DNA from: an uncultured Nitrospiraceae bacterium
GTDB taxonomy: Bacteria; Nitrospirota; Nitrospiria; Nitrospirales; Nitrospiraceae
Assembly: GCA_963846575.1 (NCBI GenBank)
Contig: CAWJWJ010000002.1
Location: 1,152,001-1,216,000, forward strand
Direction: 5' to 3'
DNA: 64,000 bases
Part shown: one piece after another, positions 1 through 64,000 of the stretch
Numbering within the stretch: position 1 is the stretch's first letter
Layout of the letters: the number at the start of each line of letters is the position of its first letter
The notes under the pieces: model-generated
What the model was told of the DNA's origin: nothing
Databases searched by the model: none
The model's input: only the letters and a program-made list of their open reading frames with translations
Translations under genes and position numbers: made by a program

Positions 1-1470
1 ACCTTCGAGGCCATCATTCCGAGACTGCCGGCTCTCCGGGAACTCGGCATCACTGCCGTGGAGTTAATGCCCGTGGGCCAGTTTCCCGGTTCGAGGAATT
101 GGGGTTATGACGGGGTCTACCTGTATGCCCCTCAGCAGAGCTACGGGGGACCATCAGGATTGCAGCGACTCGTGGATGCCTGCCACCGCGAGGGCATGGC
201 CTGTTTCCTTGACGTGGTCTATAACCACGTCGGTCCCGAGGGGAGTTACCTGTCGGAGTTCGGTCCATACTTCACCGACCACTATCGGACGCCCTGGGGT
301 CATGCGGTCAATTACGACGGGCCGGGAAGTGAAGCCGTGCGGACCTTCGTCACAGACAACGTCCGCATGTGGATCCGGGACTACCACCTGGACGGCCTGA
401 GGCTGGATGCGGTCCACGCAATCTATGACTTCGGCGCCCGGCACATTTTACAGGACATCAAGGAGGCGGCGGATCAGGCCGCGGAGGGACGCGGGTACGA
501 GGCTCAGATCGTGGCGGAAAGCGATCTGAACGACGTGCGCCTCCTCCTACCGAAGGAGCGCGGCGGCTACGGTCTCGATGCGCAATGGAGTGACGATTTT
601 CACCATACGGTCCACGCATTGTTGACCGGAGAGCGGCAGGGGTACTACGCGGACTATGGCGATCCGGAACAGCTCAGAAAGGTGCTCGACGACACCTTTG
701 TTCTGGACGGCTGCTTCAGCCGGCATCGCGATCGCTGCCATGGGGCGCCGGTAGCCGGACTTCCGGGAGATCGATTCGCCGGATGCATTCAGAATCACGA
801 TCAAATCGGCAACCGGGCCGTGGGTGAGCGGCTCGGGGTGCTCATTACCCCGCCGGCCCAACGGTTGGCCGCGACACTGCTGTTGCTGGCTCCGCATCTT
901 CCTCTGCTCTTTATGGGGGAAGAGTATGGCGAAACCGCGCCGTTTCAGTTCTTCTGCTCCTTCGAAGGAGCGGAGTTGATTGAGGCGGTGCGCCAGGGCC
1001 GGAAGAGGGAATTCGAAGCCTTTCATGCGGAGGGTGTGGTGGCACCGGATCCCCAGTCGGAAGAGACCTTCGATCGCTCCCGTCTCAGCTGGCGCTGGCA
1101 GGACCAGCCGCACCGCGCCGGACTCAGACGGCTGTATGCAGAGTTGCTCGCGGCGAGACGGTCGTGCGCTCCGCTGCGAAACTTCTCCCAACGGGCGGCA
1201 ACGCTGCATCAAGGTCCTTCCGGTCCCGTCGTGCTGGAGCTGATTCGAGGGGGGACGAAGCCGGACGCCGACAAGACGGTCCAGGCTTTCTGCAATCTCA
1301 CGGCTGAACCGCAACGATTGCCGGCAGTGACTCCGCAGACGTTGCTGTTCAGCTCCGAGTCGACCCGTTTCGACGGGGGACGCACCTCGGCAGCGAGGCC
1401 GGAAGCGCTGCTTCCATTTGAGTGCCTGCTCTTCGGGTCGAGCGCTTCGAACTATCCGCGCGTGGAATAG
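1..1470 (+). CDS. treZ: Malto-oligosyltrehalose trehalohydrolase (GH13), 5'-truncated by the window edge
   Basis: Frame is open from base 1 (TFEAIIPRLPALRELGITAVELMPV). TreZ/GH13 motifs present: RNWGYDGV, DVVYNH, GLRLDAVHAI, AQWSDDFHH, QNHDQIGNRA, LFMGEEYG. Confidence 0.93.
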   Translation, partial: TFEAIIPRLPALRELGITAVELMPVGQFPGSRNWGYDGVYLYAPQQSYGGPSGLQRLVDACHREGMACFLDVVYNHVGPEGSYLSEFGPYFTDHYRTPWGHAVNYDGPGSEAVRTFVTDNVRMWIRDYHLDGLRLDAVHAIYDFGARHILQDIKEAADQAAEGRGYEAQIVAESDLNDVRLLLPKERGGYGLDAQWSDDFHHTVHALLTGERQGYYADYGDPEQLRKVLDDTFVLDGCFSRHRDRCHGAPVAGLPGDRFAGCIQNHDQIGNRAVGERLGVLITPPAQRLAATLLLLAPHLPLLFMGEEYGETAPFQFFCSFEGAELIEAVRQGRKREFEAFHAEGVVAPDPQSEETFDRSRLSWRWQDQPHRAGLRRLYAELLAARRSCAPLRNFSQRAATLHQGPSGPVVLELIRGGTKPDADKTVQAFCNLTAEPQRLPAVTPQTLLFSSESTRFDGGRTSAARPEALLPFECLLFGSSASNYPRVE

Positions 1471-1619
1471 GCGGAACAGGTGGTGAGAGAGAGGGCGATC
1501 CAGCCGGCTCTCTCAACGAGGGGAGAATCTCAGCGGGGGATCGTCGAGCTCCGGTGCAGACTGCCGGGGCGATGCGGCGAGGGCGGGGACGGGTGGGTCC
1601 CGGCACACCCCGCGTGCCA

Positions 1620-1985
1620 TCACCCGGCGGAGCAGCGGCGCACGATACGATTCCTGTGATCGACGTGTATGACGCTCCGTTCCTGCCGGCGGAGCATCCT
1701 GACGTCAATATGTTCAAAACCGGAAATGATCAACCGGTCTCCCCGGACGCCGTGACGGGGTGACGGCCCATTGAGAATGATCTCCCCCCGGCCGGGCCTT
1801 CCTTTCCTGGCATTCACAAGAAACTGTTCTCCGTTATTCAGATTGGAGCACAGGATCGTTTCATGAGGAAGGATGCCGGCGGCATCGAGAAGGCGTGCAT
1901 CGACCGTGATGCCGCCCGCCGGTTGGCGCGATGTCCCGGTCACCGTGATCGGATAGATCTGACTTCGCAAGAATCGTCGAAACAT
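1620..1985 (-). CDS. panD: Aspartate 1-decarboxylase (PanD)-like protein, catalytic residues substituted
   Basis: Colinear with PanD (ITVDARLLDAAGILPHE, NLNNG, IILNG, GDRLII), but Gly24-Ser25 reads Gly-Gly and K9/H11/R54/T57/Y58 are all replaced. Confidence 0.7.
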   Translation of the reverse strand: MFRRFLRSQIYPITVTGTSRQPAGGITVDARLLDAAGILPHETILCSNLNNGEQFLVNARKGRPGRGEIILNGPSPRHGVRGDRLIISGFEHIDVRMLRRQERSVIHVDHRNRIVRRCSAG

Positions 1986-2094
1986 GATGGCCTCGGTGAC
2001 TCACGTGTCAGCCGCTCCCGCTCGTGGGTGACAGGTCCCGGCGTCATGGACGGGGGGCGGTGAGCGTCCTGCTAAAAATGAAAGAAAGTCGGAG

Positions 2095-2538
2095 TCAATG
2101 TTTGGGGACGAGAAGGGTCCCGGGCGCGGCTTGGACACATTCGTCTTGCAGAAATGAGGCCTGCTCATCGCGCCTCACTCGAAGCGTCTGCTCTTCCTCC
2201 GTCTTTCCGGCATCGCGTGAGGCGACGATCGCCGTATCCAGCAATCCTATTGCCTCACCGGCTTCACGACATTTGCGTTCCGCCGCGGCCCGGAGATAGG
2301 CGTCGAGAAGCTCATGCTGCCTGGCATGGGCCTCTTCGCGCGAGGATTTCATTCCGGCAGTGGCGTCCAGCTCCCTGGTTGCCTCCAGGAGTTCTTTGGG
2401 AATCGGTCCGCGCTCAAAGAGCTCTTGTAGGTCGTTGGCGCTGTGGGCGGCGGCGGAAAGCGGAGAGTGACACGAGACCGCGAGCACGAGGAGGGCACAG
2501 TACCGTAGCACCCGTCCTAGATGTCCTGCATTAGCCAT
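2095..2538 (-). CDS. Hypothetical secreted helical protein
   Basis: ATG at 2538 (MANAGHLGRVLRYCALLVLAVSCHSPLSAAA) gives a signal-peptide-like N-terminus followed by a charged helical body. Confidence 0.55.
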   Translation of the reverse strand: MANAGHLGRVLRYCALLVLAVSCHSPLSAAAHSANDLQELFERGPIPKELLEATRELDATAGMKSSREEAHARQHELLDAYLRAAAERKCREAGEAIGLLDTAIVASRDAGKTEEEQTLRVRRDEQASFLQDECVQAAPGTLLVPKH

Positions 2539-2652
2539 GGAGACCGGGCCCTTGTCGTGCCGCGAAGGCACAGTGCGTTGCCGGAAGGTGATTCGCCCCG
2601 TCATTCGAACCGATAGGTTCATCGCGGCTGAACTCAAGGCCATCGTCGCATC

Positions 2653-2823
2653 TCACTTGGACCAAAGATATTGCAGGATGTCGCCGGCGTCCTTGCGGAG
2701 CCTGAATGATTCGGTTTTGTTGTGCTCGTTCATCCAGATGACGACGTACCCGGCCTCATCTGTGTCGATGCGCACGATTCGATTCACATTGATATAGCCC
2801 TTACCGTGCTGAATAAACTGCAT
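2653..2823 (-). CDS. Small hypothetical protein (56 aa), absent from the ORF track
   Basis: GAGGA RBS, then ATG: MQFIQHGKGYINVNRIVRIDTDEAGYVVIWMNEHNKTESFRLRKDAGDILQYLWSK*. It fills the gap between co-oriented genes. Confidence 0.6.
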   Translation of the reverse strand: MQFIQHGKGYINVNRIVRIDTDEAGYVVIWMNEHNKTESFRLRKDAGDILQYLWSK

Positions 2824-3012
2824 GGCCTGTTCCTCGGTCGTCGGTTGACTCCTATGCTGCGCGTCCGATGACGGGAAATCCGGTCACATCAATTCCCGTT
2901 CAATCCGATCCAGACGAGGCAGGCGTCCCCCGGCACGATCCTCACGACCGATGCCGGAGCTGTCACCGGGAGCCGCCCTTCCTCCATACACATCACGTCA
3001 GCCGGCTGCGTC

Positions 3013-3477
3013 TCATTTTCCTTTCGACTTGCTCATCAACGCTTCCTTGCGTTTCATGACCGTGGCCTCGAGCGCCTCCCAATCGATGTCGCTCTTCTCC
3101 GCCTTCGGCAGCATCTCGCCTTCTTCTTCTTCAACATGGTGTTTGACCAGTTCGCCCAATACTTTGAACTTCGCTTGAAACGTTTCGTCCTTCGGCTTGA
3201 GTTTCTTGAGCTCCTTGATCAGAACGTGCACGAGGTGATGCTCCTCGATCGCCTCGTTCATCAGGTCGTCCTCTTCGATTTCCTTTCTGATGGCGGGATA
3301 GATGAGTTTCTCCTCCAGTTCAGCATGGATTTCGAGTTCCATAATTGTCGTGGCCGCAATTTCTGCGCGATCCCGGCCCTCGGCCGACTCGAATTCTTCG
3401 AACAGTTCCTTTACCTTCGCGTGATCCTTTTTCAACATTGCGACAACTCCTGATGCGAATGCCGATTTCGTGGCCAT
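3013..3477 (-). CDS. Hemerythrin/HHE cation-binding domain protein
   Basis: AAGGAGG RBS before MATKSAF. Motifs LKKDH, H-AELEE-KLIYP, EEHH, HHVEEEE. Confidence 0.88.
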   Translation of the reverse strand: MATKSAFASGVVAMLKKDHAKVKELFEEFESAEGRDRAEIAATTIMELEIHAELEEKLIYPAIRKEIEEDDLMNEAIEEHHLVHVLIKELKKLKPKDETFQAKFKVLGELVKHHVEEEEGEMLPKAEKSDIDWEALEATVMKRKEALMSKSKGK

Positions 3478-3508
3478 ATCTGCCTCCTTATATGAATGAA
3501 GTAGTGAG

Positions 3509-3955
3509 TTAGAGAACCGGTGACCGCTTCGACCGTGACGGGTCGGACACATCCTGCACGACAGCTCCGGATGTCCTGGTATCCAGGGCCTCGACGACGA
3601 GGTCGCCCAACGACACGATCCCGACCAACCGCTTAGTGCGGGTGAGAATGGGAAGGCGACGGATCTGCTTTTCGGCCATGAGCTCCGCGGCGGTTTCCGC
3701 CTCCTCGTCCTCATAACAAAAGACCACTCCCGGCGTCATCGCGTCGCTGACCAGGGCCTGGACAGGATCACGGCCGATGGCCATGACCCGAAGGACCAGA
3801 TCTCTGTCAGTGATCATCCCGATGAGTGTTTCTCCATCGCACACCGGAATCGCGCCGACATCCAGGTCTTTCATTTTTCGCGCCGCATCAGCCGTGGTGG
3901 CTCTCGGAGAAATGATATCCACTGATGACGTCATGATGTCTTTCACCTTCGGCAT
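3509..3955 (-). CDS. CBS-domain-pair protein (Hrp1/YhcV-like)
   Basis: AGGAG RBS before MPKVKDIMT. Motifs DVGAIPV, GMITDRDL, QIRRLPI, GIVSLGDL. Confidence 0.9.
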   Translation of the reverse strand: MPKVKDIMTSSVDIISPRATTADAARKMKDLDVGAIPVCDGETLIGMITDRDLVLRVMAIGRDPVQALVSDAMTPGVVFCYEDEEAETAAELMAEKQIRRLPILTRTKRLVGIVSLGDLVVEALDTRTSGAVVQDVSDPSRSKRSPVL

Positions 3956-4110
3956 ACGAATCTCCTGGAGAGTGGATAGCATCCGAATTCTATCCGAGGT
4001 TAAGAAGAACGCGACTGGGCAAATCCCTGGAACGACCCTTCCTGCGTAAAAATTCTTTCTCGTGACCACACTGAAACGTGCCTGTGCATGAGCCGACAGT
4101 CACCGCCAGG

Positions 4111-4287
4111 TTACTGCCACGTCGTGCTGCGGTTTTCCGGATGGGCGTAAAGATGCGTACCCGCGAGGGGCTCGTCTGCCCCTGGGTCCGCGATGGACGC
4201 GCAATGAATGCATCGCCAGATAAACGTATCCGGAGAAAAGTCCGGCCGCCGTTCCACTAATAAATCCTGACAGCGCACGCAGCTCAT
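4111..4287 (-). CDS. Small zinc-ribbon-like protein (58 aa; CxxC...WRCxxC)
   Basis: GGAG RBS, then MSCVRCQDLLVERRPDFSPDTFIWRCIHCASIADP...; this is the 3' part of track ORF 4111..4473. Confidence 0.6.
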   Translation of the reverse strand: MSCVRCQDLLVERRPDFSPDTFIWRCIHCASIADPGADEPLAGTHLYAHPENRSTTWQ

Positions 4288-4667
4288 AAGATGACTCCAA
4301 TCGGTTGAAGGACCGGCGGGATGGTGCTGCATCGAGGTCAGACATGGTGTCTCCCGCGGCCGGCTCTGATCGTAACGGCCGGGAGCCCTCAACCCTACTA
4401 GGTCCAACCCTGGTCGCGTTGTCCTCTGTTGGGATGTCGCGCTCCGGCGGGAGGACCTGCGGGGAGGCAGCACCGTTCAGAGCACGAAGCGAAGGACAAC
4501 TTGTCGAGCGGAGACAGTTAGTCCGGCCAACAAGTCCGTGGGGCTCTGGTGACTGGCGTGAGTCCTGTTCGGGCTAGGTGCCTCAGGTGTTGGAAACGCG
4601 GCTCTGGCAGCGGTTCTGCGTGCATCGGCTGCAGGGAGAAGCGTCTGCGGGCCGGTGAGGTACGGCA

Positions 4668-4683
4668 AGGCCTGCCATTTGCA
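4668..4683 (+). promoter_or_regulatory. Candidate sigma54 -24/-12 promoter of the beta-barrel gene
   Basis: AGGCCTGCCATTTGCA: GG-N10-GC with TTGCA, about 80 nt upstream of the ATG at 4762. Confidence 0.5.
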
Positions 4684-4761
4684 GAGGGAGGGGGCGCGTG
4701 GTCGACAGCGCAATATTTACCACACTCAATGGTTCACCTTTATCACATGGAGGATCGTGCA

Positions 4762-5667
4762 ATGTTTTCTAAACGGTTTTCTAAACGACGGGCGGTGCAA
4801 TGCGTAGTGGTCTCGGGACTGGTATTTGGATCGGCAGTCACCGGCTTTACGCAATCGGCGGTGCCGGCTCAGGAGCAGCCAGTGGAAGTGGGACCGCGCA
4901 CAGGCGATCGAACCACTCAGGACCGGGTGGTCACGCGGGAACGCACCGGCGATCGGACGGTCGTGGAGGAACGGGTCGTGGAGCGGAGGAGAGAAGGGGA
5001 GGTCTACGTAGGAGGTTTCGGCGGCTTCACCTGGGGCCACAACTTTTCAGATGTGGAGGGGAGAGGAACCCTTGCCGGACAGTCGTTCGGAGGCCGTGAC
5101 CTGGCGAATTCCGGGGTGTACGGCGCGAAGATCGGATATTTCCATCCGGGCCGTCTGAACTGGCTGGGACTCGAAGTGGAAGGATTCAATTCGACCCCTC
5201 ATATTGAACAGGGTGGCGGCCTGCCCGGCGCCCATCTTCGGGTGACCACGCTCGCCTTTAATGCCATCGCCCGCACCAAGGTGGGGTGCCGGAATCGCGA
5301 CGACGTCCGCCGCGGGGATGTCGTTCATCGGGACGGCACGGTGCATGACGCCGACCACGACCGGACCCATTGGTCGGCGCTTGATGACAATCTACGTTGC
5401 CCCCTTCAGCTGTATGCGGGAGCGGGCCCCGGCATCTTTTTCGCCGAAACATCGAATCAGTTCGGCCGCAGCACCGATAACGGACGCATCGGCTTGAATG
5501 CATTGGCCGGCGTGAAATATTTCATGACCCGTAATCTGTCTGTCTATGCCGAATACAAGTTTAACTATGCTCAATTTGACTTTACCCAGATTCAAGGCAC
5601 CACGGCAGGGTTGACCGGTGACTACATGGCAAGCCATGTGGTCGGCGGCTTGGCCATGCACTTCTAG
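4762..5667 (+). CDS. Outer-membrane beta-barrel protein (OMP_b-brl/porin-like)
   Basis: GGAGG RBS, signal peptide, alternating aromatic/Gly strands (YVGGFGG, LYAGAGPG, GVKYF, YAEYKF) and C-terminal Phe (LAMHF). Confidence 0.8.
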   Translation: MFSKRFSKRRAVQCVVVSGLVFGSAVTGFTQSAVPAQEQPVEVGPRTGDRTTQDRVVTRERTGDRTVVEERVVERRREGEVYVGGFGGFTWGHNFSDVEGRGTLAGQSFGGRDLANSGVYGAKIGYFHPGRLNWLGLEVEGFNSTPHIEQGGGLPGAHLRVTTLAFNAIARTKVGCRNRDDVRRGDVVHRDGTVHDADHDRTHWSALDDNLRCPLQLYAGAGPGIFFAETSNQFGRSTDNGRIGLNALAGVKYFMTRNLSVYAEYKFNYAQFDFTQIQGTTAGLTGDYMASHVVGGLAMHF

Positions 5668-5733
5668 TCGCCGGTGGCGCACCCTGTCGCCACTCGACGG
5701 AAGAGCGATCTGTTTTTTACAATGGGGATGGCA

Positions 5734-5768
5734 TGCCGGAGGGAACGGCCAGTGCGTTCCCTCCGGCA
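5734..5768. terminator. Perfect 14-bp hairpin downstream of the OMP gene
   Basis: TGCCGGAGGGAACG-gccagtg-CGTTCCCTCCGGCA. No clear adjacent U-tract. Confidence 0.5.
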
Positions 5769-5840
5769 ACGGGGAGATGATTGGAGTGAAGACCCGGTTC
5801 TCGTGACTGACCACAAGGCCCTTACCCACGGGAGGTGAGT

Positions 5841-6044
5841 ATGCGATTATTCTCATCCACACTGGCGATAATGGCGCTGCCGGTTCTGTTGAGCGTTTCC
5901 GCGGGCTGCGATCAGGGCTCCAAACCATCTGATCGGCCCGCCGCGCCGGGGGCGACGTCCTCCGAACGTGGCGAGACCCATCCCCAACAACCGACCGGAG
6001 AGCCTCAAAGCGGCGAAGTGACTCAGCCTGCCGGTACGCGCTGA
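5841..6044 (+). CDS. Small low-complexity lipoprotein
   Basis: GGAGGT RBS, hydrophobic signal ending in lipobox-like SAG|C, then a P/Q/G/S-rich tail. Confidence 0.6.
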   Translation: MRLFSSTLAIMALPVLLSVSAGCDQGSKPSDRPAAPGATSSERGETHPQQPTGEPQSGEVTQPAGTR

Positions 6045-6134
6045 ACGGGAGTCCGAGAGGCAGGTTCAGGGAGGTTGACCAGGCCGTTGCGGACCTCCGG
6101 GGAAAAAGGGTGCTCTGTCGACTCGGCGGTCCGA

Positions 6135-6500
6135 TCAGCCGGAGGAGGCTTTGGGTTTCCGCGAAGGTGAGGCGGATGAGGCCGGCCCGGTTCTGCCGAA
6201 GAGGCGGCGCAACTCGTCTTTGGCGCGGTCCAACCGCTCCCGCTGGACGGCCGTGAGGTTTTTCCCCGCGCGGTTCATGTGAAAATTGAGCATGGACATG
6301 GCCGATTGAAACGCGGTGCCTTTTCTCCGGCGGCTCAGTTCGGCTGAGCGTTTGAGAGAGGCCGCAATCTTCTGAGCGCTTCGTTGGGTAAAGACGCCTT
6401 CTTCGAGGTCCAGGGCGTCACTGTTCTGCGTAACCGCGGCTGACCATTTTTTCGGTTTCTTGTTCTGTGTGCCGGCTGAGGACTTTGCCATCCGTGCCAT
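6135..6500 (-). CDS. DUF3175 family protein
   Basis: KWSAAVTQNSDALDLEEGVF...IAASLKRSAE.S.RRK...FQSAMSMLNF..NRAGKNL is the characteristic DUF3175 pattern. Confidence 0.85.
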   Translation of the reverse strand: MARMAKSSAGTQNKKPKKWSAAVTQNSDALDLEEGVFTQRSAQKIAASLKRSAELSRRRKGTAFQSAMSMLNFHMNRAGKNLTAVQRERLDRAKDELRRLFGRTGPASSASPSRKPKASSG

Positions 6501-6567
6501 CGACAATCCTTCCTTTCGCCATCGCAGGGTGAACGTCCACTCGATTCCCTTGCGCCTGCCTGAGGGC

Positions 6568-7578
6568 TCACGACCGGCGGGAGAGGTTCTTAATCATGAG
6601 ACCCGCCCCGAGCAGAGCCATTCCCGTCAGGACGGGATGGAGTGAAGCCGTCGTGTACAGACTGGATTCCGCGACGTGTCCCTGGTATTCGCCCCGTTCC
6701 TGCAGATCTCCCGACGGGCGGTCCAGGGCATTATCCCGGCGCGGCCTGGCAGGGGGACGATCCGATTGTTGCTGCCGGACCAAGAAGGATTCCATCAGTA
6801 GATCGGCCAGCCGCGGGGCGTAATACCCCAGCATCCCCATCCCTTTTCCTCCCGCCCCGACGAAGACATGCCGTTCAGGGCTCTCGGCGCAATGCAGGAT
6901 CGTCCTCGCCACGATGTCCGGCGCATAGACGGGCGGCGGATTGGTCGGTTCACTGTTCATGTAGTTCTTGGCGTGGCGCGAGTAGGGTGTGTCGATCGCA
7001 CCCGGTTGAATCAGGGTGACGGAGGTGGGGATCCGGTCCATCTCGAGTTCCATGCGTAACGCGTCGGTAAATCCCTTGACCGCATGTTTCGAGGCGGAGT
7101 AGATCCCCTGCAGAATCAGGGCGCGCTCGGAGAGCGTGCTTCCCACATTGATGATCGCGCTGGGCTGCAGGCGTTCCTTGAAATGCCGCGCCGCTTCCAA
7201 AGAGCCGTACACGAGGCCCCAGAAATTGGTTTCGAAGAGCCGCCGCATATCTTCGATCGGTTCATCGAGCAGCTTCCCGTAGATCGACACCCCGGCATTG
7301 TTCACCCAGGTGTCGAAGCCGCCGAACTTCTGTCGCGCGACTCGAGAGATCCGTTGAACGTCGGCGGGTTTTCCCACATCCGCGGTCACGGTCACGGCCC
7401 GCCGGTCCCCGTCGGAGAGTTCGCGATCGAGTTCCAGCAGGGCTGCATCGCTCCGTGCGGCGAGGACGAGGCGGGCTCCGGCCCGGCGTGCCATGCGGGC
7501 CGTCACGAGACCGATACCCGAAGAGGCGCCGGTAATGACGATGACTTGATCGCGGAGTTTTTTTAGACGCCTGGCCAT
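6568..7578 (-). CDS. Short-chain dehydrogenase/reductase with C-terminal membrane anchor
   Basis: TGASSGIG, NNAG, YSASK catalytic motif and a hydrophobic C-terminal tail. Confidence 0.9.
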   Translation of the reverse strand: MARRLKKLRDQVIVITGASSGIGLVTARMARRAGARLVLAARSDAALLELDRELSDGDRRAVTVTADVGKPADVQRISRVARQKFGGFDTWVNNAGVSIYGKLLDEPIEDMRRLFETNFWGLVYGSLEAARHFKERLQPSAIINVGSTLSERALILQGIYSASKHAVKGFTDALRMELEMDRIPTSVTLIQPGAIDTPYSRHAKNYMNSEPTNPPPVYAPDIVARTILHCAESPERHVFVGAGGKGMGMLGYYAPRLADLLMESFLVRQQQSDRPPARPRRDNALDRPSGDLQERGEYQGHVAESSLYTTASLHPVLTGMALLGAGLMIKNLSRRS

Positions 7579-7773
7579 GCGTGATTGCTCCTTTGCTGCC
7601 GGTCATGACATGCGCGACGCACTGCCGGAGAGGCCCTTCCGCCGCGCGGATCAGCTCATGCAGCCCGCCGCGCGGTGTTGCTGGCCGGGCCTCGTGAGGC
7701 TGGCGTGCCCGACGGCAAAGGGCCAGCCTGATTCACGCCCAGCGTCAGGGCAGAACCGGTCTCTCATAGGGCA

Positions 7774-7789
7774 GGCAAACGCTATACCA
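7774..7789 (-). promoter_or_regulatory. Candidate sigma54 -24/-12 promoter of the SDR-DUF3175 unit
   Basis: Minus strand TGGTATAGCGTTTGCC (TGGYAY-N5-TTGC). Confidence 0.55.
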
Positions 7790-7982
7790 CCGAACGTCTC
7801 GCGGGCAACGCAGGAACCCCAGGAATCAGAGAATCCAGGTCGGCGGCCGCTGACGAGCGGGGGACGAATTGTCCTGACCGGCACGTCCTGTCCGCAGTCG
7901 GGATACGTAGCTGATGAGCTGGACCGTGCATTGCAGAAGGGAACAGGTGAAGGCCGACCAGGTCGTGCGGTCGCTGGCTGGC

Positions 7983-9503
7983 TCATACTACGGCTGTGTG
8001 ATGTTGGTGCAGGTCACGAATGTCCACTCTCAGACGCGTGCGGCCAGTCCGACAGTTGTCGCATCGTCCGCAGTCCCTGCTGATCTCGCGGGAGAAGTAT
8101 CTGGTCAGGAACCGCACGCGGCAGTCGGTGGTTTGTCCGTACTTCATCATGGCCGCAAGACGACTTTCGTCCTGCCGATGCCGTTGGTCGTACTCTTCGA
8201 GATACAGGGCAAACTCGGACTCGTCACGAAATGCGCGCCGGCAAAGAAACCGGCGGCCTGTCGGCTCCACAATTCCGGCCCGCTCCAGGAGGGCGAGAAT
8301 CACACGGAGGCGACGCGGCGCAATGCCGGTGGTCTTGTGCAGGGATGCGACCGATCGCGGGCCCTGGTGGTCTTGGAATGACGCATCCCCCTGCAACGCG
8401 TGATAGACGCGGGCGCATTCCGCCTGCCGCGGATACTTTCCTCGTAAAAAATATGCCTGCACCCGCCGGTCCTCCAGCCGATACATGAGCGCCGCGAGCG
8501 CCGGTTGACCGTCTCTTCCCGCCCGGCCTGCCTCCTGAACATAACTCTCCAGGGAGTCTGGAAAGGCGTAGTGAATGACGAATCGAAGATCGGGCTTGTC
8601 GATGCCTAATCCGAAAGCCTTTGTGGCGACGATGACCCGGTAGCGATCCCGCATGAAGGCTTGCTGCGTAGACCGGCGCTCAATCAGTGTCATCCTGCCG
8701 TGATACTGACCGGCGGGGAGGCCTGCCCGGACAAGGCGCGCATACAACTCATCGGCTTGTCGAATGGTGGCTACATAGACGATTCCCGTCGCGTCGCCCT
8801 GTTCCTTCACGATCTGCAGGAGGCGCGCGAACTTCTCCTCTTCGTTGGGCGTGGCATAGACCTCGTACCTGAGGCTGGGCCGGTCTATCCCGTGATTGAC
8901 CACGAGGGCGTCGGGAATAGCCAGTTGGGTCAGGATGTCGGAGACCACCGCCGGGGTGGCGGTGGCCGTCAGGGCCAGCACCGGTGGGTGATCCAAGCTG
9001 TGTATGGCGTCGCGGATAGCCAGATAGGCCGGTCGAAAATCGTGTCCCCACTGAGAAATGCAATGGGCCTCATCCACGACGACCAGCGAGACGCCGCTCT
9101 CTCGAAGGAGATTCACATAGTCGGGCTGCTCCAGGCGTTCCGGAGTGACGTAGATCATTTCCGGTAGTTGATGGGTGATATCCCGCAGACATTGCCGTTC
9201 CTCCGGTGCCGTCAGGGTGCTGTTGATCACGGCAACCGGGATCTGTCGTCCCCTGAGTTTGTCTTCCTGATCCTGCATCAAGGAGATCAACGGGGAGATG
9301 ACGAGGACGGCACGGGGCAGAAACAAAGAAGGCAGTTGAAAGCAGAGTGATTTCCCGCCGCCGGTCGGCAGGATGCCGACCGCATCACGTCCGCTCAGGA
9401 CGGCCTCAATCAGCCGGCGTTGACCGGGGCGATAGGTCCTGACGCCGAGCAGGCGTTGCGCTTTACGCTCGTTTGCCGGCGACCACTTCCAGGCGGCGTT
9501 CAT
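7983..9503 (-). CDS. recQ: RecQ-family ATP-dependent DNA helicase (no HRDC domain)
   Basis: PTGGGKSLCFQLP, VDEAHCISQWGHDFRP, ALTATAT, FGLGIDKPD, QEAGRAGRDG and C-terminal Zn motif CR...CGRCDNC. Confidence 0.92.
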   Translation of the reverse strand: MNAAWKWSPANERKAQRLLGVRTYRPGQRRLIEAVLSGRDAVGILPTGGGKSLCFQLPSLFLPRAVLVISPLISLMQDQEDKLRGRQIPVAVINSTLTAPEERQCLRDITHQLPEMIYVTPERLEQPDYVNLLRESGVSLVVVDEAHCISQWGHDFRPAYLAIRDAIHSLDHPPVLALTATATPAVVSDILTQLAIPDALVVNHGIDRPSLRYEVYATPNEEEKFARLLQIVKEQGDATGIVYVATIRQADELYARLVRAGLPAGQYHGRMTLIERRSTQQAFMRDRYRVIVATKAFGLGIDKPDLRFVIHYAFPDSLESYVQEAGRAGRDGQPALAALMYRLEDRRVQAYFLRGKYPRQAECARVYHALQGDASFQDHQGPRSVASLHKTTGIAPRRLRVILALLERAGIVEPTGRRFLCRRAFRDESEFALYLEEYDQRHRQDESRLAAMMKYGQTTDCRVRFLTRYFSREISRDCGRCDNCRTGRTRLRVDIRDLHQHHTAVV

Positions 9504-9534
9504 GCGCGTGGACGGTCGCCGGCTTCAGAACTTC

Positions 9535-10332
9535 TCATCGGGACGCCGATGCGGTCGATTCCATGGTCTCTTTGAATCGCTCCAGATCACTCGCAATCTT
9601 TCGGCCCGGGTCCTGTCCGAACAATCCGGCAATGGCTGCTCCGATAGGACCGGCGGGCGGGTCATATTGAAGGGTGACCGTGACCCTGCAGCTACGCCCC
9701 CCTTCGACCGGTTCGAAGTGCACGGATCCGGCATGACCCACCATCGCCCCCTGGAGGGTCCGCCACCCGATCCGCTCGTTCTCCACCTCGTTGATGATCT
9801 CCGCGTCCCATTCCACTGTGGGGGCCCCGGGGACCGTGTCGATCACCCAATGGGATTTGCGATCGTTGAGGGTCTTCACGCTCCGTACCTGGCTCATCAC
9901 GGTCGAAAGGTTCTCCAGGTTCCTCCAGAATGCATACAGATCCTTTGCCGGCCGGGCGATCACAATCGACTCCTCGATCTTGAGCGCGCGCCTGCTGTGT
10001 ATTTTCCTCCGTCCCAAGGAAGACGTGTCGGTCTTATCCCTGGTGCTGACGCCCATGCTGTGATAGGCCGGACAAAATCCGGTGAGCGCACGATACAGGA
10101 GGGTGACACCGAGCATGGCGCCCACTCCGGTGATCGGTGACAAGGGGCGTGTGACGGTCCGGAGCAACAGACCTCCCCCGACCAATCCGGAAATGACCCG
10201 TTCGGTTTCGCCCACGTTCGACTGCGCCTCGTCGCCCTGTTCGTTTTTCCATTCCTCGTTCCGCAAGTCTTGTCCGTTGTGTGCGGGTCTCGCCTTTGGC
10301 GTTGTCCTGATACCGCCGCGCATATGTGCCAT
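9535..10332 (-). CDS. SRPBCC/polyketide-cyclase-fold protein with N-terminal DUF2892 (YgaP-like) membrane segment
   Basis: NVGETER...LYRALTGFCPAY, then LYAFWRNLENL, SHW, EWDAEI, IGWR, YDPPAG, DLERFK. Confidence 0.85.
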   Translation of the reverse strand: MAHMRGGIRTTPKARPAHNGQDLRNEEWKNEQGDEAQSNVGETERVISGLVGGGLLLRTVTRPLSPITGVGAMLGVTLLYRALTGFCPAYHSMGVSTRDKTDTSSLGRRKIHSRRALKIEESIVIARPAKDLYAFWRNLENLSTVMSQVRSVKTLNDRKSHWVIDTVPGAPTVEWDAEIINEVENERIGWRTLQGAMVGHAGSVHFEPVEGGRSCRVTVTLQYDPPAGPIGAAIAGLFGQDPGRKIASDLERFKETMESTASASR

Positions 10333-10445
10333 AGCTCCTCCTGATTTCGGCCAGGTTGTGAATGTCTCGAGAAGGTATCCGGGAGCCCCCTGGAACGGTG
10401 CGTTGCTCTCCGGGGTCCAGCCCTGCTTTTCCGCAACATCAGAGG

Positions 10446-10461
10446 TGCAAGTGTGGGGCCA
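10446..10461 (-). promoter_or_regulatory. Candidate sigma54 -24/-12 promoter of SRPBCC-recQ
   Basis: Minus strand TGGCCCCACACTTGCA (GG-N10-GC). Confidence 0.6.
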
Positions 10462-10567
10462 TCGTCACCCTCATGGGACAGGACGAGAGCCCGTTCAATC
10501 CAGCCGTAAATCGCGGGATGTTCCGGCTGCTGCCGGATTCAGACAGTGAGAAGAGCCGGACCGGCAG

Positions 10568-10597
10568 GACCGATTGTCTTACGCGGGACAAATTGTC
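10568..10597. promoter_or_regulatory. Candidate enhancer (bEBP UAS) between divergent sigma54 promoters
   Basis: GACCGATTGTC-TTACGCGG-GACAAATTGTC: a TGT-N10-ACA palindrome with overlapping GACA-N3-TGTC. Confidence 0.5.
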
Positions 10598-10665
10598 TGA
10601 GGGGCTCCGGCAGAGTTCCATCCGTAAGTCTTGGTGACTGATGCACTTTTCGTAGACCATGCGAC

Positions 10666-10681
10666 TGGTTGATCCTTTGCA
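10666..10681 (+). promoter_or_regulatory. Candidate sigma54 -24/-12 promoter of the cupin gene
   Basis: TGGTTGATCCTTTGCA (GG-N10-GC), 60 nt upstream of the ATG at 10742. Confidence 0.55.
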
Positions 10682-10741
10682 TACGCCACGACAGACAAGA
10701 GAGCGGTGTGCCCAACTCTACGTCAGCTCAGGAGGTCCCTC

Positions 10742-11086
10742 ATGGCAGATAAGAGCGTCAAGAAGGTTACGTCGGACTATTCGCCGAACGGCAGGATGGG
10801 ACAGAAGTATCTTGCTTCAGGCATCAACGTCTCGATGCGGCTGTGGGAATCTTTGCCTCCCGCGCCGCCGACGCCGCAAAAGAAGCGGGACTATGAGGTC
10901 GTCGGGTATGTCATTCAGGGACGGGCCAAGCTGGAGCTCGAAGGGCAGACCATCCTGCTGGAGCCGGGGGATTCCTGGGTCGTTCCCCAACAGGCGACTC
11001 ACCGTTATGAAATCCTCGAACCATTCACCGCGGTCGAGGCGACGACCCCTCCGGCCCAGGTGCACGGGCGGGACGAAGGAGACTGA
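10742..11086 (+). CDS. Cupin-domain protein
   Basis: AGGAGG RBS. Motifs GQKYLASG..VSMRLW, YEVVGYVIQGRA.L.LEG, LEPGDSWVVP...HRY. Confidence 0.85.
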   Translation: MADKSVKKVTSDYSPNGRMGQKYLASGINVSMRLWESLPPAPPTPQKKRDYEVVGYVIQGRAKLELEGQTILLEPGDSWVVPQQATHRYEILEPFTAVEATTPPAQVHGRDEGD

Positions 11087-11154
11087 GACCGGGCCACGCA
11101 CCTGTCGCGCACCCGTTGACCGGGAAACATGGTACGGGGGTGCCGGGTCGGGAG

Positions 11155-11979
11155 TTATTTGGAATTGGGGACCGGAAGCGGAGCCCCGGGGTCATGGGGG
11201 TCGTGCCAGAGGGCAATCCCGCCCAAAAGCCCGTTGAGATTTGAGACGATCGTGACATTTCCGGGAAGCCGGCTGATATCGACTTGCGCCGCATTCCCGC
11301 CGCCGATATAAAGGCGCTCGTAATGGAACATCCGTTCGAGTTTGGTGACGGCCTTGACCAGGCGGTTGTTCCACAGTTTCTTGCCGAGCCGTTCGAACTC
11401 CTCATTCCGGAGCCGGTTCTTCCCGACTTCCACGTTCGGTATCAGCCTCCCGTCCACGAAGAGAGCCGAGCCGACCCCCGTGCCCAATGTGAGCACCAAC
11501 TCGACGCCCTTGCCCGAGATAGCCCCGAACCCCTGGATGTCCGCATCGTTCGCCGCACGAACCGGTTTTTTGCGGAACATTTTGCTGAGGGCCTTCGTGA
11601 GGTGGAAATGGTCCCAGGCGGGGTCCAGATTCGGCGCCCCTGATACCACTCCGTTCCGGACAATGCCCGGGAATCCCACGCTCGCCCGATGGAATTTCCC
11701 GGCTTGTTTTGCCAGGACTTTAATCGTTTTAAGAACATTTTCCGGATTTTTTGGTTCCGGAGTCGGGAGCCGTTGACGCTCGCCGATTGGCTCCCCGATT
11801 TCGTTGACGACCATCACTTTGATTCCCGTCCCGCCGATGTCGATGACCAGCGTCCTGATCGGCTCATGCTCCGGGGGAGCGGGCGCCGCGGTGGCAGCTT
11901 GCGAGGCTGCTGACGTCTTTGAGTTCTTGGAGGGTGGGGATGTTTTCGGAGACCGTGACTTCGCTTTAGTAGTGGCCAT
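11155..11979 (-). CDS. ROK-family sugar kinase (polyphosphate glucokinase-like)
   Basis: IDIGGTGIK, VGFPG, ANDAD, LTLGTGVGSALF, LYIGGGNA. Confidence 0.85.
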   Translation of the reverse strand: MATTKAKSRSPKTSPPSKNSKTSAASQAATAAPAPPEHEPIRTLVIDIGGTGIKVMVVNEIGEPIGERQRLPTPEPKNPENVLKTIKVLAKQAGKFHRASVGFPGIVRNGVVSGAPNLDPAWDHFHLTKALSKMFRKKPVRAANDADIQGFGAISGKGVELVLTLGTGVGSALFVDGRLIPNVEVGKNRLRNEEFERLGKKLWNNRLVKAVTKLERMFHYERLYIGGGNAAQVDISRLPGNVTIVSNLNGLLGGIALWHDPHDPGAPLPVPNSK

Positions 11980-12207
11980 GCTGTATTTATCACCCGTTGA
12001 GAAGACCTGTCGATTGTTCCGGATATATGCTTAGGCACACGAGGCCGCAGCGGTGGCGACTATACCAGAATAGGGTGTTATCCGCACCTGTTCTACCCGG
12101 AAGAGCGTCGCCTGCCATGATTGTTCGTGGAGGCAGGCGGACGAGGCGCATGGCCCGCGACGCAAGGCCGTGAGGGGTCACGAATCCCCCTCGCTCTCCG
12201 CCTGCGT

Positions 12208-12561
12208 TCAATTTCCTTTGTCTGCTCCGGTCTTCCCCGTCGTGCCGCCCTTATGGGAATCCTTGGTGGAGTCCGATCCGGCCGGCTGAGACTTGCCATC
12301 CCGCGCTGCAGGCGGTTCCGCTTGATGAGGGTCTCTCACGGCTCCGGTGCCCGACCCGCTCTGGTCGTTGCGGCCGGTATGTTCGCCGGTATTGCCGCCG
12401 CGAGGCGTGGTGATCGACCCGTCCTTTCCTTGCACCGTGCCGGGGCCGGTCGATTGTTTCGGGTCATAGGCCGAAGCCGGGGCAATGGTCGCAAGTGCCA
12501 TAGTCAAGAGCGCGCCAGCGGTAAACGAGAGGCGTATTTTGGTGCCTGCTTCTTGTGTCAT
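12208..12561 (-). CDS. Small secreted low-complexity (G/S/T/D/K-rich) protein
   Basis: GGAGG RBS, signal peptide ending ASA and a hydrophilic disordered-type body. Confidence 0.65.
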   Translation of the reverse strand: MTQEAGTKIRLSFTAGALLTMALATIAPASAYDPKQSTGPGTVQGKDGSITTPRGGNTGEHTGRNDQSGSGTGAVRDPHQAEPPAARDGKSQPAGSDSTKDSHKGGTTGKTGADKGN

Positions 12562-12691
12562 GTCGATCCTCCTGCAGTTACGTGCGTTGTGAAATGAAAG
12601 GATTCTTGATTGTGTGTGTTATCTGCTCCGACCGGTTTTCGTCTTCAGATGAAGATACCGAAACCTGAAGGCTTGAGCGAGCCACTGAAAC

Positions 12692-13543
12692 TCAGCCATT
12701 CACGATCGTCCCGCCGTTGGGATGCAGCACCTGCCCGGTCATGTAGGACGAGTCGTCCGAAGCCAGGAAGAGATAGCAGGGCGCGACTTCCTCCGGCTGG
12801 CCAGCCCGTTTCAAAGGCACCTGCGATCCGAAGGTCTCGACCTTCTCGGTCGGGAACGTGGAAGGGATGAGCGGGGTCCAGATCGGACCCGGCGCCACCG
12901 CATTGACCCTGATTTTTTTATCCGCCAGGGCCTGGGACAGGGATCGGGTAAAGGACACGATGGCCCCCTTGGTCGATGAGTAGTCCAGGAGATGCCAGCT
13001 TCCCTTATAGGCAGTCACCGACGTCGTATTGATGATGGCGGCCCCTTCCGGCAGGTGGGGGAGCGCTGCCTGGGTCATATAGAAGAATGAAAAGATGTTC
13101 GTCCGGAAGGTTCGCTCCAGCTGGTCGGGAGAAATCTTCGTAATGCTGTCTTGTGGATGCTGCTCCGCGGCATTGTTCACCAGGATGTCCAGGTGTCCGA
13201 ACTCCTTCAGGGTGCGATCCACGCCTTCCATGCAAAAGTCGGCGGCTCCGACATCCCCTGCCAGGGCCAGGCAGCGGCGCCCCTCTTTTTCCACCAGGCC
13301 TACCGTCTCCTTGGCATCCCCGTGCTCGTTCAAATAGAGGATGGAAACATCCGCGCCCTCTCTCGCAAACGCGATGGCCACGGCGCGGCCGATCCCGCTG
13401 TCTCCACCGGTCACGATCGCGACCTTCCCCGCCAATTTGCCGGTGCCGCGGTGCTGGGGATCGTCGGATCGAGGGGCGGGGGTCATTTCAGATTCAAGCC
13501 CCGGGCGTCGATGTTGCTGTTGGGCCGGTTGTTGTGTTGCCAT
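12692..13543 (-). CDS. SDR oxidoreductase, general stress protein 39 (YdaD/YhdF/YghA-like)
   Basis: QQQH.RPGLE..M.P.P N-terminus, TGGDSGIGRA, LVNNAAEQ, YSSTKGAI, VAPGPIWTPLIP, GQVLHPNGG. Confidence 0.92.
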   Translation of the reverse strand: MATQQPAQQQHRRPGLESEMTPAPRSDDPQHRGTGKLAGKVAIVTGGDSGIGRAVAIAFAREGADVSILYLNEHGDAKETVGLVEKEGRRCLALAGDVGAADFCMEGVDRTLKEFGHLDILVNNAAEQHPQDSITKISPDQLERTFRTNIFSFFYMTQAALPHLPEGAAIINTTSVTAYKGSWHLLDYSSTKGAIVSFTRSLSQALADKKIRVNAVAPGPIWTPLIPSTFPTEKVETFGSQVPLKRAGQPEEVAPCYLFLASDDSSYMTGQVLHPNGGTIVNG

Positions 13544-13668
13544 ACGCCAGACACTCCTGTTGCTTCGGCACGAGCAGGGCCCGCGCCAGTCCTTGCCGTA
13601 CGAACTGCTGCTCGTTGAACGGCGCCTCGATCGCCGTTGTGACGCGTAGTGCTGAAAGGCACACCGTC

Positions 13669-13712
13669 CAGAGAGGGCAGGGGACGAACAGACTTCGTGC
13701 CCTGCCTCTCTG
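13669..13712 (-). terminator. Long hairpin after the Gly/Ser-rich gene
   Basis: Imperfect inverted repeat CAGAGAG-GGCAGGGG-ACGAA...TTCGT-GCCCTGCC-TCTCTG. Confidence 0.5.
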
Positions 13713-13735
13713 TTCGGCGAAGCGGTCAGAGGCTG

Positions 13736-14095
13736 CTATTTGCCTCCCCCGCCACTTCCACCGGACGACTGCCCGCCGCCTGAAGACGAGTGCCCGCCTC
13801 CTGACGTAGAAGCTCCGTGCGCACCTGAGTTACCGCCCGATCCCGTGTTGTCATGTCCCGAGCCGGTGCCTTTGTTGGAGCCGGAGCCGGATGACATCGG
13901 TTTTCCGTCCTTGTCGTAGTTCCACCCGCTGCCCGGGACGCCCTTGCCGCCCTTGGAGTCCGATTCACCCTGCTTCCCCTCAGTGACGCTGGGCGATGTG
14001 CCGCCGCTGGAATGCTGAGCCACGGCAGGCAATCCTGCGAATGCGATGAGTCCCCCCGCGAGGCAGGCGACCTTGAATGCTTGCACGGTCTTCAT
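13736..14095 (-). CDS. Small secreted Gly/Ser-rich protein
   Basis: GGAGGAG RBS, signal peptide (AVA|Q) and GGG/SSG-repeat tail. Confidence 0.7.
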   Translation of the reverse strand: MKTVQAFKVACLAGGLIAFAGLPAVAQHSSGGTSPSVTEGKQGESDSKGGKGVPGSGWNYDKDGKPMSSGSGSNKGTGSGHDNTGSGGNSGAHGASTSGGGHSSSGGGQSSGGSGGGGK

Positions 14096-14155
14096 TGCGC
14101 TCCTCCTTCGTGAAGTGAGTGAACTGGTGGTTTAGCCAGTGACGCTGACTACCTC

Positions 14156-14171
14156 TGCAAAAGAAAGGCCT
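14156..14171 (-). promoter_or_regulatory. Candidate sigma54 -24/-12 promoter
   Basis: Minus strand AGGCCTTTCTTTTGCA (GG-N10-GC), 60 nt upstream of the ATG at 14095. Confidence 0.55.
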
Positions 14172-14596
14172 CGCCGCTGTCCAACGTCATCCGGGCAGTT
14201 CGGCGGACAAAGGCCAGCTAACCCTACGTATTACCTCCATCCATGGCCGTTTCAGGGAATTGTCGGTTGGGCGTGAGGGTGGGTGCGGGTCCGGCCACGC
14301 GGTGAAACGAAGACAGGATGTCTCGTGCAGGACAGTCTATCCTCCCGGAGGTTCCTCCCTGACGGGGATGCGCCTCCCTCCATCGGCTGCCCGCGCCGCA
14401 GTGCGATGACGGAAGTTGAGAGATCCCACCGGAGCGGCAGCGGTGTCCCGTGAAACTGCCAATCGCTGCGGCCAGTCGGTTCCGAACGGCGTGAGGCAGG
14501 ATCTGTCGATGCGCAGGGTTTCCGGCCCTGACACCGCCCTTACTGCGTGGGACGACAGGGCCGGTAGTCATACGCGCGGTCAGACGGCCAAGGAAC

Positions 14597-15157
14597 TTAC
14601 AATCGAACTCCCGTATCCGCCCCATGGCGGGCCAGCAGCTTCTGGATCTTCAGGGGGTCCTCGTCGGTCCGCACCGTGATCAGCACCTGGCCCTTCTGGA
14701 CGGCTGCGTCATATTCTTGGGCGGCGGTTTCGGGAACGTTGATGCTGACCAACGCGCCCACGAGTCCACCGGCGACCGCGCCGACGCCACTTCCTGCGAC
14801 GATCGAAGCGCCGGTTGCGCCCAATAGGGAGATGAGCGCGCCGCCCGCCAACAAAGGCGCCAACCCGGGAACGGCCACAAGTCCGGTTGCGGTGAGCAGA
14901 CCGGCAAGCCCGCCGATGATTCCTCCTCCGACCGCACCCTTCGTCGCCTCCTGGGCGGTGGGAGAGGACCCTTCGTCTTCTATAAAGGAGGTGTCGCCAT
15001 CGGCCTGCCGCATGGCCAGCCCGATCTGTTCATCGGCTATTCCATGCGCGCGCAGCGTTTGGACCGCCTGCTTCACGGCTTCCAGGTCCGGCAGCAGTCC
15101 GACGACGACATGACCTGCCGAGCCGGACGATTGATGGACTGATGTCGTAGAATTCAT
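14597..15157 (-). CDS. General stress protein 17M/YflT-like membrane protein
   Basis: VVGL...AVQTLRAHG...I, Gly-zipper GAVGGGIIGGLAGLL...VPG..PLLAGG and A..Y...V.KGQVLITV. Confidence 0.8.
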   Translation of the reverse strand: MNSTTSVHQSSGSAGHVVVGLLPDLEAVKQAVQTLRAHGIADEQIGLAMRQADGDTSFIEDEGSSPTAQEATKGAVGGGIIGGLAGLLTATGLVAVPGLAPLLAGGALISLLGATGASIVAGSGVGAVAGGLVGALVSINVPETAAQEYDAAVQKGQVLITVRTDEDPLKIQKLLARHGADTGVRL

Positions 15158-15245
15158 AGGGTCACCCTTTTAACTGAACTCAATTTCCCTTACTGTCCTT
15201 TCTACATGCCGTACACAGTGCCCGTTTCCACTCGATGACCGGACC

Positions 15246-15746
15246 TTAGCTTGAGCGCTTGCGTCGTGCCGTCTTCCGTGGTGCGGCTGCGGCCCGCCGC
15301 TTCGAAGGAGACGCAGGTGCCGGGTCTCTCTCCGGCTGCCTCATGAGCCGCTCCTTGTAGTCTTCCGAGGAGGCCGGGTTCAACTCCCACCGTGCCTCAT
15401 CCCGCACGGTCATTTTCTCGCCGAAGTTCAGGGGCTCCTGATCCTCGTAGGTGATGCCCGCAGCCCGGCCGATATCATCGACTCGATCCTGGTCCGGCGT
15501 CGGATTGGATCCGCCGGGCGTTTCCGTTCCCGCGTCGAGGCCTTGCTGGGATACGTCGGGATCTCCGCCGCTCAATCGGGTCTGGTCGCTGGTGAGCGGA
15601 TGGATCTTCCCGGCCAGTTCTGCCGAGGATGTCACGGTTTCCGTTTGATCCCGAAACCCCTCCGACTCGGAAGGGGGTTGGTTCTCGTAGTAATCACGGA
15701 TGGTTTGATCCGCATCCACGGTGTTATGCGCTTGTGGCTCTTTCAT
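15246..15746 (-). CDS. DUF6335-like acidic protein
   Basis: LSGGDPD...G.ETPGGSNPTPDQD.VDDIG.AAG..Y.D.EPL...RD..RWELNPASSED. Confidence 0.75.
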   Translation of the reverse strand: MKEPQAHNTVDADQTIRDYYENQPPSESEGFRDQTETVTSSAELAGKIHPLTSDQTRLSGGDPDVSQQGLDAGTETPGGSNPTPDQDRVDDIGRAAGITYEDQEPLNFGEKMTVRDEARWELNPASSEDYKERLMRQPERDPAPASPSKRRAAAAPRKTARRKRSS

Positions 15747-15802
15747 GTTCCCTCCTTCTACAACGCACCCCTCAGGGTGCGGTCATTCTCTCGCCCGGAG
15801 AC

Positions 15803-16174
15803 TCAGGCTCCTACAGAGCGATCACCATAACCTGCCCGGATAGACGTGAGACGGTCCATCGGGGGACCATCTGCCATGACCGGACTTCCCGTAACTGACT
15901 GCGAAAGGCCGGACTTCGTGTGTCGGACGGTCTGTCGCTTCACATCCGCCGCATGAGCAGAGAGGGTCGTTTCCTGGGGCGGAGCGGGTGGAATCGGTTT
16001 CGGAGCAGGCGGCGGAATCGGCGCGGGAGGTAACGGTCTGGGTGAAGGGCTGGGAATGGGCGCCGGTGGAATGGGCTCCGGTTGTTGCAGCACCGGTATC
16101 GGAGCCAACAAATGAGCGGCCAGGAAACAGGTGGCCGCAAAACCGTAACACGAAAGCCTCTGTAACCCCTTCAT
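15803..16174 (-). CDS. Proline-rich hypothetical exported protein
   Basis: GGAGG RBS, hydrophobic N-terminus and (PIPPAP)n repeats. Confidence 0.5.
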   Translation of the reverse strand: MKGLQRLSCYGFAATCFLAAHLLAPIPVLQQPEPIPPAPIPSPSPRPLPPAPIPPPAPKPIPPAPPQETTLSAHAADVKRQTVRHTKSGLSQSVTGSPVMADGPPMDRLTSIRAGYGDRSVGA

Positions 16175-16500
16175 CGCGCCCTCCCGGGAACCGGTTTCCA
16201 AGCCCATCCATCGATGTGGGTATCGTCGACGCGTGAGGACGAATTCCTCCGCAGTGCCTCACGACCCCCACGTCGCTTCATTCGCTTTCTCTGTATGATG
16301 TACGACAATCCCCACAGGGCCACCACTAGGCAGGTCCCCTGGGATCAATCGTGGACAGGCTCTTCGAGCGACGAAAAATCTGTAGGAAACGCCGCGCCGA
16401 TTCGCTAGGGAGCCTCCTAGTGGCAAGACAGCGGATACTTTCATAGAGTCGCCCTAAGTAGAACATGCTGGATCGAATTCCGCACCGATGGAGGGTGGCC

Positions 16501-16965
16501 ATGAATGCAGTCGCGACTCAAACGTTCATTCCTGTGTGCTGTGTATGCGGACTCGCGAGAGATCACGAAGCAACCGGCGACGGCCCCGGGCGCGAGCAGT
16601 GGTCTGATTTCGATGACTATCTGACCCGTCATGGGCTTCATGGCGCGGACTATCGGCTGACCCATGCCTACTGCCCGATCTGTCTCCGCCAGTACGTGCC
16701 ATTGAAAAAGAAATCCGCCAGGGGCCGCGCGCCGTCGGGCCCAGGTGAAGCGGACCTCGCCACTGTGATTGCCCGGATCATTGCTGATACGGGAGAGTGC
16801 GATCTGGATACGCTCGTGCGGACCTGTCCGCAATTGACCTGGAATCAAATCTTCCTGGAGGTCGACCGCCTCAGCAGGGCGGGGGAAGTTTGTTTGACAT
16901 TGTCCGCTCCGGGTCACTATCGGGTGAGCCTGCCGGACCGGCAGATCCCTGCGTTGGCCGGATGA
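16501..16965 (+). CDS. Hypothetical protein: Cys/His zinc-finger-like domain fused to a winged-helix-like domain
   Basis: GGAGG RBS. PVCCVC...W...Y...LTHAYCPIC, then CDLDTLVRTCPQLTWNQIFLEVDRLSR. Confidence 0.7.
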   Translation: MNAVATQTFIPVCCVCGLARDHEATGDGPGREQWSDFDDYLTRHGLHGADYRLTHAYCPICLRQYVPLKKKSARGRAPSGPGEADLATVIARIIADTGECDLDTLVRTCPQLTWNQIFLEVDRLSRAGEVCLTLSAPGHYRVSLPDRQIPALAG

Positions 16966-17199
16966 CTTCCTCCCTGTAGGTGTCGGAGGGGGCATGCGCG
17001 CGCTGCAGGATGCCAAGGTGCTTTGATCGGACCGTTCCCCCGCACCATGACCCTGCCCGGTGGTGTGGCCGTGGTGCGATGACGGCTTTGTCAGTCACGT
17101 TTCTCCTCGCTAAAACTCCTTCCCCGTTCAGCAGCGTCCTCTCACGAAGCCGTGCAGGACGCCTGCGGCAGCCTGCGGACGAACCCGGAACCGGCGAAC

Positions 17200-17226
17200 A
17201 TGAAACCCGGATGAAGTCCGGGTGAA
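17200..17226 (-). promoter_or_regulatory. Triple 11-bp-period TTCAY direct repeat (OmpR-type box) upstream of the response regulator
   Basis: ATGAA at 17200 and 17211, GTGAA at 17222 (TTCAC/TTCAT/TTCAT on the minus strand). Confidence 0.55.
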
Positions 17227-17351
17227 GAACCTCTCATCTAATGGGAAAAACCTGGCTTGTCCCTGGTAAGATCGTTACCTTGATCCGCCGGCTGGGGAGG
17301 TGCGCAGATGGGGCGCCTCCTCCTGCCGGCGTGATCGAAACGAGGAGCCGC

Positions 17352-18026
17352 ATGCGAATCCTAGTCATCGAGGACGACGCCGACCTGACCCACTTTCTCC
17401 GCAAGGGGCTACAAGAGGAACAGCACACGGTTGAGACCGCGGCAGACGGCGAGACGGGGCTGATCCTGGCCCTGGATCAGAGCTGGGATCTGCTGGTCAT
17501 CGACGTCATGTTGCCGAAGCTGGACGGACTGGCTTTGTGCCGGCGTCTGCGGGAGAAGGGGAACCGTACGGCGATTCTTCTGCTGACGGCCCGCGACACG
17601 GTCGAGGACAAGGTGGCCGGACTGGACGCCGGCGCAGACGACTACCTGACGAAGCCCTTCGCGTTTACGGAGCTGGTGGCGAGGATCAGAGCCGTGCTCC
17701 GGCGAGGCGGGCCGCTGGTCGGCAACCGCCTGAAGGTCAAAGACCTGGAGATGGATCCTGCCTCCCGGCGGGTGTGGCGCGCCGGGAAAGAGATCGTCCT
17801 GACCAGCAAGGAATTTGCCCTGCTGGAATACCTGTTGAGGAATCGCGATATCGTCCTGACCAGGACGGCGATCCTGGAGCGGGTCTGGGGCCTCAACTAC
17901 GATCCGATGACGAACGTCGTGGACGTGTACATTCGCTCGTTGCGAGTCAAAATCGACCGGGATTTCACCTCGCCCCTGATCGCCACCGTTCGTGGCGTGG
18001 GGTATAAGCTGGAGACCGGCGAGTGA
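17352..18026 (+). CDS. OmpR/PhoB-family response regulator (CusR/CzcR-like)
   Basis: MRILVIEDD, DVMLPKLDG, LLTARD, GADDYLTKPF and winged-helix TNVVDVYIRSLR...TVRGVGY. Confidence 0.95.
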   Translation: MRILVIEDDADLTHFLRKGLQEEQHTVETAADGETGLILALDQSWDLLVIDVMLPKLDGLALCRRLREKGNRTAILLLTARDTVEDKVAGLDAGADDYLTKPFAFTELVARIRAVLRRGGPLVGNRLKVKDLEMDPASRRVWRAGKEIVLTSKEFALLEYLLRNRDIVLTRTAILERVWGLNYDPMTNVVDVYIRSLRVKIDRDFTSPLIATVRGVGYKLETGE

Positions 18027-19444
18027 GCAGCTTCCGCACCCACTTTCGCCTCTATACGGTGGCGCTCATCGCCGCCTTGCTCGGCCTGTTCAACGTGCTC
18101 GTCTATACCGGTTTCCATAGTCTCCTGCAGCAGTATGTGGATGGTCGGCTCTTAGGCTTTGCGGATACGCTGGCCGAGTTGATCGAGCGACGGCCGGCGT
18201 TGCTGACGCGTCCGGACCATGAGATCGTGGTGCCGACGAGGGGCACCCAGCTGCCCGACGAGCGGATGAAAGAACTGCGGGAGTTGTCGCATTCGGTCCA
18301 TGTCCTGGCGTTGGATGGGACTGTTGTATGGAAGGGAAGTGCGGTGCTGCCGAGACCGGCTGTGCACGGCAGCGTCCTGGAACGCGGTAAAAAGGGAGAG
18401 GTGGTCTACGAAACCATCGAGATCTCCACGGGCGCGCCGGTTCGGCAGGTCTTCGTGCCGATCCGGCAGCAGGATGAGGTGCAGTACCTGCTGCAAGCCG
18501 AGGAGTCTCTGGCATTCTTCCGGAGGACGCATCGGAGTCTCATGGGACTGCTCATGCTGGGGTCCGTAGGGGTCCTGGCCGCCTCCTGGTTCGGCAGCGG
18601 TTGGCTGGCCCGCAAGGTGCTTAGTCCTGTCGAGGTCTTGAGCCGGACCGCTGAAAGTATCTCCGAGGCCGCCTTGCGCTCCCGAGTCAATTTGAACGCA
18701 CCGTTCGAAGAGTTCGAATTGCTGGCCCAGGCGTTCAACGCGATGCTTGATCGAATCCAGAAATCCTCCGACGGCCAGCGCCGGTTCATGGATTATGCCG
18801 CGCATGAGATGAAGACCCCGTTGACCGTGATTCAGGGCAACCTCGAGGTGGCCTTACAGCGTTCGCGTTCGGCGGAGGAGTATCGCGATGTGCTGGTTTC
18901 CAACCTCTCACAGGTCCAGCGGCTGATCGTCCTGACGAGGTCGCTCTTGACCCTGGCCCGCTTCGCCGGCGACAGCCCGCCCGTAAAACTGGTGTCGCTT
19001 CCCCTTGCGCCGCTCCTGTGTGAGTTGATCGAGGATCTGACGCCGGTGGCCGAAGACCGGCGCATCCGGCTGGTTCTGGAGCAGGAACCGGTCAGGCCGG
19101 TGCTCGGCGATGCAGAGCGGTTGAACCAGGTGTTTATCAATCTGTTGGACAACGCGCTGCGGTACACGGGACTGGGAGGAACGGTGACGGTTCGTCTGAC
19201 CGGTTCCCACGACCAAGTGCAGGTGGCCGTGAATGATACGGGTGAAGGGATCGCCCGGGAGCACCTCCCGCTGCTCTTCGAGCGGTTTTACCGGACCGAT
19301 CCGGTACGAGCCGGGGACCTGTCGGGCCACGGCCTCGGGCTCCCGATCGTCAAGGAAATCGCCACGGCTCATCACGGATCTATTACAGTTGAAAGCGAGG
19401 TCGGCAAGGGCTCGACATTCACGTTGACCTTGCCCGCCGCCTGA
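18023..19444 (+). CDS. Sensor histidine kinase (2 TM, HAMP, HisKA, HATPase)
   Basis: H-box AHEMKTPL, N-box NLLDNALRY, DTGEGI, FERFYR, GHGLGL. Overlaps the regulator stop (GTGA). Confidence 0.95.
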   Translation: MSSFRTHFRLYTVALIAALLGLFNVLVYTGFHSLLQQYVDGRLLGFADTLAELIERRPALLTRPDHEIVVPTRGTQLPDERMKELRELSHSVHVLALDGTVVWKGSAVLPRPAVHGSVLERGKKGEVVYETIEISTGAPVRQVFVPIRQQDEVQYLLQAEESLAFFRRTHRSLMGLLMLGSVGVLAASWFGSGWLARKVLSPVEVLSRTAESISEAALRSRVNLNAPFEEFELLAQAFNAMLDRIQKSSDGQRRFMDYAAHEMKTPLTVIQGNLEVALQRSRSAEEYRDVLVSNLSQVQRLIVLTRSLLTLARFAGDSPPVKLVSLPLAPLLCELIEDLTPVAEDRRIRLVLEQEPVRPVLGDAERLNQVFINLLDNALRYTGLGGTVTVRLTGSHDQVQVAVNDTGEGIAREHLPLLFERFYRTDPVRAGDLSGHGLGLPIVKEIATAHHGSITVESEVGKGSTFTLTLPAA

Positions 19445-19539
19445 ACGTCCCGCTCTACCCGATCCCTGCTCATCGTACGATCGACTGCGTCATCTCCCTC
19501 TCTTCCGGTGAATCTCCCCGGGTCCCATATGAACGATTC

Positions 19540-19582
19540 TTCATGTGCCTTTCACCACCGGTTCATGTTGCCTGGTTATAGT
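19540..19582 (+). promoter_or_regulatory. Triple TTCAY repeat (11-bp period) followed by a TATAGT -10 element
   Basis: TTCAT 19540, TTCAC 19551, TTCAT 19562, TATAGT 19577-19582. Confidence 0.65.
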
Positions 19583-19643
19583 GTGATCAGGACGGGCGCA
19601 TCAGGACGATCCCGCCGCGAATAGAGTTCTAAAAGGTGACGGA

Positions 19644-19754
19644 ATGAAGCATCGACGAGCCATGGTACCGGCCACGCTTCTGCTGTGGTTGATCATGTTG
19701 GCAATGGGAGTCATGGTTTTCTGGGGGTTGTCCCTGCTGGATCTCTCCGAATAG
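19644..19754 (+). CDS. Small single-pass membrane peptide (36 aa)
   Basis: AAGGTG RBS; MKHRRAMVPATLLLWLIMLAMGVMVFWGLSLLDLSE*. It is the first ORF after the repeat-box promoter. Confidence 0.55.
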   Translation: MKHRRAMVPATLLLWLIMLAMGVMVFWGLSLLDLSE

Positions 19755-19846
19755 GGAGCGGATTCCGTCGCGACGCAGGGAGCGCGAAGGACGGGGGCGT
19801 GACATGTTGACGCTGTCGGAGAGAGGGCAAGTACAGGAGTACCGGT

Positions 19847-20263
19847 ATGAATCGTCGCGATATCTCTATCACCGAACTCGATCTCACTCGTCTGAGAGAT
19901 GTATTGGCTGCTCGCCTCAAGGGCGCGGCGCGGGATCGCGAGCATCTCAATCACTTGGCGTATGAGCTCGATCACGCGCATGTCGTCGCCCCTTCCGCCA
20001 TTCCTCATGATGTGGTCACGATGAATTCCAAGGTCCGGATCGAAGACGTGGAGACAGGCCTGGAGACCACCTATACCCTGGTCTTCCCCTCTGAGGCCCG
20101 GATCCCGGACAGGAAACTCTCGGTCCTCGCTCCGATCGGAACCGCCTTGCTGGGGAGCAGAGCAGGACGGACTGTCGACTGGCCGGCACCGGCCGGCCTG
20201 CGTACCGTCCTGGTCAAGGAAGTGCTCTATCAGCCGGAGGCCGCGGGCGATTACCATCTCTAG
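19847..20263 (+). CDS. rnk: Regulator of nucleoside diphosphate kinase (GreA/GreB-related)
   Basis: ITELD..RL, EL.HA.VV...IP.DVVTMNS.V, TLVFP, SVLAPIGTALLG, VLYQPEAAG. Confidence 0.92.
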   Translation: MNRRDISITELDLTRLRDVLAARLKGAARDREHLNHLAYELDHAHVVAPSAIPHDVVTMNSKVRIEDVETGLETTYTLVFPSEARIPDRKLSVLAPIGTALLGSRAGRTVDWPAPAGLRTVLVKEVLYQPEAAGDYHL

Positions 20264-20530
20264 GGTATAGGTCGCTGCCGGCAGCCTATCCATGTCTCCC
20301 GGCCATAACCTTGTTCTGCCGGGCGAGGGTGCCGCAGGCCTTCCCACTTCTCCACCCGTTCCCCGTTGCATGCATTGTCGTTGCCGGCTCTCGTGACGCG
20401 CCCGGTCATAGTGCGGTCTTCTGCCACCATGGCCGTCAGACACTGTGGCTAATTGTCCCTGTCGTTCCCTGTGAGCAACTCAACCGCAGTAAAAACGCGA
20501 CATTTCGGACCGGTCCGGGCAGAGCCGGTA

Positions 20531-20546
20531 GGGCACTGCTCTTGCT
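20531..20546 (+). promoter_or_regulatory. Candidate sigma54 promoter upstream of the hydrogenase operon
   Basis: GGGCACTGCTCTTGCT, close to the TGGCAC-N5-TTGC consensus. Confidence 0.6.
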
Positions 20547-20666
20547 GCCGTGGATCTCTAGTGGCTCCGCTGTGGAACGCCGCGTGCGTGGATCGAGGTG
20601 GAAGGTAACGGGGAGCGGCAGGGGCGCGATCATTCGTCCGGCCGGGAGAAAGAGACGGGATATCTC

Positions 20667-20891
20667 ATGAAGGGCGAGGGCTGGTTCGCCGCATTTCTCC
20701 GTGAAGTGATCAGTATGCCGCGCCGGCATGTACTGGTGTTTCTCCTCGCGACCTTTTTGCTGGTTGTCGTGGAAGTCGAGCTGGTCGAAGGGTGGCATCT
20801 CATTCATCTGGCGGAACTCGTGGGCGCGATGGTCTTTCTCTATCTCCTCGCTGCGGCCTGGCGTACCCGCGGCAGTCAGATGAGCGGGTGA
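20667..20891 (+). CDS. Small two-TM membrane protein
   Basis: MKGEGWFAAFLREV...HVLVFLLATFLLVVVE...LVGAMVFLYLLAAAW. Confidence 0.6.
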   Translation: MKGEGWFAAFLREVISMPRRHVLVFLLATFLLVVVEVELVEGWHLIHLAELVGAMVFLYLLAAAWRTRGSQMSG

Positions 20892-21002
20892 TCAGATGTG
20901 GGTTGTGCCCCGATCTCCCGGTTCAAGGGAAGGGTACATGGCCCGAACGGCTAAACGGAATGTTGCCGGGACAGTTGAAGCGAGACCTAAAATACCATTT
21001 CA

Positions 21003-22151
21003 ATGGCCAAGTCAACTAACGGGCACAGCGACAGATTACCTAAAGCATCACTTCAACACCTGATCGATGTCCTGTGTGCGAAGGGATATCGTGTGGTGGG
21101 CCCGGTCCCGCGGGATGGGGCGGTGCTGTGGGACACCATCAGGACGGTCTCGGACCTGCCCGTCGGCTGGCGCGATGAGCAGGAGCCCGGCCGTTACCGC
21201 CTGGAGCAGACCGACGCGACGCGTGTCTTCGGTGTCGTGCACGGGCCGCAATCTCTGAAGCCGCTGACGTTTGCTCCGCGGGAACCGTTGCTCGTGATCG
21301 AGCGCAGGAATGGACAGGTCTCGGCTCAGCCGACCCTGCCGAAGGAGGAGCAGGTGGCGGTCCTCGGCGCGCGGGCCTGCGATCTGGCCGGGCTCGCAAT
21401 ACAGGACGACATCTTTTTACACGACGCCTATCGGGATCCCTACTATCAGGCGCGCCGCGACGGGCTGTTTCTGATCGGGGTGAACTGCACGCGCGCGCTC
21501 AGTACCTGTTTTTGTGCCTCGCTGAACAGCGGTCCCCGTGTGCGTGCGGGTTTTGATCTGGCCCTGACCGAAATGGATGACCTGTTTCTCGTGGAGGGAG
21601 GGAGCGAGGCGGGCATGGAGATCCTCCGCGCGTTGTCGCTCGAGCCGGCATCGGCCGCGCAGGTCCGTGAAGCCGACGCGCAGATCGAGGCATGCGCCGG
21701 CAGCCAGGCGCGGCGATTGGACCAATCCGCGCTCCCGCAGGCGCTCTATGAGGCGCACGAACATCCCCGGTGGGACGACGTCGCGGCCCGGTGCCTCGCC
21801 TGCGGGAACTGCACGATGGTCTGCCCGACCTGTTTCTGCCACGCCGTGGAGGAGGTGCCGGATCTGACGCAACGACGTACTGAGCACAGCCGGGTCTGGG
21901 ATTCCTGTTTCACGCGGGAGCACGGGTACATTCACGGCAAAAATATCCGTCCGACGATCAAGGACCGCTATCGCATGTGGCTCACGCACAAGCTGGCGTC
22001 GTGGATCGATCAGTTCGGGACCTCCGGCTGCACCGGCTGCGGGCGCTGCATCACCTGGTGCCCGGTCGGGATCGATTTGACCGAGGAACTGCCGGCTCTG
22101 TTGACGCTGAAGCCCCCGGCCCCTGCCGGGGAGAGGCCGGGCCGGGCATGA
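21003..22151 (+). CDS. hydB: Group 3b [NiFe]-hydrogenase (sulfhydrogenase) beta subunit, 4Fe-4S
   Basis: GARACDL, NC......[41 protein letters not shown]. Confidence 0.93.
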
Positions 22152-22227
22152 CACATCCGGCCGGGATCGTCCGGCGGCGGGAGGGAACCTCGCCGCTGAT
22201 GAGGTCCGGTGCCCGGGATAGGGAGGC

Positions 22228-23094
22228 ATGATGTCCGTCTTGCCGGTTGCCGACAGGCCCCGGGACAATCCCTACCTCATCCAGACCGCTACGATCGTGG
22301 GGAAGGTCCGGGAAGCCGAGAGTATCGACACCTATCGCTTGCGTTTCGTCGATGAGCGGGTCCGGCGAACCTACCGGTTCGCGGCCGGCCAGTTCAACAT
22401 GGTGTATCTCTTCGGCGTCGGCGAGGTGGCGATCTCCATCGTATCGGACCCGGACGAGCCGGAGTCGCTGGACCACACCATCCGCGTGGTCGGACGGGTG
22501 ACGCAGGCCATCGCCCGGTTGCAGGCCGGCGATCAACTCGGCATCCGCGGGCCGTTCGGGCAGGGGTGGCCGCTCGATGAGGCGCAGGGCAAGGATGTGG
22601 TGATCGTGACCGGCGGACTGGGCTGCGCGCCGGTCGTCGGCGCCATCGAATATATCTTCCGCCGGCGAGGGCACTATGGAACCGTGAAGATCCTGCACGG
22701 GGTCAAGACTCCGCACGACCTGCTGTTTCGCGAACGGTTCGATGCCTGGCGGCGGCACCCGGATACCGAGGTGCTGTTGACCAGCGACCAGCCCGACAAG
22801 ACCTGGCACTATCACGTCGGCGTCGTAACGGAACTCTTCGAGCAGGTCGCGGTGAATCCGGCAGGCACCATGGTGCTGATGTGCGGACCGGAGATCATGA
22901 TGCGCCTGGGGGTGCCGATTCTGATTCAACGGGGCATCCCGGAGACCGCGATCTACGTGTCGCTCGAGCGGCATATGGAATGCGGGATCGGCCTCTGCGG
23001 CCATTGCCAACTGGGGCCCTACTTTCTCTGCAAAGACGGCCCGGTCATGCGGTATGACCGGGTGATGCCATGGTTGGGCAAAGCGGGGGTCTGA
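22228..23094 (+). CDS. hydG: Group 3b hydrogenase gamma subunit (FAD/NAD(P)-binding, 2Fe-2S)
   Basis: [45 protein letters not shown]...CKDGPV. Confidence 0.93.
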
Positions 23095-23114
23095 AGCGAG
23101 GGAGGCCGATCAGG

Positions 23115-23963
23115 ATGGACGATCGTCTCGACCAGCATGGCATGGATGCGAATCAGCCGACGCGGCCCAGGCTCGGCGTCTTCAAATTCGCCTCCTGCGA
23201 CGGCTGCCAGCTCAGTATTCTGAACCTCGAAGACGATCTGCTCGCCCTGGGGAAAATGTTGGACATCGCCTACTTCCCCGAAGCTTCCAGCCGCATGAAA
23301 GAGGGGCCCTACGACATCGCGCTGGTGGAAGGTTCCATCACGACGCCGGAGGATGCGCATCGGATTCTGTCCGTGCGGAAACAAGCCACCTTTCTGATGA
23401 CGATCGGCGCCTGCGCCACGGCGGGCGGGATTCAAGCTTTGCGCAACTGGACGGATGTCGAAGCCTTCAAGCGGGTCGTGTATCCGAGTCCTCAGTATAT
23501 CCGGAGCCTCAGCCTGTCGACGCCCATCTCGGAACATGTGCGGGTGGACTTCGAACTGTGGGGCTGTCCCGTCGACAAAACACAATTGCTGAGGGTGATC
23601 ACCGATCTGTTGGCCGGAGTCGCCCCGCGCCTGCCGACGGAGAGTCTCTGCATCGATTGTAAACGCCGGGGGAACGTTTGCGTGATGGTCGCCAGGGGGA
23701 TTCCCTGTCTCGGGCCGGTGACGCGGACCGGGTGCGGCGCGATCTGCCCCGCCATGGGCAGGGACTGTTACGGCTGTTTCGGGCCGGCGGAGGGACCGCA
23801 TGGGGGTCTCGGACTGCCCCCCAACACGGCCTCATTGGCCGGTCGGTTCCATCGGGGTCTTCAGCTCATTCCGACCGAGGTCCTGCGCCGGTTTCGCGGG
23901 ATCAACGGCTCCGTCAGACCGTTTCGCGAGGAGAGTCGGGCCTGGGACCGTGACGAGGGATGA
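23115..23963 (+). CDS. hydD: Group 3b hydrogenase delta (small) subunit
   Basis: KFASCDGCQ, LVEGSITT, GACATAGG, GCP, CIDC...CV, CLGPVTRTGCGAICP...CYGCFG. Confidence 0.93.
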   Translation: MDDRLDQHGMDANQPTRPRLGVFKFASCDGCQLSILNLEDDLLALGKMLDIAYFPEASSRMKEGPYDIALVEGSITTPEDAHRILSVRKQATFLMTIGACATAGGIQALRNWTDVEAFKRVVYPSPQYIRSLSLSTPISEHVRVDFELWGCPVDKTQLLRVITDLLAGVAPRLPTESLCIDCKRRGNVCVMVARGIPCLGPVTRTGCGAICPAMGRDCYGCFGPAEGPHGGLGLPPNTASLAGRFHRGLQLIPTEVLRRFRGINGSVRPFREESRAWDRDEG

Positions 23964-24005
23964 TGCGCGTGATCAGATCCGAACAACTCATGGAGCCTGT
24001 CCGTC

Positions 24006-25313
24006 ATGAGTGACTCACAGCAGAGCGGCACCAGAACTATCGCGGTCGATATCCTGGCGCGGGTCGAGGGTGAAGGCGCCCTCCGGGCTACCGTAAAAGA
24101 CGGTGTCGTACAGGACGTCGAGCTGAAGATCTTCGAGCCGCCGCGTTTCTTTGAGGCGTTCTTGCAGGGGCGGCATTATGACGAGGTGCCGGATATCGTC
24201 GCGCGTATTTGCGGCATCTGCCCCGTGGCGTACCAGATGAGCGCCGTCCACGCATTGGAGCAGATCTTCGGGGTGAGGCTGGAGGGGGCGTTGCGCGATC
24301 TGCGGCGGTTGCTGTACTGCGGCGAATGGATCGAAAGCCACACGCTCCACATCTATATGCTCCATGCACCGGACTTTCTCGGTTATGCCGGCGCCATCGC
24401 GATGGCCAAGGACCATGCGGAGGTCGTGACGCGCGGGCTGCGGCTCAAGAAAGCCGGCAATGCCCTGATGACCCTGTTGGGCGGCCGTTCCGTGCATCCG
24501 GTCTCGGTCAAGGTCGGCGGGTTTTCACGCGTGCCGTTGCGCCGGGAACTGGAGGCGCTGAAAGACGAATTCCTCTGGGCGCGTGATGCGGCGGTAGAGA
24601 CCGTCCGCTGGGCAGGGGGGTTCGACTATCCGGATTTTTCACAGAACTATGTCTTCGTCGCCCTGCATCCTCCGGATGAGTATCCGTTCAATGAAGGCCC
24701 GATCCTGTCCAGTGGCGGCCTGAAGATTACGGCTGTGGAGTTCGAGCAACACTTCAAGGAGGAGCAGGCGCCCTATTCCACCGCGCTGCAATGCAGGCTC
24801 AACGGAAGCAGTTATCTGGTGGGGCCGTTGGCGCGGGTCAACCTCAACCACCACCACTTGTCGCCGCTGGCGAAGCAGGTCCTGACAGACACCGGGTTGG
24901 CGTTCCCCCTGGGCAACCCCTTTCATGCGGTGATCGCCCGGTCGCTTGAAGTGCTGTACGCGATCGAGGAGACGCTGCGGATCATCGAGAGTTATGAGCC
25001 GCCGCCGTTCCCATCGGTGCCCGTGGTTGTTCGCTCCGGTGTGGGCATGGCCTGTACGGAAGCGCCGCGAGGACTCCTCTATCACCGGTATCGGGTGGAG
25101 GGTGACGGCGTGATCCGCGACGCGACGATCGTGGCGCCCACCTCGCAGAATCAGCGGCGGATCGAAGATGATCTGCGTGCCTATCTGCCCCGGGTCCTGG
25201 ATCTCTCGAACGAGGAGGCGGCGCTGGGATGTGAAAAGGTCATCCGCTGTTACGACCCCTGCATCTCCTGCGCGACGCATTTCCTGCGCCTGGACATCCG
25301 GCGTGAGGAATGA
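24006..25313 (+). CDS. hydA: Group 3b [NiFe]-hydrogenase alpha (large) subunit
   Basis: RVEGEG, EPPRFFE, L1 motif [18 protein letters not shown] and L2 motif DPCISCATH with a cleavable C-terminal extension. Confidence 0.96.
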
Positions 25314-25316
25314 GGC

Positions 25317-25814
25317 GTGACAGGATCCGGCAGAGGACTGTCCGCGCGCATCATCGGCATCGGCAATCTGTTCCGAAGCGATGACGCGGCCGGGTTGCTC
25401 GCTGCGCGGCGATTGAAAGACCTGGTAGGCGATCGGGCTGAAGTCATGGAGGCGGATCCGGGCGGACTCGACCTGCTTGATTTGATGGCAGATGCTTCAA
25501 CCCTCATCCTGATCGACGCGGCGAGGAGCGGCCGGCCGCCCGGAACCATCCAACGTCTCGATGCGTCCGCCGGTCCCGTGTCCGGAGGCCTGTTCCCGCA
25601 TTCGTCGCATGCCTTCACTGCCCTGGACGCGATCGAGTTGGGCCGCACCCTCGGTCTGCTTCCGCCTCGCGTGATCGTCTTTGGAGTAGAGGTCGGCGAC
25701 ACGGGGACCGGTCTGGCACTGTCACCGGGGGGCCGGCTTGGATTGGATCGGGTCGTCGAGGAGGTTCTGCGTGAGGTGGAGGGGCCGGCCTGCCCGGATG
25801 GCCCCGAGGGTTGA
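25317..25814 (+). CDS. Hydrogenase maturation endopeptidase
   Basis: IIGIGNLFRSDDAAG, ILIDAA..G..PG, SSH. Confidence 0.9.
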   Translation: MTGSGRGLSARIIGIGNLFRSDDAAGLLAARRLKDLVGDRAEVMEADPGGLDLLDLMADASTLILIDAARSGRPPGTIQRLDASAGPVSGGLFPHSSHAFTALDAIELGRTLGLLPPRVIVFGVEVGDTGTGLALSPGGRLGLDRVVEEVLREVEGPACPDGPEG

Positions 25815-25941
25815 AGCGGCGAGGTTCGAGGTCGCGTGTGATCGGCCTCGTGTGCCGCCCCGGCGGCGGACCGATGCTGCAAGGCAGCGTACGGGTGGTC
25901 CGGATCGCCGGCCGGTCTTCGCCCGTTCGAAGGAGGATGGC

Positions 25942-28364
25942 ATGGCAACAGGGACAGGGACTCCGCTCGTGAAATGGTTTGACGAACTCGGCATCGGGGA
26001 CGTGCCGCTGGTCGGGGGAAAAACGCGTCGCTGGGGGAAATGTACCGCGAGCTGGCCGGCCAGGGGGTCAAGGTCCCCAACGGGTTCGCCGTCACGGCGG
26101 AAGGGTACCGGCTCTTCCTGAGGGAGGCGGACCTCGGCGCGTCCATCCGGTCGATGCTCCGCGATCTGGACACGGGCGATCTCAATAATCTCCGGCAGCG
26201 CGGCAGGCAGGTGCGGCAGGCGATGATGGGTGCATCCTTCCCGACGGCGCTGGCCCACGCCATCACGGACGCCTACGACCGGCTGAGCGAAGGGCAGCCC
26301 GAGCCCCTGGATGTGGCGGTCCGCAGCAGCGCCACCGCCGAAGACCTGCCGGACGCGAGCTTTGCCGGACAGCAGGAGACCTATCTGAACGTGCGTGGGA
26401 CATCGCTCGCTGCTCGAGCATTGCAAGCGCTGTTTCGCCTCCTTGTTTACCGATCGGGCCATCTCCTACCGGACGGACAAGGGGTTCGACCATGTCAAGA
26501 TCGCGCTGTCGATCGGCGTCCAGCGGATGGTGCGGTCGGATCTGGCTGCTTCAGGCGTCATGTTCTCGATCGACACCGAGACAGGATTCCGCGAGGCCGT
26601 GTTGATCAACGCGGCCTACGGCCTCGGTGAAAACGTGGTTCAGGGAACCGTCAACCCCGATGAATATTACGTGTTCAAGCCGACGCTCAAACAGGGGTTC
26701 CGGCCCATCCTGCAGAAAATGCTCGGCACCAAGGAATTCAAGCTCGTCTATGACGTCGGCGGCGGCAAGATGGTCAAGAACCTGCCGGTGTCGCCGGAAG
26801 ACCGGTCGCGGTTCGCCGTGACGGACGACGAGATTCTGACCCTCGCCCGCTGGGCCTGCACCATTGAAGACCACTACAGCGCGAAGCGGGGAAGCCCGAG
26901 CCCGATGGACATGGAGTGGGCCAAGGACGGCCTGACCGGCGACCTGTTCATCGTCCAGGCCAGGCCTGAAACCGTTCAGTCCCGCAAGACGGGCGAGACG
27001 TTGGAAACCTATCACCTGCAGGAGCGGGGCCCGGTGCTGGTGACGGGCCGCAGCGTGGGCGAAAAGATCGCGGCAGGGGCCGGTCCGCGTGATCAAGCAG
27101 GTCCAACAGATTCACGAATTCAAGCCCGGCGAGGTGCTCGTGACCGACAAGACCGATCCCGACTGGGAACCCATCATGAAAAAGGCGCGCGCGATCGTCA
27201 CGAACCGCGGCGGCCGGACCTGCCATGCCGCCATCGTCAGCCGGGAACTGGGCCTGCCGGCCATCGTGGGCAGCGAGCGGGGCACGGATCTGCTCCATGA
27301 CGGGCAGGACGTGACCGTGTCCTGCGCCGAAGGCGATATCGGGTACGTCTATGAAGGGCAGCTCCCGTTTCACGTGGAGCGGCTGGATGTGAAAGGGTTC
27401 GGACGGCCGAAGACCAGGATCATGATGAATGTGGCGAGCCCCGAAGAGGCTTTCGGCTTGTCGTTTCTCCCCAACGACGGGGTCGGGCTCGCCAGGGAAG
27501 AGTTCATCATCAGTACGTACATCAAAGTGCATCCCATGGCGCTCGTCGATTTCGATCGGCTCGAGGATCCCTCCCTCAAGGCCGAGATCGAACGGATTAC
27601 CGCCGGCTACGTGGATAAGCCCGCACTTCTTCGTCGACAAGCTGGCCCAGGGGGTGGCGATGATCGCGGCCGCCTTCTACCCCAAGGACGTGATCGTGCG
27701 GCTCAGCGATTTCAAGACCAACGAATATGCGGACCTCGTGGGCGGGCGCCGCTACGAACCCGAGGAGGAAAATCCGATGCTCGGATTCCGCGGGGCCTCC
27801 CGCTATTACGACCCGCGCTACCGCGAGGGGTTCGCGTTGGAATGCCGGGCGATGGCCCGGGTCCGGGACGACATGGGGCTGACCAACGTGAAACTCATGA
27901 TGCCGTTCTGCCGCACGCTCGAGGAGGGGCGCCTGGTGCTGGCCGAGATGGCGCGCCACGGCCTGACGCGCGGGCACAACGGGCTCGAGGTCTATGTCAT
28001 GTGCGAGATCCCGAGCAACGTGATCCTCGCCGAGGAGTTTGCGGAGATCTTCGACGGGTTTTCCATCGGCTCGAATGACCTCACGCAGCTGGTCCTCGGG
28101 GTGGATCGCGATTCCGGGATCGTCGCGCACCTGTTCGACGAACGGAACGAGGCGGTGAAGACAATGCTGGCGGCGGTGATCCGGACGGTCAAAACGAAGG
28201 GGCGGAAGATCGGCATCTGCGGGCAGGCGCCGAGCGATTATCCCGAGTTCGCCCGTTTTCTCGTCGACCAGGGCATCGACAGCATCTCGTTGAACCCGGA
28301 CAGCGTCATCAAGACCGCCCTGGCGGTGCTGGAGCAGGAACGGAGCCGGGCGAGCCGGACATAA
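25942..28364 (+). pseudogene. ppsA: Phosphoenolpyruvate synthase interrupted by four frameshifts (pseudogene or sequencing error)
   Basis: Consecutive PpsA motifs lie in five frame segments: [81 protein letters not shown]. Shifts at ~26019-26023, 26397-26399, 27076-27079 and 27620-27622. Confidence 0.9.
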
Positions 28365-28385
28365 CGTCACAGGACCAGGAGGGGG

Positions 28386-30170
28386 ATGCCGGTTTTTCAC
28401 AACGTCTTTTATGAAATCGCGGCGCTCTTGTTGGTCGCCGCGGTCTGCGGCGCGCTGGCGTTCCGGCTGCGCCAACCGCTCATCGTCGCCTTCGTCGTCG
28501 TGGGGATTCTGGTGGGCCCGGCGGGACTCAACTGGGTCCACTCGGCGGACCAGGTCGATCTGCTGGCGAAGATGGGCATTGCGCTCCTGTTGTTCGTCGT
28601 GGGGCTGAGGCTCGACCTGCATCTGATCCGCAGCATGGGACGGGTGGCGCTGGCGACCGGCCTGGGGCAGGTGCTGTTTACGTCGCTGGTCGGATACGTC
28701 CTGGCACGGGGTCTGGGGCTTGAGCCGGTGTCCGCCCTCTACGTGGCGGTCGCGCTGACCTTCTCCAGCACCATCATCATCGTCAAGCTGCTGACCGATA
28801 AACGGGAGATCGATGCCCTGCATGGCCGGATCGCCGTCGGGGTCCTGATCGTGCAGGACATCGTCGTCGTGCTGATCATGATCGTCTTGTCCGCGTTCGG
28901 CGCCGGAGGCGAAGGCACCGGTCTGGCCACCGCGCTCGTGATCGTTGCGTTCAAAGGCGCGCTGTTTCTGCTGGGGGTCGGGTTCATGATGCGGGCGGTG
29001 TTCCCGGTGCTCCTGGCACGCCTGGCCCTCTCGCAGGAGCTGTTGGTGCTGTCTGCCGTGGCCTGGGGCATCTCGCTCGCCTCGCTGGGAGACGCGCTGG
29101 GGTTCAGCAAGGAACTGGGCGCCTTTGTCGCCGGCGTGTCGCTGGCGTCGTCTCCGTACCGCAACGCCATCGGCGCCCGGCTGGCCGGCCTGCGGGATTT
29201 TCTCCTGCTCTTTTTTTTCGTGACGCTCGGGGCGCAATTGGATCTCGGTCAGCTGGGAGTCCAGGCCGGTCCCGCCGCCGTGCTCTCGCTGTTCGTGCTT
29301 GTCGGCAATCCCCTGATCGTCATGGCCATCATGGGCGCGATGGGCTACCGGAAACGCACGGGATTCCTCACCGGCTTGACGGTCGCGCAGATCAGCGAGT
29401 TTTCCCTCATTCTCGGTTCCCTCGGGCTGACGCTGGGGCATATCGAGACGTCGGTCCTGGGCCTCATCACGTTGGTCGGGCTCACCACCATCGGCCTGTC
29501 GACCTACCTGATCCTCTATTCCCATCCCCTGTATGACCGGCTTGCGCCATACCTCGGCCTGTTCGAACGGCGCACCCCCCATCGAGAGGCGCAACTCGAT
29601 GGGGAATCCCTGTCCCCGAGGGTCGACGTCATCCTGGTGGGGGTGGGACGGTACGGGAGCCGGATCGCGAAGGGCTTACAGCGGCAGGAACTTGCCGTGG
29701 TAGGGGTGGATTTCGACCCGCAGGTGATGGGGCGCTGTCGCCGGGCTGGTATTGCCGCGCACTATGGCGACGCCGAAGATCCGCAATTGCCCGCCATGCT
29801 TCCCCTGGAGGGATGCCGATGGGTCCTGAGCACGATCGTGGCCCGGGAGGTGAATCGTGCCCTGCTGCAGGCGCTCCGCCACCACGGCTATCAGGGACGG
29901 GTGGCGGTCAGCGCCATGACGATCGAGGAGCGGGACGCGTTGGAACGGGCCGGAGCCGATCTCGTGCTGGTCCCCTATGCGGACGCGGCCGAACGGGCCG
30001 TCGAGGTGGTGTCGGCTTCGATGGGGCTGCCGTTCGGAGCCCGGGATCGCGGCGCAGGGGATCCGGACGAGATCGGCTCCCTCTCCAACGGGCCCTATAC
30101 GGCCCAACTCAGTATCTCATTCCCGCAGGCTGATGGCGGTAGCGCGCGGCCGCGGCAGGAGCGCGCATGA
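28386..30170 (+). CDS. CPA2 cation:proton antiporter with TrkA-N/RCK domain (Kef-like)
   Basis: Many TM helices, FSSTIIIVKLL, LIVQD, QISEFSL and RCK motifs GVGRYG, VDFDP, YGDAED. Confidence 0.9.
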   Translation: MPVFHNVFYEIAALLLVAAVCGALAFRLRQPLIVAFVVVGILVGPAGLNWVHSADQVDLLAKMGIALLLFVVGLRLDLHLIRSMGRVALATGLGQVLFTSLVGYVLARGLGLEPVSALYVAVALTFSSTIIIVKLLTDKREIDALHGRIAVGVLIVQDIVVVLIMIVLSAFGAGGEGTGLATALVIVAFKGALFLLGVGFMMRAVFPVLLARLALSQELLVLSAVAWGISLASLGDALGFSKELGAFVAGVSLASSPYRNAIGARLAGLRDFLLLFFFVTLGAQLDLGQLGVQAGPAAVLSLFVLVGNPLIVMAIMGAMGYRKRTGFLTGLTVAQISEFSLILGSLGLTLGHIETSVLGLITLVGLTTIGLSTYLILYSHPLYDRLAPYLGLFERRTPHREAQLDGESLSPRVDVILVGVGRYGSRIAKGLQRQELAVVGVDFDPQVMGRCRRAGIAAHYGDAEDPQLPAMLPLEGCRWVLSTIVAREVNRALLQALRHHGYQGRVAVSAMTIEERDALERAGADLVLVPYADAAERAVEVVSASMGLPFGARDRGAGDPDEIGSLSNGPYTAQLSISFPQADGGSARPRQERA

Positions 30171-31132
30171 AGAGACCGGGGCGAGATGCGGGCTCCATGT
30201 TGTTCACGACGGATTTCCTCAAGCCGGCCAGGCGGGCGTTTTCCTATGCGGTCATGCTGGCGAAGGCCTCGGGGGCCCGCCTGGTGATACTGCATGTCAT
30301 TGAAGGAGTCTCGGATGGGGGCGCTCCGGTTTCGTCCGGCAACCGCTATCTGCGACCGCTTCACACGGCGGCGATGCTGGAATTGGGCCGTCTCGTCCGA
30401 TTGGCGGAGGAAGCCGGGATCCCTGCCGAGCCTCGCTTGGAGATCGGAGATCCGGCGACCTCGGTCATCGAAACCATGGCTCACCTGAACGCACCACAGC
30501 TGATCGTGATGGGCACACAGGGACGAGCGGGCTGGGACCGGTTGAAACTCGGCAGTATGGCGGAGTCGGTGATCCGGAAGGCATCCTGTCCCGTGGTGAC
30601 GGTGCCGGGCATCGTGGCCGGTGATGCGCTGCGGAGTTCCAGGCACGTGCGGTGGTCCCGTCTGCTCCTTGCGACGGATTTTTCCGCTTGCGCGCACCAG
30701 GCCCTGCTGCATGCTGCCGCGTGGGCGCGGCGCTTCGAGAGCCGGATGCTGATTGTGCATGCCGTCGAGGCCTCGCGTCCGCGTTCGCACGGGGGACCGT
30801 GCGGGGCCGGCCGCTCAGCCGAACCGGCGGCTGGACTGGATCGAGCACGGCAGAGGTTGGACAGGCTGTTGTCGGAGCTGGAGGCTGAAGGCCTGACGGG
30901 TGAAGGGCGCTGCCTGGAAGGCCGGCCGATCGATATCATCCTGGAGCAGGCCGCCCGGTGGCAGGCCGATGCCATCGTCATCGGGACACAGGGGAGGCGG
31001 GGGCTCCGTCGTCTGATGCTGGGAAGTGTGGCCGAACAGGTAGTGAGACGAGCAGGCTGTCCGGTGGTGACCCTGAACCGGTCGGCCGCACAGCGTCTCA
31101 TGAGAAAGGATCGTGATGGTGAACGTGATTGA
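30167..31132 (+). CDS. Tandem-domain universal stress protein
   Basis: Two USP repeats with TDF, IVMGTQGR...LGS.AE.V.R.A.CPV. Confidence 0.92.
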   Translation: MKRPGRDAGSMLFTTDFLKPARRAFSYAVMLAKASGARLVILHVIEGVSDGGAPVSSGNRYLRPLHTAAMLELGRLVRLAEEAGIPAEPRLEIGDPATSVIETMAHLNAPQLIVMGTQGRAGWDRLKLGSMAESVIRKASCPVVTVPGIVAGDALRSSRHVRWSRLLLATDFSACAHQALLHAAAWARRFESRMLIVHAVEASRPRSHGGPCGAGRSAEPAAGLDRARQRLDRLLSELEAEGLTGEGRCLEGRPIDIILEQAARWQADAIVIGTQGRRGLRRLMLGSVAEQVVRRAGCPVVTLNRSAAQRLMRKDRDGERD

Positions 31133-33872
31133 ACCGATGTTGCATCATTTGCCGGCCCACGAAGTGCTGGTGCTGCTGGAGACCGATCTGGAGCGCGGCC
31201 TCACATCCGAGGAAGCCGCCAGGCGGCGGGTGAGGTTCGGCCCCAATGCGCTGCCGCAGTTCAAACGGCACGGGCCCTGGGTCCGGTTCCTGTTCCAGTT
31301 CCACCATCCGTTGATTTATGTCCTGCTGGCCGCGACCGCGACCACGGGACTGCTGGGAGAATGGGTCGACGCGGGGGTAATTTTCGGCGTGGTCCTGGTC
31401 AACGCGGTCGTCGGGTTCATCCAGGAGTCACGGGCCGAGAAGGCCCTCGACGCCCTCTCGTCGATGATGACCACCGTGGCCTTCGTGCGGCGAGACGGAG
31501 CCAAACACGCCATTGCCTCCGCGGAGATCGTGCCGGGCGATGTGGTGCTCCTGCAGTCGGGCGACAAGGTCCCGGCAGATCTGCGCCTCGCGGCGGTGCG
31601 CGAACTCCGGGTGGACGAGTCGGCGCTGACCGGCGAATCGGTGGCGGTGGAGAAGGAAGACCGCATCCTGGCCCCGGAGACCCTGGTCGCCGACCGCCGC
31701 AACATGGGCTTCTCCGGCACCTTCGTCACCTACGGGCAGGGCATCGGCGTGACGGTGGGGACGGGCGCCAACACGGAGCTGGGCCGCATCCATCAACTGG
31801 TTCACGAGACAACCACGATCGCCACGCCGCTGACCAGGAAACTGGCCCGGTTCAGCAAGGTGTTGACGGTGGCGATCATCGGCCTGGCGGCCGCGACCTT
31901 TGCGCTGGGGCTCTGGCGGGGCCAGGAGGCGGGGGCAGTGTTCATGGCGGCGGTGGCGCTCGCGGTCGGAGCCATCCCGGAGGGGCTGCCCGCGGTGGTG
32001 ACCATCACGCTGGCCATCGGAGTGGGCCGCATGGCGCAGCGGCGGGCGATCATCCGGAAGCTCCCCGCGGTGGAAACGCTGGGCAGCACCACGGTCATTT
32101 GTTCGGACAAGACCGGGACGCTGACAAAAAATCAGATGACCGTCCAGACCATCCTGGCCGGCGGAGACTGCTTCGAGGTGGAAGGGGCCGGGTACGAGCC
32201 GGCCGGCCGCCTCCTGCAGAACGGCCTCGAGGTCGAGGCCACCGTCAGCCCGGCCCTCTGCGAATGTCTGCTCGCCGGGGCGCTCTGCAACGACGCGCAA
32301 CTGGTGGAATGCGACGGCCGGTGGGACATCGTCGGGGATCCGACGGAGGGGGCGCTGCTCGTGGCGGCGCGGAAGACCGGCATTGATCCGGTACGCGCAG
32401 CGCTCACCCTGCCGCGTCTGGACGCCATTGCCTTCGAATCCGAGCGGCAATACATGGCCACGTTGCATCGTGCGGAGCCGGGCGGGCCCGGCACCCTCTA
32501 TATGAAGGGCGCGGTGGAGCAGGTGCTTCGCCGTTGTGCGTGGACGCTGGCCGCCGACGGATCGCTGGGACCCTGCGAGCCCAAGCACGTGCTCGATCAG
32601 ACGGAGCGCTGCGCCGCGCGGGGATTGCGCCTGCTGGCTTTCGCGCGCAAGACGCTCCCCGCCGGCACCGCGAACCTGGCGGAGCGGGACGTGGAAGGGG
32701 AGCTGACCTTCCTGGGCCTCCAGGCCATGATGGACCCGCCCAGGCCTGAAGCCATCGCGGCGGTGCGTGCCTGCCAGGCCGCGGGCATCGCGGTGAAGAT
32801 GATCACCGGCGACCATGCGGTGACGGCCCGGGCGATCGCCCGCCAGATCGGCCTCAACGGGACGACGGACGGAAAGGGTGGAGACCTGGTCGTCATGACG
32901 GGCCAGGACCTGGCCGCCTGTCCGAAAGAGCGGCTCTCCGACCTGGCGGAGCGCACAGCGGTTTTCGCGCGGGTCTCGCCGGAACAGAAGCTCCGGTTGG
33001 TCGAGGCGTTTCAAGCCAGAGAGCAGGTCGTGGCCATGACCGGCGACGGAGTCAACGACGCACCGGCGCTCAAGCAGGCCGACATCGGAGTCGCCATGGG
33101 AAAGGGCGGCACCGAGGTGGCCAAGGAAGCCGCCGACATGGTGTTGGCCGATGACAATTTCGCGTCCATCGAAGCGGCGGTCGAGGAGGGGCGGTGCGTC
33201 TTCGATAACCTGGCCAAGTTCATCGTCTGGACCCTGCCGACGAATGCGGGGGAAGGGCTCGTCATCCTGACCGCCATTGCCGCCGGTGCCCTGCTGCCGA
33301 TCCTGCCGGTGCAGATCCTCTGGATCAACATGACGACCGCGGTCACGCTCGGGATGATGCTCGCGTTCGAGCCGCGGGAACCGGGCATCATGCAACGGCC
33401 TCCGCGCGACCCCCGGGAACCGCTGATTACCGGCGCGTTGCTCGGGCGGATCCTGTTGGTCTCCGCGCTCATGCTGGTCGGCGCCTACGGGGTGTTTCTG
33501 TTCGAACAGCGGCGGGCGATGCCGATCGAGGCGGCGCGGACCGCGGCCGTGAATGTCTTCGTGATGGTGGAGCTGTTTTACCTGTTCAATTGCCGGTCGT
33601 TGGAGCAGTCCATGTTCCGCCTCGGCCTGTTCAGCAATCCCTGGATCATCTGGGGGGCGCTGACCATGGTGGGGCTGCAACTGATCCTGACCTATCTGCC
33701 CGTGATGAATCGCCTCTTCCACACCGCCCCGATCGACGGTCTCGCGTGGATGACGATTCTCGCCACCTCCCTCCTGGTCTACCTCCTCGTCGGCCTCGAG
33801 AAATGGATGCGATGGAGGTGGAAGACCAGCCACGCGGGCCCCCGCCAGGTGAGGCAGGGGAGCCTGACGTGA
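31113..33872 (+). CDS. Type II P-type cation-transporting ATPase (CtpF/PacL-like)
   Basis: TGES, PEGLP, DKTGTLT, KGA, DPPR, TGD, GDGVNDAPAL; TM6 reads INMTTA. Confidence 0.93.
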   Translation: MMVNVIEPMLHHLPAHEVLVLLETDLERGLTSEEAARRRVRFGPNALPQFKRHGPWVRFLFQFHHPLIYVLLAATATTGLLGEWVDAGVIFGVVLVNAVVGFIQESRAEKALDALSSMMTTVAFVRRDGAKHAIASAEIVPGDVVLLQSGDKVPADLRLAAVRELRVDESALTGESVAVEKEDRILAPETLVADRRNMGFSGTFVTYGQGIGVTVGTGANTELGRIHQLVHETTTIATPLTRKLARFSKVLTVAIIGLAAATFALGLWRGQEAGAVFMAAVALAVGAIPEGLPAVVTITLAIGVGRMAQRRAIIRKLPAVETLGSTTVICSDKTGTLTKNQMTVQTILAGGDCFEVEGAGYEPAGRLLQNGLEVEATVSPALCECLLAGALCNDAQLVECDGRWDIVGDPTEGALLVAARKTGIDPVRAALTLPRLDAIAFESERQYMATLHRAEPGGPGTLYMKGAVEQVLRRCAWTLAADGSLGPCEPKHVLDQTERCAARGLRLLAFARKTLPAGTANLAERDVEGELTFLGLQAMMDPPRPEAIAAVRACQAAGIAVKMITGDHAVTARAIARQIGLNGTTDGKGGDLVVMTGQDLAACPKERLSDLAERTAVFARVSPEQKLRLVEAFQAREQVVAMTGDGVNDAPALKQADIGVAMGKGGTEVAKEAADMVLADDNFASIEAAVEEGRCVFDNLAKFIVWTLPTNAGEGLVILTAIAAGALLPILPVQILWINMTTAVTLGMMLAFEPREPGIMQRPPRDPREPLITGALLGRILLVSALMLVGAYGVFLFEQRRAMPIEAARTAAVNVFVMVELFYLFNCRSLEQSMFRLGLFSNPWIIWGALTMVGLQLILTYLPVMNRLFHTAPIDGLAWMTILATSLLVYLLVGLEKWMRWRWKTSHAGPRQVRQGSLT

Positions 33873-36634
33873 CCGCCGTGCCGCGTGAACAGGGGGGCGG
33901 GAAGACCTCCGAACAGCGGCAGGGGCCCTCAGGCGGCGGCACTCGATCGCCGGAGGATGCGCCATCCGGCGCCGTCCCCGGGCCGGCTTCTCCGGGCCCT
34001 CATGGCGATCCGGCTGCCTGGCATCAGCTCGCGCCGGCAGAGGCGGCGGAGAGGCTGACCGTCGATCCTCAGGCCGGCCTGAGCCCGGAGGAAGTCCATC
34101 GGCGCCGGGCCCTCCATGGCACGAACCGCATCGAGGAGCAGCCTGGCCGGAGTCCCTGGCGCATGCTGCTGGCCCAATTCACCGACGTCATGATCCTCGT
34201 CTTGATCGGCGCCGCGGTGCTGTCGGGCCTGATCGGCGACCCGCCTGACGCCATCGCCATCGTGGTCATCGTGCTGCTGAACGGCGCGATCGGGTTCATT
34301 CAGGAATATCGTGCGGAGCGGGCGGTGGCCGCGCTCAGATTGCTGGCCGCGCCGAGCGCCAAGGTCTTGCGCGGGGGCAGGCAGTCCACACTGCCGAGCG
34401 CGCAACTCGTGCCGGGGGATGTGGTCCGGCTGGAGGCCGGTGACGGTGTCCCGGCGGATCTGCGCCTCATCGAGGCTCTGCAACTCACGGTCGAGGAAGC
34501 GGCGCTCACGGGTGAGTCGGTGCCGGTGACCAAGCAGGTGTCCCCGCTCCCGGGGCCGGATCTCCCGCTGGGGGACCGCGTGAACATGGCCTACAAGGGC
34601 ACCGTGGTCACCGTCGGGCGTGGGACCGGTCTGGTGGTGGCGACGGGAATGCGCACGGAGTTGGGCCGGATCGCCGCGCTGCTGCGGGGAGAAGGCGCGG
34701 CGAAAACGCCGCTGCAGAAGAGGCTGGCGGAGTTCGGGCAACGGCTGGCCCTGGCGGCCCTGGGCATCTGCGCGATCGTGTTTGTCATCGGATTGTTGCG
34801 CGGCGAATCGGTCATCCTGATGTTCCTGACCGCCGTCAGCCTGGCGGTCGCCGCCATCCCCGAAGCGCTGCCGGCCGTCGTCACCGTCGCGCTCGCGCTC
34901 GGAGCGCGCAAGATGGTGAAGAAGCAGGCCTTGATCAGGAGATTGCCGGCCGTCGAAACCCTGGGATCGGTCACCTACATCTGTTCGGACAAGACCGGGA
35001 CTCTCACGCAGAACAGGATGCAGGTCGAGCACGTGGCCGTGGGTCGCCGGCATCTTCCGCAGGTGCCCCGCATGGAAGAACCCGGCGAAGCGGGCCGGCT
35101 GCTCGGCCGGGCCCTGGCGCTGAGCAACGACGCGGTGCTTCAGGATGACGGTTCGATGCTGGGGGACCCCACCGAGGTCGCGCTCTGCGTCGCGGCCCGG
35201 AAATCTGGATACGACAAATCGCGGCTTGAGACCGAGGCTCCACGGGTGGCCGAACTCCCGTTCGACAGTGATCGAAAATGCATGACGACCTTCCACCGCG
35301 ATGCCGAGGGCCTCGTCGCCTTCACCAAGGGCGCGCCGGAGCTGGTCGTGCCGCACTGTCACCAGGTCCTGCTCGATTCGGAGCCTGTCCCGCTCAAGCG
35401 GGAGGCCATGCTGGAGGAAGCGGAGCGGATGGCCGTCCGGGGGTTGCGCGTGCTGGCGGTCGCCTTCCGCCGGTGGCCGGACCTGCCTGACGATCCTGCG
35501 CCGGACCGAGTCGAACGCGACCTGACCCTCCTGGGACTGGTCGGCCTGCTCGACCCTCCCAGGCCGGAGGTGCATGAAGCGGTGCAACTCTGCCGGTCCG
35601 CCGGCCTGACGACGGTGATGATCACGGGCGATCACCTGGCCACCGCGCGCGCCATCGCCGAGCGGCTGGCCATTATCACAAGCGACGATGTGGCCGTGAC
35701 CGGCCAGGACCTGGCGCGGATGAGCCGGGAGGACTTCGAGGCGGAGGTCGAGCGGGTGCGCGTCTACGCGCGGGCCACACCCGAGCAGAAGATCACGATC
35801 ATCGAGGCGCTCCAGAAGAAGGGCCAGTTCGTGGCCATGACCGGCGACGGCGTGAACGATGCTCCGGCGCTCAAACGGGCGGACATCGGGATCGCGATGG
35901 GTCTGAGCGGCACGGATGTGGCGCGCGAAGCGTCCCACATGATCCTGCTGGACGATAATTTTGCGACGATCGTGGGCGCGGTCCGGGAGGGGCGGCGGAT
36001 TTTCGATAACATCCGCCGGTTCATCAAATACACCATGACCAGCAACGCCGGGGAAATCTGGACCATCTTCCTCGCGCCGTTTGCCGGGTTGCCGATCCCG
36101 CTGTTGCCCATCCATATCCTCTGGATCAATCTCGTCACCGATGGATTGCCCGGCCTCGCACTCGCCGCCGAGCCGGAAGAACGGGATGTCATGCGGCGGC
36201 CGCCCCGGCCTCCGGACGAAAGCATCTTTGCACAGGGGATGTGGCAGGACATCGTCTGGGTCGGGCTGCTCATGGGCGGGGTGTCCCTGGCGACGGAGGC
36301 CTGGGCCTACCATACCGGCCATGCCCATTGGCAGACCATGGTCTTCACGGTGCTGACCCTCTCACAGATGGGCAACGTGCTGGCCATTCGCTCGGAGCGG
36401 GAGTCTTTTTTCACGCTGGGAGCCTTCACCAATCGTCCTTTGCTGGGCGCCGTGCTGTTGACCTTTGCCCTGCAGATGGCGACCGTCTACGTACCCGTCC
36501 TGAATCCGATCTTCAAGACCGAACCGCTCGATCCCGAAGAACTGCTCGTGAGCCTGGTGCTGTCGTGCGTCGTCTTCATCAGCGTGGAATGTCAAAAGTG
36601 GTGTATCAGGCGGGGATGGCTGAGACGGGCATGA
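33869..36634 (+). CDS. Type IIA P-type Ca2+-ATPase-like transporter
   Basis: GTG start overlaps the previous stop. TGES, PEALP, DKTGTLT, KGAPE, GDGVNDAPAL; TM6 reads INLVTDG. Confidence 0.93.
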   Translation: MTAVPREQGGGKTSEQRQGPSGGGTRSPEDAPSGAVPGPASPGPHGDPAAWHQLAPAEAAERLTVDPQAGLSPEEVHRRRALHGTNRIEEQPGRSPWRMLLAQFTDVMILVLIGAAVLSGLIGDPPDAIAIVVIVLLNGAIGFIQEYRAERAVAALRLLAAPSAKVLRGGRQSTLPSAQLVPGDVVRLEAGDGVPADLRLIEALQLTVEEAALTGESVPVTKQVSPLPGPDLPLGDRVNMAYKGTVVTVGRGTGLVVATGMRTELGRIAALLRGEGAAKTPLQKRLAEFGQRLALAALGICAIVFVIGLLRGESVILMFLTAVSLAVAAIPEALPAVVTVALALGARKMVKKQALIRRLPAVETLGSVTYICSDKTGTLTQNRMQVEHVAVGRRHLPQVPRMEEPGEAGRLLGRALALSNDAVLQDDGSMLGDPTEVALCVAARKSGYDKSRLETEAPRVAELPFDSDRKCMTTFHRDAEGLVAFTKGAPELVVPHCHQVLLDSEPVPLKREAMLEEAERMAVRGLRVLAVAFRRWPDLPDDPAPDRVERDLTLLGLVGLLDPPRPEVHEAVQLCRSAGLTTVMITGDHLATARAIAERLAIITSDDVAVTGQDLARMSREDFEAEVERVRVYARATPEQKITIIEALQKKGQFVAMTGDGVNDAPALKRADIGIAMGLSGTDVAREASHMILLDDNFATIVGAVREGRRIFDNIRRFIKYTMTSNAGEIWTIFLAPFAGLPIPLLPIHILWINLVTDGLPGLALAAEPEERDVMRRPPRPPDESIFAQGMWQDIVWVGLLMGGVSLATEAWAYHTGHAHWQTMVFTVLTLSQMGNVLAIRSERESFFTLGAFTNRPLLGAVLLTFALQMATVYVPVLNPIFKTEPLDPEELLVSLVLSCVVFISVECQKWCIRRGWLRRA

Positions 36635-36761
36635 GGTCGTGCCGCGAAATGGATATATGGATGGCGCGCGGTCTCCGTAGGTACGCCGGCGTGGACTCAC
36701 CGAGGTTCTTCATCCGGACCGGGGCACAGGTTTTCAAATCGAGCTTCTCCCTCGTCTGAAA

Positions 36762-36809
36762 GAAGTCAGGGAGAGGCTGCGCTGCGATGCGAACCCCTCC
36801 CTGAGCTTC
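36762..36809 (-). terminator. Hairpin between convergent units, likely terminator of the minus-strand unit
   Basis: Inverted repeat GAAG-TCAGGGAG...CTCCCTGA-G-CTTC, with TTCTTT at its 3' base on the minus strand. Confidence 0.5.
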
Positions 36810-36824
36810 GACCTCATGTCTACG

Positions 36825-36905
36825 CTATGACAAGCCTAGCCATGACAGTAGCTGAGTGACTGCTCCCCAGGGGCAGTAACCCAAGGCCTGTTCCAATGGA
36901 CACAT
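36825..36905 (-). CDS. Small peptide (26 aa) with two Cys-Pro motifs
   Basis: Near-perfect SD AAGGAGGTGA, 6 nt, then ATG: MCPLEQALGYCPWGAVTQLLSWLGLS*. Confidence 0.55.
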   Translation of the reverse strand: MCPLEQALGYCPWGAVTQLLSWLGLS

Positions 36906-37048
36906 CGTTCATCACCTCCTTCCCTCAGCAGCGGCACAATTGCCTGCGCACGCCGGGGCCGTGCCTTGATGGCCAACTCGGATCCGGACATGCCGGTGGG
37001 TCATCGACCAATGGGCGCGAAGTCGCTATGGAGTAGGACGGTGAGTGA

Positions 37049-37399
37049 TCAGATGCGCAGGACTGTGGTGATCGAGAGGATATCCGGTGGAGCAGCACCC
37101 GACGGGCAGTGCGGACCGCATCGGCTGAGGACGACCGAATGGTGAAGCGACGTCGTGAGGTTCGCGGAGAATACATCAAGGCTGTGGGTTGGGAAAGGAT
37201 GGGGGGAATCTGAAACCGATTGCGGCCCGAGGCTTTTGAAGGTGTCGCAGAACTGCCGAGCGGGTTCTTGCCCCGGTTCAGCGCAGCCGTTTCCCATGGT
37301 GGCCGCGCTCTGCACCGGCACGAGGCAGGCGTGGGCGTTGAAGCTGAACCCGAAGAAAAGAACCAGCAGGCAGAGTATGAGAATCTGTTGTGCCTTCAT
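37049..37399 (-). CDS. Exported Cys/His-containing protein (CzcI/DUF2946-like architecture)
   Basis: Signal peptide ending AHA|C, scattered Cys/His and C-terminal ..AAPPDILSITTVLRI. Confidence 0.6.
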   Translation of the reverse strand: MKAQQILILCLLVLFFGFSFNAHACLVPVQSAATMGNGCAEPGQEPARQFCDTFKSLGPQSVSDSPHPFPTHSLDVFSANLTTSLHHSVVLSRCGPHCPSGAAPPDILSITTVLRI

Positions 37400-37427
37400 G
37401 AAGGTTGCAGGATCCACGAATGAAATC

Positions 37428-37457
37428 ATGCTACCTGCCGTTGAATTTTCCTGTCAA
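37428..37457 (-). promoter_or_regulatory. sigma70-type promoter
   Basis: Minus strand TTGACA-N18-TAGCAT, about 30 nt upstream of the ATG at 37399. Confidence 0.55.
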
Positions 37458-37475
37458 TGCAGGACCGCAGGCGAA

Positions 37476-40400
37476 TCATTCCGGAGCGGCTCCGCGATGC
37501 GTCCGATGTGCCGCGAGCAGCTGATACATAGCCGGAACCAGAAACAGCGTCAGCAGAGTGGAGAGGGCGAGCCCGCCGATGACCACCAGGCCGATGTGCC
37601 GGCGTCCCTCCGCGCCCGCGCCGGTGGCGAGCGCCAGCGGGAGCGCGGCCAGAATGGTGGCGATCGTCGTCATGAGGATGGGGCGGAGGCGTAAGATCGA
37701 GGCTTCGACGATGGCCTCTCCCGCCGCCATGCCTTGATGCCGGAGTTGATTCGCAAATTCTACGATGAGAATGGCGTTCTTCGTCACCAACCCGATCAAG
37801 ATCATGAGTCCGATCTGGCTGTAGATGTTGAGCGTGCCTTGCCACAGGGTCAGCGCGAGCAAGGCGCCGGCGATCGCGGGAGGGACGGACAGCAGGATGG
37901 TCAGCGGGTGAATAAAACTTTCAAACTGCGCCGCCAGGACGAGGTAAATGACCAGCAGGGCGAGGAGGAAGGTGACAGCCAGGTGCCCTGAGGATTCCTT
38001 GAATTCCTTGGATTCTCCGGAATAATCGATCCTGGCGCCGGAGGGCAGATGTTTTCTGGCCAGCGCCTCCAACGAGTCGAGCGACTGGCTCAGCGTCGAG
38101 CCGGACTCCACGCTGGCGCTGATGGTCACGGCCCTCAGTTTCTCATAGTGATTGAGCTGTTTCGGCGCGACCGCTTCCCGCAGGGTGACCAGGTTGCTGA
38201 GAGGGATCAGGTCGCCTTGCGTGCCTCGAACGTGGAGCTGCTCGATGTCGGAGCGCGTCCCGCGGTGCCGGGCCTGCGTCTGCACGATCACGGGATATTC
38301 CTTGCCCTCGCGCATGAACATGGTGGCCTTGCGTCCGCCCAGGAATGTCTCCAGCGTTTTGCCGATCGTTTCGACCGGAACGCCCAGGTCCGCCGCCTTG
38401 TCTCGATTCACCTCGATCCGTAACTCGGGTTTGTTCAGGTCCAGGTCACTTTCGAAATTACTTATCGTCGGATGGGCGGCCAGGTCGGCCCTGATTTTGG
38501 ACACGGTTCCGTCCAGCGTCTCATAGGACGGACCGCGAATGACGATCTGCACCGGCGTTTTACTCTCTTCCTGATTGAACGGCGGAGGCGAGAACGCGAA
38601 GGCCGTGGCGCCGGGTATGGCTGACAGCGCCGGCTGGATCTCCGTGATGATCTCCGCCTGCGGCCGGCGGCGATCGGACCAATCTTTCAGCGTGACCCAG
38701 GTGACGGCGTGGTTGACGAGCGTCGGCCTCCATCCTTTGGCGACGACGCTGTAAGAGGAGTCCAACTCGGGAATCTCCGCCAGAATCCGTTCCGACTCCC
38801 TGGTGTAACCATCCGTGTAGTCCAGGGTCGATCCTTCGGGGGCGCTGACATGGGCGGTAAACCATCCCGTGTCCTCCAGCGGAGCGAGTTCGCCCGGCAA
38901 CCGGAGGAGTAGCAGCCCGCTCGCAAGCACCGACGCGACGGCGAGGCCGAACACGGCCGCCCTGGCGCGGAGTGCGAGGTGCAATGCCGTGCGATAACGC
39001 CGGATCGTCCATTGGAGCCAACCAGCCGCATCCAAGCCGGATCCTGCGCCGGAGGAAGCCGCATCCACCGCGGGTCCTAACAGCCGGGCGCACATGGCAG
39101 GGGTCAGAGTCAGGGCAATGAATCCTGACAGCAGGACCGATCCGGCGACCGCGATGCCCAATTCGGTAAAGAGCCGGCCGACGACGCCGGGAAGAAACGC
39201 GATCGGCAGGAAGACCACGGCCAGCGACAGGGTGGTGGAAACGACGGCAAATCCTATCTCCCTGCTTCCCTCGATGGCCGCCTGCGTCGGGCTGAGGCCC
39301 CGTTCGATCCGGCGATAGACATTCTCCACCACAACGATGGCATCGTCGACGACCAGTCCGATGGCCAGGACGAAGCCCAGCAGCGTGATCGTATTGATCG
39401 AGCAGGAGCTCAGATGCATGATCACGAAGGTGCCCAGAATCGAGCCGGGAATGGCGACGGTTGGAATCAGCGTGGCACGGACACTTCGCAGGAAGACCCA
39501 CACCACCAGCACGACCAGCGCGAGCGAAAGCCCTACCGCAAGATAGACTTCATGGAGGGATTGCTCGATATACACCGAGCTGTCGAATGCCGTGATCAGC
39601 TTCATGCCTTCGGGGAGCAGGGCTTCCAGGACCGGCAATTGCTGTTTCACCGCGCGGGCCGCTTCCAACGTGTTGGCTTTCGATTGTTTCATGATGCCCA
39701 ACCCCACGGCGGGCTTGCCGTTGACGCGCACGAGTTTCCGTTCATCTTCCGGTCCGATTTCGGCGGAGCCGACGTCCTGCAGACGGACGGGATAGCCGTC
39801 CCGGTAGGCCAGGATGAGTTGATTGAACTGAGCGGGATTCTCCAGGCCGCCGCCCATCCGGACACTGAATTCCCGCTGGGTACTCTCGATGCGCCCGCTG
39901 GGGATGGACACGTTCTGAGTCGTGAGGGCCTGTTCGACATCCTGGACGGTCAGCAACCGGGAGGCGAGCCGGTCCGGATGGAGCCACACGCGCATGGCAT
40001 ACCGCCGTCCTCCATCGAGCATGACGCTGGAGACACCGGGCAGGGAGGAGAGTCGATCTTTGATCTGGCGTTCCGCGAAGTCGGTGATCTCGAGTTCGGT
40101 ATGGCGGTCGCTGATCAAGGCCAGCCACATGATGCCATCCGCTTCGCTGTCCGATTTCATCACCAGCGGCGGTTCGATGCCCCGGGGAAGGAGGGGCAGC
40201 ACGCGACTCACTCGATCCCGAACGTCATTGGTGGCCGCATCCAGATTGCGCGTGAGCGTGAACTCGATGGCGATGGTCGACAGGCCCTCGCGGCTGCTGG
40301 AACGTAATGTGCGCAGCCCTTCGATCCCGCTGAGCGCATCTTCGAGGATGGCCGTGATATCCGTTTCGACCAACTGCGCATCGGCGCTGGGATAGGCCGT

Positions 40401-40544
40401 TAACACCGACACGACCGGGAAGGTAATGTCCGGATATTCACGGACCGGGAGGCGCGAATAGCTCAGCAGGCCGAAGAGCATCAGCAGGAGGGTCATGACA
40501 GTGGCCAGCACGGGGCGCCGAATGGAGAGTTCAGATAATCGCAT
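37476..40544 (-). CDS. RND efflux permease (AcrB/MdtB-like, HAE1)
   Basis: SIRRPV, LPVREYP, GLVVDDAIVVVEN, ALTLTPAMCA, GLVTKNAILIVEFA, RLRPILMT. Confidence 0.95.
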   Translation of the reverse strand: MRLSELSIRRPVLATVMTLLLMLFGLLSYSRLPVREYPDITFPVVSVLTAYPSADAQLVETDITAILEDALSGIEGLRTLRSSSREGLSTIAIEFTLTRNLDAATNDVRDRVSRVLPLLPRGIEPPLVMKSDSEADGIMWLALISDRHTELEITDFAERQIKDRLSSLPGVSSVMLDGGRRYAMRVWLHPDRLASRLLTVQDVEQALTTQNVSIPSGRIESTQREFSVRMGGGLENPAQFNQLILAYRDGYPVRLQDVGSAEIGPEDERKLVRVNGKPAVGLGIMKQSKANTLEAARAVKQQLPVLEALLPEGMKLITAFDSSVYIEQSLHEVYLAVGLSLALVVLVVWVFLRSVRATLIPTVAIPGSILGTFVIMHLSSCSINTITLLGFVLAIGLVVDDAIVVVENVYRRIERGLSPTQAAIEGSREIGFAVVSTTLSLAVVFLPIAFLPGVVGRLFTELGIAVAGSVLLSGFIALTLTPAMCARLLGPAVDAASSGAGSGLDAAGWLQWTIRRYRTALHLALRARAAVFGLAVASVLASGLLLLRLPGELAPLEDTGWFTAHVSAPEGSTLDYTDGYTRESERILAEIPELDSSYSVVAKGWRPTLVNHAVTWVTLKDWSDRRRPQAEIITEIQPALSAIPGATAFAFSPPPFNQEESKTPVQIVIRGPSYETLDGTVSKIRADLAAHPTISNFESDLDLNKPELRIEVNRDKAADLGVPVETIGKTLETFLGGRKATMFMREGKEYPVIVQTQARHRGTRSDIEQLHVRGTQGDLIPLSNLVTLREAVAPKQLNHYEKLRAVTISASVESGSTLSQSLDSLEALARKHLPSGARIDYSGESKEFKESSGHLAVTFLLALLVIYLVLAAQFESFIHPLTILLSVPPAIAGALLALTLWQGTLNIYSQIGLMILIGLVTKNAILIVEFANQLRHQGMAAGEAIVEASILRLRPILMTTIATILAALPLALATGAGAEGRRHIGLVVIGGLALSTLLTLFLVPAMYQLLAAHRTHRGAAPE

Positions 40545-40567
40545 AGAGCGGTTCCGGACGCGAGGCG

Positions 40568-41650
40568 TCAACGGGAGGTGACGGGCGGGATGACCCGGAT
40601 TTTTCCACCATCCTGAAGTTTGTGATGTCCGACGCGGACGATGACATCCCGGGCGGTGAGTCCGCTCAGGACCTGCACCGATCCTCTGGTGCGCGTGCCC
40701 AGCTGAACGGCGGTTCGATGAGCCGTGTCATCCTGTACCCGGTAGACGAAGGTCTGGTCCCTGGTGGGAATGACGGCTTCCTCGGGAATCAACAGGGCTC
40801 CCTCCTGCTGGGCCAGGTGCAGCGTGACGTGCGCGAACATGCCCGGCCGGAGCCGTTGGTCCGCATTGGGGATACGGGCGCGTACCTGCACGGCCCTGGT
40901 CGTCATGTCCACCGTGGGATCGACGACATAGACCGTGCCGCGAAACGTTTCTCCCGGATAGGCATCCGTGCTGAGGTCCAGCGATTGTCCCGACGCCAGG
41001 TGACGGAGGAGCGTTTCAGGCACCTTGAAGTCGATCTTGAGGGTCCGGACATCCTCGAGGTTCACCAGGTCCTGGCCGGTCGTCACGAAGTCACCGGGCG
41101 ACACCCGACGGATGCCGAGGACGCCGTCGAAGGGAGCACGAACTTTTGTTTTGGCGAGACGGGTGCTGTACAGGGCATGAGTCGCCTGCGCGACCTGGAG
41201 CGAGCCGGCGACTTCATCGAGCTGCTGTTTGGTGACGTACCGTTTCCCCTCGAGGTCCAGGGGCTTCAGGCGCTCATAGGTCAGCCGGGACACCTTGAGT
41301 TGGGCGGTGGCTTGGGACAGTTCCGCCTGGAGTTCGGAGTCATCCAACTCAAGCAGCAGGGCCTCTTTTTCGACGGCCTGGCCCTCCTGGAACAGGATGT
41401 GACGGATCCGGCCGGCAATCTCCGGCCGGATCACGATCGATTCGTTGGCGCGCAGCGTGCCGACGGCCTTGATGCTGTGCTGGATCGAGTGAACCTGTAC
41501 CGGCGCCAGCACGACGGCCGTTTGGCTGCCGGTGTCCTCAGCCGGCTCCGGTCCTCCGCTCGCCGTCAAACCGTTCCACTTGAGCGCCAGGAGCAGACAA
41601 AGCGCCGACAGGCCGAACAACGTCAGATATGTCCTGCGAGGATGGTTCAT
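40568..41650 (-). CDS. RND periplasmic adaptor (membrane fusion protein)
   Basis: N-terminal TM, GTLRANES, lipoyl/hairpin, RAPFDG, LRPGMFA, IPEEAV. Confidence 0.93.
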   Translation of the reverse strand: MNHPRRTYLTLFGLSALCLLLALKWNGLTASGGPEPAEDTGSQTAVVLAPVQVHSIQHSIKAVGTLRANESIVIRPEIAGRIRHILFQEGQAVEKEALLLELDDSELQAELSQATAQLKVSRLTYERLKPLDLEGKRYVTKQQLDEVAGSLQVAQATHALYSTRLAKTKVRAPFDGVLGIRRVSPGDFVTTGQDLVNLEDVRTLKIDFKVPETLLRHLASGQSLDLSTDAYPGETFRGTVYVVDPTVDMTTRAVQVRARIPNADQRLRPGMFAHVTLHLAQQEGALLIPEEAVIPTRDQTFVYRVQDDTAHRTAVQLGTRTRGSVQVLSGLTARDVIVRVGHHKLQDGGKIRVIPPVTSR

Positions 41651-41733
41651 GGGTGATCTCGCTGCGACGTCCTCGCGGCCATGAACAAACAGAGGCGCTG
41701 CCGAACAGGGATGCCGTCGTGCAGGCGCGTGGG

Positions 41734-42189
41734 CTATTGGAACTCAAGTTTCTTCAGGCCCTGTACGGGCATCTCCACCTGTCCGAAATCCGAGTCGCCC
41801 TTGAAGCTGCCCTCGATGGCCAGGGGGAATTCTCCGGTTTTGCCGTTCGTCAGGGTGATATTCAGCGTCGGCGGAGTTTTCTCACCGCCTGCTTTCACGT
41901 CGATATGCTTGATGCCGTCGAACTTGATGTTGACGGTCGCGGTGCCCCGCTTGACGGGCAGGTGTTTCAATTCGTGGGGGATGAAGGCCGTTTCGCTCAC
42001 TTTTTCTTCCCAATAAAACAGGACATTCTTTAAATCGGTCTGCATGTCTCTGGTATCGGTCACCATGGCATGAAAGGCCTTGTCTCCATTGTGCTGGGCC
42101 TGCGCCGGGAGACCCGCCATGCAGAGGAGCGCCCCCGCCGCCGCGAGGGTGGTGAGCCGGTGCCGGATGTGATGTCGTCGATGCGTCAT
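41734..42189 (-). CDS. Hypothetical periplasmic beta-rich protein
   Basis: GGAGGG RBS and signal peptide (AQA|Q). Co-oriented between tonB and the RND adaptor. Confidence 0.75.
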   Translation of the reverse strand: MTHRRHHIRHRLTTLAAAGALLCMAGLPAQAQHNGDKAFHAMVTDTRDMQTDLKNVLFYWEEKVSETAFIPHELKHLPVKRGTATVNIKFDGIKHIDVKAGGEKTPPTLNITLTNGKTGEFPLAIEGSFKGDSDFGQVEMPVQGLKKLEFQ

Positions 42190-42213
42190 GATTCCCTCCG
42201 ATTCCTGAAATGG

Positions 42214-43287
42214 TTATTCCATGCGGTACGAGAACGGCAGATGGAGTTGCACCTGTTGTTGAGCCATGACGTGCGGAACGTCCAGCGGAAAGGCTTTGCG
42301 AACCATGTCCAACGTGTGACGGTCGAGCAGCGTATGGCCTGAACTTTCCTCCAGGGTCACATCGAGCAGGTGGAGTGCGGCCCCCCGCTGCTCGATGGTC
42401 AACCGCAGAATGACTTTGCCCTGCCAATGGTTTCGTCTGGCTTCCTGGGGATACCGCTTGCGCTGTTCGACGGTGGACCAGAGCGCCTGAGACAGCCATC
42501 CATAGTCGGGCTGGGCCGCCGGTCTCGATCGCACCGGCAGATGCTGCACCGCCGCACGCTGCTGAACCTGAGGCGCCGCGCGCGCCGTGACGGTCTGTTC
42601 GACCTGCTGAGCAGTGGCGACGGGGGCCTGTGACTCTTCGACGACCGTACGCTCGGTGACGGGGGAGACCGTCTGCGTCACGGGGGATGCCGTCGGACTG
42701 ACTGCTGCGGTGACGATAGGTTGCGATTGCGACGTCACGCTTTGCTGCTCGACGGCATCGGTTGCCGCAACCGGCGTTCCGGATCGGACGACCGTCTCGG
42801 TCACTTCCGGCGCCGGCTGCACCGTTTCCTTGAGCGGCCGGGTCACGGGTTCGACCTGCTGGGGCACCTGTTGGATCGCCTGTGCAGTCTGGAGCGGTAC
42901 GGCATCCTGGACCGGCTGCGTTTCCACGGGACGGGTTTCCTGGACCGGCTGCAGGGTTTCCACGGGAGGGGTTTCCTGCACCGGTTGCGGTGCCTGTACG
43001 ACCGGCTCGGCCTTGACCGGCCGGGGTTTCTTGGGTGGAGGCGTTCGAACCGGTTGGGGTGCCGGAGGAGGCGGTTGAACGGGAGGAGGCGCGGCTTCGG
43101 GTTCTTCAGGCGGAGCGGGTGACGGCACCATGGCCACATCCCACTTGAAGGTCTCCGGCGAAGGAGGCAGGGTTATCTCCGCCATCAGCGCCAGTGCCGC
43201 GGTCACCAGCAGGCCGTGGGTGGCCAACGAGAAAATCCAGCAGAGGGTCGAGCGCCGGCGGTGCGATTGAGACAGTTCCTGGCTCAC
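42214..43287 (-). CDS. tonB: Energy transducer TonB
   Basis: N-terminal TM with S..H motif, P/Q/V/E-rich linker and C-terminal YP..ARR...QG.V...SSG..LLD. Confidence 0.88.
   Translation of the reverse strand: MSQELSQSHRRRSTLCWIFSLATHGLLVTAALALMAEITLPPSPETFKWDVAMVPSPAPPEEPEAAPPPVQPPPPAPQPVRTPPPKKPRPVKAEPVVQAPQPVQETPPVETLQPVQETRPVETQPVQDAVPLQTAQAIQQVPQQVEPVTRPLKETVQPAPEVTETVVRSGTPVAATDAVEQQSVTSQSQPIVTAAVSPTASPVTQTVSPVTERTVVEESQAPVATAQQVEQTVTARAAPQVQQRAAVQHLPVRSRPAAQPDYGWLSQALWSTVEQRKRYPQEARRNHWQGKVILRLTIEQRGAALHLLDVTLEESSGHTLLDRHTLDMVRKAFPLDVPHVMAQQQVQLHLPFSYRME
42900..42990 (-). repeat. Imperfect ~33-36 nt tandem repeat in the TonB linker
   Basis: Encodes QPVQETPPVETL-QPVQETRPVET-QPVQDAVP. 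Confidence 0.6.
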
Positions 43288-43658
43288 GAGCGGACCACTT
43301 CGAGGTTGACCTGTTGAAATCCCATGCTGCGGACTTCATCCACGACCGAGACGAATCGTTCGAGCACCGTCACTTTGTCGGCCCGCACCAGCACCATCGA
43401 TTCCCGAGGATGTTCTGTGAGGACGATTTTCAAGCCATCCGGTGGCACCGGCCGGTCGTTCATGAAGAGCTGGCCTTCGGCCGTCATCGTGATGACGAGG
43501 GGAACATCCTTCCGATCCCCTGCTTCCTTGGCCTTCGCCAGTTGGACGGGGACCTGGCCGGTCGTGATGAACGTGGCCGTGGTCAGGACGATCACCAGCA
43601 GGACGAGCATGACGTCGACGAGCGGGATGACATTGATCTGATGGATCTCACGTTCCAT
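43284..43658 (-). CDS. exbD: Biopolymer transport protein ExbD
   Basis: INVIPLVDVMLVLLVI, VRADK, V.V.D. Confidence 0.93.
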   Translation of the reverse strand: MEREIHQINVIPLVDVMLVLLVIVLTTATFITTGQVPVQLAKAKEAGDRKDVPLVITMTAEGQLFMNDRPVPPDGLKIVLTEHPRESMVLVRADKVTVLERFVSVVDEVRSMGFQQVNLEVVRS

Positions 43659-44073
43659 GGAGGACCCTGAACGTGGTGAGGAGTTCGGAGACGCGGCGGC
43701 GCAGCACATTGTTGAGGACCACGCAGGGAATCGCGACGAGCAGCCCGACCGCCGTCGCCTTCAGCGCGAGGCTCAGCCCGACCATGATCGACTGGACCGC
43801 CAACGTGCCGGAGGTGCCCATGGAGTGAAACGTCAGCATGATGCCAAGCACCGTGCCCAGCAAGCCGATATAGGGAGCGTTGGCTGCCACGGTGCCGATG
43901 ACGACCAGGCGTTTGGTTAAGGCGATTTCACATTCCTGCTCGCTGCGAAATCCCCGGAGATCCACACGCCGGTAAAAGGTCCACCGTTCCATAGCAATGG
44001 CGATCGCCCACAGACTCAAGGCGATCAGCAGCCCGATGATGCCGTAATCGATGAGGTGCTTGAGTCCTTCCAT
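43648..44073 (-). CDS. exbB: TonB-system energizer ExbB (short type)
   Basis: IDYGIIGLL, NAPYIGLLGTVLGIM.TF, ALKATAVGLLVAIP. Confidence 0.93.
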   Translation of the reverse strand: MEGLKHLIDYGIIGLLIALSLWAIAIAMERWTFYRRVDLRGFRSEQECEIALTKRLVVIGTVAANAPYIGLLGTVLGIMLTFHSMGTSGTLAVQSIMVGLSLALKATAVGLLVAIPCVVLNNVLRRRVSELLTTFRVLHGT

Positions 44074-44166
44074 CGAAGGGATCCTTTCCTCGTTCCGGGC
44101 GAACCGGCCCTGACAGGCCATATCGAGTTATGAAAAAGTGCGGTGGCGCGTAGGACCTCTCTAGTA

Positions 44167-44193
44167 ATGACGTATGGAAAGATGCGTTCCACA
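44167..44193 (-). promoter_or_regulatory. ECF-type promoter of exbBD-tonB-RND
   Basis: Minus strand TGTGGAACG...CGTCAT (TG-N19-CGTC). Confidence 0.6.
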
Positions 44194-44350
44194 CCCCCGG
44201 AGCATTTAATTTTTCATCTGGCATGGAAGGCCGGTCCCGGTCCGGAGGAAGATCGGACATGACATCCCGTCGAGACGGGCACCGGCTGTGTCAACTCACG
44301 ACAGCGCGGGTCGATGTATGTTTTGAGCACCTGTAGTGACTCATGCCCGG

Positions 44351-44377
44351 TGAGGAACGGGTAGCGTCATTCGTCTT
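44351..44377 (+). promoter_or_regulatory. ECF-type promoter of the fur-like gene
   Basis: TGAGGAACG...CGTCTT (TG-N19-CGTC). Confidence 0.6.
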
Positions 44378-44382
44378 ATTGT

Positions 44383-44940
44383 ATGAATCGAGCAAGGGAA
44401 ACATCGGAGCCAACGGCCGTTCTGTCACAGGGGATCTCCAGATATATGAAAGCGACCTCGTGCCCCGTTTCGCTGAGGAAAACCGGTCGTGATGCGCAAG
44501 AGACCATCAGGACCCTGCGATTACGCCTCGTCCGTGCCCGTCTCAAGTGGAGCACTCAGCGCGAACAGATTGTCACGACGTTCCTGACCCACAATCATGT
44601 CACGATCCGCCGGCTCTACGGATTGCTCAATCGAAACGGACGCCGGACACCGTTGGGCACGATTTATCGGACGATGCGGGTGTTATGCGACGTAGGATTT
44701 GCTCAGGCCCGATCGTTCGGAAACGAAACGCAGTACGACAATATGTCGGTGAAGGATGATCACGACCATCTGATTTGCACGCACTGCGGGCACATTGTGG
44801 AATTTGAAGAGCCTACGATGGAAGGCCTACGACAGGAGATCGCGAAGGAAAACGGGTTCAGCCTGACTGCTCGGAACGTCGAGCTCTACGGGATCTGTCT
44901 GAGCTGTCAGGGAAAAGGGTCGGCAGCAGCGGCCATGTAA
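44383..44940 (+). CDS. fur: Fur-family transcriptional regulator (start uncertain: 44383 or 44446)
   Basis: STQREQI, TIYRT, HDHLICTHCG.IVEF, ELYGICLSC. Confidence 0.85.
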   Translation: MNRARETSEPTAVLSQGISRYMKATSCPVSLRKTGRDAQETIRTLRLRLVRARLKWSTQREQIVTTFLTHNHVTIRRLYGLLNRNGRRTPLGTIYRTMRVLCDVGFAQARSFGNETQYDNMSVKDDHDHLICTHCGHIVEFEEPTMEGLRQEIAKENGFSLTARNVELYGICLSCQGKGSAAAAM

Positions 44941-44950
44941 AAGCGCGGCC

Positions 44951-46264
44951 TCACTTCGATTGCCGAGGGCCCGGCCGTCTGATCGACTTCACCAGCGCGT
45001 AAGCCAGCGATGAAAGATCGTGATCCTGAGACAGGGACGCGGGGCGCTGACGGCGATGCGCGCGCCGCTTGAGCCACCACATGCGGAGCGCGGTTACATA
45101 CAACAGCGAGGGCACGAAGCCGGTGAGCAACACGATCCATCGTCCGGTCAGTCCGAACGCTTCCCCGCTATGGAGGGGGAAAAGCCAGGTGACAATGGTT
45201 TCACCTACCGTAAACGTTCGCGAATCCCGGACGCGGAGCACCGCGCCGCTATACGGATCGATCCATACCTGACTCTGTCCCTCGGCCTCGCGCACCTCAC
45301 CCGGCTGGCGCAGCCCGACCGAATACACAGCGTCGGGACGGGAAGGGAACCCGATCCACATGAGTTTCGCCTCGGGAAGAGCGCGTTGGGCGATGGCTAC
45401 CACCTCTGTGACGGGAAGCCGGTGAGCGGCGTCATGAGGAATGGCACGAGGCTCGACTTCCGACTGGTCATCACGGACCGGAGAGAAGAGTCTCACCGTG
45501 GAGGTCACGGGTCCGGGAAAAGCAAGATAGAAGCCGGTGATGCTGAGGATGAGGAGCACCAACGCACCGGACATGCCGCCGAGCTTGTGCAGATCGTGAT
45601 GGCGGCGGATCACACTCGATCCTGATGTGAAGGTGAACGCGCGGCGCAGGTTGCCCCGGGCCGGCCACCAGAGATACATCCCGCTTCCCACGGAGATGAA
45701 CAGGACGCAGGCCACCACCCCGACGATCGTTTCGCCGGTTTCCTCGAGCAGCAGCGATTTGTGAAGCTCGTATAGGAACGACATAACATACCGGCCCCAC
45801 TGCCGGTCGCTCACGATCCGCCCTATAGAGGGGTCGATCGTGATCACCTGCCAGTGAGTGGCCCCCGGGGTTGCATCCGGCACCCGGAACCAGGCTTGAA
45901 AGGGGCCGCGGTCGTGAAGGGGATAGGTGAGGTTCTCCAGGGGCGGGAATTCAGGATGGGTGGCCTGTGCCCTCGTGACAATGACTTCGAGTGGAAGCCA
46001 CGATTCGACCGGACGAGTCAGGATCTGTTCCGGATTCAGCCAGTCATCGATGGTTTTATAGAAGACCAGGAGCCCGCCCGTCAGACTGCTCAGCACGAAC
46101 AGCCCGCCCGCACACAAGCCCACATAGAGGTGGAGTGTGATCCAGAATTTTCTCCCGGTCCTGCGGGCAGCCGGAAGCTTGTGCCCGGAACCATCGGTTG
46201 GAGTGATGGCGTCCGTGGGCGGGGAGTCCGTTCTGGTCAACGGTTCAGATTGTTCAACAACCAT
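44951..46264 (-). CDS. PepSY-associated TM helix protein (ferrisiderophore reductase-like, FoxB/FpvG type)
   Basis: LHLYVGL, SLTGG, LYELH..LL, SG.YLWWP, DLHKLGG, ITG, IDPYSG, FPLHSG. The start at 46264 is supported by the promoter at 46338-46364. Confidence 0.88.
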   Translation of the reverse strand: MVVEQSEPLTRTDSPPTDAITPTDGSGHKLPAARRTGRKFWITLHLYVGLCAGGLFVLSSLTGGLLVFYKTIDDWLNPEQILTRPVESWLPLEVIVTRAQATHPEFPPLENLTYPLHDRGPFQAWFRVPDATPGATHWQVITIDPSIGRIVSDRQWGRYVMSFLYELHKSLLLEETGETIVGVVACVLFISVGSGMYLWWPARGNLRRAFTFTSGSSVIRRHHDLHKLGGMSGALVLLILSITGFYLAFPGPVTSTVRLFSPVRDDQSEVEPRAIPHDAAHRLPVTEVVAIAQRALPEAKLMWIGFPSRPDAVYSVGLRQPGEVREAEGQSQVWIDPYSGAVLRVRDSRTFTVGETIVTWLFPLHSGEAFGLTGRWIVLLTGFVPSLLYVTALRMWWLKRRAHRRQRPASLSQDHDLSSLAYALVKSIRRPGPRQSK

Positions 46265-46337
46265 ATCGGCACCTGGAAAACCGAACAGGCATCCATATTG
46301 GCCGGATTCCGCTGTGGGCAGAACGGTCCCTCTTAAG

Positions 46338-46364
46338 GAGACGCATGAGAACGCCTGATCCACA
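46338..46364 (-). promoter_or_regulatory. ECF-type promoter of the PepSY gene
   Basis: Minus strand TGTGGATC...CGTCTC (TG-N19-CGTC). Confidence 0.6.
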
Positions 46365-46562
46365 CCGGAGCGAAGGGGCGGAGCTGTCATGACATGGCCG
46401 GATGTACAGGCATCCGTTGATCGTGTGATCTGAGATCTGACTCATCCTGAGACATTCTTGGCGGTGATGTGTCAGCCCGGCTTAAATCGGTCACCGGGGT
46501 GAAGTGTCGCCGATCTCACACGTCATAAGAGTGAGGGCACCTGCGTGGAGTGAGCGGATGAG

Positions 46563-46742
46563 ATGGACATGAACAGAACCGACCTACCGGTCTCCGGCGA
46601 AGATGTGCGTTGTATCTGCGGCCGGATGACGGCCCGGCTTGAACCCCATGGGCTGGTCATCAAGTGCCAGCGTTGCGGGAATCTGGTCGTGATCACCTTG
46701 TCAACGATCAAGGGTCTGAACAAAGTGCGCAAACTGCCATAA
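46563..46742 (+). CDS. Small Com-like zinc-finger protein (59 aa), absent from the ORF track
   Basis: MDMNRTDLPVSGEDVRCICGRMTARLEPHGLVIKCQRCGNLVVITLSTIKGLNKVRKLP*; pattern RCxCG...IKCxRC. Confidence 0.65.
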   Translation: MDMNRTDLPVSGEDVRCICGRMTARLEPHGLVIKCQRCGNLVVITLSTIKGLNKVRKLP

Positions 46743-46923
46743 TCGCCCGCCATCGTGGCGCGTTGTCGCTCCGTGTGAGGCCGGCAGCGCCTGTCCTTCC
46801 GTTCCTGTTCACACCGCTTGTCCGTGAGACACGAGCCGCCGGCCTCGAGAGGAGGCCGGCGGCTTGCAGCGGCCGAGGAGACATCCGCCGGGATACCCGA
46901 TTGCAGATTGTCCCGCGCGACGC

Positions 46924-49503
46924 TCAATGGAACTCGAACTTGAGCGAGCCGATGGCCGTGAACGGCGCTCCGGTATACACGATTTCACGAAAATTCTGTG
47001 ATCCGGTGAAATACCGTTGATCGAGCACATTCGTGAAGTTCAACGCGGCGAGCAGATTCGTTTTGTTGAACACTTCCTGTTTCCGGTAGTACAGGGCGGC
47101 ATCCATCCGGACGAAGCCGGGCAAATCGAACGGCGCCTGGCAGTTGGCGGGATCCTGGCATTGGAAGATTCCGTTTCGTTTCCCCTGCGCGTACATGCCG
47201 ACTCCGGCGCCGAATCCCTTGACCACTCCTTCCTGGAAGAAATACGTCGTCCAGACACTTCCCTGATGCAGGGCGCTGTTTGGTACGCGGCTTCCTACCT
47301 CAAATAGAAGGTCTTTGGTCACACGCGCGTCGATATACGCGTAATTAGCGATGATGTCCCACCCCGGCAGGATTCGTCCTGCGACGTCGAACTCCACGCC
47401 TTTGCTGCGCTGTTCCCCGGTCGCCACGGAGAAAAAGAACCCGTTCAAGGGATCGGCGGTCAACACGTGTTTCTTGGTGATGTCGAAAACGGCCACCGTG
47501 GATCGCAATCTCCCTTCGAACGCCTGGTATTTGACGCCTCCTTCATAGGACTTGCCGCGCTCCGGGTTAAACGGCGTGCCGGTGATACTTCTCGCTCCGG
47601 CCGTCTGGGGGGAGAATGATTCGGTATAGTTGGCGTAGATGGCGATCGGCGTCCAGGGCTGATAGGTCAGCCCGACGGAAGGACTGAACGCATTATTGGT
47701 TTGGCTGTTGCCGCTCCCGACCGGCGTGAACCCGTCGGGACGGTTGGTGACATTCTGCTCAAAGAGATCGAAACGTCCGCCGAAGTGCAGGTGCAGGTTC
47801 TCCAGGAGATCGACCTGATCGCCGACGTAGGCCCCGATGATGTTGTTCGTTTGAGTGGCGTCGCTGAATTTCGTGAGGGCCGGGTCCAGGAACAGTCTGT
47901 TGGCGGGATTATAGATGTTGATAAAGCTGAAGGCTCCCGGAGTGGTGGTATCGCCGCCGAAATCGCTGAAGCCTCTCGACGACGAGACCTCTCTTCCGAG
48001 TTCGACGCCGAGGATGGTGCGATGTTTGATAGACCCCGTGAAAAAGGAGCCGTGCAATTCGTTTTGCAGATAGTGGCTTTGAACGATCGTAGGAATTTCG
48101 TATCGCGCGAGGTTGAGGATGCCCGCCGCCTCATCGGTAAAAAAATTGGACTCGAGGCTTGAATACCGGCTGCTCCCTGCGGCCGTCCGGAACGCCGTGC
48201 GCCATCTGAACATGTCGTTGAATTGATGAAGCAGCGTGAGGGTGGCTTTGCCCTGTTGGACCTCCGCCCGCCTCGTCGGATCTCCCAGGAAACGGCTGAC
48301 CGGAATCGGCGCGACGCCGGTACCGAGGGCCACCAGTCCTCGATCGATGGGAGATGTATCATGAAGGTATTCGCCCTCGAACCGGAACGTGGTTCGCGAA
48401 CTGATGTCCCATCCGAAGGTCGGGGCCAGGAAGATGCGCTGGGTCTTCACCCCGTCCCGATAACTCTCGGCCGATTCGTACATGCCGTTGAACCGGTAAG
48501 TCAGGGTCTTGCTCTCGTTCAGCGGTCCGCCGACATCGATGACCGGACGATACAGGCCGTAGCTGCCGACGATCATCTCGGCGGAATAGTACCGGCTCTT
48601 CAGCGGAGCTTTCGTGATCTGATTGATGACGCCGCCCGGGTCGGATCGACCATACAGATAGGAGGGAGGGCCCTTCACGACCTCGACGCTCTCGAGGTTG
48701 ATGATATCGCGCTGCGTGCGCGCGCTAAACGTGCTGTCGTCACGAAAGCCGTTTTTGAAGACGTTGAACTCCGAGGCGAAGCCACGGATCATGAAGGTGC
48801 CGCCTTGGCCGCCCTGTGTCGTCGCCTGCGATAGTCCGCTGACATTTCGAAGCGCCTCGCTGAATCGAATGACTTTCTGATCATCGAGGACCTGTCGGGT
48901 CACGACTTCGACGGAGCGTGGCGTATCGTGAATGGGAACGGGGATTCTCGACGCTGTGGAAGAATCCTCGACGGCGTATCCCCGTTCCTCGACTTCCTTG
49001 ACCACGATCTCGGGAACTTTCACCGGCTTGGCGGAGGCCTTGAGCCTGCTGTTCGTCGGAGGCCCCGGTGGGAGAGGATCCGGTTGCTGGTTCATCGGTG
49101 CCGGAAGGGGTGCGATCGGGGCCTGTTCCAATGTCACGGTCCTGGAGTCGGTCAGCCGATAGGTCAGTCCGGTGCCGGCCAGGAGCAAACCGAGCGCTTC
49201 TTCGGGCATGTGACGGCCGATCAGGTCGTTGCTCTTCCTGTCTGCTGTCACCTCCGATGGCACGAGCAGGCGGTAGTTCGCTTGATCGGCGAACGAGGTG
49301 ATCGCAGAGCCCAGCGACTGCGATGGAATATTGAAGTCAACCTGTTCCGTCTGATCTGTGGCCGGGGAGGCCTGTGCGATGCGAAGCGTGCCGGCGGCGG
49401 CCGCATTCGAATACGGCCTGTCGCTCCCGGCCCATGTGCATTCCGCATAGGCCAACAATGCCCACGCGGAAATCGTCATATACAGAAACCCTGATCGTTG
49501 CAT
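46924..49503 (-). CDS. TonB-dependent siderophore receptor/transducer with N-terminal STN signalling domain
   Basis: FNIPSQSL..A STN, plug (TPRSVEVV, IRGF, EVVKGP...YG..PGG.IN), barrel and C-terminal KFEFH. Confidence 0.95.
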   Translation of the reverse strand: MQRSGFLYMTISAWALLAYAECTWAGSDRPYSNAAAAGTLRIAQASPATDQTEQVDFNIPSQSLGSAITSFADQANYRLLVPSEVTADRKSNDLIGRHMPEEALGLLLAGTGLTYRLTDSRTVTLEQAPIAPLPAPMNQQPDPLPPGPPTNSRLKASAKPVKVPEIVVKEVEERGYAVEDSSTASRIPVPIHDTPRSVEVVTRQVLDDQKVIRFSEALRNVSGLSQATTQGGQGGTFMIRGFASEFNVFKNGFRDDSTFSARTQRDIINLESVEVVKGPPSYLYGRSDPGGVINQITKAPLKSRYYSAEMIVGSYGLYRPVIDVGGPLNESKTLTYRFNGMYESAESYRDGVKTQRIFLAPTFGWDISSRTTFRFEGEYLHDTSPIDRGLVALGTGVAPIPVSRFLGDPTRRAEVQQGKATLTLLHQFNDMFRWRTAFRTAAGSSRYSSLESNFFTDEAAGILNLARYEIPTIVQSHYLQNELHGSFFTGSIKHRTILGVELGREVSSSRGFSDFGGDTTTPGAFSFINIYNPANRLFLDPALTKFSDATQTNNIIGAYVGDQVDLLENLHLHFGGRFDLFEQNVTNRPDGFTPVGSGNSQTNNAFSPSVGLTYQPWTPIAIYANYTESFSPQTAGARSITGTPFNPERGKSYEGGVKYQAFEGRLRSTVAVFDITKKHVLTADPLNGFFFSVATGEQRSKGVEFDVAGRILPGWDIIANYAYIDARVTKDLLFEVGSRVPNSALHQGSVWTTYFFQEGVVKGFGAGVGMYAQGKRNGIFQCQDPANCQAPFDLPGFVRMDAALYYRKQEVFNKTNLLAALNFTNVLDQRYFTGSQNFREIVYTGAPFTAIGSLKFEFH

Positions 49504-49578
49504 TATTCCCCCTGAGGTCTTGTCGCCCGGATCATTTCTTTCACTCGCACGTCATTCGGAGCCGGTTCACATCAGGTA

Positions 49579-49605
49579 TAGACGGACAGGGCCAAAAAAC
49601 TTGCA
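49579..49605 (-). promoter_or_regulatory. ECF-type promoter of the TonB-dependent receptor
   Basis: Minus strand TGCAAGTTTT...CGTCTA (TG-N19-CGTC). Confidence 0.65.
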
Positions 49606-49702
49606 GTGAGAAAGCGGCGCAATCGGAGAAAATGCAGCAAAAAAAGAGCATGCAGCAGGGCCGGAGAAACGACGGGGAGCAAGCGGGTGTTTCGGTCGCG
49701 GA

Positions 49703-50680
49703 TCAGTGCAGCAGGACGAGGTAGGGCGACAGAGCCGTTTCATGAATGGCGAGGGTCCGATGAATCGTCCGCAGAGCGGCATCCGGATCAGCCAGATCAA
49801 ATACGCCGGTGACCTTGAGCGGGCGGAGGGCCGGATTCAAAATGACGATGCGTCCATGACGATAGCGATTGAGCTCGTCGACGACCTCCGCCAATGGCCG
49901 GGCTTCGAAGATCAACTTGCCTCGTTGCCATGAGGTTTCCGTTTGCATGTCGATGTGGTGAGCCTCGCCCATGCCCTGCCGGTCGGAGAAGAACACCTGT
50001 TCGCCTTCGTTCAATGTCAGGGAGGCCGTGGTGGTGGTCTCCGGCGCATCGACCCGGACGTTGTGCTCCAGGACCGTCACCGAGATGCGATCCGGATGGA
50101 GGCGGACCGAAAAGACGGTGCCAAGCGCGCGGGTGTGGAGTGACTGGCTATGGACGGTAAACGGGCGATCCGGATCATCTATGACTGTAAAGGACGCCTC
50201 TCCCCGGATGAGCACGATGTCTCGTTGTTCCTCCGAGAAGGCGACGTTGACGGCCGTATTGGTATTCAGTTGGATTCTGCTGCCATCCTCCAGGGTCACC
50301 GTGCGTAGCTCGCCCACCCCGGTCTGATGATCGGCCGTCACCGCTCTGAGCCAGACCCCGACGGATTCCATGAGGAGCGCGCCGGTGATCAGGGCGAGAC
50401 AGGCTGCCAGGGTCCAGGCGGTTCTCCGTGATCGCCGGTGCGACCCTTTCGGTGATGGAGTGGAGTCGGGAGAGGGTACGCGTCCGATGTCCATCCACAG
50501 CGATTCAGCCGTGCGATAGGCCCGGTCATGAGCGGGGCTCCGACGTCGCCACGCGTCACAATCCGCCCGGATACCGTCTGAAGCATGGCCCGAGTGAATC
50601 CGGACCAACCACTCGAGCGCTTCATCCAGGAGGTCATCCGGCGATTCCGGAGTGGTTCGAGGGGAGAAATCTTCGGGCAT
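49703..50680 (-). CDS. fecR: FecR-family anti-sigma factor
   Basis: EALEWLVR...W...SPAH..AY, TM segment, T.VGE.R.VTL.DGS...LNT.T, RALGT.F, WQRG.L.F. Confidence 0.93.
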   Translation of the reverse strand: MPEDFSPRTTPESPDDLLDEALEWLVRIHSGHASDGIRADCDAWRRRSPAHDRAYRTAESLWMDIGRVPSPDSTPSPKGSHRRSRRTAWTLAACLALITGALLMESVGVWLRAVTADHQTGVGELRTVTLEDGSRIQLNTNTAVNVAFSEEQRDIVLIRGEASFTVIDDPDRPFTVHSQSLHTRALGTVFSVRLHPDRISVTVLEHNVRVDAPETTTTASLTLNEGEQVFFSDRQGMGEAHHIDMQTETSWQRGKLIFEARPLAEVVDELNRYRHGRIVILNPALRPLKVTGVFDLADPDAALRTIHRTLAIHETALSPYLVLLH

Positions 50681-50744
50681 CCGTTGTTCCGTCTTATCGG
50701 TTGGCGAACTCGATCGCCTACCCACTAGGGTCGTTCTACCCTAT

Positions 50745-50771
50745 AAGACGGATCAACGGGATCTTTCAACA
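50745..50771 (-). promoter_or_regulatory. ECF-type promoter candidate upstream of fecR
   Basis: Minus strand TGTTGAAAG...CGTCTT (TG-N19-CGTC). Confidence 0.5.
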
Positions 50772-50785
50772 ATGAACGGCTTTGA

Positions 50786-51298
50786 TCATGCCGGATCCTG
50801 CATCCTCGATCGACAATGCTTCAAGGCCTGGATGATGTATTTCGCCACCATACTTTCCGACACACCGAGAGTGCGAGCGATTTCCTTATGGGTTTTGCCG
50901 TCCAGCCGGTTGAGTAGTAATGCGCTCCTGCACTTGACCGACAGCTCTTGCATGGCCGCCTCCAACAGGACGACCCGTTGCTTCGCGTCGAGCGTGTCCT
51001 CGGCGTTGGGGGCGAAACTGGCAGTCTCCTCCTGCAGCGGTTCGACACTCAAGACGCCTCTGCGAGTCCTGGCCTTTCGCAGATAGTCGATGGAGAGATT
51101 GGCTGCCACGCGGAAAAGAAATGCGCGGGGATTCCGGACCGCGATGGTCTCGCCCATGCGCACCAGATGCACATAGGTTTCCTGCGCACAATCAGCCGCC
51201 AGGTCACGGCATCCCAATTTGCGCGTAAAAAAACGGAGCAGGTCCTGGTGATACTCCTGAAATGCGGAGAGACAGGGGAGTGCGTGATCGGTTTCCAT
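50786..51298 (-). CDS. fecI: FecI-like ECF sigma factor
   Basis: LLRFFTRKLG..DLAAD..QE, NPRAFLFRVA.NL.ID, LLNRLDG..HKEIA..LGVS.SMV.KYI.QAL.HC. Confidence 0.92.
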   Translation of the reverse strand: METDHALPCLSAFQEYHQDLLRFFTRKLGCRDLAADCAQETYVHLVRMGETIAVRNPRAFLFRVAANLSIDYLRKARTRRGVLSVEPLQEETASFAPNAEDTLDAKQRVVLLEAAMQELSVKCRSALLLNRLDGKTHKEIARTLGVSESMVAKYIIQALKHCRSRMQDPA

Positions 51299-51310
51299 AA
51301 TGTATAGGTC

Positions 51311-52246
51311 CTATTCCAGGCGATAGCCGATGGGCAGTTGTACAACGATGTCTGGTTGGCCGAGCGGATGCTTCAACGGGATCGGAGAGGTACGCTTGAG
51401 GAGTGCGATGGCGTCGTGATCCAGGGTCGGATGTCCCGAGCTTTCGATCACGGTGACCTCCCCCACATGGCCATCTTCTCTCACGACCGCCTGCAGCAGC
51501 ACGTGGCCTTCCAATCCGTCGGTTTTGGCTGTCTGAGGGTATCGCTTGAGTTGTTCCACCCTCGTGAACAGAACCTGTGCGAGCCACGAATAATCGGCGT
51601 GAATTGTCTGCGTCACGGACGGATCGCGATCCTGTGGAAGGGGGCGGCGGGCGATCCGGACCCTCTCCTCAATCGAAGGTTCGGATGCCAACCGTGATGG
51701 CTCTGCTACGTCCACCGCAGGAGGGGGAATGTCTGCGGAGACCGGCTCATCTGCCGGAACAATCGCGGTCGATTCCGGTGCGCTGTGGCTGGAGTCGGTC
51801 CGGGGACTCGACGGCTCGGTCATGGCCATGTCCCGGGAAGGCGGTGCGTGGTGAGTCGGCTTGCGTGGAAGCAAGGGAGTTCGTTTGGAGGACTCCGCGC
51901 GGGGAGGTTCATCGATCGGCAGGTTGGAAGGTGCCGCCCCCTGTAAGGAACTCGCGAGGATCGGTTCATGAGGCGCCGTTTCAGAAAGCCCGGATGCGGA
52001 TGCGCTCCCTTGAGTGGTCACCAGGCGGCGGGTGGAGGCGGCAGGGACCGGCGTCGGCAGATCGGAACTGATCGGTTCCGGATGGGGGGCGGAGATCAGC
52101 GACACGTCCCATTGAAAGGACCGTTCGCGAGGGAGAACCGTAAAGTCCGCCGCCAGCACCACTGCAGTGCCGACGCCAAGGGCATGCAGCAAGAGGGATA
52201 ACATCCAGCCCCCGATCCTGGGCAGGGCGTCACGATTGACGCTCAT
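51311..52246 (-). CDS. tonB: Second energy transducer TonB
   Basis: N-terminal SLLLH TM, P/S-rich linker and C-terminal KRYP..A...GLEG.V...SSG...LD..A. Confidence 0.85.
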   Translation of the reverse strand: MSVNRDALPRIGGWMLSLLLHALGVGTAVVLAADFTVLPRERSFQWDVSLISAPHPEPISSDLPTPVPAASTRRLVTTQGSASASGLSETAPHEPILASSLQGAAPSNLPIDEPPRAESSKRTPLLPRKPTHHAPPSRDMAMTEPSSPRTDSSHSAPESTAIVPADEPVSADIPPPAVDVAEPSRLASEPSIEERVRIARRPLPQDRDPSVTQTIHADYSWLAQVLFTRVEQLKRYPQTAKTDGLEGHVLLQAVVREDGHVGEVTVIESSGHPTLDHDAIALLKRTSPIPLKHPLGQPDIVVQLPIGYRLE

Positions 52247-52758
52247 CGGAGTCCTACCTGCACAACCTGTTGCCTTCGAAATTCGGAAGGCGAGCAGCCC
52301 ATGACACGTTTGAAGAAGTGACTGAATGCGAAGGAGTCACTGAATCCAAGCCGCTCCGCTATATGAGCAAGCGGGAGGTCATGATCCCGTAACAGGCCGG
52401 TTGCCCTGGTGATCCGGAGAGTTTTGACATAATGCGAGAAACACACACCCATCCGAACGCGGAAGAACTCAGAACAATACTTCTGGGAATAGCCGAGAAA
52501 GTTTGACAGGTCTTTGAGGGTGACTCGTTCTTTCAGATGCTCGGAGAGAAAAGTTTGCAAGCGCTGTTGCATGCTGTCGGAAGAGGTCGCCGGTCCCCCG
52601 GCTTGTGTGCGGGCAAGGGGAGTCGGAATCCTGACCTCATGAATCGGGAGTGGTTCATGCGGTTCGGCCGCACGTGCCGGGCACAATCGCGGGCTGACCT
52701 GCTGTCGGGTATCCGGACGGTCGGTGTGAAGATCCCGGGATAACGCTTGTATCATCAT
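52243..52758 (-). CDS. Short AraC-family regulator (HTH domain only)
   Basis: L..LS..LGYS..Y.S..F...G..F..Y...LRI..A..LL...IA..LGFSD...FS.FFKR..G.SPSEFR. Confidence 0.88.
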   Translation of the reverse strand: MMIQALSRDLHTDRPDTRQQVSPRLCPARAAEPHEPLPIHEVRIPTPLARTQAGGPATSSDSMQQRLQTFLSEHLKERVTLKDLSNFLGYSQKYCSEFFRVRMGVCFSHYVKTLRITRATGLLRDHDLPLAHIAERLGFSDSFAFSHFFKRVMGCSPSEFRRQQVVQVGLR

Positions 52759-52787
52759 CTATTTCATTCCTTTTTATTCGTCATGAA

Positions 52788-52819
52788 CAAAAAAGCCCAC
52801 GATCGTAAGACCGTGGGCT
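52788..52819 (-). terminator. Intrinsic terminator in the 5' leader of the araC-tonB-fecI operon
   Basis: Minus strand AGCCCACGGTC-TTAC-GATCGTGGGCT followed by TTTTTG. Confidence 0.8.
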
Positions 52820-52874
52820 CTGGGAATTGGATTCCTCGGGCCTCTGCTGGCTGTCGGTGCAGAGACGAACTTCG

Positions 52875-52895
52875 TATTGAGTATGGTTCTCAATA
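52875..52895. promoter_or_regulatory. Fur-box-like palindrome
   Basis: TATTGAG-TATGGTT-CTCAATA, resembling TTGAGAATnATTCTCAA Fur-box variants. Confidence 0.65.
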
Positions 52896-52919
52896 TCACA
52901 AAGAATCTGATCCTGTCAA
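52892..52919 (-). promoter_or_regulatory. sigma70-type promoter overlapped by the Fur box
   Basis: Minus strand TTGACA-N16-GATATT with TG extension. Confidence 0.6.
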
Positions 52920-53287
52920 GCCGGACGGGATAGGAACTCTTCACGGAAAGATGTGCGGCCGCTCGTAGAGGGGGGTGGGGCTGATCTCGATCGCGCCCGC
53001 TTCGCTCACGGATCCTCGGGCTGGATCTCTCCCATCAGCAGTGGAGGCTTCCCACGCGAGGCAAAGTTTTCCCTGCAGGGTACCCGCCAATCACGGACCG
53101 CCCGATTTGCCGGTCAGATTGCCTTTCACACCCTGTTGCGAAGTCCCGGCGTTCACTCCAGCTTCCCGGGAGTTCCATTGACCCGGTTGTTCCTTCGGTC
53201 ATGGATCGAGGTCCTTCACCCGGTAATAAGTATTTCCCGAATGAACCGATTCAGGAAATTGAACATGCCAATCGGAGAAAACGGCTG

Positions 53288-53314
53288 TGCAAGATTTCCA
53301 TTCGTCTGCGTCTT
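53288..53314 (+). promoter_or_regulatory. ECF-type promoter of the NRPS/PKS operon
   Basis: TGCAAGATTT...CGTCTT (TG-N19-CGTC), nearly identical to the receptor promoter. Confidence 0.65.
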
Positions 53315-53350
53315 CTAAGTTAGGTCGTCACACGCAACGAGCTCGGAAAC

Positions 53351-56300
53351 ATGTGCACAATGTTGAGACAACCACCTTCCGGCAAGCGTCACACCGTGAT
53401 CGATATTCTTCGCGCGCGGGACTCCTCGACCCCCGCGCGCAGAGCCTATACGTATTTGCGTGATGGAGAGACCGACGAACAATGGCTTGACTATCACGAA
53501 CTGGACCGCCGCGCCCGGGGGATCGCGGCCTGGTTGCAATCCTATGGGGCCGCCGGCGAACGCGCCCTCCTGTTGTATCCTCCCGGTCTGGACTACCTTG
53601 CGGCCTTTTTCGGCTGCCTCTATGCCGGAGTGATTGCAGTGCCGGCCTATCCCCCCCAACGGGAACGGGGCATGCCTCGCGTGCTGTCCATACTCCAGGA
53701 TTCACGGGCTGCCTATGCGTTGACCACCCACTCCATCCATCAGGCCATCGGAAGGCTCTCGCCGCGCGACGGTGGACTCGAGCAGCTTGCCGGGCTGCGG
53801 TGGCTGACTACCGATACCGGCGAACCCGGCGCCGAAGACTCCTGGCAGCACCCCGACATCGACGCGGATACCCTGGCATTCCTCCAATACACATCCGGCT
53901 CGACCGGCCAGCCGAAGGGCGTCATGGTCAGCCATGCCAACCTGTTGCATAACCAGCGAATGATTCAGGACGCTTTCGGCCATACGGAACGGGACTGCAT
54001 CGTGGGGTGGTTGCCCCTCTACCATGATATGGGGCTGATCGGGAATGTGCTGCAGCCGCTGTTCCTCGGTGTCCCTTGCGTGCTCATGTCGCCGATACAT
54101 GTCCTGCAAAAGCCGGTGCGTTGGCTGTCCGCGATTTCGCGGTACCGTGCGACCACCAGCGGGGGGCCCAATTTCGCCTTCGATCTCTGCGTGCGCCAGA
54201 TCACGCCCTCACAGCGGGCTTCGTTGGATTTGAGTAGCTGGACGGTGGCGTTTAACGGAGCAGAGCCTGTTCGAGCCGGCACCATCGAACAATTCGCTCG
54301 AACGTTTGCCGGGTGTGGATTCAGGCGGGAGGCGTTTTATCCCTGTTACGGACTGGCCGAGGCAACCCTCCTGGTCGCTGGTGGGACCGCCAACGCTCCA
54401 CCCGTGACGCGAGAGTTCGATCAGTCAGGTCTCAATCTCCATGCCGGGACACAACCGATGGGGACGGGTCATCCCACGCCGGTGCTCGTAGGTTCCGGTG
54501 TCGCCCGGCTCGAACAACTGATTCGCATTGTCCGTCCGGAATCAAGCACCTCCTGCCCGGATGGTCAGGTCGGAGAGATCTGGGTCAGCGGGCCGAGTGT
54601 CGCGCAGGGGTATTGGGGACAGGAACTGGAAACGTGCGCAACCTTTATGGCCAGGCTTGCCGATACCGGAGAGGGCCCGTTTTTACGCACGGGGGATCTG
54701 GGGTTCGTGCACGAAGGCGAACTGTTCGTCACCGGCCGGTTGAAAGATCTCATCATCATTCGTGGGCGCAACCACTATCCGCAGGACATCGAACGTACCG
54801 TGGAGGACAGCCATCCGGCGCTCAGGCCCGGCGGGGGAGCGGCCTTTTCCGTCGTGGAAAGGGACGAGGAACAGTTGGTTGTAGTCCAGGAGATCGAACT
54901 CCGTGCCCGGAACATCAACCATGACGCGATCATGGCTGACATTCGCCGGGCCGTGACGAGACAGCATGAAGTGCCGGTCTTTGCCGTCGTCCTCATCAAG
55001 GCGGGGCATCTGCCCAAGACGTCCAGTGGAAAGGTCCAGCGAAGCCTCTGCCGCACCAGATTCCTCGAACAGGCCTTCGAGGTGATCGGGCAGGCCCTTG
55101 CCCCCGCACCATTACAGGCCGGCGACCTCAGCACATCATTCGAGGCGGTCAGGCGAGGCGGGGTGGCATCGGAAAGGAATCTTGACCAGCTCGTCACGGA
55201 GATCTGGGCGGGGGTATTGAATCAACCGAACATCGGACCACAAGACGATTTCTTCGCGCTGGGCGGCGATTCGCTACGCGGCACGCAGGTGCTGGCCCGC
55301 CTGCGTGAGGAGGGCCGGATCGAGGTGCCCTTGGAGACGCTGTTCGATTTTCCGACTCTGGCGGACTTCGTCAGCCACATCGGGACCAGGACGCCCGCTG
55401 CTCCTGCCGAGGACGGCGTCGCGATGCGGCCCGCTCGGCCGGAGGATCCACAGCCGCTCTCGCGGACTCAGGAGCGCTTCTGGTTTCTCGAGCAACTCTC
55501 ACCTGGCACTCCCGTCAACAATGTTCCCGTCGCGCTGAGGCTGCAGGGGCGACTCGATGTCGAGACCCTTCGCCGTTCCCTGCAGGAAATTTTACGGCGC
55601 CATGACATCCTCCGGGCCCGGTGCATACTCCGTGACGGTCGACCGGCACAGATCATCGCGCCGACTCTCGACCTTTCTCTGGCCGTCGAGGAGTTGATCC
55701 CGATAGGCGAAACGGATCCGGAGCGCCAGCTCCGGCAGGCACTCGATCAAGAGGCGGTCCAGCCGTTCGATCTGATGACGGGGCCTTTGCTCCGGCTCCG
55801 TCTATTCCGGATGGCGGACTGGGATCATGTCTTGTCGCTGACGCTGCATCACATCGTGACAGACGGCTGGTCGATGGGAATCGTCAGTCGCGAGTTGGCC
55901 GCGCTGTACGAGGCCTTTGTGAACCGCCGTGTATCTCCGCTTCCCCCTCTTCCCATCCAGTATCTCGACGTGGTGGCGGGTGAGCGCGAGGATCACCGGG
56001 AAGCGCTCTACAGAAGGCAGATCGAATATTGGCGACAGCGTCTGGAGGATGTTCCCGCCCTATTGAGGCTGCCATACGATCGGGCGCGGCCGGAGGTGCA
56101 GAACTATCGTGGGGCGCGTCACCGCTGGACGGTGGAGGCGGCGCTCGTGCGCAGGCTGCAGAACATCGGGCATCAGCAGCGGGCGACGTTGTTCATGACG
56201 CTGTTGGCGGCCTTCGACGTGCTCTTATCCCGCTACAGCGGCCAGGCGGACTTCTGCGTGGGCACGCCGGTGGCCAATCGAAACCGGATGGACTGGGAGC

Positions 56301-59110
56301 CGCTGGTCGGCTGCTTCGTCAACACCGTCGCTCTTCGTGCCGATCTGTCGGGCAATCCTTCCTTCACCGCCTTCCTCGCGCAAGTCCGGGCGACCGTACT
56401 GGGCGCACAGGCCCATCAGGAGGTTCCGTTTGAACGGGTCGTCGATGACCTACGGGTCGCGCGAGACCTGGGGCATACGCCGCTTTTTCAAGTGATGTTC
56501 CTGTTGGAGGACCGTCTCTCGGACCTGCCATCGTTCGGATCTCTATCGACCGGCAGGATGGAGGTGAACACCCGGACCTCGGTGTTCGATCTCACCGTGG
56601 AAATGGTCCTCGGTGCCGACGGCGGCCTGACCGCGGTGTTTGAATACAGTATCGAGTTGTTCGATCGCGACAGGATCGTGCGCCTCGCCGGACACTTTCA
56701 TACGCTGCTGAATGAAATCGCCACCGCCCCGGAGTCGCGGATTGGCGATCTGACGCTGCTCACGGCGCATGAAACCCGTCAGGTTCTCGTTGAGTGCAAC
56801 AACACCCGCGCGTCCTATCCGGAAGAGTCATGCCTGCATCAATTGATGGAGGACAGGGTGTCCCGGACCCCGGACGCCGTGGCCCTGTCCTGCGAGGGGC
56901 GGTCCTATACCTACGCCGAGCTCAATCGCAGGTCGAATCAACTCGCGCGCTATCTCCGTGCGCACAAGGCCGGTCCGGAAACTCCGGTCGCCCTCTGCGT
57001 CGAACGATCGCTCGAGATGGTGGTCGGCCTATGGGCCACTCTCAAGGCCGGTGCGGCCTATGTGCCCATCGATCCTGCCTATCCACGATCCCGACAGGTC
57101 GCGATTCTCGAGGACGTGCAACCGAAATTGGTCCTGACGCAACAGCAGTTCGCGAATGATCTGTCACGAAGCGGCGCTCCCGTTTGTGCGATGGACTCCG
57201 GATGGGCCGCGGCAGCCGGGTATCCTGACGGCAATCTGCCCAACCTTTCCCGTCCCGATAATCTGGCCTACCTCCTGTACACCTCGGGAACGACCGGGCA
57301 ACCCAAGGGGACCGGCATTTCGCACCGCGCACTGGTCAACCACAGCATTGCCATCGCGGCACGGTATGGTCTTGTCCCGACCGATCGGGTGCTCCAATTC
57401 GCTTCGGTCAGTTTCGACGTCGCGGCGGAGGAATGTTTTCCGTCATGGCTCGCGGGGGCGACGGTGGTGGTGCGGCCCAATGCGCCTCTGCCGGCATTTT
57501 CTGATTTTCACGCCTTTCTCCGCGAGCAGCGGCTCACGGTCCTGAACCTGCCGACGCCTTACTGGGCCGGATGGGTGGACGAGATCGACAGGACCGGCCT
57601 GGCGATCCCGGCGGAGCTCAGGCTGATCGTGGTGGGGAGCGAAAAGGCCTTGCCTGAGAGCGTCATGAGGTGGCAGCGGGTTGCGGGGCCCCAGATCGGG
57701 TGGTGCAATTCGTATGGACCGACGGAAGCCACCATCACCGCGAGTTGTTATGTCCCGGAGCCGGACATGGATTGGACTCGCGCCCTCACTGTCCCGATCG
57801 GCCGGCCGATCGCGAATGTTGAACTCTACCTGCTGGATTCCCATCTCCGGCCCGTTCCCCTGGGAGTGCCGGGAGAACTCTATATCGGCGGAGCCGGCCT
57901 CGCTCGCGGGTACCATCGGTTGCCGGCGTTGACCGCCGGGAGATTCGTTCCCCATCCGTTCAGTTCACGTCCGGGAGAGCGCTTGTATCGAACCGGGGAC
58001 CGCGCCCGCCGACGGCCGGAGGGTGAGGTCGAGTTTCTGGGCCGCGTCGACGAGCAGGTGAAGGTTCGCGGCCATCGTATTGAACTCGGGGACATCGAGT
58101 GCCATGCGCGCCAACATCCGGACGTGAAGGAGTGCCGGGTGTTCCTGGAAGAGGGCGCTCTCCCGGAGTGGGCTGCACTCCTCAGCGGCGTGAGCCTGCA
58201 GGACCAGGAACGGATGCTCCGGGACGTCGAAAGCGTGACGGCGGCGGAGGCCCAATGGCTTCACCGAGTGGAATCGGATGCGGAGGAACGGAGGAAGACG
58301 GTGATTCAGAGAAAACCGGAGTTCGATGTGTACCTGAAAATTCATCACGGGGAGTTTGTGACTCCGCCGAAACAGAATCAGCGCAATTGGCTGCTGCGGC
58401 GGGCCCTCGACGAATTTTCAGATGATCTCGTGGCGCTCGACGCGATCTCAAAACGGTTGGTTTCCGGCTCCGAGCGGGTGGGCATCGAACAGGGGTGGAC
58501 GGGGAGCAGGGCCGATTATACACCGACCGAGCTCATCATCGAAGGACAGCAGGTGATGCAGGATTGGGAAGCGCCGTTGATGAAGGCGATGGCTGACATC
58601 GCCACCGAATCCCAGGGCGACGTGCTCGAGGTCGGATTCGGAATGGGCATCTCGGCCTCCTACATTCAGGCTGGACGACCGCGTTCCCACACCATCATTG
58701 AGTGCAACCAGGATGTCATGCAGGCGTTCGTCGCATGGTCCGCCGGATACCCCGATCGCGACATCCGGCTCGTCCAGGGCCGTTGGCAGGATGTGGTCGA
58801 TGGACTGGGCCGGTTCGACAGCGTGTTTTTCGATACCTACCCGGCCAGTGAAGCTGAATTCGAAGAATCGGTCATCAACAGTATCAACTTTGCCGAAGCG
58901 TTTGTGCCTGCTGCCGCCGGATTGCTGCGTCCGGGCGGGGTGTTTACGTATTACACGAATGAAATCGACTCCTTCAGCAGGCGGCATCAACGATTCCTGT
59001 TCCAACACTTCAGCTCCTTCACCCTCAGCATCGTGCGATCACTGCTACCGCCGGATGATTGCCACTATTGGTGGGCCGATTCGATGGCGGTGGTCAAGGC
59101 GGTGAAATGA
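53351..59110 (+). CDS. NRPS: FAAL - ACP - C - A(core, A1-A8) - GAMT/RMT2-like methyltransferase
   Basis: FLQYTSGSTGQPKGV (FAAL), FFALGGDSL (ACP), HHIVTDGWS (C), YTSGTTGQPKG, YGPTE, YRTGD, GRVDEQVKVRGHRIELG (A), then VMQDWE..LM...VLEVGFGMGIS...HTIIEC...FFDTYP (MT). Confidence 0.93.
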   Translation: MCTMLRQPPSGKRHTVIDILRARDSSTPARRAYTYLRDGETDEQWLDYHELDRRARGIAAWLQSYGAAGERALLLYPPGLDYLAAFFGCLYAGVIAVPAYPPQRERGMPRVLSILQDSRAAYALTTHSIHQAIGRLSPRDGGLEQLAGLRWLTTDTGEPGAEDSWQHPDIDADTLAFLQYTSGSTGQPKGVMVSHANLLHNQRMIQDAFGHTERDCIVGWLPLYHDMGLIGNVLQPLFLGVPCVLMSPIHVLQKPVRWLSAISRYRATTSGGPNFAFDLCVRQITPSQRASLDLSSWTVAFNGAEPVRAGTIEQFARTFAGCGFRREAFYPCYGLAEATLLVAGGTANAPPVTREFDQSGLNLHAGTQPMGTGHPTPVLVGSGVARLEQLIRIVRPESSTSCPDGQVGEIWVSGPSVAQGYWGQELETCATFMARLADTGEGPFLRTGDLGFVHEGELFVTGRLKDLIIIRGRNHYPQDIERTVEDSHPALRPGGGAAFSVVERDEEQLVVVQEIELRARNINHDAIMADIRRAVTRQHEVPVFAVVLIKAGHLPKTSSGKVQRSLCRTRFLEQAFEVIGQALAPAPLQAGDLSTSFEAVRRGGVASERNLDQLVTEIWAGVLNQPNIGPQDDFFALGGDSLRGTQVLARLREEGRIEVPLETLFDFPTLADFVSHIGTRTPAAPAEDGVAMRPARPEDPQPLSRTQERFWFLEQLSPGTPVNNVPVALRLQGRLDVETLRRSLQEILRRHDILRARCILRDGRPAQIIAPTLDLSLAVEELIPIGETDPERQLRQALDQEAVQPFDLMTGPLLRLRLFRMADWDHVLSLTLHHIVTDGWSMGIVSRELAALYEAFVNRRVSPLPPLPIQYLDVVAGEREDHREALYRRQIEYWRQRLEDVPALLRLPYDRARPEVQNYRGARHRWTVEAALVRRLQNIGHQQRATLFMTLLAAFDVLLSRYSGQADFCVGTPVANRNRMDWEPLVGCFVNTVALRADLSGNPSFTAFLAQVRATVLGAQAHQEVPFERVVDDLRVARDLGHTPLFQVMFLLEDRLSDLPSFGSLSTGRMEVNTRTSVFDLTVEMVLGADGGLTAVFEYSIELFDRDRIVRLAGHFHTLLNEIATAPESRIGDLTLLTAHETRQVLVECNNTRASYPEESCLHQLMEDRVSRTPDAVALSCEGRSYTYAELNRRSNQLARYLRAHKAGPETPVALCVERSLEMVVGLWATLKAGAAYVPIDPAYPRSRQVAILEDVQPKLVLTQQQFANDLSRSGAPVCAMDSGWAAAAGYPDGNLPNLSRPDNLAYLLYTSGTTGQPKGTGISHRALVNHSIAIAARYGLVPTDRVLQFASVSFDVAAEECFPSWLAGATVVVRPNAPLPAFSDFHAFLREQRLTVLNLPTPYWAGWVDEIDRTGLAIPAELRLIVVGSEKALPESVMRWQRVAGPQIGWCNSYGPTEATITASCYVPEPDMDWTRALTVPIGRPIANVELYLLDSHLRPVPLGVPGELYIGGAGLARGYHRLPALTAGRFVPHPFSSRPGERLYRTGDRARRRPEGEVEFLGRVDEQVKVRGHRIELGDIECHARQHPDVKECRVFLEEGALPEWAALLSGVSLQDQERMLRDVESVTAAEAQWLHRVESDAEERRKTVIQRKPEFDVYLKIHHGEFVTPPKQNQRNWLLRRALDEFSDDLVALDAISKRLVSGSERVGIEQGWTGSRADYTPTELIIEGQQVMQDWEAPLMKAMADIATESQGDVLEVGFGMGISASYIQAGRPRSHTIIECNQDVMQAFVAWSAGYPDRDIRLVQGRWQDVVDGLGRFDSVFFDTYPASEAEFEESVINSINFAEAFVPAAAGLLRPGGVFTYYTNEIDSFSRRHQRFLFQHFSSFTLSIVRSLLPPDDCHYWWADSMAVVKAVK

Positions 59111-59111
59111 C

Positions 59112-59762
59112 ATGGCGACCATTCTTGAACGCATCGACCGGCTTTCCGAGGCCCAACGCGCCTTGCTCCGGCTCCGGCTGGGAGGGACAGAACGGGCGAC
59201 GGCGGGCGAATCGCGCCTGGTCGGGTACATCGTCCCGCGCGGGGAGCGGAGGGACCTCGCTCCTGACCTGCGTGAATTTCTCCGCGAGCGTCTTCCGGAT
59301 TACATGGTGCCCGGTGCCTGGATCGTCATCGACTCGTTCCCCATGACCTCCCGGGGGAAGGTGGATCGAGCCGCCTTGCAGGGGATGGCCCGGTCGGCCT
59401 GGCCCGCGGAGTCCCGCGGAGGAGTCCCTCGAAACGATTGCGAGCGGGCCATTGCGGACATCTGGAAAGAGGTGCTCGGCCTGCCCGTCATGGGGCTGCA
59501 AGACAACTTTTTCGATTTGGGGGGCCACTCCCTGCTGCTGCCGAAAGTCCTCGCCAGGGTGCGCGAGCTGGCGCAGCGGGAGGTTTCGATGGTGGATCTG
59601 TTCCGCTATCCGACGGTGCAGGCACTTGCCGCCTATGTGGCGGGTGAATCGCGACCCGTCGAGGAGGGCGACAGCGGTGATCACGCGAAGGGCAAGCGGG
59701 AGGCCGGGATCCGCCGGATGACACAACGGCGGCGGAGACAGGCGGCGTTGAGGAGCGAATGA
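59112..59762 (+). CDS. Stand-alone A-subdomain (A9-A10) + PCP protein
   Basis: RLVGYIV, LPDYMVP (A9), PMTSRGKVDR (A10 Lys), DNFFDLGGHSLL (PCP Ser) and an Arg-rich C-terminal tail. Confidence 0.9.
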   Translation: MATILERIDRLSEAQRALLRLRLGGTERATAGESRLVGYIVPRGERRDLAPDLREFLRERLPDYMVPGAWIVIDSFPMTSRGKVDRAALQGMARSAWPAESRGGVPRNDCERAIADIWKEVLGLPVMGLQDNFFDLGGHSLLLPKVLARVRELAQREVSMVDLFRYPTVQALAAYVAGESRPVEEGDSGDHAKGKREAGIRRMTQRRRRQAALRSE

Positions 59763-62700
59763 CGAACACAGCGGAACAGGGTGACGGGAGTCAGGCCGGT
59801 GGAGGGTTGGACATCGCCGTAGTCGGGATGGCCGGGCGGTTTCCCGGCGCGCGGAATCTGGAGTCGTTCTGGCAGAACCTCCGGGACGGCATCGAGTCGG
59901 TCTCCACGCTCAGCCGGGAAGACCTGCTGGAGTCCGGGGTGGATGAGCAGGTCCTCGATCGGCCGAATTATGTGAGGGCCCGGGCGTTGCTCGATGACGT
60001 GGATCTTTTTGACGCCAGGTTGTTCAACATGACCCCGAACGAAGCCGCCAGCATGGATCCGCAGCAACGTCTGTTGCTTGAGTGTGCCTGGGAGACGCTC
60101 GAGCAGGCGGGTTATGACCCGGAGCAGTACGGCGGGACGATCGGCGTTTATGCGGGATCGAGCAGTAGCGGCTATCTATTCAACCTGTTTCCCCGCCGGA
60201 CGCTTCTCCAGTCGGCAGCCGACATGTCGGCGATGCTGGGGGTGGAAAAGGATGCCCTCTCGACGCGCGTCTCGTACAAATTGAATCTGGAAGGGCCGAG
60301 TCTGGCCGTGCAAACGGCCTGCTCGACGTCCCTGGTCGCAGTCCATCTGGCCTGCCAGGGCCTCTTGAGCGGTGAGTGCGACATGGCCTTGGCAGGCGGC
60401 GTGTCGGTCACGGTGCCGCAGAAAGTCGGCTATCTCTACCAGGAGGGCGGCATCGTCTCGCCGGATGGTCATTGCCGCGCCTTTGATGCCGACGCTCAAG
60501 GAACCGTCGGAGGAAGCGGCGTCGGACTCGTCCTGCTGAAGCGACGGCAGGAAGCGGAAGCCGACGGCGATCAGGTGCTGGCCATCATCAAGGGCTCCGC
60601 CATCAATAACGACGGCGCGGCAAAGGTCGGCTATACGGCTCCCCGGATCGAAGGGCAGGCCAAGGTCATCAAGGCCGCGCATCTGGCGGCCGGTGTGACG
60701 CCGGAATCGATCTCCTATGTGGAGGCCCATGGGACAGGGACTCCGATGGGCGATCCCATTGAAGTCGCGGCCTTGACGCAGGCCTTTCGGGCCTCCACGG
60801 ACCGCAGCGGTTTTTGTGCGCTCGGCTCCGTGAAGACGAATATCGGTCATCTGGATGCCGCCGCCGGAATTGCCGGACTCATCAAGACCATCCTGGCACT
60901 CTCCCACCGGCAGATCCCGGCCAGTTTGCATTACGTGCGATCGAATCCCGCGATCGATTTTGCACAGACTCCGTTTTATGTGAATGCGGCACTGAAGGCA
61001 TGGCCACGCGGTGATAACCTGCGACGGGCCGGCGTCAGTTCGTTCGGATTGGGCGGAACGAACGCGCATGTGGTGCTCGAAGAAGCCTCTCCTGCCGGCA
61101 GGGCTCAGTCCCCGGCGCGGGATTCCGGCTCTCAGCTCCTGGTGTTGTCTGCAGGGTCGGAGAGGGCCTTGAGCCAAGCGACGGACCGTCTCGCCGCGCA
61201 TCTTGGCAACCATCCGGATCTTTCCCTGGCCGACGTCGCGCACACGCTTCAGGCGGGCCGCAAAGCACTTCCCTACAGGCGGTGGGTGGTGGCAACCCGG
61301 ACGGCTCAGGCCGCGGAGTTGCTTGCCCGGCCGGGGCTTGCGGGTGCCACGTCCGGCCCTGTCGGCGGCGGGCGGCGGGCGGCGTTCATGTTTTCCGGAC
61401 AGGGCGCGCAATATCCGGGCATGGGGCAGGCGCTGTATGCGGAGCAGTCGGTGTTCCGCGAGCAGGTGGATCTGTGCGCCTCTCTGTTGCAGCGACAACT
61501 GGGGCGTGACATCCGGTCGATTCTCTTCGCGAACCGCCCGGAGGACCAGGACCTCATTCACCAAACGGTGCTGACTCAGCCGGCGTTGTTCGTCTTTGAG
61601 TATGCTCTTGCCCGGCTGTGGATGAGCTGGGGAGTTATCCCCTGCGCCATGATCGGACATAGCCTGGGGGAATACGTAGCCGCTTGTTTGTCAGGAGTCT
61701 TTTCCCTGGAAGACGCGTTGGCGGTCGTGGCTCGGCGGGGGCGGCTCATGCAGGACACGGTTCCGGGAACCATGCTGGCCGTTCCACTCGCCGAGTCGGA
61801 AGTAGCGCCGTTCCTTCGCGCGGGAGTCGACCTCGCGGCAGTGAATGCTCCCGCCCAATGCGTGTTGTCCGGCCATGAGGAGTCCCTCGCCGCGCTGGAT
61901 CAGGAGTTGACGGCCCGGGGCATCAAGAGCCGTCGGCTGCGGACATCGCACGCGTTTCATTCCTCCACGATGGATTCCGTGTTGAAACCGTTTGAATCGT
62001 TTCTTGCCGGCCTCACGATGCATCCCCCTCGAATCCCCTGGGTTTCAAATGTGACCGCCGGGTGGATTCACCGTGATCAGGCGGTGGACCCGCGCTACTG
62101 GGCACGTCATCTGCGCTCGACGGTCCGGTTTTCGGATGGCATCAAGACCCTGCTGGAGCAGGGCGGGCCGATCCTGCTCGAAGTCGGACCAGGCCGCACG
62201 TTGCAGCACCTGGCCCGGCGGCACGCGGGGCAGACCGGACTGTCCGCGGTGGCCTCCTTGAATGGAGCCGGACCGGCCAGCTCCGGGCAGCCTGAGATGT
62301 CCGCCCTGCTGACGACGCTCGGATCACTCTGGGGAGCCGGTGTCTGCCCCGATTGGAACGGTTTGTACGCGGGAGAACCGCGCCGCCGGGTGCCGCTTCC
62401 GACCTATCCGTTCGAACGGCAGCGTTATTGGGTGGAACCTGATTCATCTCATGCAGGCCGGAAGACGGAGCGGTCCGACAGACGCCTCGACATGTCGAGA
62501 TGGGCCTATCAGCCCTCATGGAAGCGATCAGTGTTAGGGGGAGGCAGCCACGCCCGTCCGCAGGAACAGTGGCTTGTCTTCGTGGAGGAACCGCGCGTCG
62601 GGATGGCCTTGGTGAATCACCTGAATACGCTGGGGCACCAGGTCACGACCGTGCTGGCGGGACAGGCCTTCGAACGGCGCGACGGCGATACCTACCTCGT

Positions 62701-64000
62701 TCGCGCCGATTCTCGGGAAGACCATGATCGGCTCCTGCGGGATCTGAAGACGCGGGGACGGCTACCCTCCAACATCGTGCAGGCCTGGACGATCGGCGAA
62801 GAAACTCCAGCCGCCCCTGCGACGGTGCAATTCAACGGGGCTCAAGAAAAAGGATTTTTTCATCTGCTGCTTCTTGCACAGGTGTTCGGACGGCGGCGCG
62901 GAGAAGGGTGTTCGATCCTGGTGCTGTCTCAGGGCCTTCACGATGTCACCGGTCGTGAGCGGTTGCGCCCGGAACAGGCGACTCTGCTGGCGGCCTGCCG
63001 TGTGATTCCCCAGGAATACCCCCGCCTGACCTGCCGCCTGCTCGACCTCGACGACCACGACGTCGCGCACACCCTCTCGGAGGCATCCTGCCACCGGCTG
63101 ACGGCTGAGGTCGGTGCTCCGGCAGGCGAGGCAATCGTCGCCTATCGGGGACCGCACCGCTGGGTGCAGACATTCGAACCACTGCCTCTGCCGGAAGGGA
63201 AACCCATGTCCGGCCTGTTGCGAGAAGGAGGCGTTTATCTGATCACGGGAGGGCTTGGCGGGGTCGGACTCGCCCTGGCGGACTACCTGATCCGCACCCT
63301 GCAGGCCCGCGTCATTCTGACCAGCCGGTCGCTGCCGAATGGTGAGCAACAAGAGGTGCTAGCCGGGCTCGAACGACTGGGCGGGAAGGTCTTGCCGCTT
63401 CAAGCCGATGTCGCCGATCTCCCTCAGATGCGTGCGGCGATTGCGGAAGCCGGGCAACGATTCGGGTCCATCCATGGGGTATTCCATGCCGCTGCGGTTG
63501 CCGGCGGCGGCCTCATTGATCGAACCACTCCGGAATCCGTCCGGGATGAATTCCGTCCGAAGGTCGCGGGGGCCTTGGTGCTGGAAGAGGCGCTACGGGA
63601 GGCCCCTCCGGAGTTCGTGCTGTTCTGTTCCTCGTTGACGGCCGTGGTGGGTGGGATCGGGCAGGTCGCCTCTTGCGCGGCCAATGCTTTCCTGGACGCC
63701 ATGGCGCATGCCAGCACGAGCGCACGCATGCCTGTCCTGTCGGTGAATTTCGACCGTTGGTCTCAGGTCGGCATGGCGGTGCAGGCCGAGGCTCGCATGA
63801 AGGCCCTGGGATTGAGCGACGAGGCGTTGGATGGGATGAGCCGTCGGGAGGGACAGGACGTTGTCCATCGGATCCTTCAGGGAGCGGCCCTGCCGCAGGT
63901 CGTGGTCTCCATTCGAGAGTTGTCGACCGTTGCGACCTCGGTCACTCAACTGGCCTTGGCTCAATTTCACGGGCCTGATCAGACGGCGGGACACGATGTG
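59759..64000 (+). CDS. Type I PKS module KS-AT-KR (hybrid NRPS/PKS-type KS), 3'-truncated by the window; not listed in the ORF track
   Basis: ATG overlaps the previous stop. DIAVVGMAGRFPGA, DPQQRL, VQTACSTSL, EAHGTGT, KTNIGHL, GQGAQY, GHSLG, SHAFHS (malonyl-type AT), ITGGLGGVG; KR active site GQVASCAAN is in the same frame. Confidence 0.92.
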   Translation, partial: MTNTAEQGDGSQAGGGLDIAVVGMAGRFPGARNLESFWQNLRDGIESVSTLSREDLLESGVDEQVLDRPNYVRARALLDDVDLFDARLFNMTPNEAASMDPQQRLLLECAWETLEQAGYDPEQYGGTIGVYAGSSSSGYLFNLFPRRTLLQSAADMSAMLGVEKDALSTRVSYKLNLEGPSLAVQTACSTSLVAVHLACQGLLSGECDMALAGGVSVTVPQKVGYLYQEGGIVSPDGHCRAFDADAQGTVGGSGVGLVLLKRRQEAEADGDQVLAIIKGSAINNDGAAKVGYTAPRIEGQAKVIKAAHLAAGVTPESISYVEAHGTGTPMGDPIEVAALTQAFRASTDRSGFCALGSVKTNIGHLDAAAGIAGLIKTILALSHRQIPASLHYVRSNPAIDFAQTPFYVNAALKAWPRGDNLRRAGVSSFGLGGTNAHVVLEEASPAGRAQSPARDSGSQLLVLSAGSERALSQATDRLAAHLGNHPDLSLADVAHTLQAGRKALPYRRWVVATRTAQAAELLARPGLAGATSGPVGGGRRAAFMFSGQGAQYPGMGQALYAEQSVFREQVDLCASLLQRQLGRDIRSILFANRPEDQDLIHQTVLTQPALFVFEYALARLWMSWGVIPCAMIGHSLGEYVAACLSGVFSLEDALAVVARRGRLMQDTVPGTMLAVPLAESEVAPFLRAGVDLAAVNAPAQCVLSGHEESLAALDQELTARGIKSRRLRTSHAFHSSTMDSVLKPFESFLAGLTMHPPRIPWVSNVTAGWIHRDQAVDPRYWARHLRSTVRFSDGIKTLLEQGGPILLEVGPGRTLQHLARRHAGQTGLSAVASLNGAGPASSGQPEMSALLTTLGSLWGAGVCPDWNGLYAGEPRRRVPLPTYPFERQRYWVEPDSSHAGRKTERSDRRLDMSRWAYQPSWKRSVLGGGSHARPQEQWLVFVEEPRVGMALVNHLNTLGHQVTTVLAGQAFERRDGDTYLVRADSREDHDRLLRDLKTRGRLPSNIVQAWTIGEETPAAPATVQFNGAQEKGFFHLLLLAQVFGRRRGEGCSILVLSQGLHDVTGRERLRPEQATLLAACRVIPQEYPRLTCRLLDLDDHDVAHTLSEASCHRLTAEVGAPAGEAIVAYRGPHRWVQTFEPLPLPEGKPMSGLLREGGVYLITGGLGGVGLALADYLIRTLQARVILTSRSLPNGEQQEVLAGLERLGGKVLPLQADVADLPQMRAAIAEAGQRFGSIHGVFHAAAVAGGGLIDRTTPESVRDEFRPKVAGALVLEEALREAPPEFVLFCSSLTAVVGGIGQVASCAANAFLDAMAHASTSARMPVLSVNFDRWSQVGMAVQAEARMKALGLSDEALDGMSRREGQDVVHRILQGAALPQVVVSIRELSTVATSVTQLALAQFHGPDQTAGHDV

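Follow-up and report, generated by a model that had tools for sequence, protein, structure and literature searches.

A conserved two-chain NRPS module with a GAMT-like methyltransferase within its split adenylation domain

Introduction

How can an NRPS module work if its adenylation (A) domain is divided by a stop codon between two genes? The question is raised by a locus in the window, as the 64,000-nucleotide stretch of DNA analyzed here will be called. The window is part of a 4.2 Mb genome whose nearest named homologs are Nitrospira. An earlier note on this DNA described an A domain that runs through motif A8, an acidic segment, a methyltransferase and a stop at 59110, with A9, A10 and the carrier domain (PCP) on the next gene; all of these elements were found at the places it had given. 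The GAMT-like nature of the methyltransferase is absent from that note.

Layout of the split module

The large open reading frame, 53351-59110, encodes 1919 residues and the small one, 59112-59762, encodes 216 residues. A single base lies between them (TGA C ATG). The features of the module are as follows.

53351..59110, forward strand: large NRPS protein, FAAL-ACP-C-A (core and first A-sub part)-acidic helices-GAMT-like methyltransferase-stop
53411..55090, forward strand: fatty acyl-AMP ligase-type starter, the first AMP-binding domain, with a DIP2-like C-terminal part (PF00501, PF23024)
55190..55381, forward strand: carrier domain 1 (ACP; PF00550, residues 614-677)
55445..56785, forward strand: Condensation domain with the HHIVTDG motif intact
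56831..58147, forward strand: adenylation core to A8, with the first A-sub helix and strand; code DVENVGSITK (Arg-like)
58040..58090, forward strand: motif A8, GRVDEQVKVRGHRIELG
58160..58285, forward strand: acidic helical segment, net charge -6, putative C-side docking element
58286..59107, forward strand: GAMT-like SAM methyltransferase with a beta-beta-alpha N-terminal extension
59096..59104, forward strand: SD-like AAGGCGGTG, inside the last methyltransferase codons and 7 nt ahead of the ATG of the small gene
59108-59110, forward strand: stop of the large ORF
59112..59762, forward strand: small protein, consisting of a basic helix, the second A-sub half and a PCP
59112..59183, forward strand: N-terminal helix R-x-x-x-L-S-x-x-Q-R-x-L-L-x-L-R-L, putative N-side docking element
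59214..59381, forward strand: second A-sub half, including the LVGYIVP strand
59292-59312, forward strand: A9, LPDYMVP, within the second A-sub half
59352-59369, forward strand: A10, RGKVDR, with the catalytic Lys83 at 59358-59360
59448..59639, forward strand: PCP of the split module, its Ser in GGHSL (motif at 59520-59534)
59759..64000, forward strand: next assembly-line gene, a KS-AT-KR-ACP PKS, which runs on to 64327 past the window

The first domain we take to be a FAAL from its architecture. Pfam matches in the large ORF are two AMP-binding domains, PP-binding and Condensation, with AMP-binding_C not among them, whereas the small ORF has a partial AMP-binding_C (profile positions 25-76) and PP-binding. 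This is in keeping with the division that the earlier note had proposed. Motifs A3, A5, A7, A8, A9 and the A10 Lys are all intact.

Intact A-sub segments are available from three further modules of the cluster. The first 51-54 residues of these segments align to the large ORF, and residue 57 onward aligns to the small ORF. The two halves are therefore complementary and do not overlap, and by this alignment the two genes together tile one intact A domain. The cut is positioned in the loop between strands VKECRVFL and RLVGYIVP. The methyltransferase, which had been placed between A8 and A9, does follow A8, but the cut lies one β-strand ahead of the usual a8-a9 insertion point, so that the LVGYIVP strand belongs to the small protein.

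Conservation of the split

The split into two chains is genuine and conserved. The methyltransferase is present in 16 of 39 genomes of the genus, and the split point read from one locus recurs in 15 of the 16 genus loci tested (the window's and those of 14 other genomes) as a stop, one nucleotide and a start; the sixteenth (L080) was missed by the search pattern. The SD-like AAGGCGGTG is identical in all 15 junctions. A frame fused across 59110-59112 was sought in both reads and homologs. A Logan soil contig covering 59065-59315 spans the junction without a gap and with a single difference (depth 2, contigs only); the junction is bridged in one of the four soil runs compared and unbridged in the other three. 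In the genome collection, the methyltransferase is in frame with A-sub or PCP in none of 71 related loci.

Because the genus shares the junction and the soil contig bridges it, the split is not an assembly error. The view that a sequencing or assembly error, or a recent pseudogenising stop, created it could draw on another NRPS gene of the cluster, outside the window, that shows an apparent frameshift. However, the same junction in 14 other genomes of the genus, the bridging contig and the occurrence of the split in many phyla make this view practically inconceivable.

A script sorted the 71 loci into 36 two-piece, 7 three-piece (A core / methyltransferase / A-sub-PCP), 3 A-MT without a called partner, 4 with the upstream part unresolved and 21 free-standing or other; by eye, L054 and L060 look three-piece too. 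The loci without a called partner are L020, where the partner holds a second enzyme, and L069 and L070, which are at contig ends. The record titles name Nitrospirota, Acidobacteriota, a Nostoc, a Thermodesulfobacteriota bin, a Kofleriaceae bin, Massilia and actinomycetes, and the split is conserved in at least seven phyla. In the actinobacterial three-piece copies L057, L059, L062, L063 and L068 the A10 Lys is missing and A8 is decayed; splitting can therefore end in a dead A domain.

Larger protein sets give the same picture. The family comprises 281 representatives (E up to 1e-30, 50% clustering), not all of them NRPS-linked. In 83 of the best 150 of 2383 representatives, A8 lies a short way ahead of the methyltransferase, and every one of these 83 terminates at most 20 residues past the enzyme. 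Of 198 long homologs, the best 120 divide as follows: 115 stop at most 10 residues past the methyltransferase and 2 within 14; of the rest, one continues into a transposase fragment and two are fused. A partner protein of 209-223 residues occurs in 50 further 90%-clusters among the best 120 matches. Three candidate fusions were set aside: P0232 because its reading continues into the transposase fragment, and P0329 and P0354, apparent single-enzyme fusions, as probable frameshift artefacts in which the conserved C-terminal motif is lost just ahead of the join.

The one-base gap could also mean that a single chain is made by a +1 frameshift at the stop, since a shift past one base would bring the small ORF into frame, and in each of the 15 genus junctions the gap measures precisely one base. 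Nevertheless, the codon ahead of the stop, the stop itself and the gap base all vary (AAG/AAA, TGA/TAG and C/G/T, respectively), and outside the genus the gap ranges from -4 to +157 nt. Furthermore, the small gene has its own SD-like site 7 nt ahead of its ATG, and genuine fused forms need a second methyltransferase. A programmed frameshift is thus extremely improbable.

The methyltransferase

Neither Pfam nor NCBIfam has a family for the methyltransferase region, although its homologs bear a precomputed PF27704 label. When the PDB was searched by sequence, GAMT alone was matched (four sequences, best E 9e-27). The AlphaFold model (pLDDT 89, pTM 0.88) has GAMT in all of the top five Foldseek positions. 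Glu1740 and Asp1828 align to Glu45 and Asp134 of GAMT and are invariant in 29 of 29 aligned rows. Glu45 presumably has a catalytic role. Asp134 is the catalytic base according to the available text of PMC12471008. By sequence and by model, the methyltransferase of the window is GAMT-like and of the side-chain guanidine type.

The fold, the SAM motif and the equivalents of Glu45 and Asp134 are common to it and to GAMT (PDB 1xcj, 3orh). GAMT and BlsL are free-standing, whereas the enzyme of the window, 274 residues long, is fused to an NRPS and has an extra β-β-α N-terminal extension of about 60 residues. BlsL is a GAMT-like enzyme that methylates the N-delta of Arg (PMC5572114), and the likeness of the window's methyltransferase to it is drawn from its description there.

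Substrate and pathway

The code of the A domain, read by motif, is DVENVGSITK, and its best single-domain match in the PDB is ApnA A1. In the available text of PMC5311044, Arg is among the substrates loaded with the ApnA A1 codes DVEDIGAIEK and DVESIGAIAK. DVENVGSITK fits the Arg consensus, as given in the available part of PMC12283262, at 8 of 10 positions; it departs from it at two, and Lys and Orn codes are similar. The signature codes looked for in the supplement of that paper were not found there.

The code varies together with the active site of the methyltransferase. The comparison covers the 90 of the best 150 representatives that are long enough for a code to be read, the other 60 being dropped. 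At the two GAMT positions, A domains with Arg-like codes are accompanied by E/D in 26 cases and Q/D in 6 (32 of 32), and those with His-like codes (DSAxxxEV-type) by Q/H in 54 and H/Q in 4 (58 of 58). Asp at the Asp134 position accordingly occurs with 32 of 32 Arg-like and 0 of 58 His-like codes. The DSAxxxEV-type code is read as His in the available part of PMC12283262. In the tree the co-variation falls largely on one clade split, and it counts for this reason as one strong hint, not 90, that the methyltransferase may act on the side chain loaded by its own module. The likely role of the enzyme, judged from its sequence and by analogy, would be arginine N-delta-methylation in a siderophore.

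It might be argued that the A domain is inactive, that its PCP is loaded by another A domain and that the methyltransferase is a tailoring passenger. Some actinobacterial relatives with decayed A8 and A10 indeed adjoin a second A domain. In the window, however, A3, A5, A7, A8, A9 and the A10 Lys are intact, the Arg-like code is kept in all Nitrospira homologs scored, and no spare Arg-type A domain was found in the cluster. An inactive A domain is very improbable here.

Downstream of the module, besides the KS-AT-KR-ACP PKS, there are genes for an ABC exporter, a thioesterase, a class III aminotransferase, a penicillin-amidase-type acylase and two TauD enzymes, as well as four NRPS genes that add another eight A domains. 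Upstream are divergent AraC, TonB, ECF sigma, FecR, TonB-dependent receptor and Fur genes. Outside the window, one of the other NRPS genes of the cluster has an apparent frameshift. By its gene content the cluster fits a lipopeptide siderophore that would begin with fatty acyl-(N-methyl)Arg-ketide. A hydroxy-His, its His read from the code, is among the predicted product units, and code reading presumably adds Ser, Dab, hydroxy-Asp and Gly.

Fused homologs and a possible reason for the split

The two clean fused homologs among the best 120 of 198 long ones, P0122 and P0123, both carry tandem methyltransferases, in the order A8-short acidic helix-MT-MT-basic helix-A-sub-PCP-C. The expectation that homologs would be split holds in so far as there is no clean fusion with a single methyltransferase; it does not hold without exception, for 2 of 120 are fused and have the enzyme doubled. 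Because fusion comes only with the doubled enzyme, these proteins leave the split of the window unrefuted. Their sequences show, as far as the order of parts can, that the helices form a single functional unit with the two halves of A-sub. Two other proteins, P0156 and P0157, have a decayed and an intact methyltransferase copy at their end.

The tandem pair of P0122 was predicted as one packed unit of 557 residues with a pTM of 0.90, in a control-free model with a short linker between the copies and only 2 of 33 rows covering the second copy. The packed tandem copies of the fused forms suggest that the methyltransferase works as a dimer. The chances are about even that the module is split because a dimeric methyltransferase cannot be threaded into a domain as a single insert. 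A single copy would then be unable to return the chain to the A-sub, and either the module would have to be cut or the enzyme doubled.

Helices at the cut

The acidic helices at the end of the A-sub half in the large protein have a mean charge of -7.5, and the basic helix that opens the small protein has one of +2.3 (31 aligned rows each). Both are amphipathic and conserved, and their charges are opposite. By eye, both are present in 34 of the 36 two-piece loci, in several phyla, and both are retained in the fused homologs P0122 and P0123. They are not obligatory, because L021 is split without either of them and in L044 they are reduced; P0324 is also without helices.

The earlier note had regarded the helices as a docking pair of the kind found in multi-protein NRPSs. 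Profiles of the two helices match three C-termini and three N-termini of ordinary NRPS subunits in the loci; these matches are to non-training sequences, at 12-19 bits and E of 1e-4 to 2e-2 in small databases. The N-helix profile also matches four N-termini of C-A-MT proteins, at scores in the same range, and 64 of its 65 matches, most of which are partner homologs, begin at most 45 residues from the N-terminus. In its own genome the profiles find the two training sites only, leaving the docking-like ends of the other NRPSs of the cluster unmatched. Against the PDB, at E up to 10, these short helices, for which such a search has low power, gave no solved docking domain but only matches at chance level or to designed repeats. 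The resemblance to ordinary subunit-end docking elements is supported by the profile matches, and this part of the proposal stands. The mutual binding is a different matter. Co-folding of the two helices alone gave a score of 0.34 compared to 0.01 for the best control, which is graded as weak support and comes without an interface. At least 88% of contacts are shared between the runs, and the partner pLDDT is at least 65. Of 157 solved pairs, 116 attain the mark applied, and of 215 mismatched pairs, 2 do; the part of the scale at 0.60 or under, however, holds only 18 of these solved pairs together with both mismatches. Taken with their charge and conservation, the co-fold makes it fairly probable that the two helices dock on each other.

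Alternatively, the halves may be functional but joined mainly through complementation of the A-sub sheet and contacts with the PCP, as is presumably the case in Crz1/Crz2, the helices being relics of an earlier boundary between subunits or spacers for the methyltransferase. Crz2, the small protein of the split corallorazine system, has A9 and A10 within its residues 1-65, and docking is unmentioned in the paper that describes it (PMC11342130). The helices are missing in L021 and P0324, their co-fold reaches just 0.34, and they persist in P0122 and P0123, where docking is needless. Such an arrangement is nevertheless unlikely, given that 34 of 36 two-piece loci, from different phyla, have both helices, that the pattern of the helices is amphipathic and conserved and their charge opposite, and that both are lost jointly in L021.

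Proposed mechanism

The reading that we prefer, and hold to be likely on the grounds of sequence and analogy, is a genuine two-chain NRPS module, kept by selection, in which the large and the small protein would rebuild the A domain with the aid of docked helices for Arg N-delta-methylation, the split serving a dimer. The large protein would load a fatty acid, its A core would bind Arg and ATP, and its C-terminus would carry the GAMT-like methyltransferase. The rest of the A-sub lid, including its catalytic Lys, would come from the small protein, as would the PCP. The A-sub sheet would be rebuilt in trans by both halves, whose complementarity is read from the sequence and whose function is presumed from Crz1/Crz2. 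Most likely, the acidic and basic helices, which extend the two cut strands, hold the halves together. The PCP would present Arg or acyl-Arg, the methyltransferase would methylate the guanidine N-delta, and the product would then pass to the PKS module, the next on a line that makes a lipopeptide siderophore.

A wider and more doubtful proposal, which we put forward tentatively, is that the family is a so far undescribed class of side-chain N-methyltransferases embedded in NRPSs of several phyla, with one branch for Arg N-delta and one for His imidazole, whose dimers force a chain break at a new site in A-sub, with docking helices taken over from subunit ends rebuilding the catalytic lid in trans. 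If it were true, the one-, two- and three-piece forms would be steps of one design, and the cut site in A-sub would be a natural place to plug in parts when NRPSs are engineered. The split point is tolerated and would bring its own clasp, which might be of use in engineering NRPS lines. Products of such modules are mispredicted because annotation tools read them as a broken A domain and an orphan carrier protein. Peptides with N-delta-methyl-Arg or N-methyl-His are predicted instead; one of them would be a siderophore made by a group of nitrifiers that is widespread (16 of 39 genomes in the genus).

Comparison with known systems

The idea of docking helices can be compared with PaxA/PaxB (7B2B; PMC8251938) and PaxB/PaxC (6TRP; PMC9113145), where, in the available descriptions, an acidic helix pair faces a basic kinked N-terminal helix. 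The likeness is one of charge and shape only, and neither split-site profile matches the chains of 7B2B or 6TRP at E up to 10. The Pax docking domains are described as joining T to C domains at chain ends, unlike the acidic element here, which is internal and lies inside the A domain.

On the side of the substrate, module 3 of corramycin is, in the available text of PMC10099666, His-activating, with an N-methyltransferase proposed for the side chain, which fits the His-type branch found here. Compared by its description, this module may belong to the same methyltransferase family. When 401 genomes from the phylum of L021 were searched for loci like that of corramycin, the known locus and two weaker free-standing matches were all that came up, and the FAAL-FkbH architecture was not found among the long His-type proteins.

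Corallorazine Crz1/Crz2 from Corallococcus coralloides B035 is the closest precedent. Its split A-MT domain was shown biochemically to be active solely when the two proteins are mixed, in work from 2024 (PMC11342130). The assembly of a split A domain in trans is thus not a new idea, and the earlier note, in calling the architecture unusual, overstated its novelty. Its main proposal, that the A domain is assembled in trans, gains by analogy from the same precedent and from the presence of the split in at least seven phyla. The layout is shared: in Crz1/Crz2, as in the window, the A domain runs to A8 and is followed by a methyltransferase and a stop, with A9, A10 and T opening the next gene (PMC11342130). 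The differences, taken from the description of Crz1/Crz2, are several. The Crz enzyme is a type I backbone N-methyltransferase, according to the legend of Fig. S3 (PMC11342130), whereas the enzyme here is GAMT-like; it has no type I motifs, and its 274 residues compare to 390 +/- 21 for that type in the available source. Residues 1-65 of Crz2 complete the Crz A domain, and the main text has 0 occurrences of the word 'docking' (PMC11342130); the small protein here opens with a helix, carries the LVGY strand and has its A10 Lys at residue 83. The substrate in this family, in contrast to Crz, is of Arg or His type.

The interrupted A domains classified by Lundy (families 1-7, M types I-VI; PMC8341866, available text) likewise have a class I SAM methyltransferase after A8. 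They are described there as one chain with the insertion after the L(V/A/I)(A/G)(Y/F) strand (PMC8341866), while the cut here precedes this strand, which is on the small protein. The A-M-A arrangement in one polypeptide (Lundy families 1, 2 and 5) is not what is found here, with the stop at 59108-59110 and 0 of 71 loci fused. Both sites are used in L020, which has a type I enzyme in its second chain. When 16 motif patterns of types I-V from the available text of PMC8341866 were run on the methyltransferase, the generic SAM motif alone was matched, and 'arginine' and 'guanidinoacetate' have 0 occurrences in the available main text of that paper. A literature search, covering mostly sources other than subscription journals, found no paper on a GAMT-like split family. 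The present family would add to the 2020 classification, as far as its available text goes, a methyltransferase type and a cut site that it lacks. The split GAMT-like family is set apart from the Crz and Lundy types by its enzyme class, its cut site, its flanking helices and its side-chain substrate.

Candidate regulatory elements near the split module

Two candidate regulatory elements lie upstream of the gene for the large NRPS protein, at the following window positions:

52876-52894: imperfect palindrome of 19 bp, ATTGAG-N7-CTCAAT
52919-52892, minus strand: sigma70-type site preceding the AraC-TonB-ECF-FecR-receptor genes

The two elements overlap. The palindrome resembles a Fur box.

Related loci and sequence quality

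The split module's relatives in actinobacteria have a three-piece form (L052, L056, L059, L062-L064 and L068, as well as L054, L057 and L060), in which the methyltransferase is encoded by a separate gene that overlaps the stop codon of the A-core gene. Several of these copies have lost both the A10 lysine and A8. A gene that looks TauD/VioC-like by eye is found upstream in L052, L057 and L064.

Locus L003, which is 81% identical, is of the Nitrospira type, whereas its record is titled Nitrosospira; mislabeling, mis-binning or transfer could each account for this. In the cluster itself (L072), an apparent frameshift is seen past the window's end, near position 1229750 of the contig (window-equivalent ~77750). 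It sits in the second A domain of the third NRPS gene from the start and appears to be either an error or a sign of a broken gene.

Methyltransferases in other settings

Some methyltransferase homologs are free-standing. At L048:7971-11082, in a Microcoleus contig, the copy is followed directly by a gene that is YcaO/cyanobactin-like by eye, which suggests a ribosomal peptide as its target. In L047 and L049 a large type I PKS gene comes directly after the free-standing copy, a placement that would be expected for a methyl-guanidino starter unit.

Other homologs belong to NRPSs. In P0337, P0346, P0348 and P0339 a methyltransferase of the branch paired with His-like A-domain codes has been added behind a thioesterase; one of these clusters bears the name Roseobacter. 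A weak QueC-like insert occupies the A8-A9 interval of another A domain in P0346, P0348, P0319 and P0308. In L005 (8947-14190, 1748 residues) the small protein and the downstream PKS are fused, with the cut in the A domain retained. In L020 the second chain (8970-10838) carries its own type I N-methyltransferase, placed after the LVAY strand, so that a single A domain contains two methyltransferases at two sites together with a chain break.

Follow-up and report, generated by a model that had tools for sequence, protein, structure and literature searches.

A GAMT-family methyltransferase inside a split adenylation domain of a Nitrospiraceae NRPS suggests an N-methylarginine building block in a predicted siderophore

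In published accounts, the methyltransferases (MTs) that interrupt adenylation (A) domains of nonribosomal peptide synthetases (NRPSs) are described as acting on the backbone nitrogen or on a side-chain oxygen or sulfur, and one side-chain nitrogen case, the histidine of corramycin, is put forward as a proposal only (PMC10099666). The M types I-VI, as presented in the accessible text of PMC8341866, include no arginine or guanidino type. The corallorazine proteins Crz1 and Crz2 are reported to be active only when both are mixed (PMC11342130). BlsL methylates the Nδ of an acylated β-arginine in vitro and prefers acylated arginine (PMC5572114), and variochelin provides a precedent for acyl-Arg-PKS siderophore starters (PMC10999976). 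In the literature searched, which included few subscription papers, we found no domain of the guanidinoacetate methyltransferase (GAMT) type in any NRPS, and no such enzyme appears in the accessible text of PMC13505331, PMC8627960, PMC12371840, PMC13372681 (with its supplements), PMC13592322 or PMC12904278. Split A domains are already known, as in corallorazine, and a guanidino-type insert appears to be undescribed.

We analysed a window of 64,000 nucleotides from an uncultured Nitrospiraceae bacterium (GCA_963846575.1, contig CAWJWJ010000002.1). An NRPS starter gene on the forward strand (53351..59110, 1919 aa) encodes the order FAAL-ACP-C-A (core to motif A8)-linker-MT. The fatty acyl-AMP ligase (FAAL) domain (aa 14-577; 53390..55081, +) was recognised by PF23024 and by fatty-acid--AMP ligase models of NCBIfam, the best family-specific NCBIfam matches scoring under their whole-protein cut-offs. 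It is followed, on the same strand, by an acyl carrier domain with the motif GGDSL (55190..55381, PF00550), a condensation domain with an intact HHIVTDG (55445..56785, PF00668) and the A core, which ends after motif A8 (56849..58141; code at 57416-57739). The remainder of the protein consists of an acidic linker, helical in the model and similar in profile matches to NRPS C-terminal docking helices (58148..58291, +), an N-terminal extension of the MT, comprising a beta-hairpin and a long helix outside the GAMT-alignable part (58292..58495, +), and the core of a GAMT-family SAM methyltransferase, PF27704 (58496..59110, +), which terminates in the stop codon. Next on the forward strand come a 216-aa partner protein (59112..59762) with a docking-type helix (aa 1-26), A9, A10 with its catalytic Lys at 59358, and a PCP (59448-59639), and a type I PKS of KS-AT-KR(-ACP) order (59759..64000, +), whose ACP lies beyond the window and whose gene ends at 64327.

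The reading that we favour, and consider reasonably probable, is that a two-protein A domain, likely specific for L-Arg, and the GAMT-family MT would together produce an acyl-Nδ-methyl-Arg that is extended with malonate in a predicted siderophore. The sequence itself shows the order of domains, the break behind motif A8, the A-domain code, membership of the GAMT family and a conserved Glu/Asp pair. An earlier note on this DNA had proposed an acyl-N-methyl-Arg, extended by a PKS, in a siderophore; sequence, fold, pocket and relatives now lend this proposal independent support, and it stays a prediction.

The siderophore assignment comes from the genomic context. A divergent iron-uptake block (44383..52758, Pfam annotation) encodes a Fur-family regulator, a PepSY-TM protein, a TonB-dependent siderophore receptor (TIGR01783, above cut-off), FecR, an ECF sigma factor, TonB and an AraC protein, and the features by which the cluster is recognised as a siderophore cluster are the TonB-dependent receptor, FecI/FecR, TauD hydroxylases, a cyclic-peptide exporter and a DAB transaminase. 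A Fur-box scan returned one site with 6 mismatches and a promoter scan stayed at chance level, and neither is taken as evidence. The AT of the PKS carries GHSLG/HAFH motifs, which we take to be of the malonyl type, and downstream of the PKS are eight further NRPS modules, whose codes presumably read Dab-Ser-Dab-Ser-Asp-Gly-His-Ser. The cluster also contains a penicillin-amidase-family gene, and this acylase may strip off the lipid; the end product is therefore not necessarily the lipopeptide suggested previously.

Two lesions lie downstream in this assembly. The catalytic Tyr of the KR is replaced by Ser at 63671, this position being Tyr in all 14 close relatives that have a KR. A frameshift near G000:C2:1229725 interrupts the first NRPS gene that follows, whose equivalent in G001 is intact. 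This leaves room for the module working in relatives while the cluster here is decaying, with no product or a truncated one, which would be compatible with our main reading and which we regard as possible, though on the unlikely side. The frameshift consists of one surplus base in a short stretch of C, the 48-kb cluster is otherwise open, the key residues of the A domain and MT are all intact, and both lesions could be assembly errors.

We then consider the MT itself. All six GAMT motifs named in the earlier note were located in the starter gene: VMQDWEAPLM (58553-58582), VLEVGFGMGIS (58622-58654), HTIIECN (58688-58708), GRWQDV (58778-58795), FFDTYP (58826-58843) and PPDDCHYW (59048-59071). 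A single-sequence search of the PDB matched rat GAMT at E 6e-27, a 23-sequence profile reached E 1.4e-39 to GAMT, and only GAMT chains matched at a meaningful E by sequence. With a structural model of the MT (pLDDT 88.7), Foldseek placed GAMT at all of ranks 1-5 (E 1.4e-17, TM 0.78 on target), followed by spermidine synthases at 1e-9; TioS (5wmm), a solved NRPS N-MT, was in the searched set yet absent among the matches listed. The precomputed family name in Atlas for the protein and its homologues is PF27704 GuanidinoAc_N-MeTrfase. Neither NCBIfam nor the Pfam copy searched gave a match to the domain, and standard annotation of this kind overlooks it. When the 28 M-type motif patterns were applied as exact regular expressions, only a generic SAM motif matched in the whole insert of the window, and none of the 69 family members, scanned over the core alone, contained a type-specific one. 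A conventional NRPS N-, O- or S-MT is ruled out by the GAMT sequence and fold matches together with the missing type motifs, in agreement with the earlier view that this domain does not resemble the usual NRPS N-MT.

It is noticeable that the equivalents of GAMT Glu45, Met49, Glu89, Trp116, Asp134 and Tyr221 are each kept in 69/69 family cores, with E1740 (58568) corresponding to Glu45, which in GAMT binds the guanidinium, and D1828 (58832) to Asp134. Asp134 is the proposed catalytic base of GAMT (PMC12471008). Overall, about 30% of the sequence is identical to that of GAMT. Past the last core strand, the region that in GAMT holds the Leu170/Thr171 carboxylate loop is shortened and diverged, and the orientation of the substrate could therefore differ from that in GAMT. 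Being fused to an NRPS and diverged in this region, the MT is not GAMT proper (EC 2.1.1.2). It belongs to the GAMT-like family PF27704, with methylation of the internal guanidino nitrogen as its predicted activity; fold kinship with GAMT does not fix the methylated nitrogen as Nδ or Nω.

The domain, or one related to it, is present in at least 308 longer proteins; the MT occurs in 16/39 genomes of the genus, and 117/119 longer homologues end in it. The MT tree, a quick one with long outgroup branches from which L070, L072 and L073 were excluded, interleaves fused, tripartite and free-standing members and is not read as an order of events. Among 72,556 plasmids, tblastn detected three hits. The two that were examined belong to clusters carrying blsE/blsF together with either blsG or β-methylarginine genes (blasticidin/arginomycin); both relatives keep the Glu/Asp pair. 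The proteins at the place of BlsL in these two bls-type clusters, which are not annotated as BlsL and through which BlsL was compared, share about 35% identity with the MT over half its length or less and join the tree on long branches. A free-standing member in Allokutzneria adjoins genes for an amino-acid monooxygenase, an amide hydrolase, a CoA ligase and a PKS, presumably the set for guanidinobutyrate starters. Two free-standing members sit in YcaO clusters, and five Streptomyces A cores adjoining the MT appear degenerate, which suggests that the family has several substrates.

Arginine could also be the substrate with the methyl group going to a terminal Nω, or being added to free arginine or after PKS extension. 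The substrate-side loop unlike that of GAMT and the additional 68-aa N-terminal extension would accommodate this, as would tandem MTs in four of 119 homologues, two within an unsplit A domain (A8-MT-MT-A9; P0241, P0242) and two at the terminus: these hint at double methylation, for which a single Nδ would not suffice. We nevertheless judge it unlikely, as the internal nitrogen is the target of GAMT and also of BlsL (PMC5572114), and the Glu45/Asp134 geometry is invariant. In addition, MT-free orthologues carry the same A code, indicating that the pocket is not adapted to a pre-methylated amino acid.

In terms of the A domain, positions were read off an alignment to GrsA (1amu), giving the code DVENVGSIT (D1356 at 57416, V1357, E1360 at 57428, N1399, V1427, G1429, S1454, I1462 and T1463). 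Of the ten-residue code given before, these nine residues are found as stated, while the tenth, Lys517 of motif A10, sits on the next ORF. The acidic code residue is Glu239 (E1360), and position 302 is Ser (57638), so that both the acidic residue at 239 and the GSE in place of GGE that had been noted are present. GSE was rejected as a special adaptation: DVE-type A domains that lack an MT commonly have Ser, Asn or Thr at this position, GSE being a trait of the subfamily, and for this reason it is uninformative on methylation. The solved pockets ranked by match are ApnA A1 (E 5e-24), CmnG (1e-13), the poly-lysine synthase Pls (9e-11) and GrsA (2e-10). The second of these, CmnG, has capreomycidine as its substrate, and the code is identical to that of ApnA A1 at 5/9 positions. 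ApnA A1 is described as solved with Arg and also with Tyr (PMC10510592). An acidic residue at 239 or 278 occurs in 41/46 complete MT-linked codes, compared with 19/77 other adenylating domains from the same loci, and in 101/104 MT-linked codes of longer homologues spanning 49 different codes, the 46- and 104-code sets overlapping and containing kin. Among the 3/104 MT-linked codes without it, one is, on our reading, Gln-like.

The Lys-activating domain of Pls likewise carries Glu239, and the code by itself therefore cannot tell Arg from Lys. The claim that this type of code goes with basic substrates such as Arg agrees with the acidic pocket and with a best solved pocket that binds Arg. An A domain loading Lys, Orn or another basic residue, whose side-chain amine the MT would methylate, would fit the rank of Pls as third-best pocket with Glu239 in common. 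No assayed A domain with this exact code, nor a paper printing it, was found in the literature searched. ApnA A1 and CmnG, the pockets ranked above Pls, take guanidino substrates, the MT keeps both acidic residues of GAMT, and the bacterial MT kin examined belong to arginine-derived pathways, and we thus hold a Lys- or Orn-type substrate to be rather improbable.

The module is divided between two adjacent genes, a point missed in the earlier note. The starter ORF has no A9/A10 after A8, and these motifs are found on the next ORF as LPDYMVP (59292-59312) and RGKVDR (59352-59369); mapping against the MT-free orthologue P0219 puts the MT site between A8 and A9. The same A-MT | A9A10-T cut is present in 37/71 related loci, and in 17/17 closest loci the junction reads stop, one base, start codon. 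A 251-base contig of run X5 crosses the junction without gaps, contig cover of the window being patchy in the four DNA runs. The conserved cut and this independent contig exclude a frameshift as the cause of the split. We consider it highly improbable that assembly error produced the split or that the MT is an inactive passenger. In favour, there is at least one probable indel elsewhere in the assembly, and MT-free orthologues exist, which makes the MT dispensable for the module; against it, the junction evidence opposes an artefact and the MT is 76-86% identical across the closest loci with invariant catalytic residues.

A profile of the linker hit C-termini in 5/5 cases, and one of the partner's N-terminus hit N-termini in 12/12, among 119 intact NRPS proteins. 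We infer that the split is flanked by docking-type helices, predicted to rejoin the halves, and that the linker at 58148..58291 is one half of the docking pair. Complex prediction of the two halves scored 0.57, against 0.00 for the best control, with no less than 61% of contacts shared between runs and a partner pLDDT of 66 or more, and lends weak support only. Of the solved pairs 51/78 reached the mark, as did 2/108 mismatched pairs; passes with a score of at most 0.60 were seen in only 5 of the 78 solved pairs and in all 4 passing mismatches, and the two parts of a divided domain may pass through resemblance to A domains of solved structure.

In the favoured acyl-Nδ-methyl-Arg reading, FAAL would put a fatty acid on the ACP, and the helix pair would join the halves, bringing Lys517 and the PCP in trans, whereupon Arg would be adenylated and loaded on the PCP. 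With Asp1828 as base, the MT would move a methyl group from SAM to the Nδ of the carrier-bound Arg, either ahead of its acylation by the C domain or afterwards. Once the PKS has added two carbons, relatives would hold a 4-acylamino-7-(N-methylguanidino)-3-hydroxyheptanoyl unit, and the unit here would be 3-oxo in place of 3-hydroxy if the KR Ser is real. The two TauD enzymes are likely β-hydroxylases that make iron ligands, and the ABC exporter and Ntn acylase may serve for export and possible delipidation.

It is an evenly balanced question whether this represents a seventh class of NRPS-embedded MT: a GAMT-derived, plug-in cassette that methylates the guanidino group of carrier-bound Arg, with halves docked by a helix pair. 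If so, the cassette takes several forms, namely an insert at the A8/A9 site, a separate gene lying between the two halves, a fusion and a tandem, and would mark hundreds of uncharacterised pathways in Nitrospirota, Acidobacteriota, Cyanobacteriota, Myxococcota, Pseudomonadota and Actinomycetota. For nitrite oxidisers this would mean a siderophore with Nδ-methylarginine that has not been described before. The analysis also predicts which residue comes first in a siderophore family of these bacteria, and a guanidino-methylating type would bring a new building block to NRPS prediction and engineering. The docking-helix cut inside an A subdomain, together with MT-free unsplit orthologues of the same code, offers a ready pair for plug-in studies of tailoring domains.

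In comparison with described systems, the MT resembles GAMT (PDB 1xcj, 3orh; PF27704) in fold, SAM motifs, six key residues and the C-terminal PPxDCxY motif, and differs in its NRPS fusion, 68 more residues at the N-terminus and its predicted substrate, which is Arg on a carrier and not free guanidinoacetate. It shares with BlsL a bacterial GAMT-like character and the Nδ of an acylated arginine as (here predicted) target, whereas BlsL is described as free-standing with a diffusible nucleoside substrate (PMC5572114). Like the M types I-VI, it is a class I MT between A8 and A9 (PMC8341866), but the A domain here is nearly always split. An A core with MT and stop, followed by a gene for A9/A10 and T, is also the arrangement of Crz1/Crz2, where the MT is a conventional backbone N-MT acting on Gly and the main text does not mention 'docking' (PMC11342130).

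Relative to variochelin, the AT here looks malonyl-specific and the peptide codes appear, by our assumption, Dab/Ser/Asp/Gly/His-like. Compared by its description, variochelin has in common a fatty acyl-Arg, a PKS whose extension yields a γ-amino-β-hydroxy acid, hydroxylation by TauD and genes for iron uptake, and differs in its unmethylated Arg and methylmalonate extension (PMC10999976). Corramycin module 3, likewise compared by description, has a proposed NRPS-embedded side-chain N-MT, for His, in a FAAL-started line, and differs in the residue and in having an E domain (PMC10099666).

An NRPS starter ORF (53351-59110; 1919 aa) carries the features of interest at its 3' end; its FAAL, ACP, C and A domains are followed by a C-terminal region that received no name from NCBIfam or a local copy of Pfam. 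The A-domain code and the guanidinoacetate methyltransferase (GAMT)-like motifs claimed in the earlier note are real: alignment to GrsA gives the specificity code DVENVGSIT, with Ser at position 302, and all six motifs were found in the ORF. GSE, called atypical in the earlier note, is common in members of the same A subfamily that lack the methyltransferase (MT). The nearest relatives come from Nitrospira genomes (identity 76-86%).

Sequence matches, profile, fold search and conserved residues agree that MT is of the GAMT type. Among 177,635 distinct PDB sequences the only good matches were GAMT chains (E 6e-27; next E about 0.08), and a 23-sequence MT profile matched GAMT at E 1.4e-39, the alignment reaching its C-terminal PPxDCxY motif. 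GAMT takes Foldseek ranks one to five for the AlphaFold model (pLDDT 88.7), and the family is named PF27704 GuanidinoAc_N-MeTrfase in the Atlas. The equivalents of rat GAMT Glu45, Met49, Glu89, Trp116, Asp134 and Tyr221 are each conserved in 69/69 family cores, three truncated or frameshifted loci being excluded. Glu45 has a role in guanidinium binding in GAMT. Asp134 is its proposed catalytic base in the available text of PMC12471008. As the earlier note had it, MT is unlike the usual NRPS N-MT: the motifs specific to each of the six published types of interrupting M domain (PMC8341866, Table 1) are all missing, a generic SAM motif alone being present, and the words "Arg" and "guanidin" are absent from the available part of that paper on interrupted A domains. 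For positions 58289-59107, the second- and third-ranked ESM Atlas clusters are GAMT-family (score 0.93) and recorded mostly from tailed phages (Uroviricota), with few members having a taxonomy.

A feature absent from the earlier note is that the A domain is split. Motif A8 lies at 58055-58099 and is not followed by A9 or A10 within the ORF; these motifs and the PCP are carried by a 216-aa partner ORF (59112-59762) that starts two bases past the stop. A contig from sequencing run X5 crosses the junction gap-free, and the 17/17 closest loci have a stop, one base and a start codon there. Among 71 related loci, 37 share the A-MT / A9A10-T cut, 10 actinobacterial loci are divided into A core / MT / remainder, and four are truncated or frameshifted; in the other 20, MT was scored as having no A core attached. 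MT is terminal in 117/119 best longer homologues (window protein excluded), and two of the 119 have a contiguous A8-MT-MT-A9-T form. Unsplit orthologues without MT share the code type: P0219 (FAAL-ACP-C-A-PCP, 69% identical) and another in G028, a genome of the same genus. MT is therefore an accessory domain inserted between A8 and A9.

Tandem GAMT-type domains of a single module are contiguous within the A domain in the homologues P0241 and P0242 and terminal in P0269 and P0270, and possibly carry out double methylation. The three-part actinobacterial loci (L054, L056, L059, L060, L062, L063, L065, L066, L067 and L071; ~5000-11500) read A-T-C-Acore / MT / A9A10-T or T, and their MTs form one clade (SH-aLRT 100). 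A DIEDAGMIT-like code occurs in their upstream A domain; the code linked to MT reads DSWD(I/V)GLIG in five of the loci and is degenerate, without Asp235, in the other five.

The profiles suggest that the two halves would meet through a docking helix pair of the ordinary kind, put to a second use within the A subdomain. Against 119 intact NRPS targets, a profile of the A8-MT linker gave 5/5 matches at C-termini, albeit weak (E 3e-4 to 0.025), and a profile of the partner N-terminus gave 12/12 at N-termini (E 4e-7 to 0.025). Complex prediction of the halves passed weakly, at 0.57 against 0.00 for the control, a level scored by 5/78 solved pairs and all four passing mismatches; contact agreement was at least 61% and partner pLDDT at least 66, and split-domain halves may pass through likeness to solved structures.

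The proposed basic-residue pocket agrees with two lines of evidence. Searched against solved structures, the pocket region ranked ApnA A1 highest (E 5e-24), followed by CmnG and poly-lysine synthase and, after these, GrsA; the available text of PMC10510592 lists ApnA A1 structures bound to Arg and to Tyr, and a CmnG structure bound to capreomycidine. The ApnA A1 code from alignment, DVESIGVIA, is identical to DVENVGSIT at 5/9 positions. An acidic residue at 239 or 278 occurs in 41/46 complete MT-linked codes, compared with 19/77 other adenylating domains of the same loci, and in 101 of the 104 readable codes among the best 119 longer homologues, the sets of 46 and 104 overlapping and including many kin. 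The five MT-linked codes without the acid are Streptomyces cores in which Asp235 is missing too. The A domain thus probably activates a basic residue, most likely Arg; the code is also compatible with Lys or Orn.

Known kin of MT point to arginine. A search of 72,556 plasmids gave three weak matches (E 7e-9 to 6e-8), which align with 38-52% of the query at 35-37% identity, and two of them were examined: one lies within a blasticidin-type cluster with blsE, blsF and blsG, the other adjoins β-methylarginine genes, with blsE and blsF. The blasticidin-cluster methyltransferase BlsL targets Nδ of acylated β-arginine (PMC5572114, available text). On balance, we consider it reasonably probable that MT methylates Nδ of carrier-tethered Arg. 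Far closer than the plasmid matches is a free-standing Allokutzneria member (54% identity), whose neighbours encode an amino-acid oxidase/monooxygenase (matching 3we0 at E 3e-227), amide hydrolase, CoA ligase and PKS, presumably a route to guanidinobutyrate starters. Two free-standing members in YcaO clusters argue against a single substrate for the family.

These two lie inside YcaO/cyanobactin-like RiPP clusters (L051, 10782-16903; L064, 5356-8715), which suggests arginine methylation of ribosomal peptides. Others adjoin modular PKS genes (L055, 7383-14831; L068, 11220-15274; L050; L052) and mark candidate N-methylguanidino polyketide loci; both L055 and L068 include a CoA ligase gene, accompanied in L055 by genes for a monooxygenase and an amide hydrolase and in L068 by one for a VinK-like acyltransferase.

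Upstream and divergent are genes for a TonB-dependent siderophore receptor, FecR, ECF sigma, TonB, PepSY and Fur-family proteins. The genes downstream, which run past the window, encode the PKS, a cyclic-peptide ABC exporter, a DAB transaminase, an acylase of the penicillin-amidase family, a type II thioesterase, two TauD enzymes and eight NRPS modules, the last with a TE. The module codes (DIWELTADD, DVWHISLID, DIWELTADD, DVWHISLID, DLTKIGHVG, DILQLGLVW, DSALIAEVW, DVWHMSLID) we take to be Dab-Ser-Dab-Ser-Asp-Gly-His-Ser. Because Ntn acylases take the lipid off other siderophores (PMC13592322, available text) and the cluster holds a penicillin-amidase-family gene, the lipid may be temporary. 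Relatives' clusters conserve the starter and vary the peptide; MT occurs in 16/39 genomes of the genus (14/29 of high-quality ones). Elsewhere in the genus (L013, L017, G022, G037), the cluster downstream of the partner gene is of another type: the starter is the same, but the PKS lacks a KR and is fused to NRPS modules, and the peptide differs. G022 has an additional unsplit MT-free DVENVGAVT module.

In this assembly a TCT codon (63671-63673, PKS aa 1305) puts Ser where 14/14 close relatives with KR have its catalytic Tyr; this would be an error in a single base, or else the KR is inactive and would leave a 3-oxo group in the product. The first downstream NRPS is frameshifted by an additional base within a short run of C (G000:C2:~1229725; ~18725 in locus L001), which breaks the second module; the equivalent gene is open in genome G001. 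If real, both changes would weigh against cluster activity in this genome.

Elsewhere in the window, 21003-27300 has Pfam matches to a 4Fe-4S protein, an FAD/NAD oxidoreductase, a hydrogenase small-subunit-like protein and a NiFe hydrogenase large subunit. Behind these, separate ORFs (26395-27300 and 27429-28364) hold domains of pyruvate phosphate dikinase, possibly another frameshift. A sigma-70-like site (10/12) and a terminator-like hairpin lie on the minus strand at 52792-52919, just upstream of an AraC gene, with counts near chance.

Interrupted A domains, split A domains, GAMT-like Nδ-arginine methyltransferases and acyl-Arg-PKS siderophores are already known singly; their combination was not found in the literature searched, most subscription papers and some supplements lying outside that search. 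For corramycin, a side-chain N-MT acting on His has been proposed. According to the available text of the sources, corallorazine has a functional split A domain, but with a conventional N-MT (PMC11342130), and variochelin has an acyl-Arg-PKS start like the one predicted here (PMC10999976).
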